Shown here: positions 1 to 64,000 of the stretch, piece after piece
Position numbering within the stretch: position 1 is the stretch's first letter
How the letters are laid out: each line of letters begins with the position of its first letter
Source of the DNA: Bacillota bacterium
Lineage (GTDB): Bacteria; Bacillota; SHA-98; UBA4971
Direction: 5' to 3'
Length of the DNA stretch: 64,000 nt
Assembly (NCBI GenBank): GCA_033809295.1
Contig: JAPXLY010000001.1
Span: 10,340 to 74,339, forward strand
Notes under the pieces: generated by a model
What the model was told of the DNA's origin: nothing
The model's database searches: none
The model's input: only the letters and a program-made list of their open reading frames with translations
Made by a program: the position numbers and the translations under genes

Positions 1-1
1 T

Positions 2-1270
2 GATGCGCCTTCGACTATCAGGACAACTCTTGGTCCCGACGAGTGGGCGGTCAGCGAGGCGACAGGGGGGAAACTTGTCGCAGAAGAGGCGGAAGGCGCT
101 ACGGTCAGTGTTATTGAGTTTGAACCTGTGCCAAGAGATGAGGGTATCCCTGAAGATGAAACCGGCCTTCTTGAAGTTGAGGAATATCAAGAAGAGCCGG
201 AGAAGAGTGTTGTTGAGCTTTCATATCCCATAGCGTACAATTTCAGCCCGCCAAAAACCTTCGGAGCGACCTTCAATTACTGGATAGACGCATCCCCCGA
301 CTCCAAGACGGAACTGGAGTGCGTAGTGGAGACACCCGGGGGGAAAGAGTATAGTCTATGGGGAAAGTCGTATTCAGGCGCTCTTAGTAATCAGCCTGCC
401 AGAGTGGACTCAAGAGACTTGACTCTCAAACAGAGGTTAGGCCTTACGATTTTTGACGACCCTGCTCCGAAAATCTTTTCATCTAAGGGAGACTACAGGC
501 TTATACTGCGAGCGAGATCCACTTCCGGAGAAGAGCCGACGCGCGTATACATCAGTAACGCGGAGTTCTATATCCCTGGCATGGTACACGGCCTGCTCGG
601 CGCAGATCATATGGGCTCAGACCTCTGGACTCAGCTCGTATATGGCACAAGAATATCGCTTTCTATCGGCCTTTCGGCTGCTGCCATTTCAGTGGCTGTA
701 GGGACTGCAGTGGGAATAATATGTGGCTATCTGGGCGGAGTCGTTGATGAGTTTATGATGAGGGTTGTTGACGTTCTTATGGCCATTCCCACTTTGCCAA
801 TTCTCATAATCCTCGGTGCAATACTTGGAAAGAGCGTATGGAACATCGTCCTTTTGATTTCCGCGTTCGCTTGGATGGGAACAGCAAGGTTGGTTCGCTC
901 ACAGACTCTGTCATTAAGGGAGCGCGTATTTGTGGAATCTGCCAAAGCATCAGGCGCGTCCGATGCTTACGTAATGCTTGTTCATATACTGCCTAACGTA
1001 CTGCCTCTTGTATTTGCCGGCATGGTGCTTCGCATCCCGGCAGCAATATTGACAGAGGCCTCCCTTAGTTTCCTGGGACTTGGTGACCCAAGGGTCGCTA
1101 CCTGGGGACGTATGTTACATAACGCGAGGGGATTTGGCGCATTCACCACACTTGCATGGTGGTGGCTTGTGCCGCCGGGGCTGGCTATTACATTCTTGAG
1201 CCTTGCCTTTGTGTTCATTGGCAACGCAGTCAATGAGATCCTCAATCCAAGGTATAGGGAGAGATCATAA
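2..1270 (+). CDS. ABC oligopeptide/dipeptide transporter permease (OppC/DppC family), 5' partial; long extracytoplasmic loop before the conserved transmembrane core
   Basis: The frame is open from the window edge. C-terminal half carries the typical OppC signature (…EASLSFLGLGDP…). The ORF track shows only the portion from the first Met at 128. Confidence 0.8.
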   Translation, partial: DAPSTIRTTLGPDEWAVSEATGGKLVAEEAEGATVSVIEFEPVPRDEGIPEDETGLLEVEEYQEEPEKSVVELSYPIAYNFSPPKTFGATFNYWIDASPDSKTELECVVETPGGKEYSLWGKSYSGALSNQPARVDSRDLTLKQRLGLTIFDDPAPKIFSSKGDYRLILRARSTSGEEPTRVYISNAEFYIPGMVHGLLGADHMGSDLWTQLVYGTRISLSIGLSAAAISVAVGTAVGIICGYLGGVVDEFMMRVVDVLMAIPTLPILIILGAILGKSVWNIVLLISAFAWMGTARLVRSQTLSLRERVFVESAKASGASDAYVMLVHILPNVLPLVFAGMVLRIPAAILTEASLSFLGLGDPRVATWGRMLHNARGFGAFTTLAWWWLVPPGLAITFLSLAFVFIGNAVNEILNPRYRERS

Positions 1271-1272
1271 CC

Positions 1273-2265
1273 ATGGCTCTACTTGAAGTGCGAGACCTCA
1301 AGATGTATTACAAGACCCTTCGCGGTCATGTGAAGGCAGTTGACTCTGTGAGCTTTGATATTGAAAGAGGGGAAGCCTTAGGCATAGCAGGCGAGTCAGG
1401 GTGCGGGAAAACAAGTATGGCTGTCGCGGTCCTCAGATTGCTTCCCAGTAACGGCAAGATCCACGGAGGATCAGTTGAGCTGGACGGTGTTGACATCGTC
1501 AAGCTGGATGACGAGGAGTTCAGGGAGTCCATCCGCTGGAAGAAGATATCCATGGTATTCCAAGGCGCAATGAATGCTCTTAACCCTGTGCATCGAGTAG
1601 GCGACCAAATCGTTGAGGCAATATTGGCTCACGAAGACGTGCCGCACCAGGATGCGGTGGCACGGGCTGAACAACTCCTTGATATGGTAGGAATTAACCC
1701 CAAAAGGTATAAAGAGTATCCCCACGAATTCAGCGGAGGCATGAAACAGAGGGTTGTTATAGCTATGGCCCTTGCCTGCAATCCTGATCTCATCATTGCT
1801 GATGAGCCCACCACTGCACTGGATGTCATGGTACAGTCTCAGGTTCTGAAAGCCATGGAAGACTTAAGGAAGAGACTGGACCTTTCCATGATGCTCATCA
1901 CCCATGATTTATCAGTAATTGCCCAGACATGTGATGATATCGCGATTATGTACGCAGGAAAGATTGTGGAATACGGTAACGTCATTGACGTTTTCGATCA
2001 TCCCACACATCCCTATGGTATGGGGCTTGTAAAATCGTTCCCTAATATCAAAGCTGAGAGAACCCGTGTGCGGTCACTGCCGGGATTTCCGCCTAACTTG
2101 TTAGCGCCCCCCAGAGGCTGTAGATTCCATCCCAGATGCCCGTTGGCCGGAGATATCTGTATGGAAGAAGAGCCTGAACTCATCGAGATCGGTTCAAACA
2201 GTCATAAGGTTGCCTGCCACAAGGTAGATATGCTTGAGAGGGGGGTCGACATATGGGAGCAGTAA
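1273..2265 (+). CDS. Oligopeptide/dipeptide ABC transporter ATP-binding protein (OppD/DppD-like)
   Basis: Walker A GESGCGKTS, signature LSGGMKQR, Walker B IIADEPTTALD. C-terminal oligopeptide-transporter extension with Cys cluster. Confidence 0.85.
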   Translation: MALLEVRDLKMYYKTLRGHVKAVDSVSFDIERGEALGIAGESGCGKTSMAVAVLRLLPSNGKIHGGSVELDGVDIVKLDDEEFRESIRWKKISMVFQGAMNALNPVHRVGDQIVEAILAHEDVPHQDAVARAEQLLDMVGINPKRYKEYPHEFSGGMKQRVVIAMALACNPDLIIADEPTTALDVMVQSQVLKAMEDLRKRLDLSMMLITHDLSVIAQTCDDIAIMYAGKIVEYGNVIDVFDHPTHPYGMGLVKSFPNIKAERTRVRSLPGFPPNLLAPPRGCRFHPRCPLAGDICMEEEPELIEIGSNSHKVACHKVDMLERGVDIWEQ

Positions 2266-3287
2266 GCGCCACTGAACAGGAGAGAAGCGTAGGGCACGGT
2301 GAATTCATTCTTGACGTAGAGAATCTTGTGAAGCACTTTCCACTGCGTCGTGGAATAGCGCAGTCCCTGCGAGGAGAGCCCGAGCGGGCTGTAAAGGCTG
2401 TTGACGGAGTCAGCTTCAATGTGAAGAAAGGCGAGCTCTTCGGCGTTGTCGGTGAGTCAGGTTGTGGCAAGACCACCATGGGCAGGACGATACTTAGGTT
2501 GCTTGAGCCTACAGGCGGAAGAGTAACATTTGAAGACATAGATGTAACATCCCTGAGCGCCGAGCAGTTAAAGCAGCTCAGGACGAGAATGCAAATCATA
2601 TTCCAGGATCCTTATGAGTCAATGAACCCGCGCCTGGATGTTCACAGGATCATAGCAGAGCCTTTGAGAATACAAGGAATGGTAAGCAATTCAAAAGACG
2701 CTATACCTTACATCGAGAAGGCGCTTGAAGACGTGGAAATGACACCCCCTGAAGAGTATCTCTACAGATATCCACATGAGCTTTCAGGTGGACAGAGACA
2801 GAGGATTGCCGTGGCAAGAGCCCTTGTGTTGGATCCGGAATTCATAGTGGCTGATGAACCTGTGTCAATGCTTGACGTATCCATTCGCGGTGAGATTCTT
2901 AACTTAATGTTGAACTTGTCCCGCGAAAGGGGAGTTACGTTCCTCTATATCACTCATGACTTGGCTACTGCTCGTCATATTTGTGATCGGATAGCAGTGA
3001 TGTATCTGGGGAAGATGGTTGAGAAGGGTCCCACCGATAATCTGGTTAAGCACCCTCTACATCCATATACCAGGGCTCTGATAGGCGCTGTGTTTGTTCC
3101 GGATCCCAAGCGAAAGGGCTTCGGAAAAGTCCTGAAGGGCGAAGTCCCCAGCCCGGTTGACCCTCCGAGCGGGTGCAGACTTCACCCCAGATGTCCTGTT
3201 GCGCAGGATATCTGTAAGGAAGTAGAACCTGAACTGGTTGCGGTTGATGATAATCACATGGTAGCATGTCATTTCGCTCTCGGGTGA
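2253..3287 (+). CDS. Oligopeptide/dipeptide ABC transporter ATP-binding protein (OppF/DppF-like)
   Basis: Walker A GESGCGKTT, LSGGQRQR, Walker B ADEPVSMLD. Overlaps the upstream gene by 13 nt, which suggests an operon. Confidence 0.85.
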   Translation: MGAVSATEQERSVGHGEFILDVENLVKHFPLRRGIAQSLRGEPERAVKAVDGVSFNVKKGELFGVVGESGCGKTTMGRTILRLLEPTGGRVTFEDIDVTSLSAEQLKQLRTRMQIIFQDPYESMNPRLDVHRIIAEPLRIQGMVSNSKDAIPYIEKALEDVEMTPPEEYLYRYPHELSGGQRQRIAVARALVLDPEFIVADEPVSMLDVSIRGEILNLMLNLSRERGVTFLYITHDLATARHICDRIAVMYLGKMVEKGPTDNLVKHPLHPYTRALIGAVFVPDPKRKGFGKVLKGEVPSPVDPPSGCRLHPRCPVAQDICKEVEPELVAVDDNHMVACHFALG

Positions 3288-3398
3288 TGCTGAGGTTGAG
3301 AGTCTTCGCAGGGTTATTGAATTGACTCCGGCCTGGAAGTGAGCACGTTCACTGTGTTCTCTTATGAGACGGTGAAAAGGCCGTAAACAGGAGGCTCT

Positions 3399-3905
3399 AT
3401 GAAAGGGAATAACAAGCGCTTGCGTAGGAATAGCATGATTCTTGTGGTCATGTGTTTCTTGGCTGCCTGCTCAATAGGGTTGACACTGGCGACTGTCAAG
3501 AACTACCTTGGGGCGGCGACAGCGGCTGCCAAGTTTCAAAGTACCATATCAGCCGTAACATGTAGGCAGGAAGACTCCGGGTATACTATTGATATATACC
3601 TAGACTTCGACAACCAAAGTGAATGGGATTTGTCTATTACGGCTGTGCGGCCTACGGTATATGTTGACGGGCAATATATTTGGGGGCGCAACTACGATTG
3701 GCTGGGCAATCCTTTCGAGCTGCCCAAGAAAAGCGAAAGAGGCATAGTTCTTGAGATAGAAGTGCCTGATACCAAGACAGAGGTTGTGGCCGCCGGCAAA
3801 GATGCATGGGCTATAAGAGTATCAGGCCTTCTTGACATGCCGCGTTTGGGGACCAAGCTCTTTATCACGAATGCCCAAATACCGGTGGAAAGAGGCAATG
3901 AATAA
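3399..3905 (+). CDS. Hypothetical lipoprotein
   Basis: N-terminal signal with lipobox L-A-A-C (MILVVMCFLAACS). No recognisable catalytic motif. Start may be the internal Met at 3435. Confidence 0.5.
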   Translation: MKGNNKRLRRNSMILVVMCFLAACSIGLTLATVKNYLGAATAAAKFQSTISAVTCRQEDSGYTIDIYLDFDNQSEWDLSITAVRPTVYVDGQYIWGRNYDWLGNPFELPKKSERGIVLEIEVPDTKTEVVAAGKDAWAIRVSGLLDMPRLGTKLFITNAQIPVERGNE

Positions 3906-4303
3906 TGGACCGGACAAGAACAGTCGCAGGCGTTGCTCTGATGGGAATATTCATGTGCGGGCTTTTCACTTGCCAGGCCCTTCCGCTCCTTGCGCCTTTT
4001 GAGGCCGCCCGGGAATACGGTACTGCGCTTCTATTCCTTGGAGCATTGGTTACGGGATTTCTCTTCGGCATGTTGAGCCCTTCAATAGCCAATGGGATAT
4101 TCGCCGGGTTTGCCAGCATTGTATTAGGCCTTGTTTTGGCCGGGTTTATACTGGCTTTGCCGGCATTACTGGGGATAGCCGGCCAGCTAGGAATGATCTC
4201 AGAGGTCGCTATTGAGCGAGCCTTAATCCTTGGGATCATGCTTACCCCGATTTCGGCTGTAGGCACGTTTATAGGAGTTTTGGCGCAGAATCATAGCATT
4301 TAG
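3905..4303 (+). CDS. Hypothetical small integral membrane protein (about 4 TM)
   Basis: Hydrophobic segments rich in G/A/L. Start overlaps the upstream stop (ATAATGG). Confidence 0.45.
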   Translation: MDRTRTVAGVALMGIFMCGLFTCQALPLLAPFEAAREYGTALLFLGALVTGFLFGMLSPSIANGIFAGFASIVLGLVLAGFILALPALLGIAGQLGMISEVAIERALILGIMLTPISAVGTFIGVLAQNHSI

Positions 4304-5208
4304 ACTGTCTCTTGGTAGTCATATACTATTTTCGATATATGGGCAATTCTGGCAAAACCGTCATCAATATCGGATATGCCCTTAGATAGGACAACCAGGA
4401 TGTAAGGCTTATCTCGGAAGACTATGCCTACATCGTTGGCGATTCCTGAAACGTCGCCTTCCTTATGGGCCACAAGTACCTTATCCGGCAGATTTCCGGG
4501 AATCCCCACGTGATATATGGGATGCGACATGTCGTCTAAGAGTCGCAATCCCAAATCAGGATGGGCTTTGGAAAAGTCTATAACTGCCTCGACGTATGCG
4601 CCCATATCCCTGGCGCATGTAATGTTTCTGCCCTCAGGGAATACGATTTTGCCGCCGAGGTCTTCCATGAAATCGACGATGTTTTCCCTACCGAGATGAC
4701 GTGTGAGCATCCTATAGGCGATGTTGTCGCTTATTGTTATTGCCAGGTTAGCCAACACGCGCAAGGAAAACATATCCCCGTCCCTTGCTGTAAACTGCAG
4801 TATCCCGGCGCCATCCTGCCAATCGGTACTGCTGTTGTATGCGACCCTGTCATTCCAATCCAATCTGCCTTCGGCTACGAGAGTATTAAGATATAGCACG
4901 ACAGGGAGTTTAACGGTGCTGGCAGCAGTAATAGGTTCATCTTCGTTTATGCCGAAAGACTCGCCTGACTCAATATCTTTAAAGAATATGCCGTAAGTCG
5001 CGTCGTTCCACTCTTCGAGCGCACTTTCAAGCTCGCCTTTGAGCGCTGCATAATTCGAAGGTGCTTCTCGTGATGCGGCGCTTGCTGTGGCATTGGAAGA
5101 ACGCAGCCACTGTGTGCTGCCTCTCAAATCCCTACACATAACTTGCGCTGAGGCCAGCGCCAGAATTACCAGGCCTATGAGCACGAATCTCCGCTTCATG
5201 CGTGTCAC
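4300..5208 (-). CDS. Class A beta-lactamase-like serine hydrolase, secreted
   Basis: Signal peptide. S-x-x-K motif (STVK), SDN motif (ISDNIAY), and KEG in place of the KTG triad. Confidence 0.6.
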   Translation of the reverse strand: MTRMKRRFVLIGLVILALASAQVMCRDLRGSTQWLRSSNATASAASREAPSNYAALKGELESALEEWNDATYGIFFKDIESGESFGINEDEPITAASTVKLPVVLYLNTLVAEGRLDWNDRVAYNSSTDWQDGAGILQFTARDGDMFSLRVLANLAITISDNIAYRMLTRHLGRENIVDFMEDLGGKIVFPEGRNITCARDMGAYVEAVIDFSKAHPDLGLRLLDDMSHPIYHVGIPGNLPDKVLVAHKEGDVSGIANDVGIVFRDKPYILVVLSKGISDIDDGFARIAHISKIVYDYQETV

Positions 5209-5437
5209 AAGTATTCCTCCCCTCTCTCCCTCTCAAAACGTGACATGTCATTATATATTCCGAGCGCCTGGATTTCCAGGGCAAATACCGGATGCCTATC
5301 CAAGGCAACCCAGGGCAGGCCAATGGAATTAGCCGGACAGTCACGAGAATACATGGCTATCTATGTCCTATCGTTGAGCATAATACCTATAGAACGGCAA
5401 TGTGAAATGACATGACTTTGATTGGGGGCGCATACCG

Positions 5438-6388
5438 GTGAATGGTAATCGCAGGAAGGTGTTAATGTGGATTGGCGTAGGACTTCTTGCAGTAATTGTC
5501 GTGGCTATGGGAATCTCAAGATCAAGACGGGCAGCCCTCGGGAAGGAACCTACTATCAGGGTGTACATTGATGCGGAGAAGCGGGTTCTGGACCTGCCGA
5601 TGGAGGAGTATGTCGCCGCAGTGGTAGGAGGAGAGATGAAGAACTACTGGCCTCACGAAGCCCTTGCCGCCCAGGCCATCGTGGCAAGGACATTTGCCTT
5701 AAAGGCGCTGGAGGAAAAGCCGGGGTCAGGCCCTATGGGCTCTGATATACAGGCCGGGTTCAAGGAGGCCCAAGAATACAAACCGGAAAACGTCAACGAG
5801 GCAATAAGGAAAGCGGTCAAAGAGACCCGGGGGAAAGTCCTGACAGAAGGGGGAAAGCTTGTTAATGCATGGTTTCATTCGAACGCAGGTGGGAAGACAG
5901 CCTTAGCCAAGGAAGGCCTGAATTTCACCGGTCCGGAGCCTGCGTATACCGTTGTCCGGGACAGTCCCGATGATACGGAAGACGTGCCTCTTTCAGATCG
6001 CAGGTGGAAGGCAGAGTTTTCTACCGCGGAAATCGAGGCTGCCCTCGCCAAAGTTGGGCTGCAAGTGAAAGGCATCGGGAATGTGACCATAGTCAAGCGG
6101 GGACCCTCAGGGCGTGCGGAGGCGATAGCCATTCACCATTCAGGCGGCGTGACTACAATAGGCGGAAACGATCTCCGGGTCGCTCTGGATCCTATGCGCA
6201 TGAGATCGAATTTCCTGACAAAGCTCGAGGTCAAAGACGGCAAGGTTGCCATGGAAGGAAAGGGATTCGGACATGGGGTCGGGTTATCTCAATGGGGTGC
6301 TCATAATATGGCGAAAATGGGAAAACGGCATGAGCAAATCTGTCAGTACTACTTCAAAAACGTCAAGGTGGAAAAGCGCTGGGCGTGA
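5438..6388 (+). CDS. spoIID: Stage II sporulation protein D (SpoIID/LytB amidase-enhancer family)
   Basis: N-terminal TM. Conserved EALAAQAIVARTFAL and HSNAGGKT segments, as in B. subtilis SpoIID. Confidence 0.8.
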   Translation: MNGNRRKVLMWIGVGLLAVIVVAMGISRSRRAALGKEPTIRVYIDAEKRVLDLPMEEYVAAVVGGEMKNYWPHEALAAQAIVARTFALKALEEKPGSGPMGSDIQAGFKEAQEYKPENVNEAIRKAVKETRGKVLTEGGKLVNAWFHSNAGGKTALAKEGLNFTGPEPAYTVVRDSPDDTEDVPLSDRRWKAEFSTAEIEAALAKVGLQVKGIGNVTIVKRGPSGRAEAIAIHHSGGVTTIGGNDLRVALDPMRMRSNFLTKLEVKDGKVAMEGKGFGHGVGLSQWGAHNMAKMGKRHEQICQYYFKNVKVEKRWA

Positions 6389-6493
6389 AAACCACATAAG
6401 CAACTGAAATATGAAGGATTTTGCGCGTTTCTAGAGAAAACTAACCTGATGTTGTATGATCGAGACGAGTGTGGGAAGGAGGAATCGTATGCC

Positions 6494-7474
6494 GTGATCG
6501 AGGTACGCAATCTTACTAAGAGATATGGCAAGGCCAGGGGAATCGAGGAACTCACCTTTACCGTTGATAAAGGCGAGATCCTCGGGTTTTTGGGGCCAAA
6601 CGGCGCAGGGAAAACCACCACCATGCGTATTATCACCGGATACCTTGCCGCCACCTCAGGCACGGTCAAGGTTGACGGTTTTGATGTGTTTGAGGATGCG
6701 ATGGAAACCAGACGGAGAATCGGGTACCTTCCTGAAAACCCTCCGCTTTACCGGGAGATGACAGTCAGCGGCTACCTGCGGTTTGTGAGTGAACTGAAAG
6801 GCATTCCGAAATCGAAGAGGAAGTCTGCAATCAGTTCTGCGGTGGAGGCTGCAGGCATAGACGCTGTCTATAACCGCGTCATTGCTAATCTCTCCCGAGG
6901 TTACAGGCAAAGGGTTGGGTTAGCCCAGGCCCTTCTGGGGAATCCCGAGGTTTTGATACTTGATGAACCTACCGTAGGCCTTGATCCGAGACAGATTATA
7001 GAAATTCGTAAGCTTATTCACAGTTTGGGAGAGAAACACACAATCATTCTCAGCTCTCACATTCTGCCTGAGGTCAGCATGACCTGTAATCGCGTGGTAA
7101 TCATTAGTAACGGCCGGTTGGTAGCTTCAGATACTCCTTCAGGGCTTTCCGGAAGGCTTGAAGGGCGAGGACGCATTGCAGTGCGTGTCCGGGGGCCCGA
7201 AGATGAAGCCTCAAGACTCATCCGGGGGATTACCGGTGTTGCTTCCGTTTCTGTTGAAACACAGGATTTCGCAGCCAAGAATCGGGAAGTTCTTTTTGTC
7301 GTCGAAACAGACTGCTCATCTGACGTGCGGGAAGCCATATTTTTCGCTATGGCAGACCGCGGCTGGCCAATTGTTGAGATGAAGACAATAGACATGAGCT
7401 TGGAGGATGTATTCCTGAAGCTCACTACAGAAGAAATACTGGAAGACGAAGCGGAGGTGGCGCCCGGTGCGTAA
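6494..7474 (+). CDS. ABC-2 type transporter ATP-binding protein (GldA-like)
   Basis: Walker A GPNGAGKTT, LSRGYRQR, Walker B LILDEPTVGLD. GTG start 9 nt after a GGAGG site. The ORF track start at 6449 is probably too far upstream. Confidence 0.8.
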   Translation: MIEVRNLTKRYGKARGIEELTFTVDKGEILGFLGPNGAGKTTTMRIITGYLAATSGTVKVDGFDVFEDAMETRRRIGYLPENPPLYREMTVSGYLRFVSELKGIPKSKRKSAISSAVEAAGIDAVYNRVIANLSRGYRQRVGLAQALLGNPEVLILDEPTVGLDPRQIIEIRKLIHSLGEKHTIILSSHILPEVSMTCNRVVIISNGRLVASDTPSGLSGRLEGRGRIAVRVRGPEDEASRLIRGITGVASVSVETQDFAAKNREVLFVVETDCSSDVREAIFFAMADRGWPIVEMKTIDMSLEDVFLKLTTEEILEDEAEVAPGA

Positions 7475-8177
7475 TGTGTGGCCCATTTTCAAGAGGGAGG
7501 TCGCCGCCTATTTTCTATCTCCCATGGCATATGTAATGGGGGCAGTGTTTCTTATGCTCTCAGGTTATTTCTTTTCTGTTATTCTGTTAGCGACTCATAG
7601 TGCGAGTCTGCAGGGAGTATTAGGAAATATGGCGGTGATTTTCCTCTTTATCGCTCCCGTCCTCACCATGCGATTGCTGGCAGAAGAGCGAAAGCTCGGC
7701 ACAGATGAGCTTATCATGACGTCACCTGTGAGCATAACTTCGATAGTAGTAGGGAAGTATCTTGCCGCTGTTTTCACATATCTGGCCTATCTTGCCGTAA
7801 CCATGATCTACCCTGTTATTCTTATTAAGTACGGAAACCCGGATATGGGTCCGATATACTCCGGTTATCTGGGAATGTTTCTTTTTGGGGCCGGGTGCTT
7901 GGCTGTAGGGACATTTTCATCATCGCTTACTGACAATCAGATGGTAGCCGGTGTCGTCGGGTTTGGACTGCTCCTCCTTTTCTGGATTCTTGGATGGGCA
8001 GGAGCGGTCGTTACAGGGCCTGTAGGAGATGCGCTGTCCAATTTCTCGCTTCTCAAGCGCTTTGACGATTTTCAGAAGGGGATTATAGACTTCTCCGGTG
8101 TGTTGTATTACGCAAGCTTCATCTTTATCTTTATCTTCCTTGCCGTTAGGGTCGTAGACTCAAGGAGGTGGAGTTGA
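7467..8177 (+). CDS. ABC-2 family transporter permease (GldF-like)
   Basis: Six hydrophobic helices. 8-nt overlap with the upstream ATPase gene. Confidence 0.7.
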   Translation: MRNVWPIFKREVAAYFLSPMAYVMGAVFLMLSGYFFSVILLATHSASLQGVLGNMAVIFLFIAPVLTMRLLAEERKLGTDELIMTSPVSITSIVVGKYLAAVFTYLAYLAVTMIYPVILIKYGNPDMGPIYSGYLGMFLFGAGCLAVGTFSSSLTDNQMVAGVVGFGLLLLFWILGWAGAVVTGPVGDALSNFSLLKRFDDFQKGIIDFSGVLYYASFIFIFIFLAVRVVDSRRWS

Positions 8178-9598
8178 TGAAGCCTCAAACGTCCAAAACA
8201 GGTAAGCTGCGTGCGATCTTGACCGGCCGAAAAATGCGCTATGGATCAAATGCAGTAGTTCTGACCATCGCCGTAGTGGCAATTGTGCTAATGGTAAACG
8301 TGCTCGCAGGGCGCCATTCGCGGAAGCTCGACCTAACCAAAGACCGTTTTTACACGCTGTCAGAAGCCACTTGCGAATTCCTCCGCAAATTGGACCAACG
8401 AGTGAAGATTACTGCATTTTTTCCCGAGGACGACGCTATGGGGGAAGTAGTCCGAGACCTACTTCGGGAATATACCCGGATTTCCCCGAAGATTCAAGTT
8501 GAGTTTGTCGACCCTGATAAGATGCCGTCCGTTGCAAAGCAGTATGATATTACTGCATACGGGACTTCGGTTGTGGAAGTAGGGTTGAAGTCCCGCAAAG
8601 TCATGGAGTATGAACTCCTTGATTACGAAACTACCGGTGATATGGCAAACTTCTCAGGGGAGCAGGCATTCACCAGGGCCCTGGTGAGCCTATTTACTGA
8701 GGATATGAGGCAAGTCTATTTTACCACCGGCCACGATGAGCGAAACCTCACCGGGAATTACCTTCAGACTAAGACATTTCTGGAAGGCGAAGGATATGTT
8801 GCCGCAACTGTGAACCTTGCGACGGAAGGACGAGTCCCGGATGATACGGATGTTCTTGTGATTGCAGGACCTGTGAGAGACTTCACACAGGAAGAAGCTG
8901 ATGCAGTCGAGACTTATTTAGAAGAGGGAGGCAAGGTAGTTGTTGCCCTGGACCCCTCAGGACAAGAAGGCGATCTTACGAATCTCAAAGAAGTCCTGGG
9001 AGCCTGGGGTATAGGTGTCAACGACGACTTGGTGATAGACCCGGGCAGTCATTATTTCCTGGATATGGCCGGCCTGATACCTAAGATAAATCTTCACCCC
9101 ATAACTGAGAAACTTATTACGAAAGGCCTCGCAACATTTCTGCCAAGGAGCAGGAGTCTGTATTATGTGGGAGAAGGGAAGACTCACGGTATTACTGTAG
9201 AGCCTATTCTTGAAACCACTGACAAGGCATGGGGTGAGACGGATTTTACCGATAAGGCTGTATTCGATCCCAAGACTGATATAGAAGGCCCTTTGCCTCT
9301 GGCGTATGCCGCTCATATGCAAGACCCTACTGCAGTCCTCCTTGTATTGGGCAATGCCGGTTTTCTCGATAATGATATAGTGACTTTCCAGGGGAACATA
9401 GACTTCTTCATGAATGCCATAGGCTGGATGACAGGCAAAGAAGACTCCATATCCATAAGGCCTAAGGCGCCTGGTTTTGAACAAGTGTATCTTTCAGACC
9501 TCCAGGCGAAGTCTGTATTCTACGGGACAGTCATGGTGATACCTATGTGCTTTGCGCTTCTTGGCGTCGTTGTATGGGCAAGGAGGCGTAACCTGTGA
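8177..9598 (+). CDS. ABC-type uncharacterized transport system auxiliary protein (GldG-like)
   Basis: N- and C-terminal TM helices flank a large extracytoplasmic domain. Sits third in the GldA/GldF/GldG-type cluster. Confidence 0.65.
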   Translation: MKPQTSKTGKLRAILTGRKMRYGSNAVVLTIAVVAIVLMVNVLAGRHSRKLDLTKDRFYTLSEATCEFLRKLDQRVKITAFFPEDDAMGEVVRDLLREYTRISPKIQVEFVDPDKMPSVAKQYDITAYGTSVVEVGLKSRKVMEYELLDYETTGDMANFSGEQAFTRALVSLFTEDMRQVYFTTGHDERNLTGNYLQTKTFLEGEGYVAATVNLATEGRVPDDTDVLVIAGPVRDFTQEEADAVETYLEEGGKVVVALDPSGQEGDLTNLKEVLGAWGIGVNDDLVIDPGSHYFLDMAGLIPKINLHPITEKLITKGLATFLPRSRSLYYVGEGKTHGITVEPILETTDKAWGETDFTDKAVFDPKTDIEGPLPLAYAAHMQDPTAVLLVLGNAGFLDNDIVTFQGNIDFFMNAIGWMTGKEDSISIRPKAPGFEQVYLSDLQAKSVFYGTVMVIPMCFALLGVVVWARRRNL

Positions 9599-10893
9599 AG
9601 AAATTCCGAACAACTTTCGTCGCGATTGCAATTATGCTGACACTTGCTGCCTACATGGTATTCACAGGACGCCAAAAGCCGGCCACAGGTATGGATGACC
9701 CCATGATTTTCGGTGTGAATTCCGACGCTATACGGAGGATTTACATTGCCCATGGTGACAGCGAAGTGAATATTGAGAAGGGCAATGACAGAACCTGGGT
9801 TGTCGATGTGCCGGAAACCTATGAAATAAGTCAGGAAGCAGTGAATGCCCTTGTCACGGCAATCTCCGGAGCGAAATTCGAAAAGGAAATTGAAGCTGAC
9901 CCCGGTGATCTTGAAGCATTCGGACTCTCCTCCCCGGATACCCGCATAGTAGTGGAGGGTGACAGGGGAGGCAAGAAGACCTTGCTAATAGGTTCTTTAA
10001 CACCTGTCGGGTCAGGATACTATGTGAAATCGGGAGATGATACAAAAGTATGGGTCATCCCTAATACTGTGGCTGACGATCTCATAAAGACCGCTGATGA
10101 TCTCAGGGAGAAGAAGATAATCAAGGCCTTGTCCGAGTCTGTTGACGGCATCCGGATTGTCAGGCGTATGGAAGATGATATGACAGACGTTATCTGCCAG
10201 AAGCAGGGTGAAGACTGGTATCTCGCACGTCCCATTATTGACAAAGCTGACGAGGAAGTAATTGACGGACTCCTTGCGGACATAACCGGGCTTACCGTAG
10301 AGAGCTTCGTTGATGATGAAGGTTCCGGCCTGTCCCGTTGGGGGCTTGATCGGCCCAGATCGAGAATAGACCTGACAGTGGCAGGGAGAGGGACAGCTCT
10401 CCAGGTATTCGTAGGTGACCCGGGCCCGAATGAAGAAGGTTTCTATATCAAGACCGGAGACTCACCTGCCGTCTATTTGGTTAAACCCTCGGATTTTTCG
10501 CCCCTTGAGCTTACACCGCCTGACCTGGTTAAGAGGCAACTGGCCCAATGGGATCACGACAAAGTCGAGACAGCCACTTGGACGCTTGGCGAGAAACTTA
10601 TCCCGCCTGTATCTTCCGGTTTAGACACGCTCCTTGCTGCGCTGCAAGATATCCGAATTACCGGGGTCGGCGAGAGTCTGGAGTATGATGTTGACCTTGA
10701 TTCCCTCGGGTTTCGTAATCCTCGTATTTATGTGAAGCTTGATTTCGGGGACGGGAACATATTCGAGGTCAAAGTTGGGAAGGAGATTGAAGAGGGATTC
10801 TACGCAATTGCAACAGGCAGAAACTTCGTGTATCTTGTGGCCAAAGACGGTATAAAAGCCTTGGATGAGACTCTAAGAGAGCTATCTCCTTAG
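9595..10893 (+). CDS. DUF4340-like protein following the GldG-like gene
   Basis: N-terminal TM. Position and size match the DUF4340 proteins that usually follow GldG-like genes. 4-nt overlap with the upstream gene. Confidence 0.5.
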   Translation: MKKFRTTFVAIAIMLTLAAYMVFTGRQKPATGMDDPMIFGVNSDAIRRIYIAHGDSEVNIEKGNDRTWVVDVPETYEISQEAVNALVTAISGAKFEKEIEADPGDLEAFGLSSPDTRIVVEGDRGGKKTLLIGSLTPVGSGYYVKSGDDTKVWVIPNTVADDLIKTADDLREKKIIKALSESVDGIRIVRRMEDDMTDVICQKQGEDWYLARPIIDKADEEVIDGLLADITGLTVESFVDDEGSGLSRWGLDRPRSRIDLTVAGRGTALQVFVGDPGPNEEGFYIKTGDSPAVYLVKPSDFSPLELTPPDLVKRQLAQWDHDKVETATWTLGEKLIPPVSSGLDTLLAALQDIRITGVGESLEYDVDLDSLGFRNPRIYVKLDFGDGNIFEVKVGKEIEEGFYAIATGRNFVYLVAKDGIKALDETLRELSP

Positions 10894-10958
10894 TCTTTGG
10901 CGACCTTGAAGTAGCCTGCTCATTAAAGAAGTGGAAATCACCCCACTACAAACAGGAG

Positions 10959-12347
10959 GTGGAGGTTTTGCAGAACCTGCTACAATCAGTTGTAGCAAAC
11001 ATAGATGAATACGTTGAAATACGATATCACAAGCGTATTGAGACAATTATCGATGCACGCAGCGGTGCTCTCAGAAAGGTAGAGAGAAGAACCCTTGCGG
11101 GGGCCGGTGTGAGAAGCCTTGTGGACGGGTGTTGGGGATTTGTCTCTACGACAGATGTAAGCAAAGAAGGATTACAGAATGCAGTCAACGAGGCGTTGCA
11201 GGCAGCCAAAGCCGGAGCCCCGCTCAGAGATAACAAGGTGAGTCTTGCGCCTGCACGCTTCGGCCATGGCGAATTCACTTACTACGATAGCAGCAAAGAA
11301 CCTGATATTTCCCAGAAGATACAGTATATCCTTGCCGCGGAAAAGCGTATGCGAGAGGCTTCTCCTCTCGTGGAAGGCAGTATTGTCTATTACCTACAGT
11401 ATGAAGATGAGAAAATCATTGCTACATCCCACGGCGCATCTGTGCACGTTAAAGACAACAAGCCCAGTTTTCAGGTAACAGCCACAGTTCTGAGAGACGG
11501 AAAGCGTGAGACGGCTACGAAATCGTCAGGGGTAACCGGCGGCTGGGATGACCTGATAGCGAAAAGAGACCTCAGTGAGTTGGTTGATACTGCAGTGGAG
11601 CTAGCAATAAAGAAACTCGACGCGGACTATGCCAAAGGGGGTCAGTACACGGTTATCTTGGACCCGAAACTTGTAGGTATTCTGTCCCATGAAGCGATAG
11701 GACATACCGTGGAAGCTGACTTTGTCCTTAGCGGGTCAATTGTCCGGGACAAGCTCGGCAGGAAGGTGGCGTCAGACCTCGTGACTCTTGTTGACGACGG
11801 GTCAGTGGAAGGCGCAGCAGGCATGGTTCTCGTGGATGATGAAGGCGTGCTTGGTGAGGGTACAGTCATCATTGATAAGGGAGTTTTAAAAAGCTATCTC
11901 CATAACAGAGAGTCTGCGTCTGTATTTGCGGCAGTTCCTTGCGGGAACGCCAGGGCATTTACTTATCGCGACGAGCCTATCATCAGGATGACCAACACAT
12001 TCATCATGCCGGGGAAAAGCGACCTGAAAGAAATGATTGCCGGGATTGATAAAGGCTTTCTTCTCATAGATTTGGCTCATGGAGGGCAGGCGGATTCCAG
12101 CGCTGAGTTTATGTTCGGGGTCTCCGAAGCCTACAGAATCGAAAACGGCAACCTCAAGGGGCTTGTCAAAGGAGTGACCATCTCAGGTCAAGCGTTCGAC
12201 GTGCTAATGAGCGTAGATGCTGCATCTTCCGACTTTCAGATGGACACAGGTGCAGGACATTGCGGCAAATGGCAGCCTGCAAAGGTTGACGGAGGCGGTC
12301 CATACCTCCGCTGTCAGGTGACTGTCGGAGGACGCCATGAAGAGTAG
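10959..12347 (+). CDS. tldD: Metalloprotease TldD
   Basis: TldD/PmbA fold with intact HExxxH (HEAIGHTVEAD). GTG start after ACAGGAGG. Confidence 0.8.
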   Translation: MEVLQNLLQSVVANIDEYVEIRYHKRIETIIDARSGALRKVERRTLAGAGVRSLVDGCWGFVSTTDVSKEGLQNAVNEALQAAKAGAPLRDNKVSLAPARFGHGEFTYYDSSKEPDISQKIQYILAAEKRMREASPLVEGSIVYYLQYEDEKIIATSHGASVHVKDNKPSFQVTATVLRDGKRETATKSSGVTGGWDDLIAKRDLSELVDTAVELAIKKLDADYAKGGQYTVILDPKLVGILSHEAIGHTVEADFVLSGSIVRDKLGRKVASDLVTLVDDGSVEGAAGMVLVDDEGVLGEGTVIIDKGVLKSYLHNRESASVFAAVPCGNARAFTYRDEPIIRMTNTFIMPGKSDLKEMIAGIDKGFLLIDLAHGGQADSSAEFMFGVSEAYRIENGNLKGLVKGVTISGQAFDVLMSVDAASSDFQMDTGAGHCGKWQPAKVDGGGPYLRCQVTVGGRHEE

Positions 12348-13695
12348 CGGAGGGATTGGAGTGCAAGGCCAAGAATTGTGTAGTAGTCTGGTGAGCGAGG
12401 CAGTGCGGCTGGGAGCTGACGAGGCCGAGGTGTATTATACAAGAAGCCGTAAGCTGGAAGTCGTGTTTGAGAAAAATGACCTGCAGGTGCCAAAAGGTGA
12501 CAATTACGAAGGCATCGGAATTAGAGTCATCTATCGTGGAAAACAAGGGTTTGCGGCAACTAACATCCTGTCCCCGGACTCTTTAGACGACACGCTGCGA
12601 TCTGCGCTTTCGATTGCGGATGCTTCCCCTTTTGATCCCAATCATTGGCTGCCTGAGCCTTCTCAGGTTGCGCCCGTTTCGGGCATCTATGACCCGCCGG
12701 CAGGGTGCCTGGAACTTCGGGAGGCAGTCTCTAAAGGGAAGCTTCTTATAGAGTCTGCACGTGGTTTCGACCCCCGAGTCACTGTTGACTCCGGAGTCTT
12801 CGCAGTGGAAACAGGGACCAGATTCATAGCAAATTCCAAGGGAGTACAACTCGGTGAAGACGCGAGTTACGTTTGGTGTGTTGCCATGGGATTTGCAAGG
12901 GAGAAAGAAGATGTCTCGTCTTTTGACGCGGAATATGCTATTTCCTGTAAATTGCAGGATGTGGATCCTTACGCAGTGGGCAGAAAACTTGCTGAAAAAG
13001 TCGTCAAATCCCTTGGCGCGACAAGCGTGCCCAGTTTCAGAGGTAGTGTGATTCTCACCCCCTACGCCGGACTCGACCTTTTGATAGAGCCTATTGTGTT
13101 TTCTGTCAATGCGGAGAATATCCAAAACGGGCAATCCCAATGGAAGGGTAGATTGAACACCCAGGTTGGCTCGCCTCTGCTTTCCATTACAGACGATCCT
13201 ACGCTTCCCGGGCGAATCGGGTCTACCGCATTTGATCGCGAAGGTATTCCTGTAAAGCCCCTTCCCATCCTTCGGCAGGGAATACTCAATCATTACCTTT
13301 ACAACTGCTATACTGCGCGACGCGAAGGGCTGGAATCCAATGGACATGCAGTAGGCAGTGATAGGAGCGTACCCGGGATTGGGGTGACTAATCTGGTTGT
13401 AGCACCGGGGAAGGTCTCGCTGGAGGAGATGATTGAAGGGACTTCCAAAGGCCTTGTAGTAAATAGATATTCAGGGAGTGTTGATCCGGTTAGCGGTGAT
13501 TTCTCAGGTGTTGTGAAAGGAGGTCACTATATCGAATCCGGCAAAGTGATACAGCCGGTTAAGGAAGTCATGATTGCAGGGAACATCTATGAGCTCTTGG
13601 GGCAGATTGGAGCTGTCTCGCGAGAGGTTATGACCTTGGGGAACGTTAGTCTGCCCTACGTAGCGATGGACGGGTGTTCGATTACCGGGAAGTAA
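12337..13695 (+). CDS. pmbA: TldE/PmbA family protein (partner of TldD)
   Basis: TldD/PmbA family without the HExxxH motif. Overlaps tldD by 11 nt. Confidence 0.75.
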   Translation: MKSSGGIGVQGQELCSSLVSEAVRLGADEAEVYYTRSRKLEVVFEKNDLQVPKGDNYEGIGIRVIYRGKQGFAATNILSPDSLDDTLRSALSIADASPFDPNHWLPEPSQVAPVSGIYDPPAGCLELREAVSKGKLLIESARGFDPRVTVDSGVFAVETGTRFIANSKGVQLGEDASYVWCVAMGFAREKEDVSSFDAEYAISCKLQDVDPYAVGRKLAEKVVKSLGATSVPSFRGSVILTPYAGLDLLIEPIVFSVNAENIQNGQSQWKGRLNTQVGSPLLSITDDPTLPGRIGSTAFDREGIPVKPLPILRQGILNHYLYNCYTARREGLESNGHAVGSDRSVPGIGVTNLVVAPGKVSLEEMIEGTSKGLVVNRYSGSVDPVSGDFSGVVKGGHYIESGKVIQPVKEVMIAGNIYELLGQIGAVSREVMTLGNVSLPYVAMDGCSITGK

Positions 13696-13749
13696 CGACC
13701 GGCTTATGCAGGGAACAGGACGTAAGCGTAAAGAGGGGAGGTTGAAACC

Positions 13750-14610
13750 ATGGATAAACCTTGTGTGAGAACAGTGAACGTAAGTGAGGTAATGCAGGCT
13801 GTTCGGAAGCTTGCCATGAATACTACGTCAAACGTGCCGAAAGGTGCAATCCATGCCTTGGAAGAGGCATATCTACGAGAGGAGTCTCCTGTAGGTAAGG
13901 AAGTAATCAAGCAGATCCTGGAGAACCATAGGATTGCCAGGGATGAGAATGTGCCTGCGTGTCAAGACACAGGAGTCGCCATGCTTTTCCTTGAAGTCGG
14001 CCAGGATGTAAGATTTGAAGGCGGTGATCTCTACGAAGCGATTAACGAAGGAGTGAGGCAGGGCTATGTCCAAGGGTACCTTCGAAAATCCATTGTCACG
14101 GATCCGCTTTTCGAAAGGGTCAATACAGGAGACAACACACCTGCCGTAATCTACACGGACATAGTTCCCGGCACTGATATCAAGATAATGTTTGCAGCCA
14201 AAGGCGGCGGTGCGGAAAACATGAGCGGCCTCATAATGCTACCGCCGGCGGCAGGGGTTGAAGGCGTTCGGAAATTCGTCATCGACCAAGTGAGAAAAGC
14301 CGGGCCGAATCCTTGTCCGCCCGTAGTGGTTGGGGTTGGGATTGGCGGAACCTTCGACAGAGTTGCACTTCTGGCAAAGAAAGCAGTCATTCGTGATGTT
14401 GGCACAAGTAACCCTCACCCGAAATATGCCCGGTTGGAGAGGGAGCTCCTCGATGAAATCAACAATCTGGGAATTGGGCCGCAAGGGTTCGGCGGACGAA
14501 CAACTGCGCTGGCTGTCAATATTGAATTTGCTCCATGTCATATCGCCAGTTTGCCCGTGGCCTGCAACCTGAATTGCCATGCAGGGCCCCATGACTCCAT
14601 CGTGATATAG
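13750..14610 (+). CDS. Fe-S hydro-lyase alpha subunit (class I fumarate hydratase / L(+)-tartrate dehydratase alpha)
   Basis: Typical alpha-subunit sequence (…PACQDTGVAMLF…, GGTFD…) with Cys ligands. Confidence 0.8.
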   Translation: MDKPCVRTVNVSEVMQAVRKLAMNTTSNVPKGAIHALEEAYLREESPVGKEVIKQILENHRIARDENVPACQDTGVAMLFLEVGQDVRFEGGDLYEAINEGVRQGYVQGYLRKSIVTDPLFERVNTGDNTPAVIYTDIVPGTDIKIMFAAKGGGAENMSGLIMLPPAAGVEGVRKFVIDQVRKAGPNPCPPVVVGVGIGGTFDRVALLAKKAVIRDVGTSNPHPKYARLERELLDEINNLGIGPQGFGGRTTALAVNIEFAPCHIASLPVACNLNCHAGPHDSIVI

Positions 14611-14637
14611 AAAGAGCGACTAAACGGAGGTGAACAG

Positions 14638-15204
14638 GTGATGGCCGTTATTAGGATATCTACGCCCCTGACTGATGAGGTTACGGCTTCTCTTAAGGCA
14701 GGCGATAACGTAATAATATCGGGCACGCTTTATACGGCAAGAGATGCTGCGCACAAGCGTCTCGTAAGTCTTATCGGGGAAGGAAAGGAGCTTCCCATGG
14801 ACATCGAGGGCCAGATAATCTACTACGTTGGGCCTGCTCCGGCAAAACCGGGCCAGGCCATAGGTTCCGCAGGTCCCACCACCAGTTATCGTATGGATTC
14901 ATACGCTCCTATCCTCATGGAACACGGACTCAAAGGTATGATCGGAAAAGGCTCGAGATCACAGATCGTAAGAGATGCCATGGTGAAGTATAAGGCTGTG
15001 TACTTTGCAGCTATCGGAGGAGCGGGAGCGCTACTTGCAAAATGCGTGAAGGCATCGGAGATTGTGGCATATGAAGAATTAGGCCCTGAAGCTATCAGAA
15101 AACTCACTGTAGAAGACTTCCCTGCAGTCGTAGTCAATGACACTTTCGGTAATGACCTTTATGAGCAAGGCGTTAAGGAATACAGGATTGACGCGTGTAA
15201 GTAA
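14638..15204 (+). CDS. Fe-S hydro-lyase beta subunit (class I fumarate hydratase / tartrate dehydratase beta)
   Basis: Beta-subunit swivelling-domain sequence, immediately downstream of the alpha subunit. Confidence 0.8.
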   Translation: MMAVIRISTPLTDEVTASLKAGDNVIISGTLYTARDAAHKRLVSLIGEGKELPMDIEGQIIYYVGPAPAKPGQAIGSAGPTTSYRMDSYAPILMEHGLKGMIGKGSRSQIVRDAMVKYKAVYFAAIGGAGALLAKCVKASEIVAYEELGPEAIRKLTVEDFPAVVVNDTFGNDLYEQGVKEYRIDACK

Positions 15205-15320
15205 TCAGAAGGCATGTTAGGCATGTTGCTGCAATCATAACTGAACAGGGTGTCATTCATTCGCCGTGTGCCAACAGCATAAAGAAATTGCTCGATGGAG
15301 GCAAAGAGTAGGCTGTTTAG

Positions 15321-15366
15321 AGAGGCCGTCCCTTTTAACTGATGAAAGGTGTGGCCTCTTTTTTCG
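15321..15366 (+). terminator. Rho-independent terminator after the hydro-lyase operon
   Basis: GAGGCC…GGCCTC hairpin followed by TTTTTT. Confidence 0.6.
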
Positions 15367-15371
15367 GGCCC

Positions 15372-15400
15372 TTGTCTCAATCCGGTTTGTCTAGTATAAT
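15372..15400 (+). promoter_or_regulatory. Putative sigma-A promoter for nhaC (TTGTCT-17-TATAAT)
   Basis: -35 TTGTCT, 17-nt spacer, perfect -10 TATAAT. About 150-nt leader. Confidence 0.45.
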
Positions 15401-15553
15401 CAAGATAATTTTCACGGAGCGGGAGGTGGTTGGGGAGAGGCCATAATGACTGCGGAGAAGACGACCGAAATTCTGTGAGTGCCATGAGTATGGAGTAGGT
15501 CAGATTGTATCAATTCGGTGGCAAATCTCCTATTGAAGGTGAGGTTATGAGAA

Positions 15554-17128
15554 GTGGAGTACGGATGGTTAACGATAGTCCCGCCTCTTGTTGCTATTAC
15601 CCTTGCCCTCCTTACTAAGCAAGTAATCCTTTCGCTGCTTATTGGGATACTTTCAGGGTCATTTATTCTTACGAATTTCAGCCCTGTGGGCGCAATTAGC
15701 CTTTCAGCGATGACTATGTGGGAGAATATCACGGATCCTTGGAATATGGCGATCCTGGTCTTCCTGGTCACGCTCGGGATACTTACGTACCTCATGGTTA
15801 TTGCCGGAGGAGCGGCCGCCTATGGGGAATGGGCGGCAAAGCGTATAAAGTCAAGGGCAGGAGCCCAGCTTGCAAGCTTGCTTCTGGGGATAATCATATT
15901 CATCGATGACTATTTCAATTGCCTTACAGTAGGCACAGTCATGATCCCCGTCACAGACAGGTTCCGGGTGTCGCGAGCAAAGCTTGCTTATATCATTGAT
16001 TCGACGGCTGCTCCCGTTTGTGTGCTTGCCCCTGTATCAAGCTGGGTTGTGACTATTATGTCCACTATGGGTGACAAATTCCGAGACGTAGGTATTACCT
16101 TGGAGCCTTTTACAGCATTTATCAGGACTCTGCCTATGAACCTCTATGCATGGGCTACACTTGTCATGGTTGCGTTTGTTGCAGTTACCGAGCTTGATTT
16201 CGGGCCTATGGGGCGCTTTGAAAGAGAAGCGAAAGTTACAGGAAACATCTACGGGCCCCGGGCTTCAGAGGAAAAAGTGAAGCTTCCAAAAATCAGCACG
16301 AAGGGGACTGTTCCGGATTTGGTAGTCCCTGTTGTAGGGCTTATAGGCTTCGCGATTATTATGATGGCTTACACCGGCGGGTATTTCGTGGAAAACATCG
16401 GGTTTCTTGATGCTATCAAGAATACTGATGCTGCCACAGCCCTGATGTATGCCGGATTTCTTTCTCTCGCCCTTGCTTTGGTAATGTTCCTTTCGCGGGG
16501 AGTGATATCGGTTGGGAGGCTTCCCGAAGCAGCGTGGCAAGGATTCTTATCCATGGTCCCTGCCATACTGATCCTTTGCTTCGCATGGACTATAGGCGGA
16601 ATCATAAATCAACTGGGGACAGGATTATTTCTGGCGACAAGGGTAGGGCAGGCCCTTAACCCCGCACTATATCCTTTGATAATGTTCATCTTATCCTGCA
16701 TCATCGCATTCGCAACCGGTACTTCCTGGGGCACGTTTGCAATCATGATCCCAATCGCTGTGGACTTCGCTGTCTTGCTTGCGCCGGATCTGCTAATCGG
16801 AATGATCGGGGCAGTCCTTGCAGGCGCGGTTTATGGGGATCACTGTTCACCTATTTCTGACACTACCATCTTGTCATCTACCGGCGCAGGGTGTAACCAT
16901 ATCGACCATGTTTCGACTCAGCTCCCATACGCGACGGTGTCTGCCTTGATGTGCGGGATTGGGTACATAGTGTATGGATTCATGGCTCAATCAGGCGCGA
17001 ATCCGGCAGTGGCTGTTGCTGTGAGCTTCCTTGTAACCCTGGGACTTTTAGGCCTTGCGCTCAAAGGCCTCAATACTCTGACATTGAGCTCCGAATCCGG
17101 GATAGAAACGGGCAGGAGGATTGCGTGA
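15554..17128 (+). CDS. nhaC: Na+/H+ antiporter NhaC family protein
   Basis: About 12 TM. Sequence typical of the NhaC family (…FIDDYFNCLTVGTVM…). Confidence 0.8.
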   Translation: MEYGWLTIVPPLVAITLALLTKQVILSLLIGILSGSFILTNFSPVGAISLSAMTMWENITDPWNMAILVFLVTLGILTYLMVIAGGAAAYGEWAAKRIKSRAGAQLASLLLGIIIFIDDYFNCLTVGTVMIPVTDRFRVSRAKLAYIIDSTAAPVCVLAPVSSWVVTIMSTMGDKFRDVGITLEPFTAFIRTLPMNLYAWATLVMVAFVAVTELDFGPMGRFEREAKVTGNIYGPRASEEKVKLPKISTKGTVPDLVVPVVGLIGFAIIMMAYTGGYFVENIGFLDAIKNTDAATALMYAGFLSLALALVMFLSRGVISVGRLPEAAWQGFLSMVPAILILCFAWTIGGIINQLGTGLFLATRVGQALNPALYPLIMFILSCIIAFATGTSWGTFAIMIPIAVDFAVLLAPDLLIGMIGAVLAGAVYGDHCSPISDTTILSSTGAGCNHIDHVSTQLPYATVSALMCGIGYIVYGFMAQSGANPAVAVAVSFLVTLGLLGLALKGLNTLTLSSESGIETGRRIA

Positions 17129-17188
17129 TGAAAGGGTGGCCGGCGATTGTTTTGTCAAGGCAACCCGCTTGGGGAGTCGTCCCCTTAG

Positions 17189-17391
17189 TGCAACACCTGC
17201 CTCAGAAAACGTACGTACCGTGCGGGCCCACCCAAGACGATCGGAAAACCGGCGGTAACTAATGAACGAGACCGTTGTTCTCTCCCACATTATGTTAACG
17301 CAGCTCGCTTGAATCGCAAAGACCGGTCGCCGTCTTCGGCGAAACTGGCAGCTACTGGAGAAGTTCAACGGTCTCATGGTGATCTACTTAG
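17189..17391. repeat. Mosaic dispersed intergenic repeat, copy A (modules M1 + M2 + M3, with TGCAACACC flank)
   Basis: Convergent nhaC/feoB gap. Shares 57-nt module M1, 108-nt module M2 and the 26-bp inverted-repeat end M3 with the copies at 21395-21501 and 36697-36917. Spurious ORF 17048-17377(-) translates it. Confidence 0.7.
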
Positions 17392-18794
17392 AGCCGGCCA
17401 CCCTGCAGAAGTGCATAGACTTGCGTTATCAGAAAGCATGCGCCTGTAGCGATGAGAAGAGGCATCAATGCAGCGAAGAGCGTCCATTTTACGTCGCGGG
17501 TCTCATGCCAAATCGTCCACAAGGTCGTGGCGCACGGATAGTGGAGGACTGAGAAAGCAATAAAGCACAGGGCGGTTCGAGAGGTCCACCCACATGACAT
17601 GAGAAGGCCTCGAAGAGCGTTCAGGCTGTTCATGTCTACCATGACCCCTCCCGATGAGTACCCCATAGTCAAGACGGGAAGGACTATTTCATTTGCCGGG
17701 AGCCCCAGAAGAAATGCAGTGAGGATGAAACCGTCAAGGCCGATGGCATTCCCAAGCGGAGTAAGGGCGTCTGCGAGACGGAGAAGGAGGCTCACTCCGT
17801 GGAGACGGGTGTTCGCCAAGACCCATGTGACCATCCCTGCAGGAGCTGCCACAGACGCTGCTCTGGTAAGGACAAATACAGTTTTGTCGAGGAATGATCG
17901 AACAAGGATCTTCATGATTTGAGGCGGTCTATATGGTGGTAGTTCAATGGCAAATGCAGAAGGCATGCCCCTTAAGATGGTCCTGGATAATGCATGTGAC
18001 ACAATGAATGTCACGATTACTCCGAGGAACACCGAAAACATTAGCCAGACAGTTGTTGCGCCCGCACCGGCCACTGATGAAATACCTGATCTTAAGAACA
18101 TCGAGGATACCAGAATTATCGCCGGGAACCTTCCGTTACACGGAACAAAAGTGTTGGTGAGAAGCGCGATCAGCCTTTCTCTCGGAGAATCAATGATCCT
18201 GCACGCTACTGCCCCCGCTGCATTACATCCGAATCCCATGCACATTGTTAAAGCCTGTTTGCCATGACTTCCTACGCGCTTGAAGAATGTATCCAAGTTA
18301 AAGGCTATTCTCGGCAAGTACCCCAGGTCTTCCAGCAAGGCAAAACACGGGAAGAAAATTGCTATCGGCGGGAGCATGACTGATACTACCCATGCAAGAC
18401 ACCTATATGCGCCGAATACTGTTATGCCGATGAACCATTCTTGGGCATTAAAATGCCTGAAAACGCTCACAAAGTAGTCTTCAACTGAAAACAGAAGTCT
18501 GAAAAGAAGCGAAGAAGGCCAATTTGCCCCGACGAGAGTAATCCAGAAAACAGCCACAAGCAGTAATAGCATGGACGGGTACCCGGTTATGGGAGACGTA
18601 AGTATATCATCCAGCGCCGACGTTAGATCTCTTTCGTATCCGCCATGATTGTGCACGTTTGCCTTGCAGATCTCCTCTGAAGTTCTGCTTAACGATTCCG
18701 CAATAACATCAGAGAGCTCGCTATCGGAAAATGATTGGGCTTCCTCGGCTATTCTCATCACGTCTCGTAGTGAAGAAGGCATCGAGCTTCTCAT
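17388..18794 (-). CDS. feoB: Ferrous iron transporter FeoB, membrane (C-terminal) part, as a separate ORF
   Basis: Typical FeoB Gate/TM domains. Start ATG overlaps the upstream stop as ATGA, with AGAGGGTGG 9 nt upstream. The ORF track extends the frame to 18938, but that N-terminal 48 aa is Arg-rich and non-homologous. Confidence 0.75.
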   Translation of the reverse strand: MRSSMPSSLRDVMRIAEEAQSFSDSELSDVIAESLSRTSEEICKANVHNHGGYERDLTSALDDILTSPITGYPSMLLLLVAVFWITLVGANWPSSLLFRLLFSVEDYFVSVFRHFNAQEWFIGITVFGAYRCLAWVVSVMLPPIAIFFPCFALLEDLGYLPRIAFNLDTFFKRVGSHGKQALTMCMGFGCNAAGAVACRIIDSPRERLIALLTNTFVPCNGRFPAIILVSSMFLRSGISSVAGAGATTVWLMFSVFLGVIVTFIVSHALSRTILRGMPSAFAIELPPYRPPQIMKILVRSFLDKTVFVLTRAASVAAPAGMVTWVLANTRLHGVSLLLRLADALTPLGNAIGLDGFILTAFLLGLPANEIVLPVLTMGYSSGGVMVDMNSLNALRGLLMSCGWTSRTALCFIAFSVLHYPCATTLWTIWHETRDVKWTLFAALMPLLIATGACFLITQVYALLQGGRL

Positions 18795-19939
18795 GCGGAC
18801 ATGCCACCCTCTGATACTGCTTTCTCGAGTCTTTCGATAAGCTCTTCGCGAAGCCCCGGGTCTCCGTCGACAAGACGAAGGGCAATCCACCGCGCCGGAA
18901 GACTGCATGAATCTCTTTGGATTGCGCTTTCGATCCAAGGCTCAATGAGGCTGACGATTCTCTCTATGCGCTCATCGTACCTGGGCCGCAACGGATCTGT
19001 CTCAATACGTCCGTCAGCCACGGCTTGGACTGTGTCCATGAGTTTCTTAAGCCCTCTGCCAAGCCTGGCTACTGTAGGAATTACCGGCACTCCGAGAGAG
19101 GAGGAGAGCCCTGAGATATCGATGGAGATTCTCTTTCGACAGGCTTCGTCCACGAGGTTGAGGGCAACTACCACACGGGAGGTGACTTCCAGTATTTCCA
19201 GGACCACATCAAGGTTTCTCTCAAGGCATGTCGCGTCAGTCACTACCACAGTGACATCAGGAGCGCCGAAGCATATAAAGTCTCTTGCGACTTCCTCCTC
19301 CTTTGAGCTTGTCAGCAAGGAATATGTGCCGGGCAGATCTATGAGTCGGAACCATGCGCCTTCATGCACGGAGAGGCCCTCAGCTACTGCAACTGTCTTG
19401 CCGGGCCAGTTACCCGTGTGCTGATTTAGGCCTGTGAGGGCATTGAATAAGGCGCTCTTTCCCGTATTGGGGTTGCCTGCCAAAGCCACTGTATATTTGG
19501 GAGTGGGATTTCCTCTGATTCGCATAGTACCCGGTACGGTATAGGCAAGACGTGTTCGTGCGCGACGGGCCAGGGTATCGAAATTATCCGGTGTCATCAG
19601 GCCCGTCGGCACCTGGCTATGACAACAAAGCTTGTGCGCGTTGACGGGGCTATCATAAGATTTGCTGTCAGGAGAAGGCGGGACATCCGGGGCCACTATG
19701 ATTTCGTCAGCTTGTTCTCGTCTTAGCGCGACCATAGCGCCTCGTACGGAATATGCAGTAGGATCGCCTGCCGGACTTCGTCGGATGGGGGTGACTTGCG
19801 CTCCGGGAGCAAACCCGATATGCAGAAGGCGTCGCCTGGCCTGATCCTTCAGAGCGAGCCGGCATATTCTGCAGGTCACGTAGAGCGGTACTGCTGAAAG
19901 AGGAACTCCTTCTCCTGTATTGGCGCTGCGAAATCCCAT
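18791..19939 (-). CDS. feoAB: FeoA domain fused to FeoB N-terminal GTPase domain
   Basis: N-terminal FeoA-like SH3 segment. G1 GNPNTGKS, G3 DLPG, G4 NLVD, then part of the helical domain. Stop TGA overlaps the downstream ATG. Confidence 0.8.
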   Translation of the reverse strand: MGFRSANTGEGVPLSAVPLYVTCRICRLALKDQARRRLLHIGFAPGAQVTPIRRSPAGDPTAYSVRGAMVALRREQADEIIVAPDVPPSPDSKSYDSPVNAHKLCCHSQVPTGLMTPDNFDTLARRARTRLAYTVPGTMRIRGNPTPKYTVALAGNPNTGKSALFNALTGLNQHTGNWPGKTVAVAEGLSVHEGAWFRLIDLPGTYSLLTSSKEEEVARDFICFGAPDVTVVVTDATCLERNLDVVLEILEVTSRVVVALNLVDEACRKRISIDISGLSSSLGVPVIPTVARLGRGLKKLMDTVQAVADGRIETDPLRPRYDERIERIVSLIEPWIESAIQRDSCSLPARWIALRLVDGDPGLREELIERLEKAVSEGGMSA

Positions 19940-20099
19940 GATTTCACCTCATCCGCATGAAACACGTCTTTACATACTATGACTGAAAGACAGCAAGGGG
20001 TCACTTCAATACAATGTCAATAGAGTTAAATGCCAATAGAGTAATTGATTGACCGTTCGGGAAATGGTAAGATATAGATGTTCCACAATTGAATCCAAG

Positions 20100-20361
20100 A
20101 CCTGACAGGTGCCCTTTCAGGGAGAATAGGGAAGAGGAAGCAGGATATAACCTGTAATCCCGCGGTTCCCGCCACTGTATCCGGCGAGCGTCCTTTCATC
20201 TTGCCACTCAATATGGGGAAGGCTTAAGGACTTGCAATGACCCGGAAGCCAGGAGACCTGCCTGTCCAAGTTTGCTTGTTACGCCTTCGGTGAAAGGGGG
20301 TTGCAAGCCAAAAGTTTGTTTTGGCGATGTGCCCCGGTGGAAGGCCGGGGTACTTCTTTTT
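20100..20361 (+). promoter_or_regulatory. Cobalamin (B12) riboswitch with intrinsic terminator
   Basis: GCCACTG motif at 20171-20177. B12 box AAGCCAGGAGACCTGCC at 20245-20262. Terminator CCCCGGTGGAAGGCCGGGG plus T-run at 20332-20360. Confidence 0.75.
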
Positions 20362-20444
20362 CAAGGAAGCCCAGGAGGAAAGCTCAAAGCTTGTCGCAAA
20401 CCGGCGGCCACTCGCCGGCTGACAGCACGATTGGAGGTTATGAC

Positions 20445-21398
20445 GTGGATGTAAACCGATGTGTAGGCGGTTCCGATTACCGGAGGAGGCCTTCCCCCTT
20501 TTCGGAAAGGCTGGCCCTCGTCGTTACTATTTCGGTACTTGGCATCTTGATAATGGGAGGTCGTGCCAACGCTGTAACGCGTGACGAAGTCACCGTTATT
20601 GACGCGCTTGGCAGGGAGGTCAAAGTGGGATTGCCGGTTGAGGCCATTGTGTCAATTGCCCCGAGCAACACTGAGATTCTGTTTGCTTTGGGTCTCGGCG
20701 CGAAAGTGGTAGGTGTTACAGAGGCGTGTGATTATCCTCCGGATGCCAAATCAAAACCGAAAGTCGGTCAAGTGGAGATGAACATAGAAAAGATAGCAGA
20801 GATGTCACCTGACCTTGTGGTAGCAGTTGCAAGCATGCAATTGCCGGTTATTGAAACCCTTTCCAATCTGGGCATACCTGTCTTGGCCCTGGACCCAAAG
20901 AACCTTTCGGATGTCCTGGATAGCATAACTATAGTGGGCACAGCCACAGGGGCGGAGGAAGCCTCAAGATTGCTTGTCACGGGACTTGCCGGCCGGATTC
21001 AAGATATTCAACGAAAGGCACTTAAAGCCATAGCAGAAGAAGGCAGGCCCAGGGTTTTTGTGGAGATATGGGACGACCCGTTGATGACCGCAGGGCCGGG
21101 CACTTTCATTGACGAGCTCATTAGGATTGCAGGCGGAGAGAATATAGCAGGTGACGCAGGTATGGAATGGCCTGAGTTCAGCGTGGAGGTTGTCGTTGAG
21201 AGGGATCCCGACGTGATAATCACGGTATGGACGGAACCGGAAGACGTGCTTGCGAGACCTGCTTGGAACCGGATATCCGCTTGTAAGAAAGGCAGGATTC
21301 GAAAAGTGAATCCTGACATCCTGACTCGTCCCGGGCCCAGATTGGTTGAGGGCTTAGCCGAGCTCCTGGAGATTATGCACCCGGGTTCAATCGACTAA
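20445..21398 (+). CDS. btuF: Cobalamin/iron-siderophore ABC transporter periplasmic binding protein (BtuF-like)
   Basis: TroA-like fold with signal peptide. GTG start 7 nt after GGAGG. The ORF track start at 20301 lies inside the riboswitch. Confidence 0.75.
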   Translation: MDVNRCVGGSDYRRRPSPFSERLALVVTISVLGILIMGGRANAVTRDEVTVIDALGREVKVGLPVEAIVSIAPSNTEILFALGLGAKVVGVTEACDYPPDAKSKPKVGQVEMNIEKIAEMSPDLVVAVASMQLPVIETLSNLGIPVLALDPKNLSDVLDSITIVGTATGAEEASRLLVTGLAGRIQDIQRKALKAIAEEGRPRVFVEIWDDPLMTAGPGTFIDELIRIAGGENIAGDAGMEWPEFSVEVVVERDPDVIITVWTEPEDVLARPAWNRISACKKGRIRKVNPDILTRPGPRLVEGLAELLEIMHPGSID

Positions 21399-21501
21399 GA
21401 AGATCACCATAAGTGATCGCCGGTTTTAGAGAGTGTTTGTACCGTGCGGGGCCACCCAAGCCAATCGGAAAACCGGCGAAAACTAATGAGCTCATACTTA
21501 G
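21395..21501. repeat. Mosaic dispersed intergenic repeat, copy B (M3-like end + M1, no M2)
   Basis: Between btuF and btuC. CTAAGAAGATCACCAT overlaps the btuF stop. M1-like GTACCGTGCGGGGCCACCCAAGCCAATCGGAAAACCGGCGAAAACTAATGAG. Confidence 0.6.
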
Positions 21502-21560
21502 CATTCCTATGGAATGTGCCTTCCGGTACGGCACACCAACGAGAGGAGATCCGAAGACCC

Positions 21561-22628
21561 ATGAAACGGGAGCCTGCGGCCTACTTTACTTACAGGGATA
21601 GACGGAAGAAGTATCTTGTAATATTAACCTTGCTCCTTCTGGCAGCCATTGTTGTTGCAGCCGGGGTCGGCGCTGTACCGATACCCATACGTAAGGTTTC
21701 GTCCATCCTCTTGCGGGGCATTCCCTTGGCAAGTCGATGGATACCGGACATAGGCAGTGAGGATGCACATGCGACTATAATACTCGAGGTAAGGTTACCC
21801 CGAATTCTGCTCGCTGTAATAATCGGCGGCTCATTGGCAGGAGCAGGCGCCACGCTCCAGGGCCTGTTCGGCAATCCTTTGGCAGACCCGTACATAATGG
21901 GGATATCTTCCGGCGCTGCTTTGGGAGCGACTATCGCCATTTCGTCCAGGTTGCCGTCTCTTGTCCCCGGACTGAGTCCTGTGCCTGTTGCTGCATTTAT
22001 CGCCTCTATTGCCACTATGATGATGGTATACTACCTCGCAGGAGTCCCAGGCAGGGTATCTATGGATACGTTTCTTCTATCAGGTGTAGTTGTGAGTTCA
22101 TTCCTCTGGGCGGTCATGTCCTTTATCATGATGATGTCCGGCGATTCACTTAGGGAAATCATGATGTGGCTTATGGGAAGCCTTTCAAACAAAGGCTATG
22201 CCCATGTGAAAATGGCTTCTCCTTATGCCATATTCGGGGTTTTCGTTCTCGTAATCATGGCACGGGACCTGAACCTCATTTGCCTTGGCGATGATGAAGC
22301 GAGGCACTTAGGTGTTGACCCTGAGCGTGCAAAGACGATTACTATGTTCGCTTCTTCCCTGGTGACTGCAGCTTCCGTCTCCGTAGGGGGAATAATCGGT
22401 TTTGTCGGGCTTATCGTCCCGCACATAATGCGAATCATGCTCGGGCCTGACCACAGGCTATTGTTGCCTGCTTCCATTATTGCAGGCGGCATATTCCTTG
22501 TGCTGGCAGACACCGTTGCCCGCACCTTAATTGCACCTGCGGAAATCCCTGTCGGCGTTATCACTGCGCTTGTAGGCGCACCCTTTTTCTTCTACGTACT
22601 AAGACGTCGCAAGGCGCCTGGGAAATGA
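21561..22628 (+). CDS. btuC: Cobalamin/iron ABC transporter permease (BtuC/FecCD family)
   Basis: FecCD-family TM protein. Start taken at Met40 of the ORF-track frame because upstream codons overlap repeat copy B. Start is uncertain. Confidence 0.7.
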   Translation: MKREPAAYFTYRDRRKKYLVILTLLLLAAIVVAAGVGAVPIPIRKVSSILLRGIPLASRWIPDIGSEDAHATIILEVRLPRILLAVIIGGSLAGAGATLQGLFGNPLADPYIMGISSGAALGATIAISSRLPSLVPGLSPVPVAAFIASIATMMMVYYLAGVPGRVSMDTFLLSGVVVSSFLWAVMSFIMMMSGDSLREIMMWLMGSLSNKGYAHVKMASPYAIFGVFVLVIMARDLNLICLGDDEARHLGVDPERAKTITMFASSLVTAASVSVGGIIGFVGLIVPHIMRIMLGPDHRLLLPASIIAGGIFLVLADTVARTLIAPAEIPVGVITALVGAPFFFYVLRRRKAPGK

Positions 22629-22702
22629 TTTCAGAGTCAGGGCCGGATGGGGTTTTTGGGCCTGGACAACTGAAACATGAAAGAGAGCGAGATGGACAGA
22701 TC

Positions 22703-23518
22703 ATGAGGCTTGATGCGTTTTCCATATGTCATAAGTACGGTATAATAATAGCCATAGACGACGTATCATTGTCTTTGGAAAGCGGAGAATTCGTCGGTAT
22801 TCTGGGCCCCAACGGTTCAGGAAAGACTACTCTCCTCCGAGTGCTGGCAGGAGCTATAAAGCCATCCGGAGGAAACGTCCTTCTCGATGGAGAAGACATT
22901 CATAAGATGCGCCCTAAGTCGGTTGCAGGGAAGATTGCCGTAGTACCGCAAAACGGACACATGCCCTTTCCTTTTTCTGTTTTCGAGATGGTAATGATGG
23001 GCCGCGAGCCTCACATGACGAGGTTTTCCAGGGAGAGCCCGAGAGACGTGGAGATTGTCTCACAGGCTATGGCAGCCACAGGTGTAGCCCATCTTGCAGG
23101 CAGGTCAGTGCTTGAGTTGTCTTACGGTGAGAGGCAGAGGGTTGTTGTTGCAAGAGCCCTTGCCCAGGAACCCGGAATACTGTTGTTAGATGAGCCTACT
23201 TCTCACCTTGACCCTGGTTACCGTATGGAGATCATGGATGTCTTCAAGTCCTTGTCGAGTCGCAGGAATATCGGAGTGCTGGCTGTTTTGCATGATGTCA
23301 ATTTGGCTTCTCAGTACGCAGACAGGTTGATCATGCTGAAACAAGGCAGAAAAGTGGCAGACGGGATCCCCCGGGAAGTTGTTACGAAAGAGATATTGGA
23401 AAGCGTCTACAGGGTGGACGCCATAGTCCGGGCTCACCCGGTAGTCGGTTGCCCCCAAATGATCCTGGTGCCGGGCTTCAGGGAGGGCCAGGGTGAGGAC
23501 AATTCCCCGGAAAACTGA
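22703..23518 (+). CDS. btuD: Cobalamin/iron ABC transporter ATP-binding protein (BtuD/FepC-like)
   Basis: Walker A GPNGSGKTT, LSYGERQR, Walker B LLLDEPTSHLD. Alignment begins at MRLDAFSI. An ATGA-coupled start at 22625 is an alternative. Confidence 0.75.
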   Translation: MRLDAFSICHKYGIIIAIDDVSLSLESGEFVGILGPNGSGKTTLLRVLAGAIKPSGGNVLLDGEDIHKMRPKSVAGKIAVVPQNGHMPFPFSVFEMVMMGREPHMTRFSRESPRDVEIVSQAMAATGVAHLAGRSVLELSYGERQRVVVARALAQEPGILLLDEPTSHLDPGYRMEIMDVFKSLSSRRNIGVLAVLHDVNLASQYADRLIMLKQGRKVADGIPREVVTKEILESVYRVDAIVRAHPVVGCPQMILVPGFREGQGEDNSPEN

Positions 23519-23528
23519 AGGTGATGAA

Positions 23529-24128
23529 ATGAGATGTCAAGATGAGGCCGTGCCCGGCCTTGTCCAGGTCTACACAGGGGATGGCAAAGGGAAGACCACT
23601 GCAGCTTTAGGCCTTGCCTTGAGAGCAGGCGGCCATAGATTTTCTGTGACAATCATCCAATTTGCCAAAGGCGTCAGCTACACAGGAGAGCTGTTTTCCA
23701 TCCAGCGGTTGTATCCTGAAATCCGGTTATACCAGTTTGGACGGGATTGCAGGCGCTCCTCTGCGATAAGACAGGGCCTCGAGGGTTGCAAGGGGTGCGG
23801 TGAGTGCATGCTCAGGCGCGGAGAGATAACAGATGAGGATCGCCGGTTGGCGAAGACAGGGCTCAGTCTCGCACTTGCCATCGCCACGGGGAATGAAGCT
23901 GACATTCTGATCCTTGATGAAATAGCTCTTGCCGTAAATTTCGGTTTGCTTGCCGTAGACGACGTGGTTGCCCTAATCGAGAGAAAGTCTAATCATATAG
24001 AGCTTGTTCTCACCGGCAGAGGCATGCCCCGGGAGATACTGGCATGTGCGGATCTCATTACGGAAATGCGCGAGATAAGGCATCCTTATGCCCAGGGCAT
24101 ACCGGCTCGCAGGGGAATTGAGTACTAA
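23529..24128 (+). CDS. cobO: Cob(I)yrinic acid a,c-diamide adenosyltransferase (CobO/BtuR)
   Basis: P-loop VYTGDGKGKTTAA and CobA/CobO family motifs. RBS GAAGGTGA. Confidence 0.8.
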   Translation: MRCQDEAVPGLVQVYTGDGKGKTTAALGLALRAGGHRFSVTIIQFAKGVSYTGELFSIQRLYPEIRLYQFGRDCRRSSAIRQGLEGCKGCGECMLRRGEITDEDRRLAKTGLSLALAIATGNEADILILDEIALAVNFGLLAVDDVVALIERKSNHIELVLTGRGMPREILACADLITEMREIRHPYAQGIPARRGIEY

Positions 24129-24152
24129 ACCGTTATTCTGGAGGGGGCTGTA

Positions 24153-25310
24153 ATGAATTTCCCCGGATACTATCGAAGCCGACGCGGATCGTTTATCGGT
24201 TATTTCTTGGTAGGCCTTGCAGGGGCTCTCATAGGCGGCCTGGTTGTCGGATCCGTCTTTTTGGAGCAGGTGGACAGGCGTATTGCCGCAATACCTAAAA
24301 GCGTACCTGACTTAGGTGAACCCGGCAAGGTTGATACGCCGAGGACAGACTACTTGGCTCCGAGCGGGCAAGGGCTTGGTGTAGCAGGTATAGCCAGGGA
24401 AGTAGGCCCTGCTGTAGTCAAGATATCCACTCTCAAGGAGCGAGTTTACTACACTTTCTTCTTCGAGCGCATGGTTCAAGAAGAGCAGGGGTTAGGCTCA
24501 GGTGTCATATTCGACAGAAGAGGGTTTGTGCTCACGAATTATCACGTGATTGAACAGGCCAAGGAAATCGGAGTCGTGCTTTCCGACGGACGCGAATTTC
24601 GAGCTGCCGTGGTCGGGGGTGATTACTACACCGATCTGGCAGTGCTGAAAATAGACGGAGAGAACTTACCTTGCGCTACATTGGGGGACTCCGATATTGT
24701 GCAAGTAGGCGAGGCTGCAGTTGCGATAGGCAACCCATTTGGATTTGACAATACGGTCACTGCAGGCGTGGTCAGCGCTTTGGGAAGAGCAGTCCCTCTT
24801 GACGCTGAACAAGGGCTTTATCTTGAGAACCTAATCCAGACAGACGCTCCTATTAACCCGGGAAACAGCGGAGGCGCGCTTGCTGATGAGCGTGGCACTG
24901 TTGTTGGAATCAATACCGCTATCTATGCGGAAGCTCAAGGTATCGGGTTTGCGATCCCGATAAACACCGCGAGGGAAATAGCCAAGGAGCTCGTGGAATT
25001 CGGGAAAGTAAGGCGTCCGTGGATTGGGATCACTCAGGTTTGGGTAATCACTCCCAAGGTCGCTCGTGACTATCGTCTCGGCATTGACCATGGCCTGGCC
25101 ATCGCAGGCTATGTGAGGCAGAGCCCGGTAAGTTCAGCAGGCCTTCGTCGCGGCGACATTATTACGTCAGCCGGAGGGAAAGCTACGAAGTCAGTGGCTG
25201 ACTTGAGAAACGCCGTAAACGCTGTGGGTATAGGAGGCAGGCTCGAGCTCACAGTCTACCGCGACGGAAGGACGTTTACTGTATCACTCAGTGTAAATGA
25301 AGCCCCGTGA
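24153..25310 (+). CDS. htrA: Serine protease HtrA/DegP (trypsin-like with C-terminal PDZ)
   Basis: N-terminal TM. His/Asp/Ser triad context (GNSGGAL). PDZ-like C-terminus. Confidence 0.8.
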   Translation: MNFPGYYRSRRGSFIGYFLVGLAGALIGGLVVGSVFLEQVDRRIAAIPKSVPDLGEPGKVDTPRTDYLAPSGQGLGVAGIAREVGPAVVKISTLKERVYYTFFFERMVQEEQGLGSGVIFDRRGFVLTNYHVIEQAKEIGVVLSDGREFRAAVVGGDYYTDLAVLKIDGENLPCATLGDSDIVQVGEAAVAIGNPFGFDNTVTAGVVSALGRAVPLDAEQGLYLENLIQTDAPINPGNSGGALADERGTVVGINTAIYAEAQGIGFAIPINTAREIAKELVEFGKVRRPWIGITQVWVITPKVARDYRLGIDHGLAIAGYVRQSPVSSAGLRRGDIITSAGGKATKSVADLRNAVNAVGIGGRLELTVYRDGRTFTVSLSVNEAP

Positions 25311-25320
25311 CACACGAAGA

Positions 25321-26067
25321 TCAGAGCCCTGTGGGAGCCTGAACAAATACTGTGGGAAGCCCCAATTTGGCCTCTATGTGTCTTCCCAGAGCCTTGGGCC
25401 CCAGTGTTTCAGTGGCGTAATGGCCTGCAAATATGATACTTGTTTCGGCGTCCCGTGCGAGAGCCACTGCCTCATGGGACGCTTCTCCTGTAAGATAAAG
25501 ATCCGCGCCTGCTTCTATCGCTTGATCCAGGTCCCCTCCTCCTCCTCCGCTGCAGATGGCAACAGAGGTGATTTTGCGCCTCGAGAACGGAAACACTTGG
25601 ATACCGCTGCCAATCTGATTCTCTAAGAGTCTTGCCACCTCATGGATATTCACGGCCTCTATGTCCCCGATAAGGCCGATCAAGGAGCCCTTATACCTTA
25701 GAAAGGGCCTGGCATTCTTTATGCCCAGTATTCTCGCAAGTTCCGCATTGTTCCCCACTTCTTCGTGCATGTCTAAAGGAAGATGTGCAGCATAAAGACC
25801 TATACGGTTCTCAATAAGATATCGGACGCGTCGATAAAGGGGCCCTCTGATCGGCACCTTGTCCCAAAACAGTCCGTGGTGCGCAATAACGAGTTCCGCC
25901 TGGTGTTTCTTGGCTTGCTCAAATGTTTCCAAGGTTGCATCCACTGCCATGGCGACTTTGATGATATCCCGATCCGTCTCTACCTGTAATCCGTTGAGCG
26001 AGGAATCGGGAATGTGAGGAACCATAAGAAAACAATCAAGGTACTCAACAATCTCTGAGAGTTTCAT
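25321..26067 (-). CDS. Nif3-like dinuclear metal centre protein (YqfO family)
   Basis: Nif3-family sequence with His-rich metal ligands. Short form without an inserted domain. Confidence 0.75.
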   Translation of the reverse strand: MKLSEIVEYLDCFLMVPHIPDSSLNGLQVETDRDIIKVAMAVDATLETFEQAKKHQAELVIAHHGLFWDKVPIRGPLYRRVRYLIENRIGLYAAHLPLDMHEEVGNNAELARILGIKNARPFLRYKGSLIGLIGDIEAVNIHEVARLLENQIGSGIQVFPFSRRKITSVAICSGGGGGDLDQAIEAGADLYLTGEASHEAVALARDAETSIIFAGHYATETLGPKALGRHIEAKLGLPTVFVQAPTGL

Positions 26068-26162
26068 CGAAATTCACCGCCTCTCGAAACGCCTCTTGTC
26101 TTTCCTTTTCGGCATGAATCGATCATACCACAACTCCTGGCGATACGTGCAGCGTTTGTCTC

Positions 26163-26192
26163 TGAATAGCAAACACTCGAGGCGGCATAATA
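26163..26192 (+). promoter_or_regulatory. Possible sigma-G type forespore promoter for sleB-ypeB (TGAATA-17-CATAATA)
   Basis: Matches the sigma-G consensus -35 GHATR and -10 CATXHTA with 17-nt spacing. Inference only. Confidence 0.3.
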
Positions 26193-26226
26193 AGTCCAGG
26201 TTTGAACACAGCCGGAGGTGAAAGCC

Positions 26227-26757
26227 GTGCCGGACGGAGTTGGGAAGTTCGTGTTTGCAATTACCATTCTTGTAGTAGTAGTCACGGTTTTGTGGCATGT
26301 CCAATCCGGAGGAGTCTTCGGCAACAGGGCAGCGTATCGTCGAGAGAACGAAGACAGACTTCCTTACATGGCTGAAGTTGACTTGGCAGATCCGGGCCAG
26401 AGCTACAGCTACAATGTGGAACTGATGGCAAGAGTAATCTCTGCGGAAGCAGAAGGTGAGCCATACCTCGGTCAGGTTGCAGTCGGGGCTGTTATCCTAA
26501 ACAGATTAGACCATCCTCATTTCCCCAAGACTATTCCAGGAGTCATTTTTGAGCCTGATGCTTTTACTGCAGTCACCACAGGGCATGTATGGTATCCTCC
26601 TGTCTCTTCCTCTTATCGGGCTGCACAGGACGCTTTGGCAGGCTGGGATCCTTCAGGCGGCGCAATCTACTACTATAACCCGGCCAAGGCCACAAATTGG
26701 TGGGTTGCCACCAGGAGCTACATTATTCAGATAGGAAGACACATATTTCTTAGGTAA
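26227..26757 (+). CDS. sleB: Spore cortex-lytic enzyme SleB/CwlJ family (Hydrolase_2 domain)
   Basis: N-terminal TM. Hydrolase_2 signature (…EAEGEPYLGQVAVGAVILNR…). Confidence 0.75.
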   Translation: MPDGVGKFVFAITILVVVVTVLWHVQSGGVFGNRAAYRRENEDRLPYMAEVDLADPGQSYSYNVELMARVISAEAEGEPYLGQVAVGAVILNRLDHPHFPKTIPGVIFEPDAFTAVTTGHVWYPPVSSSYRAAQDALAGWDPSGGAIYYYNPAKATNWWVATRSYIIQIGRHIFLR

Positions 26758-26777
26758 TCGTCTGCGAGGTGGTAAAT

Positions 26778-28145
26778 ATGAGGCGAAGATGGGGATGGGC
26801 GGCTTTAGGCTTGGCCGTTGTCATATTAGGCCTCATAGGGCTCAGAGAGTACTCATTGAGAAAGGAAGTGGAACTTAAGACAGAAAACCAGTATCAACGT
26901 GCATTCCAGGAAGTCGTCTATCATGTGGACTCGCTTGCCGATGAACTAACAAAGGCGGCAGTGTCAGGTTCTTATCCCATGACTCAGAAAGCCCTTGCAG
27001 ACGCATGGAGACACACTGAATCCGCCAGGTCCGGCCTGGGGCAACTGCCTATAGGCACAATTGAGCTTTCCACGACTGAAGACTTCTTGTCACAGGTGGC
27101 TTCGTTTACTTACACTCTGTCGCAAAGAGGCGAATCCGGAAGCGGACTCTCAGACAGAGAATGGGCAATCCTCGGAGATCTCCGCCGGGAAGCGACTTTT
27201 GCAGCCGAGGAACTCACAAATCTAGGCGGGGCAATTGCCTCCCGACGGCTCAGATGGATAGATGTTCAGCGCGAAAGTATGGCTACTGCAGCTATGCGCC
27301 CTGAACGAGAGAAGACGCAAGGCGCGCCTTCTAACCAAGTGACAAAAGGGCTCAAGATGCTGGAAGACGGAATGACAAGGTTCCCAACGCCTGACTTTGA
27401 GGGGGTGATCCCGCCTCCCAGGAAGAAGCTGCCCGGTATTCCCGGCCCTGAAATAAGCACAGATGACGCTATACTGATAGCTATGAAGTTTGCCGGATAC
27501 TCGATTCAAGAAGGCGCAAGAGGCGAGGTCATAGCCAAGATAGCTTCAGAGCCTGAAAGCTACAGAGTAGAGATAACTCCTCCTCGAGGCCCGGTTTCCA
27601 AGGCGTGGGCAGACGTGTCCGTGAGGGGCGGCAGAGTGCTGTGGATGTACAGGGATTCGCCTATAGGTCCTGAGACCATTACACCTGCCATAGCTGTCGA
27701 TGCGGCTAAGGCATTTCTGGCATCTCATGGTTTTCAAGACATGCGAGAGATTTCCAGACGTGATTATCAGGGAGTGTCCTCCATAGGGTTTGCTTACGAG
27801 CAAAACGGCGTCGTAATATATCCCGACTACGTTGTGGTAAGGGTGGCGTTGGATGACGGCCTCATAGATGGATTTGAGGGCACGAATTACCAGATATTTC
27901 ATAGAGTAAGGCCGCTGAAAGAGCCCGGGCTTTCTGAGGCTGAAGCAAGGGAGAGGTTAAATCCCAGATTGACTGTGATAGGTTCAAGGTTGGCCGTCAT
28001 ACTTGATGATTTCTATCAGGAGAAGTTGGTATACGAGTTTCGATGTAAGCTTGAGAAGGATACGTACTTGGTTTACGTAAATGCGGAAACAGGCGAGGAG
28101 GAGGAAGTGAAAAAGGCCGGAACCGGAGGTTTCGAGCTAGTGTAA
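26778..28145 (+). CDS. ypeB: Germination protein YpeB-like (SleB partner)
   Basis: About 450 aa with an N-terminal TM, immediately downstream of sleB as in the Bacillus sleB-ypeB operon. Assigned by context. Confidence 0.55.
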   Translation: MRRRWGWAALGLAVVILGLIGLREYSLRKEVELKTENQYQRAFQEVVYHVDSLADELTKAAVSGSYPMTQKALADAWRHTESARSGLGQLPIGTIELSTTEDFLSQVASFTYTLSQRGESGSGLSDREWAILGDLRREATFAAEELTNLGGAIASRRLRWIDVQRESMATAAMRPEREKTQGAPSNQVTKGLKMLEDGMTRFPTPDFEGVIPPPRKKLPGIPGPEISTDDAILIAMKFAGYSIQEGARGEVIAKIASEPESYRVEITPPRGPVSKAWADVSVRGGRVLWMYRDSPIGPETITPAIAVDAAKAFLASHGFQDMREISRRDYQGVSSIGFAYEQNGVVIYPDYVVVRVALDDGLIDGFEGTNYQIFHRVRPLKEPGLSEAEARERLNPRLTVIGSRLAVILDDFYQEKLVYEFRCKLEKDTYLVYVNAETGEEEEVKKAGTGGFELV

Positions 28146-28919
28146 CAGGTTGACTCTGATTTCTTCAGATGCTCTTGCAATGAATAGGGAGTTGGTCGGC
28201 ACTCGCTCAGCATCCAAGTCTGAAAAGGCGCCGAAGAGTTTCTTCAACCGGATAGGATCTCCTTCTTTCCAGGTCTTGCGGATTGCGTACCTGATGGCAG
28301 CCTCCACCACTGGACGTGTAGTCTCGTGCCGTTCTGCGATTTTCCTATAGAGGTCCGCGGCGATCGGTGCGTACATATGGACGTCTTCAAGTACCATGCA
28401 AATAGCGTCTTTGAGATAGGAGTACCCTTTAAAATAAGCAGGCATGCGCAACTCGAAAAGGAGCTTGGCTACATGTACCTCTATGTCGTTTCCGAATTCG
28501 TGGGGTGCTGAGTCTTGGTTTCTGTGGGTTTGGACAGGCTTGAGTCCTGCAGTCTGTTTAATCCTGTTGATGAGTGTTGCAGCATCAATCGGTTTGAGGA
28601 GATAGTAGTCAACTCCCAGTTTTGAAAGGGCCCTAATAGTGTCCTGTTCCGCAACAGCACTTAGTATTATTATCCTCGGCTTCTCTTCGGGGCACATTGT
28701 AATCAATTGCTCAACAAAAGCGACTCCGTCAAGGCGCGGCATGATAATGTCTAAGAGGATTACATCAGGCTTCAAGCTGCTGATTGTTTCAAGAGCCAAA
28801 ACGCCGTCTTTCGCACAACCCACCCATTCCAAATCAGGATCGCTCTTTATGACTGCTTCCAGCATCTCGCATACATCTATGTTGTTATCTATCACCATTA
28901 CCCTTATTCTCTTCCTCAT
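28137..28919 (-). CDS. spo0A: Sporulation master regulator Spo0A
   Basis: Receiver domain (MRKRIRVMVIDNN…D…LKP) plus Spo0A-specific C-terminal DNA-binding domain (…FKGYSYLKDAI…, …AIRYAIRKTWKEGD…SEFIA…). ORF-track start at 29015 adds 32 non-homologous residues. Confidence 0.85.
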   Translation of the reverse strand: MRKRIRVMVIDNNIDVCEMLEAVIKSDPDLEWVGCAKDGVLALETISSLKPDVILLDIIMPRLDGVAFVEQLITMCPEEKPRIIILSAVAEQDTIRALSKLGVDYYLLKPIDAATLINRIKQTAGLKPVQTHRNQDSAPHEFGNDIEVHVAKLLFELRMPAYFKGYSYLKDAICMVLEDVHMYAPIAADLYRKIAERHETTRPVVEAAIRYAIRKTWKEGDPIRLKKLFGAFSDLDAERVPTNSLFIARASEEIRVNLLH

Positions 28920-29379
28920 GTCCTTCGGCCCCCTCGGCCATTTCCTTGACCAGGTGAGTACATTGGCCTTATTCGCTACTTGTCTCAAATGTCCTTTTGC
29001 GTCATATATTTCCATGAATTCCTTTGAACAGAATGTCGAATTAATCGAGTTGTCTCAACGTTACCACACCCACGTGTCGGCTTTTCCATCACACATTGCA
29101 GAGCCGCGTTGGAAAGTAGGACACGGTTCTCCGGCGACCGCATGGAAGCCCTCAAATTCATCGGAATGGCTCTCTAGGCGGGCGGGCCATTCGACTGGGA
29201 TACCCTTTAGGGGGGTAAGGAGGTCTATACGCTCTTTCATAGATGGGCGAAGCTCTCATCCAATCTAATAGCTACAAATAGCATGTGAGCTGGGACGCAG
29301 ATCCGGTGAAAATAACGCTTGCAGAATTCCTGGAAAGAAGGGGCAAGGACTTGACATATGCGGGGAATCCGCATAAATA

Positions 29380-29456
29380 TGGTGCGCCTAGCAGGACTTG
29401 AACCTGCGCACCCGGCTCCGGAGGCCGGTGCTCTATCCCCTGAGCTATAGGCGCAC
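29380..29456 (-). tRNA. tRNA-Arg (anticodon CCG)
   Basis: 77-nt cloverleaf GTGCGCC…CTCCGGA anticodon loop…GGTTCAAGTCC…CGCACCA, with encoded CCA. Confidence 0.8.
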
Positions 29457-29518
29457 TACCTGTGTACATCATAGCAAGTCAGACCATGAGTGTCAAACAA
29501 AAATCCTTGGGGCCCTGT

Positions 29519-30514
29519 TTATGTTCTGGCAGAACCGGCAGGGCTTCGGTTTCCCTGCTTGGTGGAAAACCTCTCGTATATGCGAATGCAGCTCCAGATG
29601 GCAATAACGCCTCCTAGGGCTGTAGTTCCGAGCCTGCCGCCAATTCCCCCGAGGGAAGGTGCCCCCCATACCAAGACGAGCCCTGCAACGATACCTGCCA
29701 ATGCCATAAACCATTCGTTAGGGATTCGTGCCCTGGTGGACATACCTGCATAAGACCCACAGGCACAGGCGGCTGCTAAAGTCGCGCCAACCTCAGGAAA
29801 TAGGGCTGGCAGGATCAGCCCACCTACAACGCTTACGATACCGCTTCCCATAATCGGACCGTGTTTGAACCTGGTGCTGACAATATATGCGGCTTCCGCA
29901 GAAACAACCGCCACCGGCACGACGTATTTACCTACAGACCAATCCGGCACCGAAGCTGTAAGCATCTTGTTACCTGCTATCAATGCTGCTATGGTGCAAC
30001 CTGCTGCTGCCATGGCACCGAGTTTCCCGCCGAGACCGTTCATGGTTTCTTTTGCAAGCACGAATACAATTCCGGCTATTGCTGAAGCCAGTATCAGGTA
30101 CGGCACGCCCGGTAGGACCTTCATGGATACCATGCCGCAAAAGCTTCCGCAAGTGATAGCTGCGCCAAAGGCGGGCATAATCAGCGCAGCCAGAACTGTA
30201 ACCAGGCCTGCACCTAATACCGCTCCAAGACCTAGGGTTACGTTCAACCAATGGCTGGCCAGAGCCCCTCCAATAACTGCAACAACGAGTTGTAGGTCGG
30301 AAGCGCTAAGGGGCGGGTTCTTGGCGTTTTGAGCTGTAGGCCACTCAAACCAGTATCCTACCAGGAGGGTAAGCACTGCAAGCGCCAGTGGCACTGCAGC
30401 AGGTGAAGTAAGGACTACACTTTGCATAAAGCCTGTTATGTACAGATAACCGCTTATTGCCACCAGTACGACGAACCCTATCATTGACCTTTTCATTGTG
30501 ACGCTCCTCTCCAC
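29519..30514 (-). CDS. Hypothetical Gly/Ala-rich polytopic membrane protein (about 10 TM)
   Basis: Highly hydrophobic, no soluble domains. Adjacent to fdhD, so a small-solute transporter role is possible but unsupported. Confidence 0.5.
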   Translation of the reverse strand: MERSVTMKRSMIGFVVLVAISGYLYITGFMQSVVLTSPAAVPLALAVLTLLVGYWFEWPTAQNAKNPPLSASDLQLVVAVIGGALASHWLNVTLGLGAVLGAGLVTVLAALIMPAFGAAITCGSFCGMVSMKVLPGVPYLILASAIAGIVFVLAKETMNGLGGKLGAMAAAGCTIAALIAGNKMLTASVPDWSVGKYVVPVAVVSAEAAYIVSTRFKHGPIMGSGIVSVVGGLILPALFPEVGATLAAACACGSYAGMSTRARIPNEWFMALAGIVAGLVLVWGAPSLGGIGGRLGTTALGGVIAIWSCIRIYERFSTKQGNRSPAGSART

Positions 30515-30648
30515 AAGGTATTTTCAGTTGTTAGGCGATTTAGCGATCGTGCTTTGGGTTACGCTTTAGAGTCAAAGCTCAATCCATTGAGGCAGGACGC
30601 TGCTGCGTAGCAGGTAAAACCAGCGCCTGCCGGATCCCAACATCATGT

Positions 30649-31482
30649 TTAGCCAGGTTTAGTATGTTTTCGGCCGGCAGGGTCTATGCCTGCCACCCGT
30701 TCCGAATTCGAATACACCGTCATGCGCCGGTCTCTGACAAACCCTATTATGGTCACTCCTGTCTTTTGAGCAGTTTTTACTGCCACATCCGTTGGAGGCG
30801 CTTTTGACGCTACTATAGGTATTTCGGCGGAAACCATCTTGTCCACGATTTCTGCGTTAATCCTACCGGTTAGAGCGACCATCTTATTGTCCAGAGGAAT
30901 TCTTTCAAGAAACGCATGGCCTATCACTTTATCTACAGCGTTGTGGCGGCCTATATCTTCGTGCCACAGCAAGATTCCTTTATTGTCACACAATGCTGCA
31001 GCGTGAGAGGCGCCTGTCATTTCAAAAAGTGAGGAGCGCTTCAGCAGGTCATCGAATATCTCACACATGGTTCCCGGGTCAAATATGGGATATGGCTCTG
31101 AAACAGGTGGGGTCTGTTCCAGGTGGCAGCCTGAGCCTGCTTCCGGCAATTCTGCCGGTTTCGGTGCATCTTCCGGGGCCGTTTGCTCTGTCTCCACGTA
31201 GATTACATTCTTTTCAGGGAGGCACCTCAGTTCCACCACCCGGTCAGCATATCTAAGCAATCCTCCGGTTAAGAGGTGTCCCAGGGCAAGATACTTCATA
31301 CCGGACGGAGAACATGACGGAATATTCACTGAAATAGTACGGTAAAGCACAGTCAAGCTTGACTCAACTATGACCGTGTCCCGTGCTTCGCTGACTGTTT
31401 CGCCATTTGTCCCTATTGCAGAAAACCGTTTTATGGGGACTTCTGCATAGTCCGGACAATCTGAAGTATGGCCCACTCTCAA
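30649..31482 (-). CDS. fdhD: Formate dehydrogenase accessory sulfurtransferase FdhD
   Basis: FdhD family sequence (…DIGRHNAVDKVIG…) with conserved Cys. Confidence 0.8.
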   Translation of the reverse strand: MRVGHTSDCPDYAEVPIKRFSAIGTNGETVSEARDTVIVESSLTVLYRTISVNIPSCSPSGMKYLALGHLLTGGLLRYADRVVELRCLPEKNVIYVETEQTAPEDAPKPAELPEAGSGCHLEQTPPVSEPYPIFDPGTMCEIFDDLLKRSSLFEMTGASHAAALCDNKGILLWHEDIGRHNAVDKVIGHAFLERIPLDNKMVALTGRINAEIVDKMVSAEIPIVASKAPPTDVAVKTAQKTGVTIIGFVRDRRMTVYSNSERVAGIDPAGRKHTKPG

Positions 31483-31539
31483 CCCCTCTTTTAGTGTCCC
31501 TACATGCTTGAACGCCTTCGAATAGGACTATAAGCGCGC

Positions 31540-32217
31540 TTACCGTAAACTATGCTGTAAATTACACATGAACTTACACAAATCCTCTTTCGTATTTATG
31601 TTCACGAAAGACCGCAGTTCAGGGTCAATGGCCCGGATGTCAGTTTCATCCGCATAGCCTATGTTGACCTTGGAGAATACGCTTCTTACGCGGTAGTCTC
31701 CTTTTGCCAGGCTATCTCTGATCGGCGCCATGCATTTTCTGGAGTATAGTGCAAATAGCGGTTCGAGGTAAGAACCGAGCCTCGGGATAAAAATATCATA
31801 GCCGTCGCAACCTGTGACCATCCACCTTATCAGGTTGGAGTCAGCACACGGCATGTCGCAAGCAATAACGAAACAATAAGGGGTTTTGCACACTGACAGG
31901 GCACTGTAAATCCCAACCAGGGGTCCGTTTCCCTCTATACAATCGCCAATCGTCCGAACCCCGGGCACATGAAAGTCATCTGCATTCTTGGCTACAATAA
32001 GGATGTCTGAAAAGGCCTCTCTAAGTGCGTCAACAACATACATGATCATCTGCCTGCCATCAACGACTATGGAGGGCTTGTCCAAGCCCATCCTTCTACT
32101 TTTCCCCCCGGCGAGCACTGCACCGGTGATATGGTCGTTTCTCATTTTTGCAGCATAATTACGATTTACCGCATATTTGAGCCCGAATCCCCGGATGCAT
32201 AAGCTAAATTGCAGCAA
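31540..32217 (-). CDS. mobA: Molybdenum cofactor guanylyltransferase MobA
   Basis: AVLAGGKSRRMG motif. Probable start at the internal Met (MRNDHITGAVLAGG). 14-nt overlap with the fdhA end. Confidence 0.7.
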   Translation of the reverse strand: MLQFSLCIRGFGLKYAVNRNYAAKMRNDHITGAVLAGGKSRRMGLDKPSIVVDGRQMIMYVVDALREAFSDILIVAKNADDFHVPGVRTIGDCIEGNGPLVGIYSALSVCKTPYCFVIACDMPCADSNLIRWMVTGCDGYDIFIPRLGSYLEPLFALYSRKCMAPIRDSLAKGDYRVRSVFSKVNIGYADETDIRAIDPELRSFVNINTKEDLCKFMCNLQHSLR

Positions 32218-34981
32218 CCGGAGAAGCCAATTCCTGGTCGGGCGGTATCGGCCGGTCTTCTCCAGTAGGGTTTACCTGTACCTTTCCTTTGGCTTCATCA
32301 GGAAGGCGGTCTATTCGTACAGCACATACTTTAAACTCAGGGATTTTTGCCTTTGGATCCAAAGCCGGATTAGTCAGCACGTTGGCTGCCGCTTCAGCGA
32401 AGTGGAACGGCATAAATACCACACCGGGAGCAGGCCACGAAGTAACCATGGCCTTAACTTTGACTTCGCCTCTGCGGGAAGACACCAGAACCATCTCTCC
32501 GTCAGCGATACCCAGGTCTTTAGCAGTTTCCGGCGAGATTTCAATATACCCTTCAGGCCTATGGGCGTTGAGTGCCTTGGCCCTTCTGGTCATTGAGCCC
32601 GTATGGTAGTGATACAGCATCCGTCCTGTTGTAAGAGTTAACGGGTATTCTTCATCAGGGAGCTCTGCCGCGGGAATATATTCAACAGCAGTGAACAGTC
32701 CCAGGCCGCGGGAGAATTTGCCTTTATGCAAGTATGGCGTACCAGGGTGGTCCTCTGCAGGGCATGGCCACTGGAGCCCGTCGCCGGCTAACCGGCTATT
32801 AACTATTCCTCCGTAGATTGGCGTAAGCGAAGCGATCTCATCCAGTACTTCAGCAGGTGAGGAGTAGTTCATCGGATAACCCATCCGGTTTGATATCTCA
32901 GTGATGATTTCCCAGTCAGTCCTTGCTTCACCCGGAGGGTTTACTGCTTTTCTCACAAGCTGGACCCGTCTTTCCGTGCTGGTGAAAGTCCCCTCTTGTT
33001 CTGCGAAACAAGCGGAAGGAAGCACTACGTCTGCCAGTCTGGCTGTCTCCGTAAGAAAAATATCTTGCACGACCAGGAAGTCAAGATTCCTGAGTGCAGT
33101 TTCCACATGGTTGATGTCCGGGTCAGACACCATTGGGTTTTCACCCATAATGTAGAGGCCTTTGAGATTGCCATCGTAGGCGGCATTGATAGCTTCAGTT
33201 ACCGCAAGGCCTGGATTGGGTGGTAGTTCACATCCCCATGCCTTTTCGAATTTACCTCGAATGGCAGGGTCAGTGACTGCCTGATAACCCGGGAAAAGGT
33301 TGGGGAGTGCGCCCATGTCGCAGGCTCCTTGAACGTTATTCTGCCCGCGAAGGGGGTTGACTCCGACGCTTTCCTTACCCAGATTACCTGTGAGCATGGC
33401 CAAGTTTGCAGTTGAAAGCACGTTGTCGGTTCCGGTGGAATGCTGGGTTATGCCCATTGAGTAGATTAGGCTGGCCGTATCCGCTGTCGCGTAGGCTATT
33501 GCAGCTTCGATTATGTCGTCGGCTGGAACGCCGGTTATTTCTGATACGTGCTCAGGGGTATATTTACTTACAGAGTCCTTAAGAGCCTCAAAATTCTCAG
33601 TCCTTGTTTCGATGAAGTCCTTGTCGTGGAGGCCTTTGTCTATAATTACGTTCATCATACCGTTCAGAAGCGCAACGTCGGTACCGGGGCGATGCTGCAG
33701 GTAAATGTGTGCTTTTTGAGCCAGTTCAACTCTTCTGGGGTCTGCAACGATAAGTTTGGCGCCTCTTCTGAGTGCTTCTTTTACCTGAATACCGATTACA
33801 GGATGGTTTTCAGTAGTATTTGAACCAATGATGAACACTGCCTTGGCGTCTGCTATTTCGTGGATGGAGTTTGTCATAGCACCACTGCCGAAACTTGCGG
33901 CAAGTCCCGCAACGGTTGAAGCGTGACATAACCTGGCACAATGGTCAACGTTGTTAGTGCCTATAGTAGCTCTGGCAAGTTTTTGCATGAGATAGTTCGC
34001 TTCGTTTGTGCATTTGGCAGAGGAGAAAAATGCTACCGCATCAGGGCTGTGGCTATGTGCCAATTCGCCGAGTTTGGAACTCACGAGTTCAAGGGCTTCA
34101 TCCCAGGAGGCCTCCCTAAACCCATCGCCTTCCCTGATTAACGGTACCCTAAGCCGGTCCGGGTGATGGATAAAGTCAAGTCCGAACCTACCCTTAACGC
34201 AAGTGAATCCTTTGTTCACAGGGCCGTCCGCACCCGAAGCACCTACTACCTTGCCGTTTTTAACGTGCAGGTAAATGAGGCATCCTGTGCCACAGTACGG
34301 ACACGTGGTTTCCACTTTCGCGATCTCCCAAAAGCGGCCCTGCCCAATGCTTTGCTTTGGAATGAGGGCCCCTACAGGACAAACTTGCACGCAGTTGCCA
34401 CAAAATACGCATGGGGAGTTTTCTAACGGTTCTCCCCATGCAGGTGCCACTACAGTTTCATAGCCCCTGCCCACTGGGCTAATAGCATCCTGTCCTTGGA
34501 TGTCACTGCAAACAGCGACACATCGTCCGCATAAAATGCATTTACTTAAGTCTCTGATAAAGAAGGGGTTGGTATCGTCCAGTTCGGGAGCAGTTCTGTC
34601 TGAAGGGAATCTTCGCTCTTCCAGGCCGTACTCGTATGCGTACTCCTGAAGTTTGCAATCTCCGTTTTTTTCACAAGTCATACAATCCGTACGGTGGTTT
34701 GACAAGATGAGTTCCAGCACATTGCGTCTTGCTTGGCGCACAAATTCGGTATTAGTTTTGACTACCATGTTATTGACTACTGGAGTCACGCACGAAGCCA
34801 CAAGCGTCTTGGCCCTTTCAACTTCCACCAGGCATACTCTGCATCTGCCGGTTTCGTTTATATCCTTGAGATAACACAATGACGGTATCTCAATTCCGGC
34901 AGTTTTAGCAGCCTCCAAGATTGACGTTCCCTCTTCAACTTGAACCTGCGCACCGTCAATTGTCAGCGTTACCGAAGGCAT
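32204..34981 (-). CDS. fdhA: Formate dehydrogenase catalytic subunit (Mo/W-bisPGD), Cys-type, with NuoG-like N-terminal 2Fe-2S/4Fe-4S domains
   Basis: N-terminal 2Fe-2S ferredoxin, His-ligated cluster and two 4Fe-4S motifs. Molybdopterin oxidoreductase body. Active-site segment HCARLCH has Cys where Sec would be. No in-frame TGA. Confidence 0.85.
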   Translation of the reverse strand: MPSVTLTIDGAQVQVEEGTSILEAAKTAGIEIPSLCYLKDINETGRCRVCLVEVERAKTLVASCVTPVVNNMVVKTNTEFVRQARRNVLELILSNHRTDCMTCEKNGDCKLQEYAYEYGLEERRFPSDRTAPELDDTNPFFIRDLSKCILCGRCVAVCSDIQGQDAISPVGRGYETVVAPAWGEPLENSPCVFCGNCVQVCPVGALIPKQSIGQGRFWEIAKVETTCPYCGTGCLIYLHVKNGKVVGASGADGPVNKGFTCVKGRFGLDFIHHPDRLRVPLIREGDGFREASWDEALELVSSKLGELAHSHSPDAVAFFSSAKCTNEANYLMQKLARATIGTNNVDHCARLCHASTVAGLAASFGSGAMTNSIHEIADAKAVFIIGSNTTENHPVIGIQVKEALRRGAKLIVADPRRVELAQKAHIYLQHRPGTDVALLNGMMNVIIDKGLHDKDFIETRTENFEALKDSVSKYTPEHVSEITGVPADDIIEAAIAYATADTASLIYSMGITQHSTGTDNVLSTANLAMLTGNLGKESVGVNPLRGQNNVQGACDMGALPNLFPGYQAVTDPAIRGKFEKAWGCELPPNPGLAVTEAINAAYDGNLKGLYIMGENPMVSDPDINHVETALRNLDFLVVQDIFLTETARLADVVLPSACFAEQEGTFTSTERRVQLVRKAVNPPGEARTDWEIITEISNRMGYPMNYSSPAEVLDEIASLTPIYGGIVNSRLAGDGLQWPCPAEDHPGTPYLHKGKFSRGLGLFTAVEYIPAAELPDEEYPLTLTTGRMLYHYHTGSMTRRAKALNAHRPEGYIEISPETAKDLGIADGEMVLVSSRRGEVKVKAMVTSWPAPGVVFMPFHFAEAAANVLTNPALDPKAKIPEFKVCAVRIDRLPDEAKGKVQVNPTGEDRPIPPDQELASPVAAI

Positions 34982-35052
34982 GACGACACCTCTCTTCGTT
35001 CAGTGTATTCCGTGCTGTTCAAGATTATTGAATTCAGTTGCAATTCGCTAAT

Positions 35053-35081
35053 ATAATAACAAAAAACATAAAATAAGGCAA
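35053..35081 (-). promoter_or_regulatory. Putative sigma-A promoter for fdhA-mobA (TTGCCT-17-TATTAT on the minus strand)
   Basis: Good -35/-10 hexamers with 17-nt spacing, about 70 nt upstream of the fdhA start. Confidence 0.35.
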
Positions 35082-35351
35082 CGCCGGTCCACAAAAGCCA
35101 GGAATTCCCCAAGCGCCACGTTCCCCGCGTCTTCCTTTATGTATGTTGATCTATTGGGCTTAGGGCGCGGGGACTCTCTCTTCTCCGCAGTATTCGCGCA
35201 GGTTTGCCACATGTTGCGCTCTATGCCTTGCGGAATGCATGCACAAAAGCTGTCTACTCCGTGCAAGCGCATAGCACAAAACCCGAAGCTGTTACTTAGT
35301 ATAGACATGTAAGGGGAGGAATGTCTTCTCCTTTGGAAGGGGGTGGAATGC

Positions 35352-35711
35352 ATGAGATGGCTGAAGGTTCTCTGGAACGTGATAACCAGTGAGTCAGTGA
35401 TGGAGCCGCTAATCATAATCCTTGTAGGTTATGCGCTGCAAGTATATCAGAGGAACCGCAAATACCAGATTATTGCGGATACTACTGTAGACATAGTGGA
35501 CTATATTGAAGAGCACTATAAAGAATGGGGCATAAAAGGCGATCAGAAAATGGAGAAATTCATCGAGCTCTTCATTGAGGAATACAAGAAAGCTACCGGG
35601 AGAGTTCCAAAGGGAGAAGATCTCCAGACCGCAAGACTCAGGGCTGAAGCCCATGTTCAGCGTGGGCGGCGAGGGGACATGATTAACTTGCGGAATCGTA
35701 GAGTCGCGTGA
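35352..35711 (+). CDS. Hypothetical small membrane protein, holin-like (LL-H / Holin_6 family architecture)
   Basis: One N-terminal TM followed by a charged helical C-terminal domain. Sequence pattern resembles LL-H family phage holins. No phage neighbours. Confidence 0.4.
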   Translation: MRWLKVLWNVITSESVMEPLIIILVGYALQVYQRNRKYQIIADTTVDIVDYIEEHYKEWGIKGDQKMEKFIELFIEEYKKATGRVPKGEDLQTARLRAEAHVQRGRRGDMINLRNRRVA

Positions 35712-35742
35712 GAAGAATCTGTTGTTGGAAGCCATGCGCCTC

Positions 35743-35770
35743 TTGATATGTGGGCCGGCAGTGATATAAT
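35743..35770 (+). promoter_or_regulatory. Near-consensus sigma-A promoter (TTGATA-16-TATAAT) in front of the trkH fragment
   Basis: Strong hexamers directly upstream of the truncated trkH/ktrB remnant. Confidence 0.45.
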
Positions 35771-35814
35771 TCCGTTGCCCCTAAGGGATTGTCCCGAGTA
35801 TCGGAGGAGTTGGA

Positions 35815-36081
35815 TTGGCTGCCGAGGCGCAAAGGCCGGTGTCAGGGAACCGGCGGAAGTTCTCGGGAAGGTTTAGCAGGTTAAGCCCGCAGCAAGTTCT
35901 TGTAATAGGCTTCGCTGCTCTCATAGTTCCAGGTGGCGTGCTCCTCAGCCTCCCGGTAGCTTCTCGCAGTGGTGGCAGGCTTCCTTTTGAAGATGCGCTT
36001 TTTACATCTACATCGGCTGTGTGCGTAACCGGACTTGTAGTTGACTATGTTCAGCGGCCGTTTAGGCCCGCTTTACAGTAG
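35815..36081 (+). pseudogene. trkH: Truncated N-terminal fragment (88 codons) of a TrkH/KtrB K+ transporter
   Basis: …LSPQQVLVIGFAALIVPGGVLLSLPVAS…LFTSTSAVCVTGLVV matches the first TrkH/KtrB helix-pore region. Homology is lost and a stop appears about 80 codons in. Full length would be about 450 aa. Confidence 0.6.
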
Positions 36082-36231
36082 CTGCTGCAATTGCTCAGAA
36101 ACAGCATGTTGTGCAAGTGCGTTATCCCGAAGAAAAAGTCATGGTCGGATAAAAATCAGCATTCCGGCTTGGCGCGAGTCATCATAGTATATAAGCGATT
36201 CCGAATCTAGTCAGTGGGAGGGGGCAAGAGA

Positions 36232-36690
36232 ATGCTGCCGACTCCACGGAGATTCACGTTGGTTGCAGGAAGCGCAGAAGGGGATACGCAACTTACAGCA
36301 TTCGATAAGGCGTTGCTTGTGGCGGGCGTTGGTAATTTGAACCTTGTCAGGGTTTCCAGTATTCTTCCCCCCGGTGCTGAGTATTCGCAGCAAATTGATA
36401 TTCCACCCGGATTTCTCACGCCGATTGCATATGGGACTATCAGCAGCGAAGTTCCCGGCCTTGTTATCTCTGCTGCTATCGGCGTAGGCGTCATAACCGG
36501 AAGCTTCGGCGTGATCATGGAATTTACCGGGATATGCAGGAAAGCCGAGGCAGAGAAGAGGGTTGAGAAGATGGTGCGCGAAGCCCTGGCCATCCGTAAT
36601 GCCCATCCTGAGAGAATAATGGTGAAGGCCACGGAACACGTGGTAGAGAAAGTGGGGTGTTCATTTGCCGGCGCCGTCCTATGGTACTGA
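36232..36690 (+). CDS. pdaD: Pyruvoyl-dependent arginine decarboxylase (PdaD family)
   Basis: …LLVAGVGNLNLVRVSSILPPG… matches the pyruvoyl-ArgDC motif including the SS self-cleavage site. Size about 150 aa. RBS GGGAGGGGG before the ATG at 36232. Confidence 0.7.
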   Translation: MLPTPRRFTLVAGSAEGDTQLTAFDKALLVAGVGNLNLVRVSSILPPGAEYSQQIDIPPGFLTPIAYGTISSEVPGLVISAAIGVGVITGSFGVIMEFTGICRKAEAEKRVEKMVREALAIRNAHPERIMVKATEHVVEKVGCSFAGAVLWY

Positions 36691-36696
36691 GTATGG

Positions 36697-36917
36697 GTTC
36701 ATTAGTTTTCGCCGGTTTTCCGATTGTCTTGGGTGGCCTCGCACGGTACGTACGTTTCTCAGAGCTAGCGATTACTTGTGGCGAAGACCGTTCGACTTCT
36801 CCAGTAATCGCCAGTTTCGCCGAAGACGTCGGCCAGTTCTTGCGATTCGGGCGGGCTGTGTTAACATAATATGGGAGAGAACAACGGTCTCATGGCGATC
36901 TACTTAGATGCAACACC
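36697..36917. repeat. Mosaic dispersed intergenic repeat, copy C (M1 and M2 inverted relative to copy A, 29-nt insert, M3 end, TGCAACACC flank)
   Basis: Starts 7 nt after the pdaD stop. M1 and M2 are each the reverse complement of their copy-A counterparts, but in the same left-to-right order, with M3 unchanged at the right end. Spurious ORFs 36657-36907 and 36665-36907 translate it. Confidence 0.7.
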
Positions 36918-37036
36918 GGAGGAAACACCGGAGGAAATTGGTTGTCATTAGACATCGGTCACAGTTATAATGTATGATGGTAACCCGGGGCGTTCGGTAA
37001 TGCCCGGCTGCAACAGAGTATTTGGAGCTGCAATTT

Positions 37037-38797
37037 ATGAGACGGAAATTTCAGGTGTTAGATGACTTTTTTGCGCGACATCGGTATAGGTATGTCATAG
37101 GGGTGCTGTTCTTTCTCGCTGTTGATGTTCTTCAACTGCTGGTTCCACGGCTGCTCGGTAATATGACTGATGAGTTTCGAGAAGGCGTCTTGACAATGCA
37201 AGGACTCCTTCGTTACGTATTTCTTATTATCGGCATAGCCGTCCTTGTGGCAGTGGGAAGGTACTTCTGGCGCATCTACCTGTTTGGAACGGCAAGACTC
37301 CTTGACTATGCTCTGAGGAACAAGTTCTTTGCCCACCTTGAGACGCTATCCGCGGATTTCTTCAACAGGCACAAGACAGGCGAACTGATGGCACATGCTA
37401 CCAATGATATCCATGCAGTCCGCCATGCATTCGGACAAGGCATAATGTTATCGATAGACGCAGTATTTCTCACTATCGCCACTGTCTCGATTATGCTGAC
37501 TACTATTGATACTCGCCTTGTACTCCTGGGCCTTCTGCCGTTACCCTTCGTTGCCCTGGTCGTCACCGGGTTTTCCAGAGTGATACATTCGAGGTTTCTC
37601 AGAGTCCAAGAAGCTTTCGCCGGCCTTACTGACTTTGTTCAGGAGAATCTCAGCGGTATCCGAGTGGTCAAGGCTTTTGTCCAGGAAGAAGCTGAATTGG
37701 CAAGGTTCATGCATTCAAATGAGACGCTTGTTGCCACTAACATGCATTTAGTCAAGGTGTGGGGCCTTTTCTGGCCTCTTGTGCAGTATTTGGCCGGACT
37801 TAGCTTTGTGGTGGTACTGGGTTACGGTGGACGGTTGGTTGTCTTAGGTGACATAAGCCTCGGTGATTTCGTGGCATTTACGGGATATCTCGGAATAGCG
37901 ATATGGCCTATGATGGCAATAGGCTGGGTAGTCAACACTCTTCAACGAGGCATGGCGTCCATGGATAGGCTTAATCTGATATTCCGGGTACAGCCGAAAA
38001 TCACTGATCACGAGGATGCGGTGGATACTTCGGAGATTGAAGGGGAGATTGAATTTCGGGCTTTGACATTTGAGTATCCTGATGCGATTTCACCGGTGCT
38101 TCACGGAATCACCCTCCAAATCCCTCAAGGCATGACTCTGGGCATTCTTGGTCGTACAGGCAGTGGAAAAAGCACTCTTACAGATCTCCTCCTCAGAGTC
38201 TACGATCCTTCCCCCGGCGAGCTCCTCATTGATGGGATAGATATTACAAAGATCCCCTTGGCGATATTGAGGAGAGATATCGGCTATGTGCCGCAGGACG
38301 ACTTCTTGTTTTCAGCATCAATAGGGGAAAACATCGGATTTGCAAGTTCGGAGTTTTCTCGTGAAGAGGTGGAACACGCTGCTGAACTTGCAGGGGTCAA
38401 AGATGATATCCAGGGATTTCCCAAAGGGTTTGATACTCTTGTGGGCGAGCGGGGAGTTACCCTTTCCGGCGGGCAAAAACAGAGGGTTGCAATAGCGAGA
38501 GCGCTCGTTAAGGATCCCAGAATACTAATTCTCGATGACTGCTTCTCGGCAGTGGATACCGGAACAGAGGAGAGGATCCTCGAGTCACTGCGGGATGTAA
38601 GGCGGGGGAGGACGACTATCTTAATCTCCCATAGAATCTCCACTCTGAAGGAAGCGGATGAAATCATAGTCTTAGACGAGGGGCAAGTAGTCGAGAGGGG
38701 AGATCATGAGTCTCTTGTGGCTGCAGGGGGACTATATGCAGAGATTCATAGGCGACAATTGCTGGAAGCTGAACTCAGCTCTGATGAGGAGACATAA
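37037..38797 (+). CDS. ABC exporter, fused TMD-NBD half-transporter (heterodimer subunit 1)
   Basis: Six TM followed by Walker A GRTGSGKST, LSGGQKQR, Walker B LILDDCFSAVD. Confidence 0.8.
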   Translation: MRRKFQVLDDFFARHRYRYVIGVLFFLAVDVLQLLVPRLLGNMTDEFREGVLTMQGLLRYVFLIIGIAVLVAVGRYFWRIYLFGTARLLDYALRNKFFAHLETLSADFFNRHKTGELMAHATNDIHAVRHAFGQGIMLSIDAVFLTIATVSIMLTTIDTRLVLLGLLPLPFVALVVTGFSRVIHSRFLRVQEAFAGLTDFVQENLSGIRVVKAFVQEEAELARFMHSNETLVATNMHLVKVWGLFWPLVQYLAGLSFVVVLGYGGRLVVLGDISLGDFVAFTGYLGIAIWPMMAIGWVVNTLQRGMASMDRLNLIFRVQPKITDHEDAVDTSEIEGEIEFRALTFEYPDAISPVLHGITLQIPQGMTLGILGRTGSGKSTLTDLLLRVYDPSPGELLIDGIDITKIPLAILRRDIGYVPQDDFLFSASIGENIGFASSEFSREEVEHAAELAGVKDDIQGFPKGFDTLVGERGVTLSGGQKQRVAIARALVKDPRILILDDCFSAVDTGTEERILESLRDVRRGRTTILISHRISTLKEADEIIVLDEGQVVERGDHESLVAAGGLYAEIHRRQLLEAELSSDEET

Positions 38798-38800
38798 ATC

Positions 38801-40831
38801 ATGGCCATCCATCATGAAGATGAAGTACTGGGAAAAGCATACGACCGGAAGCTCATGAAAAGGCTGCTTAAGTACGCCTTGCCCTATCGATGGTTTCTTG
38901 TGGGATGTATAGCGCTTTTGCTGCTCATTACAGGACTGGATCTAGTGCAGCCTTATCTCATAAAGATCGCAATAGACAATCATATGAATGCCCTCACCGA
39001 ACCTATGCTGGCGTTTGCTCCAGGGGACGAACCGTGCCCGGGCATCGCATTTGACGAATACGTATTTGTCCGAGAGAGGGAACTTACAGGTAAGTCCGCG
39101 CCAGGTTACGAAAGTTCCCCGGAACCTATAAAGGCCAGGATTGAACAGGTGGGGGACAAGTATTACCTGCTAATGGAGTCTCCGGGCGATGTTATTCTAA
39201 GGCGAGAGCTGACAGGTGCCGAGTTGCGCGTATTCAAAGAGTATGATATTCGCGCTGTGACAAGGTTGGGCTTTATTCTACTCGGTGCTTTGACTCTTGC
39301 ATTTCTTCTCAATTACATACAGGTTTATGCTCTTCAGTACACAGGCTTGAAGATTGTCTCAAGCATGAGGCTTGAGGTTTTCCGGCATTTGCAGCGCTTG
39401 TCATTGTCTTTCTTCGACAAGAACCCTATAGGCCGGCTTGTCACCAGAGTAACCAATGACATGGACGCACTGAATGAGATGTACACTGCGGTTTTGGTGA
39501 ACTTGTTCAAAGATGTTTTCCTTCTTGCCGGAATCATCATAGTGATGTTGAAGATGAATGTTAGGCTTGCACTGGTCAGTTTCGCTATGCTGCCTGTAAT
39601 ATTCACGGTTACGGCGATATTTCGCAAGAAGGCCAGGGACGCGTATAGGGCAGTCAGGGTAAGGCTCGCCAGGATCAATGCCGCTATGGCTGAGAATATC
39701 TCGGGAATGCGCATAATTCAGATTTTCGGCAGGGAAAAAAAGAAATTCGAGGAGTTTGACCGGGTCAATCACGACTACTTCCGTGCCGGTATGCAAGAAC
39801 TCAGAGTATACGCGATTTTCAGGCCTGCCATGGATCTTATCTCGTCTCTTGCTCTTGCGCTTCTAATTTGGTTTGGCGGAAGGCATGTAATGTGGGGCAC
39901 ACTGGAATTCGGTGTGCTTTTCGCGTTCACCAATTACCTGCAGCAATTCTTCCGCCCTATTAATGATCTTACTGAGAAATACAATATTATGCAGGCTGCC
40001 ATGGCTTCGGCAGAACGAATCTTCATGCTTCTTGACGCTTGCGAAGTTGAGCCTGATCCTCCGGAACCCGTAGCCTTCCGAAGACCAAAAGGAGAGATTG
40101 AATTTCAGAATGTATGGTTTGCATACAACGAAAACGACTGGGTATTAAGGGATGTCAGCTTTCGCATTGAGCCGGGTGAAACCTGCGCTTTTGTAGGCGC
40201 GACAGGGGCGGGAAAGACCTCAATCATCAGCCTGATAGGACGGATGTATGAGATATCCCGTGGGCGAATACTCATCGACGGGGTGGATATCAGAGATATA
40301 CCCAGGCATGAGTTGCGACGTCACATAGGCGTAGTACAGCAGGATGTATTCTTGTTTACGGGGGACGTTAAAAGCAACATAAGGTTGGGTGACAGTGGCA
40401 TCACCGATGACCAAGTGCGGGAAGCTGCCGCTTTCGTAAACGCTGACAAGTTTATAGGCAGACTCCATGGAGGGTATGACGCGCCTGTCAGGGAGAGAGG
40501 CGTTACGTTATCAGCCGGTGAGAGGCAGCTCTTGGCGTTTGCACGGGCATTGGCGAGAGATCCTGCCATACTCGTCTTAGATGAAGCTACCGCAAGTATT
40601 GACACTGAGACTGAAGCCCTTATCCAGGACGCTCTGACAAAGCTGATTCGTGGAAGGACTACTCTTGTTGTGGCCCATAGACTGTCAACGATTCAGAATG
40701 CAGATAAGATTATCGTAATCCACAAAGGAAGGATTAGAGAGATCGGAACTCACCAGGAGCTGCTGGCAAAGCACGGCATTTACCATCAACTTTATCTTCT
40801 TCAGTACAGAGAGCAGACAGAAGTATCGTAG
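38801..40831 (+). CDS. ABC exporter, fused TMD-NBD half-transporter (heterodimer subunit 2) with enlarged extracytoplasmic loop
   Basis: Walker A GATGAGKTS, LSAGERQ, Walker B LVLDEATASID. About 100-aa insertion between TM1 and TM2. Confidence 0.8.
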   Translation: MAIHHEDEVLGKAYDRKLMKRLLKYALPYRWFLVGCIALLLLITGLDLVQPYLIKIAIDNHMNALTEPMLAFAPGDEPCPGIAFDEYVFVRERELTGKSAPGYESSPEPIKARIEQVGDKYYLLMESPGDVILRRELTGAELRVFKEYDIRAVTRLGFILLGALTLAFLLNYIQVYALQYTGLKIVSSMRLEVFRHLQRLSLSFFDKNPIGRLVTRVTNDMDALNEMYTAVLVNLFKDVFLLAGIIIVMLKMNVRLALVSFAMLPVIFTVTAIFRKKARDAYRAVRVRLARINAAMAENISGMRIIQIFGREKKKFEEFDRVNHDYFRAGMQELRVYAIFRPAMDLISSLALALLIWFGGRHVMWGTLEFGVLFAFTNYLQQFFRPINDLTEKYNIMQAAMASAERIFMLLDACEVEPDPPEPVAFRRPKGEIEFQNVWFAYNENDWVLRDVSFRIEPGETCAFVGATGAGKTSIISLIGRMYEISRGRILIDGVDIRDIPRHELRRHIGVVQQDVFLFTGDVKSNIRLGDSGITDDQVREAAAFVNADKFIGRLHGGYDAPVRERGVTLSAGERQLLAFARALARDPAILVLDEATASIDTETEALIQDALTKLIRGRTTLVVAHRLSTIQNADKIIVIHKGRIREIGTHQELLAKHGIYHQLYLLQYREQTEVS

Positions 40832-40848
40832 GCTGCATTCGGGAGTAC

Positions 40849-40878
40849 TTTGCCGTATCCGATATCCCATTGTATAAT
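40849..40878 (+). promoter_or_regulatory. Putative sigma-A promoter for the sigma-54 activator gene (TTTGCC-18-TGTATAAT)
   Basis: Perfect TATAAT with an upstream TG. Lies just inside the ORF-track N-terminal extension of the activator ORF. Confidence 0.4.
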
Positions 40879-40900
40879 GTGTTGTGTGGGGGGGAGTAGG

Positions 40901-42193
40901 TTGCCGGGATTTGTCTTTGTCGATGACGATAAGTGTAATAGGTGTGGCGTGTGTATTCCGAACTGCCCTGTTGACGCCATATCCTCTGTGAGAGATAGAA
41001 TCATCGTGGATCCGCAAAGATGCGACGGATGCGGCGCATGCTTCAAGGTGTGCCCTGAAACCGCGTTCAGGCTTTCAGACGATCTTAAGGCAGTTTTGTG
41101 GGTATTGGCTTCAGGCGGGCAGGTGTCAAAAGAGCTTGATCAAACCTTTGCCGAAGCTCTTCCAGGTGTCGATAAAGATCGCATTACCAAAGCTGCCGGG
41201 CTTCTCCTGTCCTGGGAATCTCAGGATGCTAAGAAGTCCCGTGATTCCGCGGGAAACCCTATCATTGCATACAGCGTGGAAATGGGCAAAGTGTTGCAGG
41301 TAGCGACTAAGGTAGCACACGTGACCACGACTATTCTCATCCTGGGCGAATCAGGAGTCGGAAAAGAAGTGATCGCGCGATTCATCCATAATGCAAGCCT
41401 TCGCAAGAGTGGCCCCTTTGTCACCATAAACTGCGGAGCAATCCCTCCGAATCTTCTTGAATCCGAGTTATTCGGGTACGAGGCCGGCGCATTCACCGGT
41501 GCAAAACGCGAAGGCAAACCCGGGATGATAGAAGTCGCGTCTTCCGGCACACTCTTTCTTGACGAGATATCTGATCTCCCTCTTGATCTTCAAGTGAAAC
41601 TACTTCAAGTTATTCAGGAACGTCGTCTTACGCGGGTCGGCGGGATTCATCCTATTGAGGTTGATATCAGGATAATTGCCGCCACCAACAGGGACCTGGC
41701 AAAAATGGTGGAAAGAGGGGAGTTTCGTGCTGATCTCTTCTACAGACTGAATGTGGTCCCAATAGTCATCCCACCCCTGCGCAGCAGACGGGATGATATC
41801 ATTCCCTTGATTTATCATTTCTTAGCGAAACATAACAATACTCACCGGTACAACAAAACGATTTCCCGGGAGACAAGGGAAGTATTAACCCAGTACTCAT
41901 GGCCCGGTAACGTCAGGGAGCTTGAAAACCTTATAGAACGGCTTGTGGTCACAGTAGAAGGAGACGAAATCGGTGTAGAGGACTTGCCTCAGTATGTTAA
42001 GGAACGGGGTGTCAATTCCAATTCCAAGGTGACAGTGGAAGGAGTAATACCACTCCGTGAGGCTGTGGAAGAGGTTGAAAGGCAGTTAATCAAGCAGGCC
42101 AAGGAAGAGCATGAGACTACTTATGAAATAGCTGAGGCCCTCGGGGTGAACCAATCCACCGTTGTCAGGAAGCTAAAGAAATATGCACATTAA
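40901..42193 (+). CDS. Sigma-54-dependent transcriptional activator with N-terminal di-[4Fe-4S] ferredoxin-type sensor domain
   Basis: Two CxxCxxCxxxCP motifs (CNRCGVCIPNCP, CDGCGACFKVCP). AAA+ sigma-54 interaction domain with GAFTGA (ESELFGYEAGAFTGA). C-terminal Fis-type HTH. TTG start after GGGGGAG. Confidence 0.8.
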   Translation: MPGFVFVDDDKCNRCGVCIPNCPVDAISSVRDRIIVDPQRCDGCGACFKVCPETAFRLSDDLKAVLWVLASGGQVSKELDQTFAEALPGVDKDRITKAAGLLLSWESQDAKKSRDSAGNPIIAYSVEMGKVLQVATKVAHVTTTILILGESGVGKEVIARFIHNASLRKSGPFVTINCGAIPPNLLESELFGYEAGAFTGAKREGKPGMIEVASSGTLFLDEISDLPLDLQVKLLQVIQERRLTRVGGIHPIEVDIRIIAATNRDLAKMVERGEFRADLFYRLNVVPIVIPPLRSRRDDIIPLIYHFLAKHNNTHRYNKTISRETREVLTQYSWPGNVRELENLIERLVVTVEGDEIGVEDLPQYVKERGVNSNSKVTVEGVIPLREAVEEVERQLIKQAKEEHETTYEIAEALGVNQSTVVRKLKKYAH

Positions 42194-42207
42194 TGCACGT
42201 GTGCATT
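42192..42207 (+). promoter_or_regulatory. Palindrome AATGCAC-GT-GTGCATT, candidate enhancer (UAS) site
   Basis: 7-bp arms with a 2-bp spacer, overlapping the activator stop, about 320 bp upstream of the sigma-54 promoter. Confidence 0.3.
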
Positions 42208-42376
42208 ATGCGATGCTTGTTTGCATTTACTGCTGAATTCCCCGGTTTCGCCCGGCCTTTAAGGAATCAAGGAGACAATGCAAACGTCATTCCCCAGCTT
42301 GCAACTGTTAATAGCTCCGTGCAATTGAGATCCGTGTCATAAATAAACTTTCCAAAGAACGTGAAAATGAAGCAGA

Positions 42377-42415
42377 GCACGCCCGAATCCGTGCCGGTAA
42401 TGCACCGGCGCATTA
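42377..42415 (+). promoter_or_regulatory. Paired palindromes (GCACG-N8-CGTGC and TAATGC-ACCGGC-GCATTA), candidate enhancer sites
   Basis: 100-135 bp upstream of the sigma-54 promoter. Second palindrome shares the AATGCAC half-site with the 42192 element. Confidence 0.3.
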
Positions 42416-42512
42416 ATTCCGGCGGATTTTGTCATTGCTTGTCTGTTCGCCGATTGACTTTGTGACGCCTTTCACAAGGCTTTAGCGGAAATATGCCTGA
42501 TCCGGTGTGGAC

Positions 42513-42528
42513 TGGCACGATCCTTGCA
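42513..42528 (+). promoter_or_regulatory. Sigma-54 (-24/-12) promoter TGGCAC-N5-TTGCA for the hydrogenase operon
   Basis: Exact consensus GG-N10-GC spacing, 80 nt upstream of the hydC start. Confidence 0.7.
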
Positions 42529-42607
42529 CTACAATAGACTGTGGTTCCCGTTTCGGCAGGTATGGCAGTGCCCGTTTGCGGCTCTGGATCGGTAAGGAGG
42601 AATAGGT

Positions 42608-43102
42608 ATGGCCTGTGAGACGTGTACATGTATTAGCGAGATTACTGATGAACAAAGGGAGAAAGTCAGGGAGATAATCAAACACTACAAAGGGAAACCG
42701 GGTGTCCTGATTCAAACTCTACACGAAGCCCAGCAAGTGGTGGGTTATCTTCCCAGGGAAATCCAGGTTATGATTGCTGAGGGGCTGGATATTCCTCTCA
42801 GCGAGGTTTACAGCGTTGTAACGTTTTACGCGTTATTTTCGCTGAAGCCTAAGGGTAGGAATGTTATCAGTGTTTGCAAGGGAACGGCATGTTATGTTAA
42901 GGGCGTGGACGCCATAATGGAGAAACTCGAAGAAGACTTGGGGATCAAAGGGGAAGACACCACTGATGACGGAAGGTTCTCGGTGGAGATTGTCAGGTGT
43001 ATGGGAGCTTGCGGCCTTGGACCCGTGGTCAGAGTGAACGAGGATATATACGCGAGGGTCAAGCCGGATCAAATGAAGGAAGTATTGGCTAAGTATGAGT
43101 GA
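42608..43102 (+). CDS. hydC: [FeFe]-hydrogenase / NADH dehydrogenase 24-kDa-type subunit (HydC/NuoE-like, 2Fe-2S thioredoxin-like)
   Basis: NuoE-family sequence with CKGTAC…CMGACGLGP cluster motifs. Confidence 0.8.
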   Translation: MACETCTCISEITDEQREKVREIIKHYKGKPGVLIQTLHEAQQVVGYLPREIQVMIAEGLDIPLSEVYSVVTFYALFSLKPKGRNVISVCKGTACYVKGVDAIMEKLEEDLGIKGEDTTDDGRFSVEIVRCMGACGLGPVVRVNEDIYARVKPDQMKEVLAKYE

Positions 43103-43179
43103 TGTCATGACGTTTCCGGCTTGTTTTGAGCGTCGGTCTAAATTTGTGTGGTTGTTCCAGGATAAGGAGGCTTGGTAAC

Positions 43180-46100
43180 ATGGGTTCCTACAGGACACAT
43201 GTTCTGGTTTGCGGCGGGGCGGGTTGTGCCTCGTCAGGATGCAAAGATGTTGAACAGGCGCTTAATGATGAAATCACCAAGCAAGGCCTCGCCGACGAAA
43301 TCAGGGTTATCGTTACAGGATGTATGGGTCCTTGCGAATTGGGCCCCATCATTATTGTCTATCCGGAAGGGGTCCTTTATAGAAATCTCAAACCCGACGA
43401 CGCCCGTTTAATAGTCAAGGAGCATCTTTTGAAAGGGAGAATAGTTGACAGACTTCTTTACGTAACCCCGGACACAATGCAAAAAGTCCCTACGTATTCT
43501 GACATGGTTTTCTTCAACAGACAGCTTCGGATTGCACTTCGAAACACAGGCAAGATCGATCCTCTGGAAATAGAGGAGTACATAGCTGAAAACGGATATG
43601 CAGCCCTTGCAAAGGTCCTCTCCGAGATGACTCCGGAAGACGTGATAAACGTTCTGAAGAGTTCAGGCCTTCGAGGGAGAGGAGGGGCAGGGTTCCCCAC
43701 CGGTTTGAAATGGGACTTTACACGGAGAGCCAAGGGGGACCAGAAGTACGTAGTATGTAATGCTGACGAAGGCGACCCCGGTGCGTTCATGGACAGAAGC
43801 ATTATCGAAGGGGATCCCCATGCGATAATTGAGGCCATGTCAATCGCAGGCTACACTGTCGGGGCGAATCAGGGATATGTGTACGTCAGAGCCGAATATC
43901 CCCTGGCAGTTGCCCATCTTACACACGCTATCAACCAGGCCAGAGAGTATGGGCTCTTGGGCAAGGATATTCTCGGCAAAGGCTTCGATTTCGATTTGGA
44001 TATAAGGGTTGGAGCAGGCGCTTTTGTATGCGGAGAAGAGACGGCTCTTCTTGCTTCAGTCGAGGGTAGGCGCGGAGAACCAAGGCCCAGGCCGCCTTTC
44101 CCTGCCAGTAAAGGGTTGTTCGGAAAACCGACTCTTCTCAATAACGTAGAGACTTACGCGAATGTTCCTCCGATAATCCTCCGGGGCCCTGAGTGGTTTG
44201 CAGGCATCGGAACGGAAAAGAGCAAAGGCACGAAAGTGTTTGCCCTCGCAGGCAAAATCAACAATACAGGCCTTGTTGAGGTCCCCATGGGTACGCCCTT
44301 GGGAGAAGTCGTCTTTGATATCGGAGGAGGGATCCCCGACGGCAAAAAGTTTAAGGCAGCGCAGACCGGAGGGCCTTCAGGCGGATGCGTCCCAGCGGAA
44401 TTCCTCAATACGCCCATGGACTATGAGTCCTTAACCAAGCTTGGGACGATCATGGGCTCAGGCGGCCTCGTGGTAATGGACGAAGACACATGTATGGTAG
44501 ACTTGGCCAGGTTCTTCTTAGAGTTTACGCAGGATGAATCCTGTGGGAAGTGTGCTCCGTGCCGTATAGGTACAAAGAGGATGCTGGAGATTCTGACCAG
44601 AATCACCCGAGGCGAAGGACGCGAAGGAGACATCGAGCGTCTGATTAAACTGGGAACATGGATAAAAGAGACAGCCCTCTGCGGTTTGGGGCAGACTGCC
44701 CCGTCTCCGGTTCTCACTACTATACGTTACTTCAGAGACGAATACGAAGCTCACATAAGAGACAAGAAATGTCCGGCTTCAGTATGTGCTTCCTTGTTTG
44801 AATCACCGTGTCAGAACGCGTGTCCTGCTGATGTTGATGTGCCAAGGTACATCAATCTCATCAGACAGAAGAGATATCAGGAAGCTGTGAAGCTGATAAA
44901 GGAGAAAAACCCGTTCCCTGCGGTGTGCGGCCGGGTTTGCACTCATCCGTGTGAAGGCAAATGCAGAAGAGCCCAACTTGACCAGGCGCTTGCCATTTGC
45001 GAGCTAAAGCGGTTCGCTGCTGACTATGAGCTCGAGAATCCAATCCCTGTGGAGAAGCCTGAGGTTCAGAAAGGTACTAAAGTGGCAATTGTCGGGGCCG
45101 GCCCTGCAGGCCTTACCGCAGCTTACTACCTGGCTCAACTGGGACACGAAGTGACGGTGTTCGAAGCCTTACCGAAACCGGGTGGCATGTTACTTGTGGG
45201 AATCCCCGAGTACAGACTGCCCAAGGACATCCTCGGCGCGGAGATCGACTACATTGAGAGAATGGGAGTCCGGATACGCACAGGAGAAAAGGTAGGTAAG
45301 GACGTAACCATTGATGACCTGAAGGCTGACGGGTACAAGGCAATACTCATCACAGTCGGTGCCAACGTTAGCCAGAGGCTTGGAGTGCCAGGGGAAGACC
45401 TGGACGGCGTAATCGGCGCTGTTGAGTTCCTCCAAGACGTCAATTTGGGCAGAAATCCAAAGGTTGGCAAGAAGGTTGCAGTAATAGGAGGAGGTAACGC
45501 CGCTATAGACGCTGCCAGAACTGCTCTTCGTCTGGGGGCATCTGAGGTTCACATTATATACAGGCGCCAGCGAGAAGACATGCCTGCAGACAAAGCGGAA
45601 ATAGCTGAGGCTGAACGCGAAGGGATCAAGATACACTTCCTGACTGTGCCGGTGAAAATGATAGGTAGAGAGGGCAAGCTCACTAACATGGAGTGTGTCA
45701 GAATGTCCTTGGGCGAATTCGACCGCAGCGGACGAAGGCGTCCTGTTGAGATAGAGGGGTCGAATTTCATTGTTGATGTGGACATGGTTATCCCTGCCAT
45801 AAGCCAGAGGCCCGATATGTCTGTCTTGCCCGGTAGATCCGGAATTGAGACCACGAGATGGTCTACGATAGTTGCAGACACAAGGACTCTTGCCACAGGC
45901 GAACCCGGAATATTCGCAGGTGGTGACTGTGTACACGGGCCTGATACTGTAATTCAGGCGATTGCAGACGGTAGACGCGCTGCAATGGAGATTGATAAGT
46001 ACCTTGGCGGAACCGGGGAGATTCCTGTAAGCCCTGACCTTGGTCGGGAGCAGATCGGCGAAATCCACGAGGAACAGATGCCAAGGCAACATCCAGGTGT

Positions 46101-46212
46101 GCTACCCGTTGAGCGGAGATACGCCAACTTCAACGAAGTCGTTGATAAGTTCACTGAGGCTCAAGCACTCTTTGAAGCTTCGCGCTGTCTCCGGTGCGAC
46201 GTGAAGGACTAA
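43180..46212 (+). CDS. hydB: HydB/NuoF-like flavoprotein subunit fused to a C-terminal GltD-like NAD(P)H oxidoreductase domain
   Basis: N-terminal thioredoxin-like 2Fe-2S domain. NuoF FMN/NADH site GLRGRGGAGFPTGLKW and 4Fe-4S motifs. GltD-type Fe-S linker. Rossmann motifs VAIVGAGPAGLTAA and VAVIGGGNAAIDAA. Confidence 0.8.
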   Translation: MGSYRTHVLVCGGAGCASSGCKDVEQALNDEITKQGLADEIRVIVTGCMGPCELGPIIIVYPEGVLYRNLKPDDARLIVKEHLLKGRIVDRLLYVTPDTMQKVPTYSDMVFFNRQLRIALRNTGKIDPLEIEEYIAENGYAALAKVLSEMTPEDVINVLKSSGLRGRGGAGFPTGLKWDFTRRAKGDQKYVVCNADEGDPGAFMDRSIIEGDPHAIIEAMSIAGYTVGANQGYVYVRAEYPLAVAHLTHAINQAREYGLLGKDILGKGFDFDLDIRVGAGAFVCGEETALLASVEGRRGEPRPRPPFPASKGLFGKPTLLNNVETYANVPPIILRGPEWFAGIGTEKSKGTKVFALAGKINNTGLVEVPMGTPLGEVVFDIGGGIPDGKKFKAAQTGGPSGGCVPAEFLNTPMDYESLTKLGTIMGSGGLVVMDEDTCMVDLARFFLEFTQDESCGKCAPCRIGTKRMLEILTRITRGEGREGDIERLIKLGTWIKETALCGLGQTAPSPVLTTIRYFRDEYEAHIRDKKCPASVCASLFESPCQNACPADVDVPRYINLIRQKRYQEAVKLIKEKNPFPAVCGRVCTHPCEGKCRRAQLDQALAICELKRFAADYELENPIPVEKPEVQKGTKVAIVGAGPAGLTAAYYLAQLGHEVTVFEALPKPGGMLLVGIPEYRLPKDILGAEIDYIERMGVRIRTGEKVGKDVTIDDLKADGYKAILITVGANVSQRLGVPGEDLDGVIGAVEFLQDVNLGRNPKVGKKVAVIGGGNAAIDAARTALRLGASEVHIIYRRQREDMPADKAEIAEAEREGIKIHFLTVPVKMIGREGKLTNMECVRMSLGEFDRSGRRRPVEIEGSNFIVDVDMVIPAISQRPDMSVLPGRSGIETTRWSTIVADTRTLATGEPGIFAGGDCVHGPDTVIQAIADGRRAAMEIDKYLGGTGEIPVSPDLGREQIGEIHEEQMPRQHPGVLPVERRYANFNEVVDKFTEAQALFEASRCLRCDVKD

Positions 46213-46232
46213 AGAATGGAGAGTGAACCAGG

Positions 46233-47957
46233 ATGGATATGCTTACTGTGACTATAGACGGCAATAAGGTTCAAGTGCCCGCAGGATCAACGATTCTCGA
46301 TGCGGCGCATGTAGCTGGGGTAGACATACCTACTCTCTGTTACTTGGAAGATATCAACGTTGTGGGAGTCTGTCGTATTTGCGTGGTTGAGGTTGAAGGT
46401 GCAAAATCCTTGCAAGCCTCGTGTGTCACTCCTGCTTCAGATGGTATGGTAGTCAGGACTAATACTCCTGCCGTACGTGAAGCTCGAAGGACTGTTCTCG
46501 AGCTTATCATATCAAACCACCCTTACGAGTGTCTGACTTGTGAGCGATCCGGAAACTGCGAGCTTCAAGCGATGGCGGATAGGTTCAACATACGTGACAT
46601 CGGGTATGAAGGAGAGAAAAGCGAATTTCCGAAAGACTCTTCAAGCCCGTCAATTGTCCGGGATCCTAACAAGTGCATCCTTTGCAGGCGATGTGTAAGC
46701 GTTTGCCAGGAAGTCCAATCTGTGTGCGCGCTTGCGCCCAATGACAGAGGGTTCGACACAATGGTCGGCCCGGCATTTGCCGATGATCTCATGCAAGCAG
46801 TCTGCACCATGTGCGGCCAATGTGTTCTTGTGTGTCCTGTCGGGGCCTTGACGGAACATGACGCTACGGAAGATGTCTGGGCTGCGCTGGCGGATCCCAC
46901 GAAGCATGTGGTAGTTCAGACTGCGCCTGCAGTGAGAGCCAGCATCGGGGAAGAACTGGGTATGCCTGCAGGCTCCAGAGTTACAGGTCAAATGGTGGCA
47001 GCCCTCCGAAGGCTGGGATTTGACAGAGTGTTCGACACGGACTTCACCGCTGACCTTACGATCATAGAAGAAGGACACGAACTGCTGGAGCGGCTCAACA
47101 CCGGAGGGGCATTGCCACTCATTACTTCGTGCAGTCCGGGCTGGATCAAGTTCATTGAGCACTTCTTCCCAAGCTTGTTGCCGCATGTGTCTACATGCAA
47201 GTCTCCTCAGCAGATGTTCGGGGCTCTTGCCAAGACTTACTATGCCGAGAAGGCAGGCATTGACCCTAAGGACATCTTTGTCGTGTCAGTGATGCCGTGT
47301 ACTGCCAAGAAGTTCGAGGCACAGAGGCCTGAGATGACATCAAGCGGCTATCCTGATGTAGACGTCGTCCTGACCACGAGAGAGCTGGGGAGGATGATAC
47401 GGGAGGCAGGGATTGACTTCCAGTCGCTGCCTGCTGAAGACTATGATGACCCGCTGGGTATATCCACAGGCGCAGCAGTTATCTTCGGGGCGTCAGGCGG
47501 AGTAATGGAAGCCGCCTTGAGGACTGTGTACGAAGTAGTCACTGACAGTGAGTTGGAGAACATCGACTTTAAGGATGTACGAGGCATTGAAGGCTGTAAG
47601 GAAGCCCAGGTTGACATCAATGGCACCGTTGTCAATGTAGCGGTGACCAACGGGCTGAAGAACGCAAGGAAGCTTCTGGAAAGGATAGCAAAAGGTGAAG
47701 CGGATTATCACTTTGTTGAAATCATGGCATGTCCCGGTGGGTGCATAGGCGGAGGCGGACAGCCGATTCCTACTAACACAGAAACCAGGTTGAAAAGGAT
47801 CAGTGCAATATATGAGGAAGACAGGAACATGCCGATTCGTAAGTCTCACCTAAATCCTCAAATCCAGGAGCTGTATAAGGAATTCCTTGGGAAACCTCTC
47901 GGAGAGAAATCCCATGAACTCCTCCATACTCACTATACTCCCAGACTCAAGGTGTAG
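46233..47957 (+). CDS. hydA: [FeFe]-hydrogenase catalytic subunit (HydA, CpI-like M3 architecture) with Ser at the proton-relay Cys position
   Basis: 2Fe-2S and accessory 4Fe-4S domains. H-cluster motifs L1 TSCSPGW (normally TSCCPxW), L2 MPCTAKKFE, L3 EIMACPGGCIGGGGQP. Confidence 0.85.
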   Translation: MDMLTVTIDGNKVQVPAGSTILDAAHVAGVDIPTLCYLEDINVVGVCRICVVEVEGAKSLQASCVTPASDGMVVRTNTPAVREARRTVLELIISNHPYECLTCERSGNCELQAMADRFNIRDIGYEGEKSEFPKDSSSPSIVRDPNKCILCRRCVSVCQEVQSVCALAPNDRGFDTMVGPAFADDLMQAVCTMCGQCVLVCPVGALTEHDATEDVWAALADPTKHVVVQTAPAVRASIGEELGMPAGSRVTGQMVAALRRLGFDRVFDTDFTADLTIIEEGHELLERLNTGGALPLITSCSPGWIKFIEHFFPSLLPHVSTCKSPQQMFGALAKTYYAEKAGIDPKDIFVVSVMPCTAKKFEAQRPEMTSSGYPDVDVVLTTRELGRMIREAGIDFQSLPAEDYDDPLGISTGAAVIFGASGGVMEAALRTVYEVVTDSELENIDFKDVRGIEGCKEAQVDINGTVVNVAVTNGLKNARKLLERIAKGEADYHFVEIMACPGGCIGGGGQPIPTNTETRLKRISAIYEEDRNMPIRKSHLNPQIQELYKEFLGKPLGEKSHELLHTHYTPRLKV

Positions 47958-48026
47958 TACAGGACTTATGCATGCAAGCCGGTTAGCGCGAATCCCGCTT
48001 ACATGCAAGTGATTGATAAGGAATCG

Positions 48027-48064
48027 TCAGCGCCATGGCATTCCACATGGCGCTGGCTTTTTCT
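48027..48064 (+). terminator. Rho-independent terminator after hydA
   Basis: CAGCGCCATG…CATGGCGCTG hairpin followed by a T-run. Confidence 0.6.
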
Positions 48065-48217
48065 TGATACTTCTATTATCATCATCTATGATAAGCAGGA
48101 ATACCTCTTTGACTGAAAGTACTGTATAATCTATAAGCATAACGGTATAAGCATAATGGGTACCGGAACGAGGATCCCGCACATAGATGGGGCCACCCGC
48201 TAAAAGGGGGCATATTC

Positions 48218-49036
48218 GTGGATCTTGTGACGTATTTGAAAAACTCCAAATTGAGGCGAAATAATACGCAATCAAGAATGAAATTTATGCTATTGGTGGG
48301 TTTATCCTTAATCCTGTGTGTTGCTCTGCAAGATGTGCCTATGTTAATGTGCAGTGTCTCGGCGGAGAATTCGTCTGATGAGGTAGTTCTGGAGTTTGAT
48401 ACCCTATCAGATAAGACCCATACGTATCAGGTTTTGATAAGTGAGACTGTATACTCAGAGGGGCAGAGACTGACAAATCTCTATAGAGAAGATTTTAAGA
48501 TACAGGAGACTGCTGTCGCAAACGGCAAGGTCTTACGGGCTGTTGTGTGTGTAGGCAGCGTCGCTCCTGTAGGCGGGGAAATCAGGAAGCTGGATCCTTC
48601 GGACTACTACTTGACTGTTGACAAGACCGGCCGAATTATTGAGGTACGAGGCCTCAAACCTTGGGACGGGCGTCGTTTGGAAACTATCTGGCTGGCCCAG
48701 GCGCTTCTCCCTGAGCATCCTGTTCGCCCAGGAGATACGTGGACGGTAAATGATGCCTTTTTCTCTATGACTTCAGCCGGGAAGACGCCGGAGAAACGTG
48801 CCTACCGGTTCCTGGGAACAGAGGACCTGGGTACTGCCACTGCATATAAGATTGGATATGAAATTGTCGGTAAGGGACAAGATGGCTTGCAAGACTACAC
48901 TTATGTCTCTACCGGCTCCTTCTATCTGGCGTCCGGAACCCTTGTGAAGCTGGATGCATCTGAAATGCTGACTTACGCCGGTAGTTCCGAGGACTCCAAA
49001 ATCATTACGATGGTACAGGTAAACATTGTAAATTAG
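48218..49036 (+). CDS. Hypothetical exported protein
   Basis: Signal-peptide-like MKFMLLVGLSLILCVA segment. No motif recognised. Alternative start at 48278. Confidence 0.5.
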   Translation: MDLVTYLKNSKLRRNNTQSRMKFMLLVGLSLILCVALQDVPMLMCSVSAENSSDEVVLEFDTLSDKTHTYQVLISETVYSEGQRLTNLYREDFKIQETAVANGKVLRAVVCVGSVAPVGGEIRKLDPSDYYLTVDKTGRIIEVRGLKPWDGRRLETIWLAQALLPEHPVRPGDTWTVNDAFFSMTSAGKTPEKRAYRFLGTEDLGTATAYKIGYEIVGKGQDGLQDYTYVSTGSFYLASGTLVKLDASEMLTYAGSSEDSKIITMVQVNIVN

Positions 49037-49149
49037 TGGGATAAACATAGGCAACAGAGTGTTAGCCAAGGGCTTGGTGTGTCTTGAGATACTCCTTGGG
49101 CATATACTGTTTCGTGTAGACATTTCATGTGTCGAAGGGGGTATCTCCC

Positions 49150-49305
49150 ATGATTCAATGTCCAAATTGCGGGGCTCAAAATTCCGATTCGGCGAATGAG
49201 TGTGAGAAGTGCAGGCAGCCGCTGATGCCAGGCAAGACTGAGGTCATAATCCATGAGACTCCTAAACTGCCGTTTATTAAAAGAGCCCCTTTCAGAAAGG
49301 GGTAG
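49150..49305 (+). CDS. Small zinc-ribbon protein (51 aa)
   Basis: CPNC…CEKC double CxxC. RBS AAGGGGG 8 nt upstream. Below the 60-aa cutoff of the ORF track. Confidence 0.4.
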   Translation: MIQCPNCGAQNSDSANECEKCRQPLMPGKTEVIIHETPKLPFIKRAPFRKG

Positions 49306-49394
49306 GCCTCTTCTTGACCGGGTTCTTGCGCTATGCTAAACTGAATGCACGAGTGGGAATGCTATACGTATTAGTGTGGTAAATTAGATATGCT

Positions 49395-49706
49395 ATGGAG
49401 ACGATGACAGGGACGAGTAGGTTGCATCCCGGAGTTTCAGCGAACCGAGGGAGGTGTAAGTCGGGGCTCAGGAGCGCCGAAAATCACCCTGGAGTAGCCA
49501 CGCGAAATCAGAGACGGTACTTTGTGCCGGACGACGAGAGTAGACGTGGCCGGGCCCTCCCGATACAGAGGTATGGCATTTTGGACGCAGCATGGCTTAG
49601 GCTGGGTTTAATGTGTCTATGAGTGGGTTGCCAGAGGCAGCCAATTTGGGTGGTACCGCGAGAGTTGAGTCTCCCGTCCCGATTTCGGGGCGGGAGATTT
49701 TTGTAC
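49395..49706 (+). promoter_or_regulatory. T-box riboswitch leader (Ile-specific, putative) controlling ileS
   Basis: T-box sequence AATTTGGGTGGTACCGCG at 49643-49660. Terminator CTCCCGTCCC…GGGGCGGGAG plus T-run. Candidate AUC specifier in GAAAATCACC. Confidence 0.75.
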
Positions 49707-49738
49707 GTTAATGTCCTGTAGTTTGAGGAGGATGTGCC

Positions 49739-52700
49739 ATGTTCAGGAAAGTCGAACCAGGAAGGAACATGCCTCATATGGAGGAGGAAATCCTGGAATT
49801 CTGGAAGAAGCAGGGGATTTTTCAAAAAACGCTGCAGAAAACCAAAGACGGGCCGAGATTTATATTCTATGAAGGCCCGCCGACTGCAAATGCAATGCCC
49901 CACCCAGGGCATGTGCTTACTCGTGTCATGAAGGATCTCATTCCCAGGCATCGGACAATGTGCGGCTACCATGTGCCGAGAAAAGGCGGATGGGACACTC
50001 ATGGGCTTCCTGTGGAACTGGAGATAGAAAAGGAATTAGGCATAAGCGGGAAGCCTCAGATAGAGGAGTACGGTGTCGAGAATTTCATCGAGAAGTGCAA
50101 GGAAAGCGTATTCCGCTACAAGAGAGAGTGGGAACGCATGACAGAGCGCGTAGGTTTTTGGATTGACTTGGACAACGCCTACGTGACGTATGAGGACTAC
50201 TACATTGAGTCTGTATGGTGGGCTCTGAAAAAGATATGGGATAAAGGCCTCCTGTATAAAGGGCATAAGGTGGTCCCGTATTGTCCAAGGTGTGGGACAG
50301 CCTTGTCAAGTCATGAGGTTGCCCAGGGCTATCAAGAGGTTGAAGACCCGTCTGTTTATGTCAAATTCTCGCTAAAGGGTGAAGATGATACAGCGTTTCT
50401 TGTATGGACCACAACTCCGTGGACTCTTCCGTCTAACGTAGCCCTGGCAGTACATGCGGACGCTATCTACGTGAAAATTGGACTGACCGGCACAGGCAGC
50501 AAATTAATTCTGGCAAAGGAACTTCTGAGTTCTGCAATCCCTGATGATGAAGGCTACGAGGTCATAGATGAATTCAAAGGCGAATCTTTGGTCGGAGCAG
50601 AGTATGAGCCCTTGTTCCGGTATACCGTGCCACGTAAGAAAGCTTGGTATGTGGTGAGCCAGGACTTTGTCACTCTTTCAGACGGCACAGGTATAGTCCA
50701 TTTGGCCCCTGCGTTCGGCGAAGATGACATGAATGCGTCCTTGCAGCATGATCTGCCTGTAATCCAACTGGTAGACGAGGAAGGAAGGTTCACCGAGGAA
50801 GTGACGGAGTGGAAAGGGATGCCTGTCAAAGAAGCCGATCCTTTGATCATAGAAGACCTCAAGTCCCGCGGCAGTCTTTACAGAAGCCAGGAATACGCTC
50901 ACACCTATCCATTCTGTTGGAGATGTGACACTCCGCTTCTCTATTACGCTCGGACTTCGTGGTTTATTAAGACTACTGCCGTAAAGGACGCCTTGCTGCG
51001 TAACAACAACGCAGTATCTTGGTATCCGCAATACATCAAAGATGGGCGCATGGGAAACTTCCTGGAAAACGTCATTGATTGGGCAGTCAGCAGAGAACGT
51101 TACTGGGGCACTCCTCTCCCTATCTGGATATGTGATGATTGTGGCGAAACCCATTGTGTAGGGAGTATTGAGGAGCTTAAGGAAATGGCATTTGAGCTTC
51201 CTGAAAAGCTGGAACTCCACAGGCCTTATATAGACAAGGCACGTCTTCGTTGCCCGAAGTGCGGAGGCTCCATGGGAAGAACCAAAGAGGTTATAGACGC
51301 GTGGTTTGACTCAGGGTCTATGCCATTTGCCCAGTGGCACTATCCTGTGGAAAACGATGATGAATTCAAGCGCAATTTCCCGGCGGACTTCATCAGTGAG
51401 GCTATAGATCAGACCCGTGGATGGTTCTACACCTTGCTTGTTATCTCAACTCTGCTTTTCGACAAGCCTCCGTTTGAGAGTGTCCTCGTGCTGGGGCATG
51501 TACTTGACGCGGAAGGGATGAAAATGAGCAAGAGCAAGGGGAATGTGGTGGACACGTGGGAAGTGTTCAACACATACGGGGCTGACGCATTTCGTTGGTA
51601 CCTCTATACCGTCAATCCTCCCTGGAACCCGACACGTTTTTACCTTGAAGCGATAGGCGAATCGCAGCGGAGATTCTTGTCGACTTTATGGAACGTGTAT
51701 TCCTTCTATGTTCTTTATGCGAACGTAGACGGGTTTGATCCCGGTGCGTATCAACTACCGGTGGAAGAGAGAGGGATTCTTGACAGGTGGATTATCTCAC
51801 GGTTCAACAGGCTCGCAGAGACCGTGCAGACTGAGCTTGAAGCCTACAGCATTACACCTGCAGCCAGGGCTATAGAAGAATTTACAGATGACTTGAGCAA
51901 CTGGTACGTAAGGCGATCAAGGCGCCGCTACTGGGGCGCTGAGATGACTCAGGACAAAATTGCGGCATATCTTACGTTGCACGAGATGCTTGTAGGCCTC
52001 TCGAAGTTGCTTGCCCCGTTTACTCCCTTTATATCAGAGGAGATATATAGGAATCTCGAAGGAGAAAGGAGAAACGGAGCCCCTGAAAGCGTCCACCTTT
52101 GCGAGTACCCTGTCTGTAGTCAGAATCTGATGGATCCTGAATTGGAGCAAAACATGGCAGTTGCAAGGAAACTGGTAACCTTAGGCAGGTCTGCCAGAAG
52201 CAAGGTTAACATCAAGATTAGGCAGCCTCTCAGTGAAATGGTGGCTGTTCTTCAGGATCCCAGGGGTCAAAAGGCTGTTTGCGAGCTGGCGACGATAATT
52301 AAAGAGGAACTGAATGTTAAATCCATCCGGGTGGCAGAGGATGTCAGCGAGTTTGTGGCCTATAGAGTAAAACCCAGGTTTGACCTCCTGGGTCCGAAAT
52401 ACGGCAAGCTTATGAGACATATTGTGGCCGGGCTGGAGGGCCTAAATCCCAGAGACATAGTGGCTGAGCTTGAAGATAAGGGACGTGTTGACATTCCTTG
52501 CGGGGAAGAGGCCGTATCTGTCCTCGCTGAGGAGCTGATTGTTGACACTGTGGAGCAGGAAGACTTTGCCATTGAAAGTGAGGGAGAGGTAACCTGCGCT
52601 CTTCGCACGGCTTTGTCTCGTGAGTTAGTCATGGAGGGTCTTGCCAGAGAGATGGTAAACAAGATCCAGACAATGCGGAAGGAAGCTGACTTCAATGTTG

Positions 52701-52939
52701 AGGACAGAATCGTTACAGTGTTCTGGTCTGACAGCGAAGTAGAAGAAGCGTGTATGCTCCACAAGGATTACATCATGGAAGAGACTCTTTCCAGGGATTT
52801 CGTATATGGTGGTGAGGCCGGACTCGCGAAGCCTGTAGGGGAGCATTATCGAGAGTGGGATCTAAATGGCCACCTTACCGCAATCAGCGTAAGTCGTAAA
52901 GAGGTGGACGAACTTGGACAGAGAGGTTCAGAAGCATGA
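49739..52939 (+). CDS. ileS: Isoleucyl-tRNA synthetase, type 2 (eukaryote-like)
   Basis: HIGH-region variant HPGH, KMSKS present, 1066 aa. N-terminus (MFRKVEPGRNMPHMEEEILEFW) resembles the type-2 enzymes. Confidence 0.9.
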   Translation: MFRKVEPGRNMPHMEEEILEFWKKQGIFQKTLQKTKDGPRFIFYEGPPTANAMPHPGHVLTRVMKDLIPRHRTMCGYHVPRKGGWDTHGLPVELEIEKELGISGKPQIEEYGVENFIEKCKESVFRYKREWERMTERVGFWIDLDNAYVTYEDYYIESVWWALKKIWDKGLLYKGHKVVPYCPRCGTALSSHEVAQGYQEVEDPSVYVKFSLKGEDDTAFLVWTTTPWTLPSNVALAVHADAIYVKIGLTGTGSKLILAKELLSSAIPDDEGYEVIDEFKGESLVGAEYEPLFRYTVPRKKAWYVVSQDFVTLSDGTGIVHLAPAFGEDDMNASLQHDLPVIQLVDEEGRFTEEVTEWKGMPVKEADPLIIEDLKSRGSLYRSQEYAHTYPFCWRCDTPLLYYARTSWFIKTTAVKDALLRNNNAVSWYPQYIKDGRMGNFLENVIDWAVSRERYWGTPLPIWICDDCGETHCVGSIEELKEMAFELPEKLELHRPYIDKARLRCPKCGGSMGRTKEVIDAWFDSGSMPFAQWHYPVENDDEFKRNFPADFISEAIDQTRGWFYTLLVISTLLFDKPPFESVLVLGHVLDAEGMKMSKSKGNVVDTWEVFNTYGADAFRWYLYTVNPPWNPTRFYLEAIGESQRRFLSTLWNVYSFYVLYANVDGFDPGAYQLPVEERGILDRWIISRFNRLAETVQTELEAYSITPAARAIEEFTDDLSNWYVRRSRRRYWGAEMTQDKIAAYLTLHEMLVGLSKLLAPFTPFISEEIYRNLEGERRNGAPESVHLCEYPVCSQNLMDPELEQNMAVARKLVTLGRSARSKVNIKIRQPLSEMVAVLQDPRGQKAVCELATIIKEELNVKSIRVAEDVSEFVAYRVKPRFDLLGPKYGKLMRHIVAGLEGLNPRDIVAELEDKGRVDIPCGEEAVSVLAEELIVDTVEQEDFAIESEGEVTCALRTALSRELVMEGLAREMVNKIQTMRKEADFNVEDRIVTVFWSDSEVEEACMLHKDYIMEETLSRDFVYGGEAGLAKPVGEHYREWDLNGHLTAISVSRKEVDELGQRGSEA

Positions 52940-53378
52940 GGTCAGCGCAGGTATAGTAGTGTTTGCCAATGACAGGGTGCTCGTGATCCGAAACCGGTTC
53001 GGTGAATGGGTCTTACCTAAAGGCAAAGTGGAGCCTGAGGAGACTCCTCCCGAAGCTGCTTTGAGGGAGGTGTTTGAGGAGACCGGGGTCAGAGCGGAGC
53101 TCATGTGCTCATTAGGCACGACTGATTACACATACGTGTCAGATGCCACAGGTGAGCTTATAGACAAGACTGTGTATTGGTATGCAGGAGCACCTATTGA
53201 AAATGACAACGGAGTGTACCCGCATACAGAACCTCAAAGGGAAGAAGGAATCTCTTATGCCGGATTTGTCCCCTGGCGGTCTGCGCGAGACATGTTGACT
53301 TACAAAGACAGCAGAAACCTAGTGAGCCTGGTAGTGAGCCTGGCACATGAGCGCTTGTCGAAGACAGAGCCGTTTTAA
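52914..53378 (+). CDS. NUDIX hydrolase
   Basis: Nudix box GKVEPEETPPEAALREVFEETGV. Overlaps the ileS 3' end by 26 nt. Confidence 0.7.
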   Translation: MDREVQKHEVSAGIVVFANDRVLVIRNRFGEWVLPKGKVEPEETPPEAALREVFEETGVRAELMCSLGTTDYTYVSDATGELIDKTVYWYAGAPIENDNGVYPHTEPQREEGISYAGFVPWRSARDMLTYKDSRNLVSLVVSLAHERLSKTEPF

Positions 53379-53473
53379 ACGTGGTAATCGGCCTTGAGCA
53401 GGATATTACGAGTCTACGGCGAATTGGTATTTATTCATGGTAAATGGCGGGTAATGCAAAAGGAGGCAACCCA

Positions 53474-54451
53474 ATGTACCGAAAGCTTTACCGGGAGGCG
53501 TTGATCCGCGTACTTCTCGTGTCAGTCCTTATCGGGGCGGCTTGCTGTGCAACAACTGTTGCAGCAGATTTCGGCTCAAAGGCCGAACCCCCCAGAGTCG
53601 TACAGGTCTATCCGTCTAATGGCATGGAGCATGTGCCTATAGACACTTCCATACATATTATTTTCAGCGGACCTATGGATGAGGCATCAGCAATTCAGGC
53701 GATTGCCATATCTCCCACCCCCGAGTTGTCATCGACGAGTTGGCAGTTTCTCCACGACAATTCGGTTCTGGTGATTACTCCTGCTCGTCCCCTGAAGTAT
53801 TCCACTATCTATAGAGTGACGGTAAAAGGGAGCGCGATGAATTCCCGCAACACCCAACTGGGGAAGGATCACGACTGGTCATTCACTACTGTCGAAAGCC
53901 CGGCGTCCCCTGTTGAGTTGCCGAAGAACGGCGGATTCGCGGAAGGAGACATCACAGGTTGGAAATGGTCTCATACAGAAGAGCGAGGATCGAGAGCCGC
54001 TCAGTGGGGCGTGGTACCGGACAAAGATAGGGAACACGTTCTTCGCGTATCTCGCCCGCCGACTTTTGAGATGGGCTCCTGTAGCTTGGAGCAGGCTATT
54101 AATGCTGAAGTTCCTCTGTCGGGTTTAGTGTTTCTATCGTTTGATGTGTTAATCGGTGACTACACGCTCAAGCAGTATGACCCGAAGGATACATATCCTC
54201 TGAAAGTCACCGTTACCTACCTGGATAGGGACGGAAAAGAACGGTCTTTCGTCAGGGCGTACTATTACTATATGCCTGTTGAAGGTGGGATTGCCCGCTT
54301 TTCTGAATTCGTCGAGATAGGGAAGTGGGCTCAAAAGTCATATAACTTGAGCGCCGAGATTCCAAGGCCTTCCTACATCAAGTCGATCAAGCTTGAATTC
54401 CAGGGTTGGGCATGGCTTTGCATGGTGGACAACATAAGGTTCGTGTGGTAG
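53474..54451 (+). CDS. Hypothetical exported protein with N-terminal Ig-like (SbsA/Big_5-type) domain
   Basis: Signal peptide. …VVQVYPSNGMEHVPIDTSIHIIFSGPMD… is typical of SbsA_Ig domains. RBS AAAGGAGG. Confidence 0.55.
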   Translation: MYRKLYREALIRVLLVSVLIGAACCATTVAADFGSKAEPPRVVQVYPSNGMEHVPIDTSIHIIFSGPMDEASAIQAIAISPTPELSSTSWQFLHDNSVLVITPARPLKYSTIYRVTVKGSAMNSRNTQLGKDHDWSFTTVESPASPVELPKNGGFAEGDITGWKWSHTEERGSRAAQWGVVPDKDREHVLRVSRPPTFEMGSCSLEQAINAEVPLSGLVFLSFDVLIGDYTLKQYDPKDTYPLKVTVTYLDRDGKERSFVRAYYYYMPVEGGIARFSEFVEIGKWAQKSYNLSAEIPRPSYIKSIKLEFQGWAWLCMVDNIRFVW

Positions 54452-54800
54452 CTTTCAGGACAGCGAGCATCGAGTTCAGGACCTCGGGGCGCCGACGAGC
54501 ACAGGACCTCGGGATACCGCCGAGTCCACCGTCTTAGGGCGCTGACGAGTTCAGAGCCCCAGGACTGAGAGCCATCCAAGTGAGTTTGGCGGCCCCCTGC
54601 CGGCCGAGTGGCTTTCCCTCAGAGCCACTTAAGCCAATCTCGCAGCGGGCCGGTGAGCAAGTGGCTCTTCCCGAGAGCCACTCAAAGGGATCTTGGGGCC
54701 TTTCGGTAGTCGAGTGGCCTACCCAGTGAGCCATTCACCGGTATGCCGAGGCTTTCGCGCGGTCGGATGGCCCACCCAGTGAGCCATCCAGGGAGGCGAA
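54452..54800. repeat. Degenerate tandem repeat region: about 4 copies of a CAGGACCTCGGG-type unit, then 4-5 copies of a roughly 50-nt unit each holding an AGTGGC-N9-11-GAGCCACT hairpin
   Basis: Units read directly: GAGTGGCTTTCCCTCAGAGCCACTT, CAAGTGGCTCTTCCCGAGAGCCACTC, CGAGTGGCCTACCCAGTGAGCCATTC, GGATGGCCCACCCAGTGAGCCATCC. No plausible coding frame. Confidence 0.55.
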
Positions 54801-54905
54801 TTAGGTTAGAATACCCTGATCCCAGGTGAAGGCTATTGTGCGCTTATGTTTGGCGGCTGCTTATGGCAGGTATGATTTATGTCCGCATGATTTATGGAAG
54901 GCATG

Positions 54906-54953
54906 ATAAAAAATTCGACGGGCTCTTACAGGGGAATTCGCAGCTCGTCGAAT
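54906..54953 (-). terminator. Rho-independent terminator of rpmB
   Basis: ATTCGACG…CGTCGAAT hairpin followed on the minus strand by a T-run. Confidence 0.6.
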
Positions 54954-54997
54954 AGTGGGGAAAGAATATAAGAGTTTCTATCTTCTTAGGGTTGTGT

Positions 54998-55189
54998 TCA
55001 CCGTGCACGTTCAACTTTTCCCGCGCGAAGACATCTTGTGCAGACCTTAATTCGCTTTGTCTTGCCGTTCACATACGCCCTTACGCGGCGGATATTTGGA
55101 AGCCATCTCCGAGAAGATACCTTATGAGAGTGGCTTATCTGCCTGCCTACTTGCGGTTCTTTTCCACATATGTCGCATCGACTTGCCAT
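54998..55189 (-). CDS. rpmB: 50S ribosomal protein L28
   Basis: MASRCDICGK…SHSHKVS…RRWLPNIRRVRAYVNGKTKRIKVCTRCLRAGKVER matches L28. The ORF-track start at 55219 is 10 codons too long. Confidence 0.85.
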   Translation of the reverse strand: MASRCDICGKEPQVGRQISHSHKVSSRRWLPNIRRVRAYVNGKTKRIKVCTRCLRAGKVERAR

Positions 55190-55398
55190 GCCTATTAGCA
55201 CCCCCCGTCTTGAAAACACCTCGCGCGTATTGTATCATAGCAGCGCGGGCTGCGCAAGAAGCCTTTGTCTTCCGGGGACGTGTTTCTAAAGGCACAAGGG
55301 ATATGAATAGCATTACAGAAAAGGAATTCCTCGAGTTTCGGAGAAATAAAAGGAAAGTCTTTGCTGCCGAATGGCTGAGGCAGGGGGTAGCTAGTTAA

Positions 55399-55776
55399 AT
55401 GGGAAGAGAGGTCAGCACCGAACTGGGCCAGATTACCATCTCTGATGACGTGATAGCCCTCATTAGTGGGATGGCGGCAACTGAGTGTTATGGCCTTGTC
55501 GGGATGGCGTCAAGAAACATTCAAGACGGAATAGCTGAGCTCCTCGGCATGGATAACATGGGCCGGGGTGTGGAAGTGAGGCTTGCCGGGGATGAGGTTG
55601 TGGTGGGCCTCTACATCATAGTTGAGTATGGAACAAAGATTACTGAAGTAGCACATAATGTTATGGACAAGGTTAGGTATGTCGTGGAAAGCATGACAGG
55701 CCTTAAGGTTTCAAGAGTAAATATTACGGTACAAGGTGTGAGGGTGACACATGCCCGAGAGGATGAGAGCAAGTGA
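55399..55776 (+). CDS. Asp23/Gls24 family envelope stress protein
   Basis: Asp23 family sequence. Positioned before the DAK2 protein as in many Firmicutes. Confidence 0.8.
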   Translation: MGREVSTELGQITISDDVIALISGMAATECYGLVGMASRNIQDGIAELLGMDNMGRGVEVRLAGDEVVVGLYIIVEYGTKITEVAHNVMDKVRYVVESMTGLKVSRVNITVQGVRVTHAREDESK

Positions 55777-57526
55777 CCGGCGACAGGGGGTTAGCCCGTT
55801 GGGGCGGAATTTACTTGACGCAGAAGATTTCGCACGTGCGATTGCTGCTGGGACAGAATGGCTAGGCGCAAATAAAGAACTTGTGAATGAGCTGAACGTA
55901 TTTCCGGTCCCTGATGGAGATACAGGTACGAATATGCACCTGACACTTCTCGCCGCTGTGCGGGAGATCGGCAATGTCCAAGGTAAGGCGCTGTCTGATC
56001 TGGCTGAAGCGGTGGCGCTAGGCTCCCTAATGGGAGCAAGGGGGAATTCAGGTGTCATACTTTCGCAGCTCCTTCGAGGGTTTGCAAAGGGTGTTGAAGG
56101 CAAAACAACCCTCGATGTAGCAGGACTTGCGCGAGGGTTGCAAGTAGCAGCATCCATGGCGTATAAAGCAGTGATGAAACCGGTTGAAGGCACTATGCTT
56201 ACAGTGGCCCGTGCGGCTGCTCGTTCTGCCGCAGAATGCAGGCGGGACAACTTGGATATCGTGTCCGCGGTAGAGAAAATCCTAGGAGATGCCCGGGACA
56301 CCCTGGAGAAGACCCCTGAGATGCTTCCCACACTCAAAGAGGCCGGTGTTGTGGATGCCGGCGGACAGGGGCTCGTGTTCTTCTGGGAGGGACTTGTAAA
56401 GTCAATTCGAGGAGAGGCGGTATTCGCCAGGAGGGAACCACTGATCGTGGTTCCTCAGAAAGCAGACGCAGGACCTGCTGTAAGAAAAGGTAAAGAGATC
56501 GCAGAAGCGGATCTGGTGTTCAAATACTGCACGGAATTCCTTGTTAAGGGCAAGAATCTACCTCTTGATATGCTCAGGCAGGACCTGGCTCGGTTCGGTG
56601 ATTGTGTCCTTGTTGTAGGCACCAGCGATGTGGCGAAAGTGCATATTCATACTAACCATCCCGGGCAAGTGCTGGAGCACTGCATTCGCCTGGGCGAGCT
56701 GCATGAGATGAAGATAGACAATATGGCTTACCAGCACAATGAATTTGAGGAAGCAAGGATAAGGCGTAACAGTGCTGTTCCTGCCGGTCATGATGATGAG
56801 GAAGAGGATTTCGAGGATAATGTGGGTTCGGGAGAGGCGGCTAATCCTAAAGAACGCAAGATAGAGAAGCCTGTAGGGGTTGTAGCCGTAGCTATCGGAG
56901 AGGGACTCTCAGCTATCTTGAGAAGCCTGGGCGCTGACGTTGTTGTTGAAGGCGGACAGACAATGAACCCAAGTATTGAGGAGCTGAGAGACGCTGTTTA
57001 CGAGGTGTCGGCAAAGAGCGTCATTATTCTGCCGAACAACGGCAATGTAATTCTTACGGCAAATAAGGTGAAGGAGCTTGCTCCTGACATAAATACCGTA
57101 GTAGTCCCGACAAAAACCATTCCCCAAGGGGTTGCGGCTCTTGTCACTTATAATCCTCTGGCAGACGCTGAATCTAACCGAGAATCAATGCAAGGCATGA
57201 TACCACAGGTAAGCACAGGGGAGGTTACCTATGCAGTTCGTGCTTCCAACGTAAACGGATTTTCCATTGATGAGAAGGACTTCATCGGGATAAAAGACGG
57301 TGAGCTATGCTCAACAGGGAAAGATCGCAATGAAGTGGCTATGAATCTCGTAAGTCAGATGGTAGACGCTGATACGTCCCTCATAACCATATACCACGGC
57401 GAGGATGTTCACTCTGACGACGCTAACGGGCTGGCGGAACGGCTTGCCGATATCTATCCGTATCTGGAGGTCGAAGTTCACTATGGCGGGCAGCCTGTTT
57501 ACTATTACATCATTTCCACTGAGTAA
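55751..57526 (+). CDS. yloV: DAK2 domain fusion protein YloV (DhaL-like plus DegV-like)
   Basis: NVFPVPDGDTGTNM motif. C-terminal DegV-like fatty-acid-binding region. Confidence 0.8.
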   Translation: MPERMRASDRRQGVSPLGRNLLDAEDFARAIAAGTEWLGANKELVNELNVFPVPDGDTGTNMHLTLLAAVREIGNVQGKALSDLAEAVALGSLMGARGNSGVILSQLLRGFAKGVEGKTTLDVAGLARGLQVAASMAYKAVMKPVEGTMLTVARAAARSAAECRRDNLDIVSAVEKILGDARDTLEKTPEMLPTLKEAGVVDAGGQGLVFFWEGLVKSIRGEAVFARREPLIVVPQKADAGPAVRKGKEIAEADLVFKYCTEFLVKGKNLPLDMLRQDLARFGDCVLVVGTSDVAKVHIHTNHPGQVLEHCIRLGELHEMKIDNMAYQHNEFEEARIRRNSAVPAGHDDEEEDFEDNVGSGEAANPKERKIEKPVGVVAVAIGEGLSAILRSLGADVVVEGGQTMNPSIEELRDAVYEVSAKSVIILPNNGNVILTANKVKELAPDINTVVVPTKTIPQGVAALVTYNPLADAESNRESMQGMIPQVSTGEVTYAVRASNVNGFSIDEKDFIGIKDGELCSTGKDRNEVAMNLVSQMVDADTSLITIYHGEDVHSDDANGLAERLADIYPYLEVEVHYGGQPVYYYIISTE

Positions 57527-57757
57527 GGCGGGCAAGGACAGTCTTGTCATGGGTAAACATAAGACGACGGTCTTACGACCGTCATCCCGTGGGAGAGGAG
57601 AAACCGGAGGAAGAGCTTATGGGGGAGGGTTTTGGAACCCCGGCACCGCCCAGGTACCGTTATCCTCGGCTCTTCTTTCGATTGTAGTTTGTGCGGGGTT
57701 AGGTGTTCTATACAAGGAATCTCATGGTAAATGATGCCATTGGAGGTGTTTGTTTCA

Positions 57758-58312
57758 TTGAGGGTTATCGGGGGGGTTGCCAAGGGACGTCGTCTAACCG
57801 GAGCAGGCGGCGGAAGAACACGTCCTATTCCCGATAATGTCAAGAAATCCTTGTTTGATATCTTGACTCCTTATGTCCCTGACTCCAGATGTCTTGATCT
57901 ATTTGCCGGGACAGGTGCAATTGGGATTGAGTCGTTGAGCAGAGGAGCCCAGTGGGTGACTTTTGTTGAGTGTTCACCTGGAATGGCCAAGGTGATTCAG
58001 AGCAATCTGGATGCCACAGGTTTTGCATCTTCGGCAAAGGTAATCCTAGGTGACGTAAGGAGGCTTGTGCCTGCTCTCTGCCGGCAGCATGAAGTGTTTC
58101 ACATAATCTTTGCGGATCCGCCTTATGGCCATGGCCTGGCGCCTGTAACCCTGGACATTCTTTCTGCGCATAGATTATTGGATTCAAACGGAATCATTGT
58201 CACGCGTCACGAGAGCAGACAAGAAATGCCGGAGGTCTTGGAAGATCTTGAATTAACAAGACAGGAGAAATACGGCGATACGATAATATCTTTCTATATG
58301 TTTCAACGGTAA
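57758..58312 (+). CDS. rsmD: 16S rRNA (guanine966-N2)-methyltransferase RsmD
   Basis: …LRVIGGVAKGRRL…DLFAGTGAIGIE…FADPPY. TTG start after GGAGGTG. Confidence 0.8.
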   Translation: MRVIGGVAKGRRLTGAGGGRTRPIPDNVKKSLFDILTPYVPDSRCLDLFAGTGAIGIESLSRGAQWVTFVECSPGMAKVIQSNLDATGFASSAKVILGDVRRLVPALCRQHEVFHIIFADPPYGHGLAPVTLDILSAHRLLDSNGIIVTRHESRQEMPEVLEDLELTRQEKYGDTIISFYMFQR

Positions 58313-58358
58313 GGCTTATGTCAGGCCTTTCCCACAGCTTCGTATGGAGGCCGCCAGA

Positions 58359-58856
58359 ATGAAGATAGCAGTATATCCAGGTAGTTTTGACCCGGTTACC
58401 AATGGACACATAGACATTGCAGAACGTGGCGCAGGGCTATTTGATAAGCTTATTGTAGCAGTGGCCAAGAATCCGGCTAAGGAGCCGCTTTTTACGCTTG
58501 ACGAACGTATCGCAATGCTGGAGGAATCTCTTAGCCATCTTCGAAACGTGGAGATTTCATGTTTTAGAGGGCTGCTTGTGGATTTTGCCCGTCTTCAGCA
58601 AGCCACTGCTATCTTGAAAGGACTACGGGCCTTATCGGATTTTGAATATGAATTTCAGATGGCGTCAGTAAACAGAAAAATTGGCGATATAGAGACTGTC
58701 TTCATGATGACCAGCAATGAGTACGCCTACTTAAGCTCCAGCGCTGTAAAAGAAGTGGCAAGCCTCGGAGCGTGCGTGAAGGGTTTCGTTCCTCCGCATG
58801 TGGGGGAGATGCTCATTGAGAAGTATAAGCGGAAGAAGACAGACTCTCGGGAATGA
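58359..58856 (+). CDS. coaD: Phosphopantetheine adenylyltransferase
   Basis: MKIAVYPGSFDPVTNGHIDI. The ORF-track start at 58344 is 5 codons early. Confidence 0.85.
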   Translation: MKIAVYPGSFDPVTNGHIDIAERGAGLFDKLIVAVAKNPAKEPLFTLDERIAMLEESLSHLRNVEISCFRGLLVDFARLQQATAILKGLRALSDFEYEFQMASVNRKIGDIETVFMMTSNEYAYLSSSAVKEVASLGACVKGFVPPHVGEMLIEKYKRKKTDSRE

Positions 58857-58871
58857 GGGGGAAGAGCCAGG

Positions 58872-59339
58872 GTGGGGAAGATGGGACTGATTGAACTCCT
58901 GGACAGGCTGGAAGGAATAATTGAGGACAGCAGGAAAATGCCGCTCACGAACAAGGTGGTGGTAGACGCTTACGACGTCTTGGAGCTTCTTGACAAGATA
59001 CGGATTTCTCTCCCGGATGAAGTGAAGAAAGCAGAAGAATTGCTTAAGGAACGGGACAAGATTGTCGCTGAGGCCGCTCGGGAAGCTGAAAACCTGAGAG
59101 GGTCGGCAAGTGAGTACTTGAAGTCTATGGTTTCTGAAGAAGAGGTAGTTAAAGCTGCTGAAATAGAGTCAGGGAGGATTATCGACGAGGCTAAGCGGGA
59201 AGCTGAAAGCATTCGAAAAGGAGCATCTCAATATGCGGCTGAAATGCTCATGAAACTTGATGAGAACCTTGATCGAGCCTTGCAAGTGGTGAGGCGCGGA
59301 GTCGAGGAGCTCGAGAAGACTTCTACTTCACACCCCTGA
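58872..59339 (+). CDS. Hypothetical coiled-coil protein (ATP synthase b/E-like Glu/Ala-rich repeats)
   Basis: Charged heptad repeats. No catalytic motif. Confidence 0.45.
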   Translation: MGKMGLIELLDRLEGIIEDSRKMPLTNKVVVDAYDVLELLDKIRISLPDEVKKAEELLKERDKIVAEAAREAENLRGSASEYLKSMVSEEEVVKAAEIESGRIIDEAKREAESIRKGASQYAAEMLMKLDENLDRALQVVRRGVEELEKTSTSHP

Positions 59340-60576
59340 TCCGTATGAACACCAGTTGTACTCGTCGGAAGAACCATACAGTGATGGAAATCCCTAGCAT
59401 TATGGCCACTATCGTGAGAAGTCTTGTAAATGATGTAAGAAGCTTAAGATAAAACGGCGCCTGGATTTCTGCCTGCCTGAGCGCGAACACAGGTGCTACC
59501 AGTTTTGCCAGGCTTTGTCCGTAAGGGCTCATAATCATTGCGGTGATAACGGCTGCAACTGTTGCGTGGATGAGCCGGGCTATGAAGTAAGGCGCCATCC
59601 TTATGTCTGTCCCTGATACCATTGCAGATACTTGCCCGAATACTGATAACCCGGACCATGCGATTACCGCATTTGCCACCATAAGTCTGTCCAGTAACGG
59701 CGCTGCTGCTTTACTTGCAAGCTCTGTCCCAAGGGTGATTTCGAATAAGCCGCTGATCACAGGCGAAATCAAGGTGTCTTTTATCTTAAGCGGACCCATG
59801 ATGAGGGTGAGGGGCGCCTCGATCAGTTTCAGCGCTCCTGAGACGGTGAGTACGTCAATGATTACAGAGAACATCATGATGAAACCCCCGACCAGCAGCA
59901 GGCTGCCTACTGAATCACGGACAGAATCTCCAAATATCTGTCCTATAGGCCTGCCGTCTGCCTGACGCGCCTTATATAGTTCATGAAAAGCCCTTCTGAA
60001 GATATTCCCTTTGCCGGTGAGGCCGGTCTCGGGAACCTTGCGCCTCTGGGAGCCTCCATGCAGTCTCAGCAGCACTCCGAGTATGATAGCGGAGATGTAG
60101 TGTACACCGCATATTGATCCCGCGAGATCCGGTGCATGAAACATTCCAACGGCTACTGCCCCTGACATGAAAAGGGGATCTGCGGTATTTGTGAAAGCCG
60201 CCAGGCGCTCTCCTTCTATCTGGTTGCACAGGCCCCTTCTTCTGAGGTTTGCGGTGATTTTCGCTCCGATGGGATATCCGCCGGTAATACCCATGGCCAG
60301 AGCGAAGGCGCCTACTCCCGGCACGTCAAAAACAGGTCTCATGAAAGGTTCCAGGAGAACGCCTAAAAAATGTACTACGCCGAGGGCCATTAGGATTTCC
60401 GCTGCCACGAAAAACGGAAGTAAGGCCGGAAACACAATTTCCCACCACACGCGCAGACCTTCTACGGAGGCCTGAAAGGCGACACTCGGGTATAGTACGA
60501 TTACTATGGTAATAAAGAGAGCGCAACCTGCCACAAGATACGCGCTCCTTCGACTGAGAGGCGCCCTGCTAATCAT
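59323..60576 (-). CDS. ylbJ: Sporulation integral membrane protein YlbJ (nucleoside-recognition Gate domains)
   Basis: Polytopic, about 410 aa. Sits between coaD and ylbL-like genes on the opposite strand, as in Bacillus. Confidence 0.7.
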   Translation of the reverse strand: MISRAPLSRRSAYLVAGCALFITIVIVLYPSVAFQASVEGLRVWWEIVFPALLPFFVAAEILMALGVVHFLGVLLEPFMRPVFDVPGVGAFALAMGITGGYPIGAKITANLRRRGLCNQIEGERLAAFTNTADPLFMSGAVAVGMFHAPDLAGSICGVHYISAIILGVLLRLHGGSQRRKVPETGLTGKGNIFRRAFHELYKARQADGRPIGQIFGDSVRDSVGSLLLVGGFIMMFSVIIDVLTVSGALKLIEAPLTLIMGPLKIKDTLISPVISGLFEITLGTELASKAAAPLLDRLMVANAVIAWSGLSVFGQVSAMVSGTDIRMAPYFIARLIHATVAAVITAMIMSPYGQSLAKLVAPVFALRQAEIQAPFYLKLLTSFTRLLTIVAIMLGISITVWFFRRVQLVFIRIRGVK

Positions 60577-60755
60577 GGCGTGGAATCCTCCTTACGTTGC
60601 TCTTGCTGTCCGCATTTCTAATCAAGTATATTTGAATTAACTTAGGGATATGCTTTCGCCCCTCTACCCGGCGGCGAATATCATAAGTCGGGGCAAAGTA
60701 GAATAGATAAAAGAATCGACGAATACGTAAGGCAATGCCGGAGGGAAATAGGTTC

Positions 60756-61778
60756 ATGAGAAAGAGAAACAGATGGCTGGAAGTAGGAGCGGTGCTTATC
60801 ATAGTTGCCGGCATCCAGGGCTATCTTGCACGGAATTACCTGATTATCGGTCCGGGCCCGGTTCAGAAGCTTGAGGAAATGGTGACTGTTGAGACCGGCA
60901 GCAAGGATGCTCAAGGAGCGTTCTTGCTAACCGCTGTGACCAGCACCCCTGCGAGCATCCCTTCATGGATTGCAGCTCTCGCATCTCCTGACATTGATAT
61001 TGCGAAGAGGGCACAAGAAATTCCCAAAGGCATGGATCTTGAGAGATATATCAGCATCATGGAAAGCCTGATGCGGGAGAGCCAGGTAGTCGCAGGGGCC
61101 GTGGCCTTGGAAAGACTGGGTTTTCCTGTCAGAGTGGAGACTGTGGTGAGAGTTGAGGCTGTGCTCGCCAGTAGTCCGGCCAAGGGAATACTTCAGCAAG
61201 GAGACATTATTCTGGCTGTTGATGGCAAGCGAGTAGCCACTGCAGATGAGGCAGTGAAAATCATTGGCCGAAGGGCACCGGGTGAGAAAACGTTGCTTAC
61301 TGTCTCCAGGCAAGGGAAAGCTCAGAGGCTCCAAGTAGGTACCGGCCCCCATCCTGAGGACCGGGCGCGGGCGGCTATAGGAATTCTTGTCAGCTCCAGC
61401 CTCACATATGATCTTCCGATTAGTATTGAAATTGATTCCCGTAATGTCAAAGGTTCATCCGGAGGCCTAATGTTTACGCTTGAGATCCTTAACCAGTTAG
61501 ATCCGGCTGATTTGACGGGGGGCCACGTCATTGCGGGAACCGGGACTATTGGACTTGATGGTGTTATCGGCCCTATTGCCGGGGTTAAGCAGAAAGTAGT
61601 ATCTGCCGAGCGGGGAGGAGCTGCATACTTCCTGGTTCCTATGGAGAACCTTGATTCCGCGTCGAAGATTGCGAGGAACCTCAGATCCATCGAGGTTATC
61701 GGGGTCAGTGACATAAATGATGCGCTTGCAAGATTGGATGGCATTTCCAGGAGGAATAACGGCACGTCTGGAGAATAA
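60756..61778 (+). CDS. ylbL: PDZ domain / Lon-like S16 protease (YlbL/SepM family)
   Basis: N-terminal TM, PDZ domain, then Lon proteolytic-like domain (…GSSGGLMFTLEI…GTGTIGLDGVIGPIAGVKQK). Confidence 0.7.
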   Translation: MRKRNRWLEVGAVLIIVAGIQGYLARNYLIIGPGPVQKLEEMVTVETGSKDAQGAFLLTAVTSTPASIPSWIAALASPDIDIAKRAQEIPKGMDLERYISIMESLMRESQVVAGAVALERLGFPVRVETVVRVEAVLASSPAKGILQQGDIILAVDGKRVATADEAVKIIGRRAPGEKTLLTVSRQGKAQRLQVGTGPHPEDRARAAIGILVSSSLTYDLPISIEIDSRNVKGSSGGLMFTLEILNQLDPADLTGGHVIAGTGTIGLDGVIGPIAGVKQKVVSAERGGAAYFLVPMENLDSASKIARNLRSIEVIGVSDINDALARLDGISRRNNGTSGE

Positions 61779-61823
61779 TAGAGAGACAAGAAATGAATTC
61801 CGGGTTTCGGGGGGCGATTTGTT

Positions 61824-62717
61824 TTGGCGCTCTGCGTTTGGAGAGCCAGACCGCAAGGGACAGTCATTGCTCTCGTTTTGCTTTTGCTTTTGCTTTGTAC
61901 ATGCTTGCCTGTAGCCGCAAGTTATCAAGGTGTCTTGAAAAAGGGAATGCAGGGCGATGCTGTTCGGGAACTCCAGGATGTCCTTATCGGCCTTGGGTTC
62001 TTGGAAGGACAGAGTGACGGATTATTCGGGGATAAAACACTGGATGCCGTAACTGCTTTTCAAAGAGCAAACAATCTCAACGTTGACGGTGTGGTGGGCG
62101 CTAATACATGGAATCTCCTTGAGACCGAGATTGCCCGCACGAGAATGAAGACCTACATAGTCAGCCGGGGAGATACCCTTTATGACCTTGCCAGACGACT
62201 TGACGTGACCGTTGCCGAGCTTGCAGCCATCAACAACATATCTGATCCTGCGTTGATCAAGGTCGGACAGGAACTCTTGGTTCCTGCTCCGGGCAGTGTC
62301 GTGTCCAGGGGAGAGCGTGGATCTTGTGAAATGCTGCACTGGGATTCAGTGAATCGTATTTTCAAGGTAGGCAGTATAGCTACGGTAATCGATGTTAGGA
62401 CAGGCCTGGCATTTTGTGTAAGGAGAAGGGGAGGAAGCCTCCACGCTGACGTAGAGCCCCACACAAAAGAGGATACGGCTATCATGAAAAGGATCTGTGG
62501 AGGAAGCTGGACCTGGGATAGAAGGCCCATCATAGTCCAGATAGGTGGGCGCAGGATAGCAGCTTCCATGAATGGAATGCCCCACGGAGGCCAGAGCCTT
62601 GGCAACAACAACTTCAAAGGCCACTTCTGCCTGCATTTCGCCGGCAGCAAGCTTCATAACTCTCGCAAGTCTTGCCCTCTTCACCAAAAGTGCGTAAGGG
62701 AGGCTGCCACAAGCTAA
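61824..62717 (+). CDS. Secreted peptidoglycan-binding protein (PG_binding_1 plus LysM plus Cys/His-rich C-terminal domain), putative cell-wall hydrolase
   Basis: Signal peptide with Leu run. PG_binding_1 repeat (…FGDKTLDAVTAFQRANNLNVDGVVGANTW…). LysM (TYIVSRGDTLYDLARRL…). C-terminal domain unassigned. Confidence 0.6.
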   Translation: MALCVWRARPQGTVIALVLLLLLLCTCLPVAASYQGVLKKGMQGDAVRELQDVLIGLGFLEGQSDGLFGDKTLDAVTAFQRANNLNVDGVVGANTWNLLETEIARTRMKTYIVSRGDTLYDLARRLDVTVAELAAINNISDPALIKVGQELLVPAPGSVVSRGERGSCEMLHWDSVNRIFKVGSIATVIDVRTGLAFCVRRRGGSLHADVEPHTKEDTAIMKRICGGSWTWDRRPIIVQIGGRRIAASMNGMPHGGQSLGNNNFKGHFCLHFAGSKLHNSRKSCPLHQKCVREAATS

Positions 62718-62796
62718 CTGCACGGCCCGTCTTTTTTCTTGACTCAAGCTAATCCCTGTTCTATAATTCAGTAGGTTTTACTTAGGGAGTGCTCTT

Positions 62797-63336
62797 ATGA
62801 TAATAGACATATCCACGGTAAAGGATATAAAAGGCGCAAGCATTGAGGTGGAGTTGGAAGGCCCTCCGGATCCTATGGCAATAGCGGCTGTAAGCCTTAC
62901 GCCGGTGACGCCGGTACATGTTGCTGCGAAAGCAACCTCCACAGGGCATAGCGCTATCCTTGTCGAGGGGAAGGCCAGGGCGGAGTTTAGGGCTGAATGC
63001 CACAGATGCCTTAGGGAATTCATATTCGGCGTTGAGACGGAGTTTCAAGAGCAATACTATAAGGCGTCCCACAGGCCTTCTCTGATGTCAGACAGCGAAA
63101 AGGATGAGGTTTTGACTTATAATGGAGATTTTGTTGATATTTCCAAGGAAGTCAACTCCCATTTGGCGTTGTCGCTCCCCATTCGACTTATTTGTTCCAG
63201 CGAGTGCAAAGGCTTGTGCCCTGTCTGCGGCAAGGACCTAAATGAAGGTGAGTGCGCGTGTTCCGAGGAAGAAGGGGATATTCGTCTTGCACCCCTTGCG
63301 CAGCTCTACCCGAGTCAAACTAAAGACGAGTTCTAG
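62797..63336 (+). CDS. yceD: DUF177 protein YceD/YlbN (large ribosomal subunit accumulation), upstream of rpmF
   Basis: Conserved CxxC…CxxC and acidic tail. Canonical position before rpmF. Confidence 0.8.
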   Translation: MIIDISTVKDIKGASIEVELEGPPDPMAIAAVSLTPVTPVHVAAKATSTGHSAILVEGKARAEFRAECHRCLREFIFGVETEFQEQYYKASHRPSLMSDSEKDEVLTYNGDFVDISKEVNSHLALSLPIRLICSSECKGLCPVCGKDLNEGECACSEEEGDIRLAPLAQLYPSQTKDEF

Positions 63337-63355
63337 TGACTGGAGTGAGAGTTAA

Positions 63356-63553
63356 GTGGCAAATCCTACAGGGAAATTCGGCAAGTCGAGGACACGGAAA
63401 CGTCGTGCAAATTGGAAGATTGAAGCGCCGACACTCATTGAGTGCGAAAAGTGCCATGCTCTGAGGAGGCCACACAGGGTGTGCGCTGAGTGTGGCTACT
63501 ATGACGGACGGCAGGTCATCGTTGCCGAGGGGAAGAAGAAAAAGAGAGCGTAG
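63356..63553 (+). CDS. rpmF: 50S ribosomal protein L32
   Basis: …KSRTRKRR…CEKCHALRRPHRVCAECGYYDGRQV. GTG start. Confidence 0.85.
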   Translation: MANPTGKFGKSRTRKRRANWKIEAPTLIECEKCHALRRPHRVCAECGYYDGRQVIVAEGKKKKRA

Positions 63554-63602
63554 ATACACGTAGCTGTTGTTTCTCGCTAAATACTTTGTTCTCGTGTCTC
63601 TC

Positions 63603-63640
63603 AAAGGCCGGCAGCACCTCGCGCGGCCTTTTGTCATTTC
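63603..63640 (+). terminator. Possible terminator after rpmF
   Basis: AAGGCCG…CGGCCTT hairpin followed by TTTTGTCATTTC. Confidence 0.4.
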
Positions 63641-63664
63641 AACCCCTAATATTTCATTTGTCCT

Positions 63665-63714
63665 TGCAAGTAGCAATAGAACCGATATATACTAAGTTTA
63701 GTATCTGCTATTAA
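63665..63714 (+). promoter_or_regulatory. fapR promoter (TTGCAA-18-TATACT) with overlapping FapR-box-like palindrome TTAGTATCTGCTATTAA
   Basis: Imperfect 17-bp palindrome (TTAGTA-N5-TATTAA) at 63698-63714. -10 element at 63687-63692. Confidence 0.45.
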
Positions 63715-63773
63715 GACTTGGTCATAATGCTTGTTCTTCTCTTACTATGTTTGGCACTGAGAGTTGATTAGAT

Positions 63774-64000
63774 GTGAAGCCCAGACTCCAAAAGACAGAT
63801 CGCCTTCGCCGCCTCGCGCAGGTCATAGAAGATGACCCGTTCATAACAGACAGAGAACTGGCAGGCGTGTTCGGGGTCAGTATCCAGACTGTCCGTCTGG
63901 ACAGGCTTGAACTTGGAATTCCGGAATCACGAGAGCGTACCAGGCGTTTGGCTGAAGAAGCCACGAACCAAGTGCGCTCAGTGGAAACGGGGGAAGTCAT
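63774..64000 (+). CDS. fapR: Fatty acid/phospholipid biosynthesis regulator FapR, 3' partial (runs off the window)
   Basis: VKPRLQKTDRLRRLAQVIEDDPFITDRELAGVFGVSIQTVRLDRLELGIPE… matches the FapR N-terminal HTH. GTG start. Absent from the ORF track because there is no stop in the window. Confidence 0.8.
   Translation, partial: MKPRLQKTDRLRRLAQVIEDDPFITDRELAGVFGVSIQTVRLDRLELGIPESRERTRRLAEEATNQVRSVETGEV

Follow-up and report, generated by a model that had tools for sequence, protein, structure and literature searches.

The three dispersed repeats present in the 64-kb window, the whole stretch of DNA analysed here, are copies of a family of MITEs (miniature inverted-repeat transposable elements), a new family of a well-known, RUP/Correia-like kind. 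The best explanation, to which we assign a probability of about 0.8, is that copies A, B and C are old, fixed copies of a non-autonomous DNA transposon that inserts at TA within CTAG in an uncultured Bacillota of anaerobic digesters. The earlier note on this DNA had described a dispersed mosaic family of MITE-like or RUP/BOX-like repeats, a description borne out by further copies, empty sites, CTAG/TA flanks and the lack of any Rfam match.

Copies and anatomy of the repeat family

A direct reading of the window sequence placed every motif quoted in the earlier note where it had been reported. In a repeat search, the M1 module of copy A (17204/17207 to 17265/17267) matched positions 21428-21489 in copy B at 84% in direct orientation, and positions 17207-17267 matched 36697-36757 in copy C at 92% in inverted orientation. 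The M2 module of copy A (17268-17375) matched 36785-36891, also inverted, at 86%. When as many as three mismatches are allowed, the 27-nt core of M1 has three occurrences in the window, compared with 0.00 expected from 100 shuffles, and blastn with full-length copies detected copies A, B and C and no others in the 64 kb.

Scanning metagenome contigs for the M1-core pattern identified nine loci, one of them a near-duplicate, eight on MTKW01 and one on LSQX01. All nine share modules with the window copies, and none is identical to the window. Searches by blastn with full-length copies revealed a second copy (L009b) in locus L009 and another in L029, a syntenic relative. The additional copies outside the window (those at the nine pattern-scan loci, near-duplicate included, together with L009b and the L029 copy) number 10, and they speak against the possibility that the window repeats are the only ones and derive from a duplicated gene fragment. 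The duplicated-fragment model was rejected, as was that of an integron attC site.

MAGs and contigs of the same species, recognized by exact matches to window proteins, come from anaerobic-digester and biogas metagenomes and include GCA_012512055.1, GCA_036836215.1 and LSQX01. Several same-species short-read contigs (L004-L008, L023-L025 and L034) start or stop within M1 or M2, as expected of a multi-copy repeat. Beyond these sources, an M1-core scan of the species-representative genome collection returned just two hits, both within genes and attributable to chance, one in Paenibacillus and the other in an unrelated MAG, and no match to the element was found among viral contigs (pattern scan), plasmids or phages (both blastn). 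The translation of the longest pseudo-ORF of the element matched no entry and no protein family in the protein collection searched.

The canonical unit is copy B, which spans 21396-21500 on the plus strand and consists of a 101-nt element (21398-21498) with one TA on each side, for a total of 105 nt, flanked by C21395 and G21501. It lies in a cobalamin-riboswitch operon between a btuF-like gene (20301-21398) and a FecCD permease gene starting at 21561. The minimal unit reads C-TA-AGTAGATCGCCAT AAGTAATCGCCGG ...GTACGTACCGTGCGGGG CCACCCAAGACAATCGGAAAACCGGCGAAAACTAATGAAC TCATACT-TA-G and is seen in copy B and in loci L011 and L012; copy C and L009b are reduced to the same unit when M2 is removed.

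The ends of the element (AGTAGATCGCCATAAGTAATCGCCGG) form imperfect terminal inverted repeats of about 34 bp, which in copy B are CTAAGTAGATCGCCATAAGTAATCGCCGG... and ...CCGGCGAAAACTAATGAACTCATACTTAG, with 22 of 34 positions identical. Where the ends are correctly set, which applies to ten copies, the left one agrees with the right at 17-22 of the 34 positions (50-65% identity). The conserved pattern is TAAGTA....CAT.AGT..TCGCCGG, composed of an outer TAAGTA and an inner CAT.AGT..TCGCCGG. The 10-bp inverted repeat previously taken to bound the whole element belongs instead to the nested M2 module, the true terminal inverted repeats of the host element being CTAAGTAGATCGCCAT.../...ATGAACTCATACTTAG. 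The inner repeat arms, ATCGCCGG(TTTT) and (AAAA)CCGGCGA, pair in predicted folds; in copy B they pair in the DNA fold with a z-score of -2.56.

Copies fall into discrete size classes. Once M2 and 6 accompanying nucleotides are subtracted, lengths are 105, 194/199 and 238/239 nt, and each class occurs with or without the 114 nt contributed by M2. The longer classes feature extra internal segments, M4 and M5, together with some 40 nt of host sequence in duplicate. The borders of M4 are GCCGGTGTTGCA...TGCAATCACCGGC, and M5 is a hairpin, AAAATCCGGCC...GGCCGGATTTT. Both the 105-nt unit and M2 contain stops in most frames, and no frame exceeds about 35 residues. Bacterial MITEs are typically about 100-200 bp long and carry terminal inverted repeats, TA at the termini and target duplications (PMC2229807). 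By the general features of bacterial MITEs (about 100-500 bp, no coding capacity, terminal inverted repeats), the family qualifies in being non-coding, in its sizes (about 105, 194 and 239 nt, each M2 adding 114 nt) and in its terminal inverted repeats, imperfect as they are. It also occurs in multiple dispersed copies, the presence or absence of which varies among related genomes and is fixed within the species.

Insertion sites and stop codons

Four syntenic loci from related organisms, reached through FecCD permease homologues at 74-83% identity, allowed filled and empty sites to be compared. The btuF-FecCD gap, 162 nt long in the window, measures 59, 59 and 54 nt in L028, L029 and L031, respectively, and in L030 the two genes overlap. 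At the site of copy B, the relatives read GAT-TAG and the window reads GAC-TA-[101 nt]-TA-G. Copy C, a minimal unit with M2 inserted at the left-repeat site, occupies 36688-36906 on the minus strand. In plus-strand order, it comprises TG at 36688-36689, the element at 36690-36904 and TA at 36905-36906. The corresponding site is empty in L029, whose TGGTAT-TA-GATG stands against TGGTAC-TG-[215 nt]-TA-GATG in the window, and both flanks of this locus are conserved in L029, including the downstream promoter. L029 in turn carries a partial copy of its own, flanked by cobO and an ABC ATPase gene; neither the window nor L028 has an insertion there. In the case of copy A, alignment failed for the nhaC-feoB gaps of L028 and L030.

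A C precedes the left TA in 9 of 11 copies, and a G follows the right TA in 9 of 11. This C|TA...TA|G consensus identifies the target as CTAG, or TTAG as in the empty sites, with the central TA found on both sides of the insert. The pattern indicates insertion into CTAG/TTAG with a putative duplication of TA, as is the case for IS630/Tc1-mariner elements. From the two filled/empty comparisons (B and C) and the flank consensus, we infer that TA is duplicated, rather than that one TA belongs to the element. Insertion at TA, with duplication of the dinucleotide, is documented for the IS630 family (PMC2170065), and the title of a paper in the reference list of that article (Tenzen & Ohtsubo 1991) speaks of a preference for TA within 5'-CTAG-3'.

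Other registers were considered and rejected. Direct duplication of 3 or 4 bp is at odds with the flanks, TAA at the left end and TTA at the right, which are inverted rather than direct, and duplication of AG predicts an empty site one base longer than that of L029. IS5-type 4-bp and Tourist-type TWA duplications were likewise discarded as models.

Element ends often coincide with stop codons. In 5-6 of the 13 elements, one of the flanking TAs lies within the stop codon of a long open frame, and all three window copies overlap stops, namely those of feoB (A), the btuF-like gene (B) and an arginine decarboxylase gene (C). CTAG is very rare in this DNA, with 22 occurrences in 64 kb where base composition predicts 248 and a Markov estimate 111; four of these 22 serve as stops for frames of 100 codons or more. 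Because CTAG contains TAG on both strands and is so rare in the genome, surviving insertions would often be found on a stop codon, as expected of an element that prefers CTAG and is tolerated outside coding sequence alone. TA-duplicating insertion into CTAG thus accounts for the coincidence of element ends with stops. Insertion would convert TAG into TA plus the first A of the element, that is, TAA, and the stop would be kept. For instance, the left TA of copy B begins the TAA stop of the btuF-like gene. In copy C, the duplicated TA appears to have since decayed to TG, generating TGA (36688-36690), the stop with which the gene for the pyruvoyl arginine decarboxylase still ends.

The M2 module and the composite structure of copy A

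M2 is a small element nested within the larger one. It is always 108 nt long, has its own 10-bp inverted repeat and, in canonical copies, is flanked by a 6-nt direct duplication. It is located either after ...CAT in the left terminal repeat or at the mirror site in the right repeat, in either orientation. Its flanks are direct repeats of the host, CGCCAT/CGCCAT or TACCAT/TACCAT on the left and ATGAAC/ATGAAC on the right, and this repetition of host sequence is what a separate insertion that duplicates a 6-bp target leaves behind. In copy C, M2 occupies 36784-36891 on the minus strand (108 nt), and the duplication reads CGCCAT / CGCCAC, corresponding on the plus strand to ATGGCG at 36892-36897 and GTGGCG at 36778-36783; subtracting M2 and 6 nt leaves exactly 105 nt. 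Copy C and L009b, which reside in different contigs and organisms, share the same composite architecture and align without gaps over 219 nt at 87%, suggesting either that M2-bearing units spread as units or that they are old.

The mosaic look of the family has three likely sources. M2 was probably inserted repeatedly at the mirrored NNNCAT| positions inside each host inverted repeat, in either orientation, and the changing 6-bp flanks would point to independent mobility of M2. The optional segments M4 and M5 account for the discrete size classes, and recombination or inversion between internal inverted repeats probably produced hybrids such as copy A. A bolder reading, which we put forward tentatively and regard as possible rather than probable, is that M2 is a "MITE of a MITE", the sole target of which is the 6-bp NNNCAT at the mirrored position in the repeats of one host MITE. 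It would enter there in either orientation and be carried along as the host transposes, driving rearrangements like copy A through M2-M2 recombination. M2 might alternatively be an inverton, flipped at its 10-bp inverted repeats by a site-specific recombinase, or an ancestral module that was lost from some copies by deletion between the 6-bp repeats. Both orientations do occur at the same positions, no M2 was seen outside the host element in the roughly 200 kb examined, and deletion between the 6-bp direct repeats would excise M2 precisely. The 6-bp repeats, however, differ by site (CGCCAT vs ATGAAC) and match the uninterrupted host, as target duplications do. The orientation of M2 in copies A and C is, moreover, constant in every spanning same-species assembly, assemblies showing the majority state, and an inverton would not normally be expected to exist as dozens of dispersed copies. 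On balance, we consider an inverton or a lost ancestral module rather unlikely.

Of the three window copies, copy A departs furthest from the canonical form, and its ends do not conform to the consensus. It is a rearranged, truncated composite at 17134-17391 on the plus strand, where blastn with the full-length copy L017 aligns 17150-17391. It lies in the space separating the stop codons of nhaC (TGA, 17126-17128) and feoB (TAA, minus strand, 17388-17390), and its left side is truncated a few bases past the nhaC stop. The left end is not at 17189, as given earlier, and really lies near 17134; M4 is located at 17140-17199. From left to right, copy A consists of GGGTGG, an inverted M4, the host core, M2 and a left-type outer repeat in reverse complement.

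The M4 segment (17140-17199, minus strand) is recognized by CCGGCGATTG, TTTTGTCAAGGCAACCCGCTTGGGGAGTCGTCCCCTTAG and TGCAACACCTG from comparison with L010, L013, L014, L015 and L017, in which it is found in the other orientation between GTACCGTGCGGGG and CCACCC. The motif TGCAACACC, which had been described as flanking the element, is indeed present at 17189-17197 and 36909-36917. It is neither a flank nor a target duplication, being an internal M4 inverted-repeat arm in copy A and lying outside both the element and the TA duplication in copy C. The host core of copy A (17200-17267, plus strand; CCTCAGAAAACGTACGTACCGTGCGGGC, CCACCC, AAGACGATCGGAAAACCGGCGGTAACTAATGAAC) corresponds to M1 with 7 additional nucleotides on its left, and its final 25 nt or so make up the inner portion of the terminal inverted repeat on the right.

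The modules M1, M2 and M3 of the earlier note are all present. M2 of copy A (17268-17375, plus strand, 108 nt) has a perfect 10-bp inverted repeat, GAGACCGTTG/CAACGGTCTC, and is 96% identical in blastn to the right-hand M2 of L017, in opposite orientation. Its flanks are of mixed origin: the left one, ATGAAC, is of the right-site type, and the right one, ATGGTG, is the reverse complement of the left-site CACCAT. M2 of copy A is accordingly flanked by a hybrid junction of the kind that recombination between M2 copies at opposite ends would yield. M3, recorded as ATGGTGATCTACTTAG at 17376-17391, is the outer terminal inverted repeat (17376-17388, plus strand; ATGGTGATCTACT, the reverse complement of AGTAGATCACCAT), followed by the flanking TA (17389-17390), a presumed target duplication that forms with T17388 the minus-strand TAA of feoB. 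This TAA closes an open frame of 517 codons. What had been read as a 26-bp right inverted repeat, formed by the M2 arm and M3, is actually a 27-nt direct match between copies A (17366-17392) and C (36882-36908) at 96%. The rest of M2 and M1 match in inverted orientation, and the orientation of M2 relative to M3 is therefore opposite in the two copies. In same-species contigs, copy A is identical or 98.8% identical.

Possible origins and relationship to known elements

The family was probably mobilized by cut-and-paste, by a transposase of the IS630/Tc1-mariner type that would have been supplied in trans and would have bound the terminal inverted repeats. Neither an autonomous element nor a transposase bearing matching inverted repeats was detected among the nine window ORFs tested or in the fetched loci scanned for the repeat motif, and no long element having these ends occurs in the window or those loci. 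A lineage-specific block of 5.5 kb at 29.5-35 kb encodes FdhD, MobA-like and formate-dehydrogenase-like proteins and contains no mobility genes. In same-species contigs from several other samples, the window copies occupy the same positions in the same orientation and are 98.8-100% identical, and neither polymorphism within the species nor inversion of M2 was found in the contigs spanning them. Copies diverge from each other by 13-20%, which suggests that the family is old. Judged from these comparisons, the family appears ancient and is probably no longer active in the species, the window copies being fixed.

The main alternative is a MITE dependent on a transposase of another family, either of the IS5 type (CTAG/YTAR target, 3-4-bp duplication) or Harbinger/Tourist-like with a TWA target. 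Some IS5 subgroups generate duplications of 2-4 bp, and no partner transposase was found from which the present family could be assigned directly. There is also a precedent in MITEPsy1, a probable IS5-family derivative that inserts at, and duplicates, CTAG or YTAA (PMC3189936). The flank pattern argues against such an origin here. The flanks are TAA...TTA in nearly all copies, an inverted arrangement that a 3- or 4-bp direct duplication misfits, and the L029 empty site for copy C has the length predicted by a 2-bp TA duplication. An IS5-type or Tourist-like origin is hence improbable in our estimation, although clearly less so than the two readings that follow.

The mosaic of modules in alternating orientations, the several internal hairpins and the intergenic location of the copies at gene 3' ends would also suit a REP/BIME-like palindrome mosaic rather than a DDE-type MITE, spread by recombination or by a RAYT, a tyrosine transposase of the IS200/IS605 kind. 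Within the gap separating nhaC and feoB in L030, a hairpin features 14 nt identical to part of M1. REPs are imperfect palindromes of 20-40 nt that are not known to make a target duplication. The present units, in contrast, are at least 105 nt long, with a constant 105-nt minimal form, terminal inverted repeats of about 34 bp, C|TA...TA|G flanks, a TA duplication and empty sites containing a single TA; no RAYT gene was found among the nine window ORFs scanned. We regard this origin as very unlikely. The model of an IS200/IS605 PATE or omega-RNA remnant was considered separately and rejected.

Least probable of all, and almost negligible in our view, is a functional structured RNA (a cis-regulatory element, an sRNA or a riboswitch-like leader) with the modules acting as RNA domains. 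Copy B, located inside an operon, would be co-transcribed, and M2 of copy A folds into a long hairpin with a z-score of -3.07. A match to a known riboswitch would have reassigned the repeats, but neither a riboswitch nor any other Rfam 15 family matched them, either at the gathering score (whole window) or at permissive thresholds (E ≤ 10 for 17000-17600 and E ≤ 1 for three full-length relatives). RNA folds of copy A as a whole have z-scores of about -1.1 on either strand and are no better than shuffles. The alignment of nine M2 copies shows 1 compensatory pair out of 29 and several broken ones, with a covariation term of +0.2 (slightly unfavourable). Moreover, the orientation of the element relative to the flanking genes differs, being the same in copy B and opposite in copy C, and the element is missing from the orthologous sites of close relatives. 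Promoter and terminator scans of all three copies detected nothing convincing inside the elements. A good promoter at 36942-36971 lies outside copy C and is conserved in L029.

As a MITE family, the repeats are most readily likened to RUP of Streptococcus pneumoniae, also a member of the Firmicutes. RUP is 107 bp long, targets TA and is thought to be mobilized by IS630-Spn1 (PMC2229807). The two families are similar in size (about 107 bp vs 105 nt), and both are non-coding and intergenic, with terminal inverted repeats and TA insertion. The likeness drawn here is a structural one. The window family differs from RUP in its nested module, optional internal segments and pronounced association with CTAG and stop codons, and in that no cognate insertion sequence corresponding to the presumed IS630-family mobilizer of RUP was found.

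Correia (NEMIS) elements of Neisseria likewise have TA termini with target duplication, terminal inverted repeats and length classes that arise through an optional internal segment, their 107- and 155-bp forms being a 50-bp internal segment apart (PMC2229807). They are often co-transcribed with neighbouring genes. In contrast to the window family, they belong to another host phylum and are unrelated in sequence, and no IHF site or promoter-like ends were detected in the window copies. The added module of the window family, moreover, lies inside the terminal inverted repeats and has its own 6-bp duplication.

TA insertion and duplication are shared with IS630/ISY100, the bacterial Tc1-mariner family, and the window flanks (C|TA and TA|G, each in 9 of 11 copies) fit this target. 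The window elements differ in lacking a transposase gene, and no partner from the IS630 family whose ends match theirs was found. BOX elements and BIMEs are mosaics of a few modules that vary in presence, number and orientation, and the window family is likewise built from a small set of modules. Neither is known to have defined target duplications or transposon-like terminal inverted repeats. In contrast, the outer unit of the window family behaves as a classical MITE.

For the digester bacterium that carries it, the family accounts for contigs breaking off at these points and for three intergenic regions that exceed their counterparts in relatives by 100-220 nt. It also provides a clear example of a CTAG/TA-targeting element that lies on stop codons and would leave the stop in place, TAG being converted into TAA, or into TGA after decay. 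The hairpin-forming insert represented by copy B, located in a cobalamin-riboswitch-controlled transport operon, could affect mRNA processing. Such MITEs are well known, and the general understanding of them is unchanged; the value of the present family resides in its being new, in its presence in an uncultured Bacillota lineage and in its nested architecture. Most unusual about it is M2, another small element, seen at mirrored sites inside the inverted repeats of its host alone. If M2 does parasitize a host MITE in this manner, its combination with CTAG/stop targeting would represent, for bacteria, an unusually clear instance of non-coding mobile elements that parasitize one another hierarchically.

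Family copies in genes and operons

A cobalamin riboswitch lies on the plus strand of the window at positions 20090–20279 (Rfam RF00174, 89 bits), and the operon downstream of it includes btuF-like, FecCD, ABC ATPase and cobO genes. Copy B of the MITE family, a family of small non-coding elements inserted at TA, is located within this riboswitch-controlled operon (21396–21500), where it separates gene 1 from gene 2. A partial family copy, made up of the M5 hairpin (an optional internal segment), the core and the right end, was identified in a related organism (L029, positions 11869–12018). The left part of this copy overlaps the 3′ end of an ABC ATPase gene, the stop codon of which now falls within the TTGACA of the element.

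Other features of the window

A tRNA gene (29383–29454, minus strand) adjoins Spo0A and is followed, also on the minus strand, by a block of ~5.5 kb (29519–34981) encoding a 331-aa ORF, FdhD, a MobA-like protein and a molybdopterin oxidoreductase of 925 aa that resembles formate dehydrogenases. No mobility genes were found in this block. In the relatives L028 and L029 the corresponding interval instead carries a TrkH gene, a gene-content difference between lineages. On the plus strand at 49395–49684, upstream of a 1066-aa ORF (49739–52939), is a T-box leader (RF00230, 101 bits). Direct repeats of 30 nt, 70–83% identical, occur at 1747–1776, 23135–23164 and 38480–38509. Each lies within an ORF, and at least two of these three ORFs encode ABC-transporter ATPases; the family is probably a conserved coding motif rather than a mobile repeat. 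Throughout the window, the tetranucleotide CTAG is strongly depleted, with 22 occurrences where base composition predicts 248 and a Markov estimate 111.

Element-like sequences outside the copies

Directly to the right of copy C, beyond its TA, we identified the sequence TGCAACACCGG, after which the 12-nt unit AACACCGGAGGA is perfectly repeated in tandem (2.2 units; 36909–36937). Read as its reverse complement, TGCAACACCGG exactly matches the left inverted-repeat arm of M4, an optional internal segment of the element. L029 differs from the window at this site. The match could reflect coincidence, gene conversion, or the remnant of another module.

The nhaC-feoB gap of a related genome (L030, 5912–5950) features the hairpin GTACCGTGCGGGaagatCCCGTGCGGTAC, which looks like a terminator, as a T-run follows it. 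One arm of this hairpin shares 14 identical nucleotides (ACGTACCGTGCGGG) with the M1 core of the host element. The core of the MITE may have captured a terminator hairpin or may mimic one.

Follow-up and report, generated by a model that had tools for sequence, protein, structure and literature searches.

How do two copies of a repeat come to carry the same two modules in the same order, with each module in one copy being the reverse complement of its counterpart in the other? The window analyzed here is a 64,000-nt stretch of contig JAPXLY010000001.1 from a member of the Bacillota, and repeat finding and BLAST identified three related repeat copies within it (A, ~17150-17391; B, 21395-21503; C, 36687-36907). 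The initial annotation of copy C proposed that its modules M1 and M2 had each been inverted in place by recombination at inverted repeats, and it compared the locus with invertible segments and with MITE-like elements that rearrange after insertion. We compared the three copies with one another, with related copies in metagenomes and other genomes, and with orthologous sites that lack the repeat. We conclude that copy C is most probably a composite of two nested non-autonomous transposable elements, in which one element (M2) lies within the end of a host element (E0).

Three repeat copies in the window and their relatives

BLAST bore out the relationship between copies A and C. Two blocks of C are reverse complements of blocks of A, 36697-36757 of 17207-17267 (61 nt, 92%) and 36785-36891 of 17268-17374 (107 nt, 86%, E=1e-21), and their left-to-right order is identical in A and C. 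A third match, between C 36882-36908 and A 17366-17392, is direct (27 nt, 96%). By the BLAST ends, the spacer between the two C blocks is 27 nt (36758-36784) and not the 29 nt first given. We also checked whether short palindromes that read alike on both strands could account for the similarity. They do not: only the reverse-complement alignments run the full length (scores of 51/61 for M1 and 77/108 for M2), whereas scores of direct and of self-reverse-complement alignments stay at 8-16, a level that shuffles also reach (shuffle maximum 14-15). The left flank of copy A, TGCAACACC, does change sides as had been noted (17189-17197 in A, 36909-36917 in C), but the M3 module, which had been said to move with it, lies to the right of M2 and in direct orientation in both copies.

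Searches of the window with nhmmer profiles revealed no further decayed copies, leaving a count of three E0 and two M2, and a BLAST search of plasmids and phages gave no match to copy C. E0, M2, and the composite at C are non-coding; their only open reading frames are spurious and differ between copies. The coordinates of the features are collected in Table 1. Elsewhere in the window we noted a tRNA-Arg(CCG) at 29380-29454, a T-box leader at 49395-49684 (101 bits) upstream of the gene for a 1066-aa class I tRNA synthetase, and a 25-nt tandem pair at 54471-54520.

Table 1. Coordinates of copies A, B, and C and of neighboring features in the window
Feature	Position	Strand	Remarks
Copy A: partial M4, positions 1-51, inverted	17150..17200	-	contains the TGCAACACC flank, which equals the M4 terminal repeat
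Copy A: E0 core (E0 positions 33-97)	17203..17267	+
Copy A: M2, alpha subfamily	17268..17375	+	flanks ATGAAC/ATGGTG mismatched; hybrid junction
Copy A: left-type outer E0 terminal repeat plus TA	17376..17390	-	overlaps feoB-like stop TAA (minus strand, 17388-17390)
Copy B: complete E0 without M2 or M4	21395..21503	+	between btuF and btuC; btuF stop TAA (21396-21398) in terminal CTAAG
trkH remnant	35815..36081	+	1039-bp internal deletion; junction 36040-36043, 4-bp overlap, no repeat
pdaD, pyruvoyl-dependent arginine decarboxylase, 152 aa	36232..36690	+	PF01862; homologues almost all 152 aa
Left copy of putative E0 TA target duplication, now TG	36688..36689		empty sites in L064-66, L104
E0 right-type terminal repeat, outer part	36690..36702	-	AGTATGGGTTCAT
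E0 core (M1)	36697..36757	-	reverse complement of the copy A core
E0 inner left arm (the former insert)	36758..36777	-	homologous to B 21411-21430
M2 target-site duplication, copy 1	36778..36783		GTGGCG; 5/6 match to 36892-36897
M2, 108 bp, beta subfamily	36784..36891	-	terminal repeats AAGACCGTTC (degenerate, + strand reading) and CAACGGTCTC
E0 left terminal repeat, outer part (M3)	36892..36904	-	first 6 nt, ATGGCG, are copy 2 of the M2 duplication
Right copy of putative E0 TA target duplication	36905..36906		empty-site comparison
TGCAACACCGG	36909..36919	+	at native spacer position (ATGAGAGTCCG in relatives); identical to M4 terminal repeat
12-bp tandem duplication, ACACCGGAGGAA x2	36913..36936	+	absent from relatives
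Promoter-like site of ABC-transporter operon, TTGTCA-18-TATAAT	36942..36971	+	downstream of element; conserved in relatives

Approximately 45 related copies, from metagenomes and from four related uncultured Bacillota MAGs, resolve the repeats into three nested MITE-like modules, which we term E0, M2, and M4. When metagenome contigs were scanned with a pattern of the conserved core, ten loci were returned, nine of which contain the repeat; the tenth (L013) is a 28-nt core match only. A scan of genome representatives with a pattern of the M2 ends found true copies in the MAGs UBA4981, UBA6811, AS08sgBPME_304, and AS23ysBPME_252, together with an M2-like element in a Symbiobacterium MAG and chance matches. 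The E0 core pattern had no matches among the GTDB representative genomes searched, which therefore do not include the source species. The table of M2 copies used below holds 33 entries, drawn from the window, the metagenome contigs, and the four related MAGs. By exact-protein look-ups, the organism of the window was found again in metagenomes, from anaerobic digesters among others, and in two MAGs, GCA_012512055.1 and GCA_036836215.1. Short-read contigs often terminate within these repeats (Logan/ENA contigs end at 36833-36940 and 17174-17320), and the nested repeats explain the assembly breaks of this organism at the short-read level.

Module boundaries, target duplications, and empty sites

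E0 is ~107 bp long, and its ends, which read CTAAGTAGATCRCCAT... and ...ATGAACTCATACTTAG, form imperfect terminal inverted repeats (CTAAGTAGATCRCCATAAGT compared with CTAAGTATGAGTTCATTAGT after reverse complementation). From left to right the element consists of the left end CTAAGTAGATCRCCAT, then AAGTAATCGCCGG, the core, CTAATGAAC, and the right end TCATACTTAG. What had been called M1 is the E0 core, M3 is the outer left repeat of E0, and the "insert" between the modules is its inner left arm. E0 is found alone (copy B, L008, and L009 contain neither M2 nor M4), with M2 in the left repeat, with M2 in the right repeat, or with M2 in both (L015, L027). Repeat finding gave an 80% match between B 21404-21501 and C 36687-36784, and the inner left arm that B and C share is absent from copy A because the left arm of A has been replaced by M4.

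The composite at C spans 215 bp (36690-36904) on the minus strand, and its reverse complement reads left end, M2, CGCCAC, inner arm, core, right end. This layout is the commonest one, being found in 10 of the 33 M2 copies (the others are at L006b, L012, L018, L020, L027, L045, L047a, L051, and L052).

The initial annotation placed copy C directly against the pdaD stop. In fact the stop codon (TGA, 36688-36690) lies within the terminal CTGAG of the element. The orthologous locus was compared in relatives that have no element after pdaD, whose PdaD proteins are 87-89% identical: the empty site reads TGGTAT TAG ATGAGAGTCCGGAGG in L064-66 and TGGTAT TAA ATGAGAG in L104, and the filled site in the window reads TGGTAC TG[AGTATGGG...ATCTACT]TA G ATGCAACACCGG, in which the last block begins ATG. 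Comparison of the filled and empty sites places the entry of E0 at the TA of the pdaD stop, probably with duplication of TA. The terminal CTGAG of E0 now supplies the pdaD stop, and PdaD keeps its usual 152 residues.

Three filled/empty comparisons, at TTAG, TTAA, and CTAG, fit a TA duplication by E0. The left junction of C counts against it, because one or two substitutions (TA to TG, and TAT to TAC) must then have followed the insertion. We considered a 4-bp YTAR duplication and rejected it, because CTAA at the left end and TTAG at the right end are not direct repeats. From these junction sequences, we infer that the target of E0 is YTAR with duplication of TA, and the insertion of E0 at pdaD would have used such a target, with the element's own end providing the stop codon. 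In its small size, lack of coding capacity, terminal inverted repeats, dispersed copies, and filled and empty sites, E0 has the properties of a MITE, and it also appears to duplicate TA. GCAT was seen next to three outer E0 ends (C, L015, and L038), where ~0.2 would be expected.

The association with stop codons extends beyond pdaD. At 53 of 63 E0 ends, the last flanking triplet is a stop triplet, mostly TAA; 18 of the 63 fall exactly where an open reading frame of 60 codons or more ends, all three window copies among them; and most of the 63 scored ends are preceded by CTAA. At L036 and L053, both ends of a single element abut convergent genes.

M2 is a 108-bp unit bounded by GAGACCGTTG and CAACGGTCTC, which are invariant in 28-31 of 31 copies and extend imperfectly to ~18 bp (consensus GAGACCGTTGnnyTyTCC). 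It is positioned at nucleotides 11-16 of the left or right repeat of E0, in either orientation (10 versus 7 copies at the left repeat and 3 versus 2 at the right, between identical flanks). Direct repeats of 6 bp flank M2, and they are perfect in 17 of the 33 copies and match at five of six positions in 4 more, whereas the chance expectation is 1 in 4096 per copy. The presence of its own 6-bp target-site duplications identifies M2 as a separate inserted unit. The duplicated sequences, CGCCAT, CACCAT, TACCAT, CACTAT, CGCCAC, CATCAT, or CACCAC in the left repeat and GTTCAT or ACGAAC in the right, vary in step with the local variant of the E0 repeat. This points to repeated independent insertions of M2, since drift after a single ancestral insertion could not give such a pattern. 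At least 11 independent insertions are implied by the different pairings of duplication sequence with orientation. At copy C, M2 would have inserted at nucleotides 11-16 of the left repeat with a duplication of CGCCAT, which on one side is now CGCCAC. For both elements, transposition was presumably catalyzed by DDE-type transposases supplied in trans.

With its size, terminal inverted repeats, target-site duplication, and dispersed copies, M2 too has the properties of a MITE. The M2 terminal repeats also enclose unrelated interiors of 107-167 nt (L035 3056-3162, L039 247-364, L049 4495-4602, and L027 5375-5541), and one of these four is from a Symbiobacterium MAG. Two of these elements lie outside E0 (L035, with CCTCAC, and L039, with GCGCAG/GTGCAG, matching at 5 of 6 positions), one lies beside an E0-like end (L049, GTTCAG), and the 167-nt element lies within the right terminal repeat of E0 (L027, GTTCAT). 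That the same ends with unrelated interiors also carry 6-bp duplications indicates that M2 is a MITE in its own right. A more specific proposal is that M2 is a site-specific "hyperparasite" whose transposase targets nucleotides 11-16 of the E0 terminal repeats, while E0 targets the TA of stop codons; we hold this proposal tentatively, at a little under an even chance. If it is true, it accounts for chimeric 140-bp solo elements with E0 outer ends, and E0 exchanges the stop codon at its target for its own TAA.

These solo elements were found at eight loci (L017, L019, L036, L037/L042, L044, L047 7013-7144, L053, and L055). They consist of M2 between two 16-nt E0 ends, lack the core, and are 140 bp in length. 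Judging from their structure, the solo chimeras probably arose by deletion between two M2 copies that occupied both repeats of one E0, and they may still be mobile through the E0 ends. Double occupancy of this kind is present at L015, where M2 is in both repeats, and at L027, where M2 is in one repeat and the 167-nt M2-type element is in the other. We also considered the converse scheme, in which the solo form came first and later received the E0 core. It was rejected, because it predicts no duplication around M2 and needs exact excision to explain the many M2-free E0 copies.

The third nested module, M4, lies within the E0 core in many copies and is bounded by GCCGGTGTTGCA and TGCAAtCACCGGC. 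It is ~105 bp long, with a short form of ~60 bp, and contains TTGACA and two GC hairpins. Copies are found at L015 469-573, L006 2020-2123, L010 280-384, and L027 5608-5710, and the window contains a partial copy (17150-17200). M4 occurs in both orientations, flanked by 26-32-bp direct repeats of the E0 core (CAGAAAgtGTACGTACCGTGCGGGG), which are far longer than a normal target duplication.

Copy A is atypical in that it is truncated and its M2 has mismatched flanks. ATGAAC is of the inner right-repeat type and ATGGTGATCTACTTAG is of the outer left-repeat type, and on its left side the copy ends within M4, next to the nhaC stop codon. From this arrangement, copy A is probably a recombinant, whose junction may have been produced by homologous recombination between M2 copies in the two ends of E0. 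The M2 units of A and C are only 86% identical because they belong to different subfamilies, alpha and beta. Of the two comparisons drawn in the initial annotation, the one with MITE-like elements that rearrange after insertion is upheld: copy A is hybrid and truncated, and solo derivatives exist.

In a sister species (L083), an unoccupied CTAG (CATACTAGAGCCGGCCACCCTGC) is located exactly at the position of A's right end, and L083 has an E0 composite of its own at the feoB stop, a site that is empty in L086. The C terminus of the feoB-like protein is altered in the window, reading ..LLQGGRL* as compared with ..LLGIA* and ..LLSGIT* in relatives (17388-17410; L083 5213, L086 4807). Copy A is flanked by a 12-bp inverted repeat, AGGGTGGCCGGC, and the feoB-like gene continues across one of its arms and into the TAA of the element. 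The composite in the nhaC-feoB spacer of L083 contains an extra insert of ~310 nt (4820-5128) with internal direct repeats, GAGCCATTCAGrGGGATCTGrGGGCTTC. Copy B lies within a btuF-btuC-btuD-like operon that is preceded by a cobalamin riboswitch (20090-20279, 89 bits).

A fixed arrangement at copy C and the alternative readings

The reading first proposed for copy C treats M1 and M2 as inverted-repeat-bounded segments that each turned over in place, whether as a programmed invertible segment or by inversion after insertion. M2 does have the boundaries that such a reading needs, namely a perfect 10-bp inverted repeat that reaches ~18 bp with imperfect positions. It is found both ways round between identical flanks, as is M4 between its own flanks, and in-place inversion would keep the 6-bp repeats that flank M2. 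However, inserting M2 the other way round and inverting it in place through its 10-bp repeats would leave the same sequence. The orientations of M2 therefore do not discriminate between the two, and inversion at a low rate may occur. Ten base pairs of homology 88 bp apart also make a poor substrate for RecA, and M1, as the E0 core, is not a separable segment.

C and A differ in which end of E0 carries M2. With respect to the core, M2 points the same way in the two copies, and no inversion is needed. The impression of modules inverted in place arose because C is on the opposite strand and has its M2 in the other terminal repeat of E0. With the layout of C also being the commonest one, the claim that M1 and M2 had inverted independently is not supported.

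We looked for two things expected of an invertible segment, a nearby recombinase and a second arrangement. The neighbors of copy C (FdhA, a 119-aa protein, the trkH remnant, pdaD, ABC transporters, and a sigma-54 activator) include no recombinase, and neither do the Pfam assignments of the flanking genes, which cover at least 8 kb to either side. Seven contigs from at least five projects span copy C, and all have one orientation; at the level of these assembled contigs, they contain single-base differences only and no second arrangement. Six contigs that span copy B likewise have one arrangement, and the single contig that spans copy A agrees with the window. These observations speak against the claim of an invertible segment, and we consider in-place inversion, programmed or not, very unlikely. 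The shuffling of modules is, in all likelihood, the product of nesting at either terminal repeat together with recombination between nested copies, and not of a DNA switch.

Less likely still is a mosaic of REP/BIME-like palindromes that resembles the BIMEs of E. coli and owes its spread to a RAYT (Y1) transposase. The mosaic of modules, with units in either orientation, and the intergenic position at the 3' ends of genes would be in keeping with this idea, and GTAG is present in the left-type end of E0 (GTAGATC), but the right-type end (GTATGAG) lacks it. With lengths of 107-108 bp and terminal inverted repeats, the units are unlike GC-rich palindromes of 20-40 nt, and the clear 6-bp duplications of M2 and the filled/empty TA pattern of E0 contradict the idea. 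No RAYT gene was found in the window or in any locus examined.

The least probable reading is that the repeat is a structured regulatory RNA (a small RNA, a riboswitch-like leader, or a terminator) duplicated at several operons: all three window copies directly follow stop codons and E0 alone folds better than shuffled sequences (z=-2.7), which its terminal repeats explain, but folding of the composite at C is at the level of shuffles (z=-0.35), there is no terminator-like site, copies face either way with respect to neighboring genes, and the consensus fold of 31 M2 copies consists only of the terminal-repeat stem, with negligible covariation (term -1.06). Rfam searches of the whole window at gathering thresholds found nothing on the repeats, and searches with C, A, and L015, the richest composite, at E<=1-10 gave only chance-level matches to atpB (E=1.3) and P17 (E=0.4).

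Two further observations count against the nested-MITE reading that we favor. First, searches of the window, the loci examined, and viral contigs turned up no autonomous insertion sequence bearing either set of terminal repeats. Within the loci examined, pairs of GAGACCGTTG at IS-like spacing were only chance pairs over parA/parB genes, and no solitary extended terminal repeats were present; 14 matches in viral contigs had no partner repeat and are at chance level. Second, the TGCAACACCGG sequence beside the right end of C is unaccounted for by two nested elements.

The initial annotation had also taken the neighborhood of copy C as a sign of local rearrangement. The trkH gene is indeed truncated, and relatives have intact TrkH proteins of 451-467 aa, but the remnant is on the other side of pdaD from the element, ~0.65 kb away. 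Its deletion (35802-36043 / 36040-36214, equivalent to L064 2770-3808) is clean, with no repeat at the junction. In comparison with L061, L063, L067, and L068, the window (36691-37021) lacks the agmatinase gene speB (288-300 aa), which some relatives have after pdaD and ahead of the ABC operon. It is also missing in the element-free relatives L064-66 and L104, which indicates that its loss does not depend on the insertion. We therefore rejected a link between the element and either the trkH deletion or the loss of speB.

Comparison with known repeats

The repeats are ordinary selfish DNA of a kind known in bacteria, and the MITE families to which they belong are previously undescribed. Our analysis documents these new families in an uncultured Bacillota lineage that is represented in anaerobic-digester and other metagenomes. 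By landing on stop codons, E0 rewrites the 3' ends of genes: the stops of pdaD and btuF are now supplied by the element, and the last residues of the feoB-like protein are altered. The findings offer testable, modest points about target choice by small mobile elements and imply no new regulatory mechanism. They also argue for caution, as module shuffling in such repeats should not be taken as phase variation.

TA ends and a length of ~107 bp are classic for bacterial MITEs such as RUP and Correia (PMC2229807). RUP, the repeat unit of pneumococcus, is a 107-bp MITE thought to be mobilized by IS630-Spn1, and it prefers to insert into mobile elements (PMC2229807). E0 is similar in its length, terminal inverted repeats, TA termini and target, intergenic location, and high copy number, a likeness of features for which no similarity in sequence is expected. 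RUP-like MITEs mobilized by IS630/Tc1-mariner elements insert at TA, often within CTAG, and duplicate it; E0 resembles them in what appears to be a TA duplication at TTAG, TTAA, and CTAG, although one junction needs substitutions. In contrast to RUP, no IS630-like partner with matching terminal repeats was found, the ends of E0 are CTAAG/CTTAG and lie exactly at the end of an open reading frame in 18 of 63 cases, and the preference for nesting belongs to M2 rather than to the TA-type element.

The Correia (NEMIS) elements of Neisseria are TA-flanked MITEs with short and long forms of 107 and 155 bp, which differ by an internal block of ~50 bp (PMC2229807). The two forms parallel E0 with and without internal modules. 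In the uncultured Bacillota studied here, however, the extra blocks have terminal repeats of their own and M2 has its own 6-bp duplication, and they are therefore separate nested transposons and not length variants of one element. The BOX elements of S. pneumoniae and the BIMEs of E. coli are also mosaic intergenic repeats in which a few types of module appear in variable combinations. BOX elements are tandem arrays (boxA, repeated boxB, and boxC) and BIMEs are clusters of REP units, and neither has a target-site duplication for each module, as M2 does.

IS1397 and ISKpn1 are insertion sequences that target REP/BIME repeats, and self-nesting of MITEs is well known in maize and rice. For REPs as targets of insertion sequences, reviews cite Tobes and Pareja 2006 (PMC3184786). 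The word "nested" is absent from the three reviews of prokaryotic small mobile repeats and MITEs consulted, as is any mention of a MITE nesting specifically in the terminal repeat of another MITE. The repeats described here share with IS1397, ISKpn1, and the nested MITEs of plants the repeated insertion at a fixed position within another short repeat. They differ from IS1397 and ISKpn1 in that both partners are non-autonomous elements of ~100 bp and in that insertion is into a terminal inverted repeat of the host MITE. This apparent site-specific targeting of the E0 terminal repeat by M2, together with the tendency of E0 to land on stop codons, is the most interesting feature that remains once the locus is read as nested MITEs.

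Follow-up and report, generated by a model that had tools for sequence, protein, structure and literature searches.

To understand which electron carriers are coupled to H2 at this locus, we analysed an [FeFe]-hydrogenase operon whose flavoprotein subunit ends in a glutamate synthase small-subunit (GltD)-type module. From this module, the initial annotation had suggested coupling of H2 to both NADH and NADPH rather than to NADH and ferredoxin. The locus lies in a 64-kb window, meaning the whole stretch of DNA analysed, and is a genuine three-gene, sigma-54-controlled operon for a heterotrimeric enzyme of the HydABC (BfuABC) family. The identities of its parts are assigned with high confidence. 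Four ORFs, all on the + strand, are arranged 5' to 3' as the gene for an Fe-S sigma-54 activator, a -24/-12 promoter, hydC, hydB::gltD and hydA, followed by a terminator, and the annotated HydC-HydB-HydA subunit logic is borne out by both domain content and gene order.

The HydC and HydA subunits

The hydC gene (42608-43102) encodes a NuoE-like subunit of 164 aa with a thioredoxin fold and one [2Fe-2S] cluster (C1), which covers the Pfam profile 2Fe-2S_thioredx (1e-51) end to end and matches HoxE/NuoE in NCBIfam. The catalytic subunit HydA (46233-47957; 574 aa) has the M3 architecture, consisting of a [2Fe-2S] cluster, a His-ligated [4Fe-4S] cluster, two further [4Fe-4S] clusters, the H-cluster domain and a small-subunit-like tail. 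It matches Fe_hyd_lg_C (1.7e-105), Fe_hyd_SSU, Fer2_4 and NADH-G_4Fe-4S_3 in Pfam, contains the motifs TSCSPGW, MPCTAKKFE and EIMACPGGC, and has HydA1 of Acetobacterium woodii (7q4v_A, 720 bits) as its top PDB match. With 946 bits against the NCBIfam model NF040763 (cut-off 765), HydA belongs to the trimeric 'bifurcating' type (A3; 'A6' in NCBIfam) and not to group A2. A strong terminator-like hairpin (48026-48067, + strand), with a 12-bp stem containing 8 GC pairs and a following T-run (TTTTTCTT), lies 69 nt past the hydA stop.

Sigma-54 control by an adjacent Fe-S activator

The activator (40901-42193) carries an N-terminal 2x[4Fe-4S] ferredoxin domain, which is probably a redox sensor, an AAA+ domain with GAFTGA at ORF residue 213, and a C-terminal HTH, matching Fer4, Sigma54_activat (2.3e-69), AAA_lid_14 and HTH_50 in Pfam. 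Its ORF is open from 40850, and the likely start is TTG 40901, preceded by GGGGGGAG. The resulting 430-aa protein equals in length its orthologue at locus L081 (74% identical), which adjoins an operon 88% identical to the present one, and over its AAA+/HTH part it shares 64% identity with an H-cluster-domain activator of Lucifera butyrica (L086). A candidate sigma-70-like promoter for the activator (TTGCCG-17-TATAAT, 40850-40878, + strand), situated past the preceding ABC-exporter gene (stop at 40831) and before the probable start, matches the consensus at 10 of 12 positions, a consensus match only.

The sigma-54 promoter TGGCACGATCCTTGCA (42513-42528, + strand; -24 GG/-12 GC) is an exact consensus match and the sole exact TGGCAC-N5-TTGCW match in the window, about 80 nt 5' of the hydC start. 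Together with GAFTGA and the Sigma54_activat match, it upholds the earlier reading of a sigma-54 promoter with a dedicated activator. The equivalent elements at L081 (TGGTATGGTTTTTGCA, at -95) and L084 (TGGCATATTCCTTGCG) lie at the same distance from hydC as here, whereas that at L086 (CGGCACGATTCATGCA) is closer, at about -63. Two palindromes are candidate activator binding sites (repeats D2/I2, no strand assigned): a distal copy, TAATGCAC-N2-GTGCATTA, at 42191-42208, and TAATGCACCGGCGCATTA at 42398-42415, which matches the distal copy at 83-84% and lies about 100 nt 5' of the -24 element. A weaker motif copy, ATGCTTGTTTGCATT (42213-42227, unstranded), is the third member of repeat family D1 and 80% identical to the reference. 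Similar AATGCA...TGCATT elements precede hydC in L081, L084 and L086. Transcription of the hydrogenase operon would depend on sigma-54 and the adjacent activator.

HydB::GltD is one continuous protein

The hydB::gltD gene (43180-46212) encodes 1010 aa; its ORF is open from 43126, and the start ATG 43180 follows AAGGAGG. No stop codon or frame shift was found at 44700-44800, where the reading frame is unbroken. The domains expected by the initial annotation were all recovered by Pfam, namely Complex1_51K (160-330), NADH_4Fe-4S (441-525), Fer4_20 (531-620) and Pyr_redox_2 (634-931), and a thioredoxin-like 2Fe-2S domain was additionally detected at residues 5-81. In databases, 117 proteins of 985-1050 aa (61-92% identity) align colinearly with HydB::GltD, and every cofactor ligand is invariant across these full-length homologues. 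The identical protein has the database accession NLB73248.1, whose 90% cluster comprises 70 member sequences, with the members listed lying on hundreds of contigs. The AlphaFold2 model has a mean pLDDT of 84.5 and a pTM of 0.73. With intact and invariant FMN/NAD(H) and FAD/NADPH motifs and Fe-S ligands, the protein is a genuine NuoF::GltD-type fusion, as had been claimed.

The N-terminal thioredoxin-like [2Fe-2S] domain (residues 1-81; 43180-43422) has Cys11/16/48/52, invariant in 118 sequences. In Thermoanaerobacter kivui, HydB without the equivalent domain lost most bifurcation activity (PMC12018979). The NuoF core (residues 120-536; 43537-44787) comprises the FMN/NAD(H) site, an SLBB domain, a four-helix bundle with a [4Fe-4S] cluster (Cys455/458/461/501) and a Zn-hinge (Cys438, His525, Cys531, Cys536). 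GRGGAGF, GAFMD, GAGAF and GGPSG are invariant in this core, the last three being the 'bifurcating-type' signatures of Losey 2020, all kept here.

A GltD/StnC-type module in place of the ferredoxin-like domain

After hinge Cys536, the seven-residue linker ASLFESP (44788-44808; residues 537-541 with pLDDT <50) leads to the first Cys of a GltD/NfnB/StnC-type module (residues 544-1010; 44809-46212, stop codon included) with two [4Fe-4S] clusters, FAD and NADPH sites. The cluster ligands are Cys544/548/583/587/591/595/1003/1006, and the nucleotide motifs are GAGPAG639 with Glu662 for FAD and GGGNAA770 with Tyr794-Arg795-Arg796 for NADPH. All eight Cys, the FAD GxGxxG-Glu motif and the NADPH GxGxxA plus YRR signature are invariant in the 118 sequences. 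The module begins eight residues past Cys536, at the point where six canonical HydBs enter two CxxCxxCxxxCP motifs. Judged from sequence, it substitutes for the C-terminal 2x[4Fe-4S] ferredoxin-like domain of canonical HydB straight after the Zn-hinge. Accordingly, the annotated extra C-terminal domain of roughly 430 aa is of the GltD type as stated, but it measures about 470 aa and is a domain substitution rather than an addition. The domain replaced has been assigned as the ferredoxin reduction site by cryo-EM, MD and deletion work, its deletion lowering bifurcation (PMC10021017), and the replacement strengthens the idea of an NADP-linked enzyme independent of ferredoxin.

The top PDB sequence matches of the module are 9bov_A (449 bits), 9n5u_A and 8oh5_C. 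The '...RCLRC' segment at its C-terminal end aligns with the N-terminus of Thermotoga maritima NfnB, indicating a circular permutation as in StnC/NfnA, and Lys610 aligns with K170 of StnC, where NfnB has Glu. By best sequence match, permutation and Lys610, the module is assigned to the StnC/NfnA type.

Distribution of the fusion

A survey suggested by the initial annotation found the NuoF::GltD fusion to be widespread, not rare. Upstream of the fusion gene, a HydC homologue is encoded in 31 of 34 GTDB loci, that is, wherever the upstream flank is present, and HydA comes after the pair in 11 of the 34 loci and in all seven close relatives examined. In other phyla, genes for formate dehydrogenase, MetVF and GltB-like proteins are also found downstream of the NuoE and NuoF::GltD pair. 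Our literature search found a HydB with a glutamate-synthase domain mentioned only in a study of archaeal hybrid hydrogenases, where it was modelled (Greening et al. 2024, Cell; PMC11216029), and found no biochemical characterisation of any enzyme of this architecture.

Proposed mechanism and alternatives

We tentatively propose that NADP(H) may take the place of ferredoxin as the low-potential partner, linking H2 with both NAD and NADP, a reading that is plausible but could well be wrong. HydA would oxidize or form H2 and, by homology to solved structures, would be wired to the HydB/HydC core by way of its accessory clusters, in the manner of A. woodii HydABC. NAD(H) would be bound at the FMN site, and a branch from the mobile [2Fe-2S] of HydC would run through the two module [4Fe-4S] clusters and FAD to NADP(H), the same branch normally ending in the ferredoxin-like domain. 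NADP(H) would be the more negative partner, with the net reaction 2 H2 + NAD+ + NADP+ <-> NADH + NADPH + 2 H+. In T. kivui HydB, NADP is the nucleotide used at the FMN site (PMC10021017), which counts against assuming NAD(H) at this site here. With potentials in the cell of about -280 mV for NADH and -380 mV for NADPH (PMC9304861, Table 1), our Nernst arithmetic predicts that, if the proposal is true, joint oxidation of NADH and NADPH would allow H2 formation up to ~150 Pa, compared with ~3 Pa for NADH alone, and reduced ferredoxin would be needed for neither limit. In reverse, NAD+ reduction would help drive NADP+ reduction at low H2.

Alternatively, ferredoxin may dock at the outer GltD [4Fe-4S] cluster as on NfnB, with NADP(H) as an additional substrate, in a HydABC/transhydrogenase hybrid that would equilibrate H2, NAD(H), NADP(H) and ferredoxin. 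The homologous subunit of NfnAB accepts ferredoxin at its distal [4Fe-4S] (PMC5861303), so such docking could persist here, and the core retains bifurcating-type signatures. Greening et al. proposed 'likely ferredoxin' as the partner of the glutamate-synthase domain and never mentioned NADP (PMC11216029), which also speaks against our proposal. However, the module is StnC-like rather than NfnB-like (permuted, Lys for Glu), and in Stn its clusters form an internal wire while ferredoxin is bound on the StnB ferredoxin-like domain (PMC10482914), which is missing here. The position of the first module Cys, only eight residues off the hinge, hints that this cluster may face the core instead of the solvent. 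We regard four substrates as rather unlikely.

It is unlikely, too, that the enzyme is an uncoupled NAD(P)H-dependent hydrogenase, with nucleotide sites independent or one vestigial and H2 exchanged with whichever nucleotide is available, similar to the ferredoxin-independent hydrogenases of syntrophs. This reading is consistent with the loss of the ferredoxin-like domain, as in non-bifurcating NADH-dependent enzymes (PMC7311640), and with the occurrence of relatives in syntroph-type genomes (Pelotomaculum, Syntrophorhabdaceae, Syntrophales). Reduction of NAD+ or NADP+ by H2 is moreover exergonic at standard potentials without any need of coupling, a point that likewise weighs against NADP(H) in ferredoxin's role. 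Nevertheless, all three signatures by which bifurcating and non-bifurcating beta subunits can be told apart are invariant and match the bifurcating type, the N-terminal [2Fe-2S] domain and Zn-hinge are still present, and short non-bifurcating-type HydBs fall outside the group of fusion and canonical proteins in a crude neighbour-joining tree. Both nucleotide sites are strictly conserved, so neither looks vestigial.

A third alternative, that the module serves another acceptor or partner (a glutamate synthase large subunit, polysulfide or Fe(III), SudA/SfrB-like) and the hydrogenase feeds that reaction instead of the NADP pool, appears very improbable. Homologous modules do occur in glutamate synthase, sulfide dehydrogenase and SfrAB (PMC7483475), the NuoF four-helix-bundle::GltD junction is shared with ~650-aa proteins, and in loci L022 and L028 a small Fe-S protein and a Glu_synthase-domain protein are encoded after the NuoE and fusion pair. 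Yet no such partner gene is found in the present operon or the seven close relatives examined, the terminator directly follows hydA, and the NADPH signature is invariant. Finally, an assembly or frame artefact joining separate nuoF-like and gltD-like genes, in favour of which nothing was found, is rejected as next to impossible, given the continuous ORF, the 117 full-length homologues, which span many phyla and include both isolates and MAGs, and the RCLRC segment, which is needed to complete the first cluster and marks the permuted module as an integrated unit.

Comparison with known systems

The A. woodii enzyme is the closest match for both HydA and the HydB core, the NuoF core being 64% identical to its HydB (7q4v_B). 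The hinge residues correspond to C437/H524/C529/C534 of Tsi NfnB. In Stn, the StnC-type module has been shown by experiment to be a non-bifurcating NADPH entry point that feeds an Fe-S chain (PMC10482914).

Organization of the hyd operon

The three-gene HydC-HydB-HydA module placed here by the initial annotation was confirmed by ORF, Pfam and NCBIfam analyses. The gene hydC (42608-43102, + strand) encodes a NuoE-like protein of 164 aa that covers the whole 2Fe-2S_thioredx profile (E = 1e-51). It is followed by hydB::gltD, a continuous ORF from an ATG at 43180, preceded by AAGGAGG, to 46212 (+), whose 1010-aa product joins a NuoF-like HydB to a GltD-type module. The third gene, hydA (46233-47957, +), encodes an [FeFe]-hydrogenase of 574 aa and has a terminator-like hairpin with a T-run on its 3' side (48026-48067, +). 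Upstream of the operon, the same strand carries the gene for a sigma-54 activator of 430-447 aa (ORF reading), whose ORF opens at 40850 and has its probable start at a TTG at 40901. A domain search of the 1010-aa protein returned, in order, thioredoxin-like 2Fe-2S (residues 5-81), Complex1_51K (160-330), SLBB, NADH_4Fe-4S (441-525), Fer4_20 (531-620) and Pyr_redox_2 (634-931), including all four domains predicted for it (Complex1_51K, NADH_4Fe-4S, Fer4_20 and Pyr_redox_2).

HydA was assigned to the NCBIfam family 'NADH-dependent [FeFe] hydrogenase, group A6' (NF040763) with 946 bits against a cut-off of 765, and its best match is HydA1 of A. woodii (7q4v_A, 720 bits). It contains an N-terminal [2Fe-2S]/[4Fe-4S] F-domain and the H-cluster motifs TSCSPGW, MPCTAKKFE and EIMACPGGC. 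In HydDB group A2, the gene for HydA stands beside one for a GltD-like protein of its own, and a NuoE/NuoF pair is lacking. Groups A2 and A3 had both been considered for HydA; judged from best matches only, it resembles the trimeric NADH-dependent/bifurcating type, and GltD is here fused to NuoF. Motif L1 (residues 299-305, window 47127-47147) reads TSCSPGW, not TSCCPxW, a Ser-for-Cys change common to A. woodii HydA1. Katsyv et al. (PMC10021017) describe the change as replacing a ligand to the [4Fe-4S] part of the H-cluster.

The fusion is genuine, conserved and widespread

The ORF of hydB::gltD is continuous, the identical protein is deposited as NLB73248.1 from an uncultured Bacillota genome, and 117 homologues are colinear with it. 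The fusion is therefore genuine, as had been annotated, and an assembly or frame artefact joining a separate nuoF and gltD in error is ruled out for practical purposes.

A near-identical member of the 90% cluster of NLB73248.1 occurs on 317 contigs, and a search of 5.8 billion proteins returned more than 100 full-length clusters at 61-92% identity to hydB::gltD. Cultivated carriers among these clusters include Moorella/Neomoorella species, Thermanaeromonas toyohensis, Pelotomaculum terephthalicicum and Lucifera butyrica. The fusion is probably distinct from the characterised HydABC of M. thermoacetica, since this species is absent among the 15 of 25 members listed for the 64%-identical Moorella cluster, which are other Neomoorella/Moorella species only. 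Clustered at 50%, the top 150 matches contain roughly twelve separate clusters of full-length fusions. With one genome per species, the best 80 matches included complete fusions in Armatimonadota, Nitrospirota, Halanaerobiales, Thermodesulfobacteriota, Syntrophales, Chloroflexota, Verrucomicrobiota, Gemmatimonadota and others. The enzyme family is frequent in metagenomes and also carried by cultivated strains, so it is testable now. In all cases the database annotation of the homologues is merely 'NuoF' or 'HndC', which hides a probable link to NADP in metabolic reconstructions.

The predicted cofactor ligands of hydB::gltD are all invariant in an alignment with the 117 full-length homologues (118 sequences). 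These are the N-terminal [2Fe-2S] ligands (Cys11/16/48/52), the FMN/NADH motifs GRGGAGF and GAGAFVCGEE, the core [4Fe-4S] ligands (Cys455/458/461/501), the hinge site (Cys438/His525/Cys531/Cys536), the eight Cys ligands of the clusters in the GltD part and the FAD motif (GAGPAG...Glu662). The NADPH motif (GGGNAA plus Tyr794-Arg795-Arg796) is equally invariant, except that Arg796 is His in one sequence.

The GltD-type module replaces the ferredoxin-like domain of HydB

When aligned with six canonical HydBs of 597-614 aa from fetched loci, hydB::gltD is colinear with them through '...RYFRDEYEAHIRDKKCPASVCASLFE', His/Cys hinge included. Past this point the canonical HydBs have two CxxCxxCxxxCP motifs and then end, whereas hydB::gltD has seven residues and then enters the GltD module at 'CQNACP...'. 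The CxxCxxCxxxCP motifs, which hold clusters B3/B4 and represent the proposed ferredoxin site of canonical HydB, are missing from the fusion. Since the two forms part ways right after the hinge, the GltD module takes over the place of the 2x[4Fe-4S] ferredoxin-like domain. It had initially been described as an extra, added domain, a description that this alignment overturns. Ferredoxin reduction has been placed at the C-terminal ferredoxin-like domain by cryo-EM and simulations, and deletion of this domain leads to low bifurcation activity (Katsyv et al., PMC10021017). The equivalent domain is likewise regarded as the ferredoxin site in the Stn and NfnABC papers (PMC10482914, PMC12018979).

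An AlphaFold2 model of hydB::gltD built on the alignment has a mean pLDDT of 84.5 and a pTM of 0.73, with low confidence at the linker residues 537-541. A Foldseek search of the PDB found no single solved chain spanning both halves (best query-normalised TM-score 0.48).

The module is of the StnC type

Among PDB sequences, the best matches of the module are the A-subunit inserts that bind NADPH in C. saccharolyticus NfnABC (449 bits), T. sibiricus NfnABC and S. ovata StnC; NfnB/NfnL and true GltD are more distant. The last 30 residues of hydB::gltD ('...RYANFNEVVDKFTEAQALFEASRCLRC') match the start of T. maritima NfnB in the alignment, so the module is circularly permuted in the same way as StnC/NfnA. 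In addition, Lys610 is invariant in the fusion family and aligns with StnC Lys170, while T. maritima NfnB has Glu at this position. Lys170 is strictly conserved in StnC and required for full activity (PMC10482914). The FAD of StnC does not bifurcate, and electrons from NADPH pass through two clusters to the Fe-S wire (Kumar et al., PMC10482914), unlike in NfnB, where the FAD itself bifurcates (PMC10482914). A bifurcating FAD of the NfnB type was judged unlikely in hydB::gltD, because the permutation and Lys610 make the module StnC-like.

Proposed coupling of H2 to NAD(H) and NADP(H)

In HydABC/Bfu models, ferredoxin receives the low-potential electron through a small domain at the C-terminal end of the B subunit. 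The parts of the window enzyme, its cofactor sites and its resemblance to solved complexes are assigned by homology. Electrons that in HydABC are bound from the FMN/[4Fe-4S]/[2Fe-2S] centre for the ferredoxin-like domain would here flow to the GltD clusters, FAD and NADP+. With a HydB devoid of a ferredoxin site, H2 would be linked to NAD(H) at the FMN and to NADP(H) at the FAD. Such a coupling of H2 to both nucleotides, NADP(H) replacing ferredoxin, is our preferred reading of the sequence, held tentatively and at slightly less than even confidence.

Ferredoxin might instead still dock on the GltD module, for which its docking on NfnB is a precedent and which Greening et al. also guessed for a glutamate-synthase domain (PMC11216029). 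Set beside the missing B3/B4 motifs and the StnC-like character of the module, this alternative appears unlikely.

An uncoupled NAD(P)H hydrogenase is slightly less likely still. The non-bifurcating NADH-dependent hydrogenases of the S. wolfei/S. aciditrophicus type resemble hydB::gltD in having no C-terminal ferredoxin-like domain, and they are ferredoxin-independent enzymes whose hosts live at low H2 (PMC7311640). Their beta subunits differ in containing no FAD/NADPH module and in the residues of the NuoF core. Bifurcating and non-bifurcating beta subunits are separated by three positions (Losey et al., PMC7311640), with A/E..M, Phe and GGPSG on the bifurcating side, and hydB::gltD has the bifurcating residue at all three: A202-F203-M204 (GAFMD), F282 (GAGAF) and G397-G401 (GGPSG). 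The S. wolfei/S. aciditrophicus type has T/S..K/S/A in place of A..M and Tyr in place of Phe, and has no GGPSG. All three motifs are invariant in a 43-sequence alignment, and a non-bifurcating core of the S. wolfei type was ruled out at these signature positions. Over its first 540 residues, hydB::gltD shares 64% identity with the HydB of A. woodii and 55% with that of T. kivui, and the hinge residues agree with those described for NfnB/HydB. In a crude neighbour-joining tree of the NuoF core, used for the closeness of fusion and canonical forms only and not for which of them is ancestral, the short HydBs of the non-bifurcating type fall outside, and the hydrogenase-partnered fusions stand beside canonical HydBs. 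Finally, service of the GltD module to another acceptor, with its NADPH motif so well conserved, is very improbable.

The energetics of coupling to both nucleotides were estimated from cellular potentials of -280 mV for NADH, -380 mV for NADPH and -414 mV for H2 at 1 bar (Schut et al., PMC9304861). Our own Nernst arithmetic, with a slope of 29.6 mV per decade, gives a maximal H2 pressure of ~3 Pa for NADH alone, ~7 kPa for NADPH alone and ~150 Pa for NADH and NADPH together. At H2 levels such as those of digesters and sediments, coupling would thus be of use whether H2 is formed or consumed. If correct, it would explain how anaerobes dispose of catabolic NADPH as H2 at realistic H2 pressures, examples being acetate/propionate oxidisers, Moorella-like acetogens in reverse and digester Bacillota including the window organism.

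With the ferredoxin domain exchanged for an NADPH oxidoreductase module and every other 'bifurcating' feature kept, the fusion offers a direct test of the HydABC/Bfu model. Ferredoxin-independent coupling of NADH and NADPH to H2 would mean that bifurcation at the flavin/cluster site can have a two-electron nucleotide as acceptor. The fusion hydrogenase is therefore of solid interest for the fields of electron bifurcation and anaerobe physiology. A wider proposal has two parts: that this is the first Bfu-type enzyme to bifurcate or confurcate between two pyridine nucleotides without ferredoxin (NADPH as the low-, H2 as the mid- and NADH as the high-potential partner), and that NuoE plus NuoF::GltD is a portable NADH/NADPH coupling core that different lineages combine with hydrogenase, formate dehydrogenase, methylene-tetrahydrofolate reductase (MetVF) and a GltB-like enzyme. 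We consider this conceivable but doubtful.

The NuoE and NuoF::GltD pair in other genetic settings

The neighbourhood of the fusion was surveyed in 34 genome loci. hydC lies upstream of it in all 31 loci in which the upstream flank is present, and hydA follows directly on its 3' side in 11 of the 34, as well as standing next to it in 7/7 close relatives taken by exact protein. In two loci (L010, L021), the NuoE and fusion pair has no hydA of its own and is followed by a separate hydC-hydB-hydA set. Two hydrogenase sets in tandem were observed in some genomes, namely in these two loci, in L003 and L017, and in a Syntrophorhabdaceae MAG (L087:2598-11805). The last carries hydC, a short hydB of 524 aa and hydA, then hydC, hydB::gltD and hydA, with genes for HydF and a radical-SAM maturase close by.

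In five other loci (L004, L006, L024, L025, L034), the gene 3' of the fusion encodes the alpha subunit of a formate dehydrogenase, NuoG-like at its N-terminus; it is split in three of the five, presumably at a selenocysteine codon. In five Chloroflexota/Dehalococcoidia loci, NuoE and the fusion are immediately followed by MetV (DUF5981), with MetF (MTHFR) next where the contig goes on (L012:5554-6198, L014:3905-5454, L016:7953-9504, L026:11219-11863, L032:11068-11709), an arrangement suggestive of a methylene-tetrahydrofolate reductase complex linked to NADH/NADPH. Which electron donor serves reductases of the MetFV type is an old question. In two further loci (L022, L028), the fusion is followed by a small Fe-S protein and a Glu_synthase-domain protein.

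Regulation of the hyd operon

A sigma-54 promoter and an activator encoded upstream, both part of the initial annotation, were supported. The window contains a single exact TGGCAC-N5-TTGCW, the consensus -24/-12 element TGGCACGATCCTTGCA at 42513-42528 (+). This element is kept in position in an 88%-identical operon (L081, at -95) and in a 75% relative (L084, TGGCATATTCCTTGCG, at about the same distance), and Lucifera butyrica (L086) has a near-consensus element, CGGCACGATTCATGCA, closer to hydC. A strict regular-expression scan upstream of hydC in the 34 loci matched in the 88%-identical operon only, the other two elements being added by eye. No -24/-12 element was seen in the stretches inspected by eye in Moorella sp. 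Hama-1 (L082) and T. toyohensis (L085), in which the operon start probably lies further upstream. Near-perfect palindromes TAATGCAC-N2-GTGCATTA are located ~320 and ~100 nt upstream of the promoter element, with a weaker copy beside the distal one, and are candidate binding sites of the activator. Repeats of the AATGCA...TGCATT type are also present in L081, L084 and L086. An Rfam scan of the 415-nt hyd leader found no RNA family.

The window activator is an AAA+ protein with Sigma54_activat (2.3e-69), GAFTGA and HTH_50. The activator of the 88%-identical operon is of the same Fer4-activator type, and that of the 75% relative is sensor-less. In Moorella sp. Hama-1 (L082:16697-18934), T. toyohensis (L085:12056-14347) and Lucifera (L086:3074-5734), the neighbouring activators of 745-886 aa carry a whole sensory-type H-cluster domain (Fer4, Fe_hyd_lg_C and FeS, plus PAS in Lucifera) in the N-terminal half, ahead of AAA+ and HTH. 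From this domain content they look like H2-sensing enhancer-binding proteins. The Fer4 domain of the window activator is 31-38% identical to their N-terminal Fer4; the window protein thus looks like a version retaining the Fe-S part only, with Fer4 as its putative redox sensor.

Other features of the window

A formate dehydrogenase cluster occupies 30649-34981 on the minus strand and comprises a Cys-type FdhA ('..ARLCHAST..') with a NuoG-like N-terminus (32204-34981), a MobA-like protein (31540-32217) and FdhD (30649-31482). Over 911 aa, this FdhA is 53% identical to the one whose gene directly follows NuoE and NuoF::GltD in L024, and it has no NuoE/NuoF genes of its own within the window. That it shares the HydC/HydB::GltD module is pure speculation.

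The feoB gene is seemingly split (17388-19939, -) into a FeoA plus FeoB_N part (18791-19939) and a Gate plus FeoB_C part (17388-18938) overlapping by ~150 nt; a frameshift, an error in the sequence or a gene that is truly split may account for this. A cobalamin riboswitch (20090-20279) precedes a periplasmic-binding-protein/FecCD/ABC uptake system and a CobO-type adenosyltransferase, and a tRNA gene lies at 29383-29454 (-). Between the hyd terminator and a T-box leader (49395-49684) upstream of an isoleucyl-tRNA synthetase-like gene (49739-52939), there is an ORF of 272 aa (48218-49036, +) with no Pfam match. A 286-aa gene, also with no Pfam match, stands at its place in L084, the two being likened by position alone.

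Comparison with known systems

Full-text literature searches found no assay or biochemical study of a NuoF::GltD hydrogenase. The architecture is not described in Schut et al. 2022 on the Bfu family (PMC9304861), Losey 2020 (PMC7311640), Kremp 2020 or Kumar 2023 (PMC10482914), and the literature searched yielded no account of its HydABC form in bacteria, of the ferredoxin domain being replaced or of the module being StnC-type. A NuoF-like HydB with a glutamate-synthase domain has already been seen in another context and as a model only, since Greening et al. (Cell 2024, PMC11216029) presented a HydB bearing a 'glutamate synthase (GltA) domain' as part of the archaeal hybrid [FeFe]/[NiFe] complexes of group F. 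That HydB was modelled from 7E5Z_B and 7MFM_I, ferredoxin was suggested as the partner of the domain, and NADP is nowhere mentioned in the paper (PMC11216029). Likened by description, that complex and the window operon both place a NuoF-like HydB with a domain of the glutamate-synthase-small-subunit type in a hydrogenase cluster. The complex differs in being archaeal and in having a HydA-HyhS fusion, HyhL and a NuoG-like HydD.

The HydABC enzymes of Acetobacterium woodii (7q4v) and Thermoanaerobacter kivui (8a6t) have three subunits with the same roles as those of the window enzyme, and share with hydB::gltD the N-terminal [2Fe-2S], the FMN site, the [4Fe-4S] bundle and the Zn hinge. They end in a C-terminal 2x[4Fe-4S] domain of ~60 residues, the proposed ferredoxin site, whereas the window protein has a FAD/NADPH/2x[4Fe-4S] module of ~470 residues instead. 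Many proteins of ~650 aa (640-660) with the order NADH_4Fe-4S::Fer4_20::Pyr_redox_2 (NCBIfam PRK12771, 'NAD(P)-binding protein'; e.g. P0199, P0207) match residues ~407-1006 of hydB::gltD and share the junction of NuoF four-helix bundle and GltD, without the FMN/NAD(H) and N-terminal [2Fe-2S] domains; they may be SfrB-like. NfnAB/NfnSL of T. maritima (4ylf) and Pyrococcus furiosus (5jca) have the same fold as the module, with FAD and NADPH motifs and two [4Fe-4S] (338-366 bits; 5jca_L aligns with hydB::gltD at an rmsd of 1.8 A in Foldseek). In the window protein, by comparison, the segment order is permuted and Lys stands for a Glu cluster ligand; a gene for the small FNR-like [2Fe-2S]/FAD partner of the NfnA/NfnS type is absent from the operon and its flanks.

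The Stn/NfnABC complexes of Sporomusa ovata (8oh5), Caldicellulosiruptor saccharolyticus (9bov) and Thermococcus sibiricus (9n5u) contain the same type of NADPH module (392-449 bits), sharing with hydB::gltD the circular permutation, two [4Fe-4S] and the conserved Lys that modulates the FAD-proximal cluster, and their NuoE/NuoF-like core is homologous to the HydC/HydB core of the window. In these complexes, the B subunit retains its ferredoxin-like domain and the A subunit, which is NuoG/FdhF-like and lacks a catalytic metal site, contains the module as an insertion. In the window enzyme, the A subunit is instead a full HydA, and the module stands at the C-terminal end of the B subunit, where it replaces the ferredoxin-like domain.
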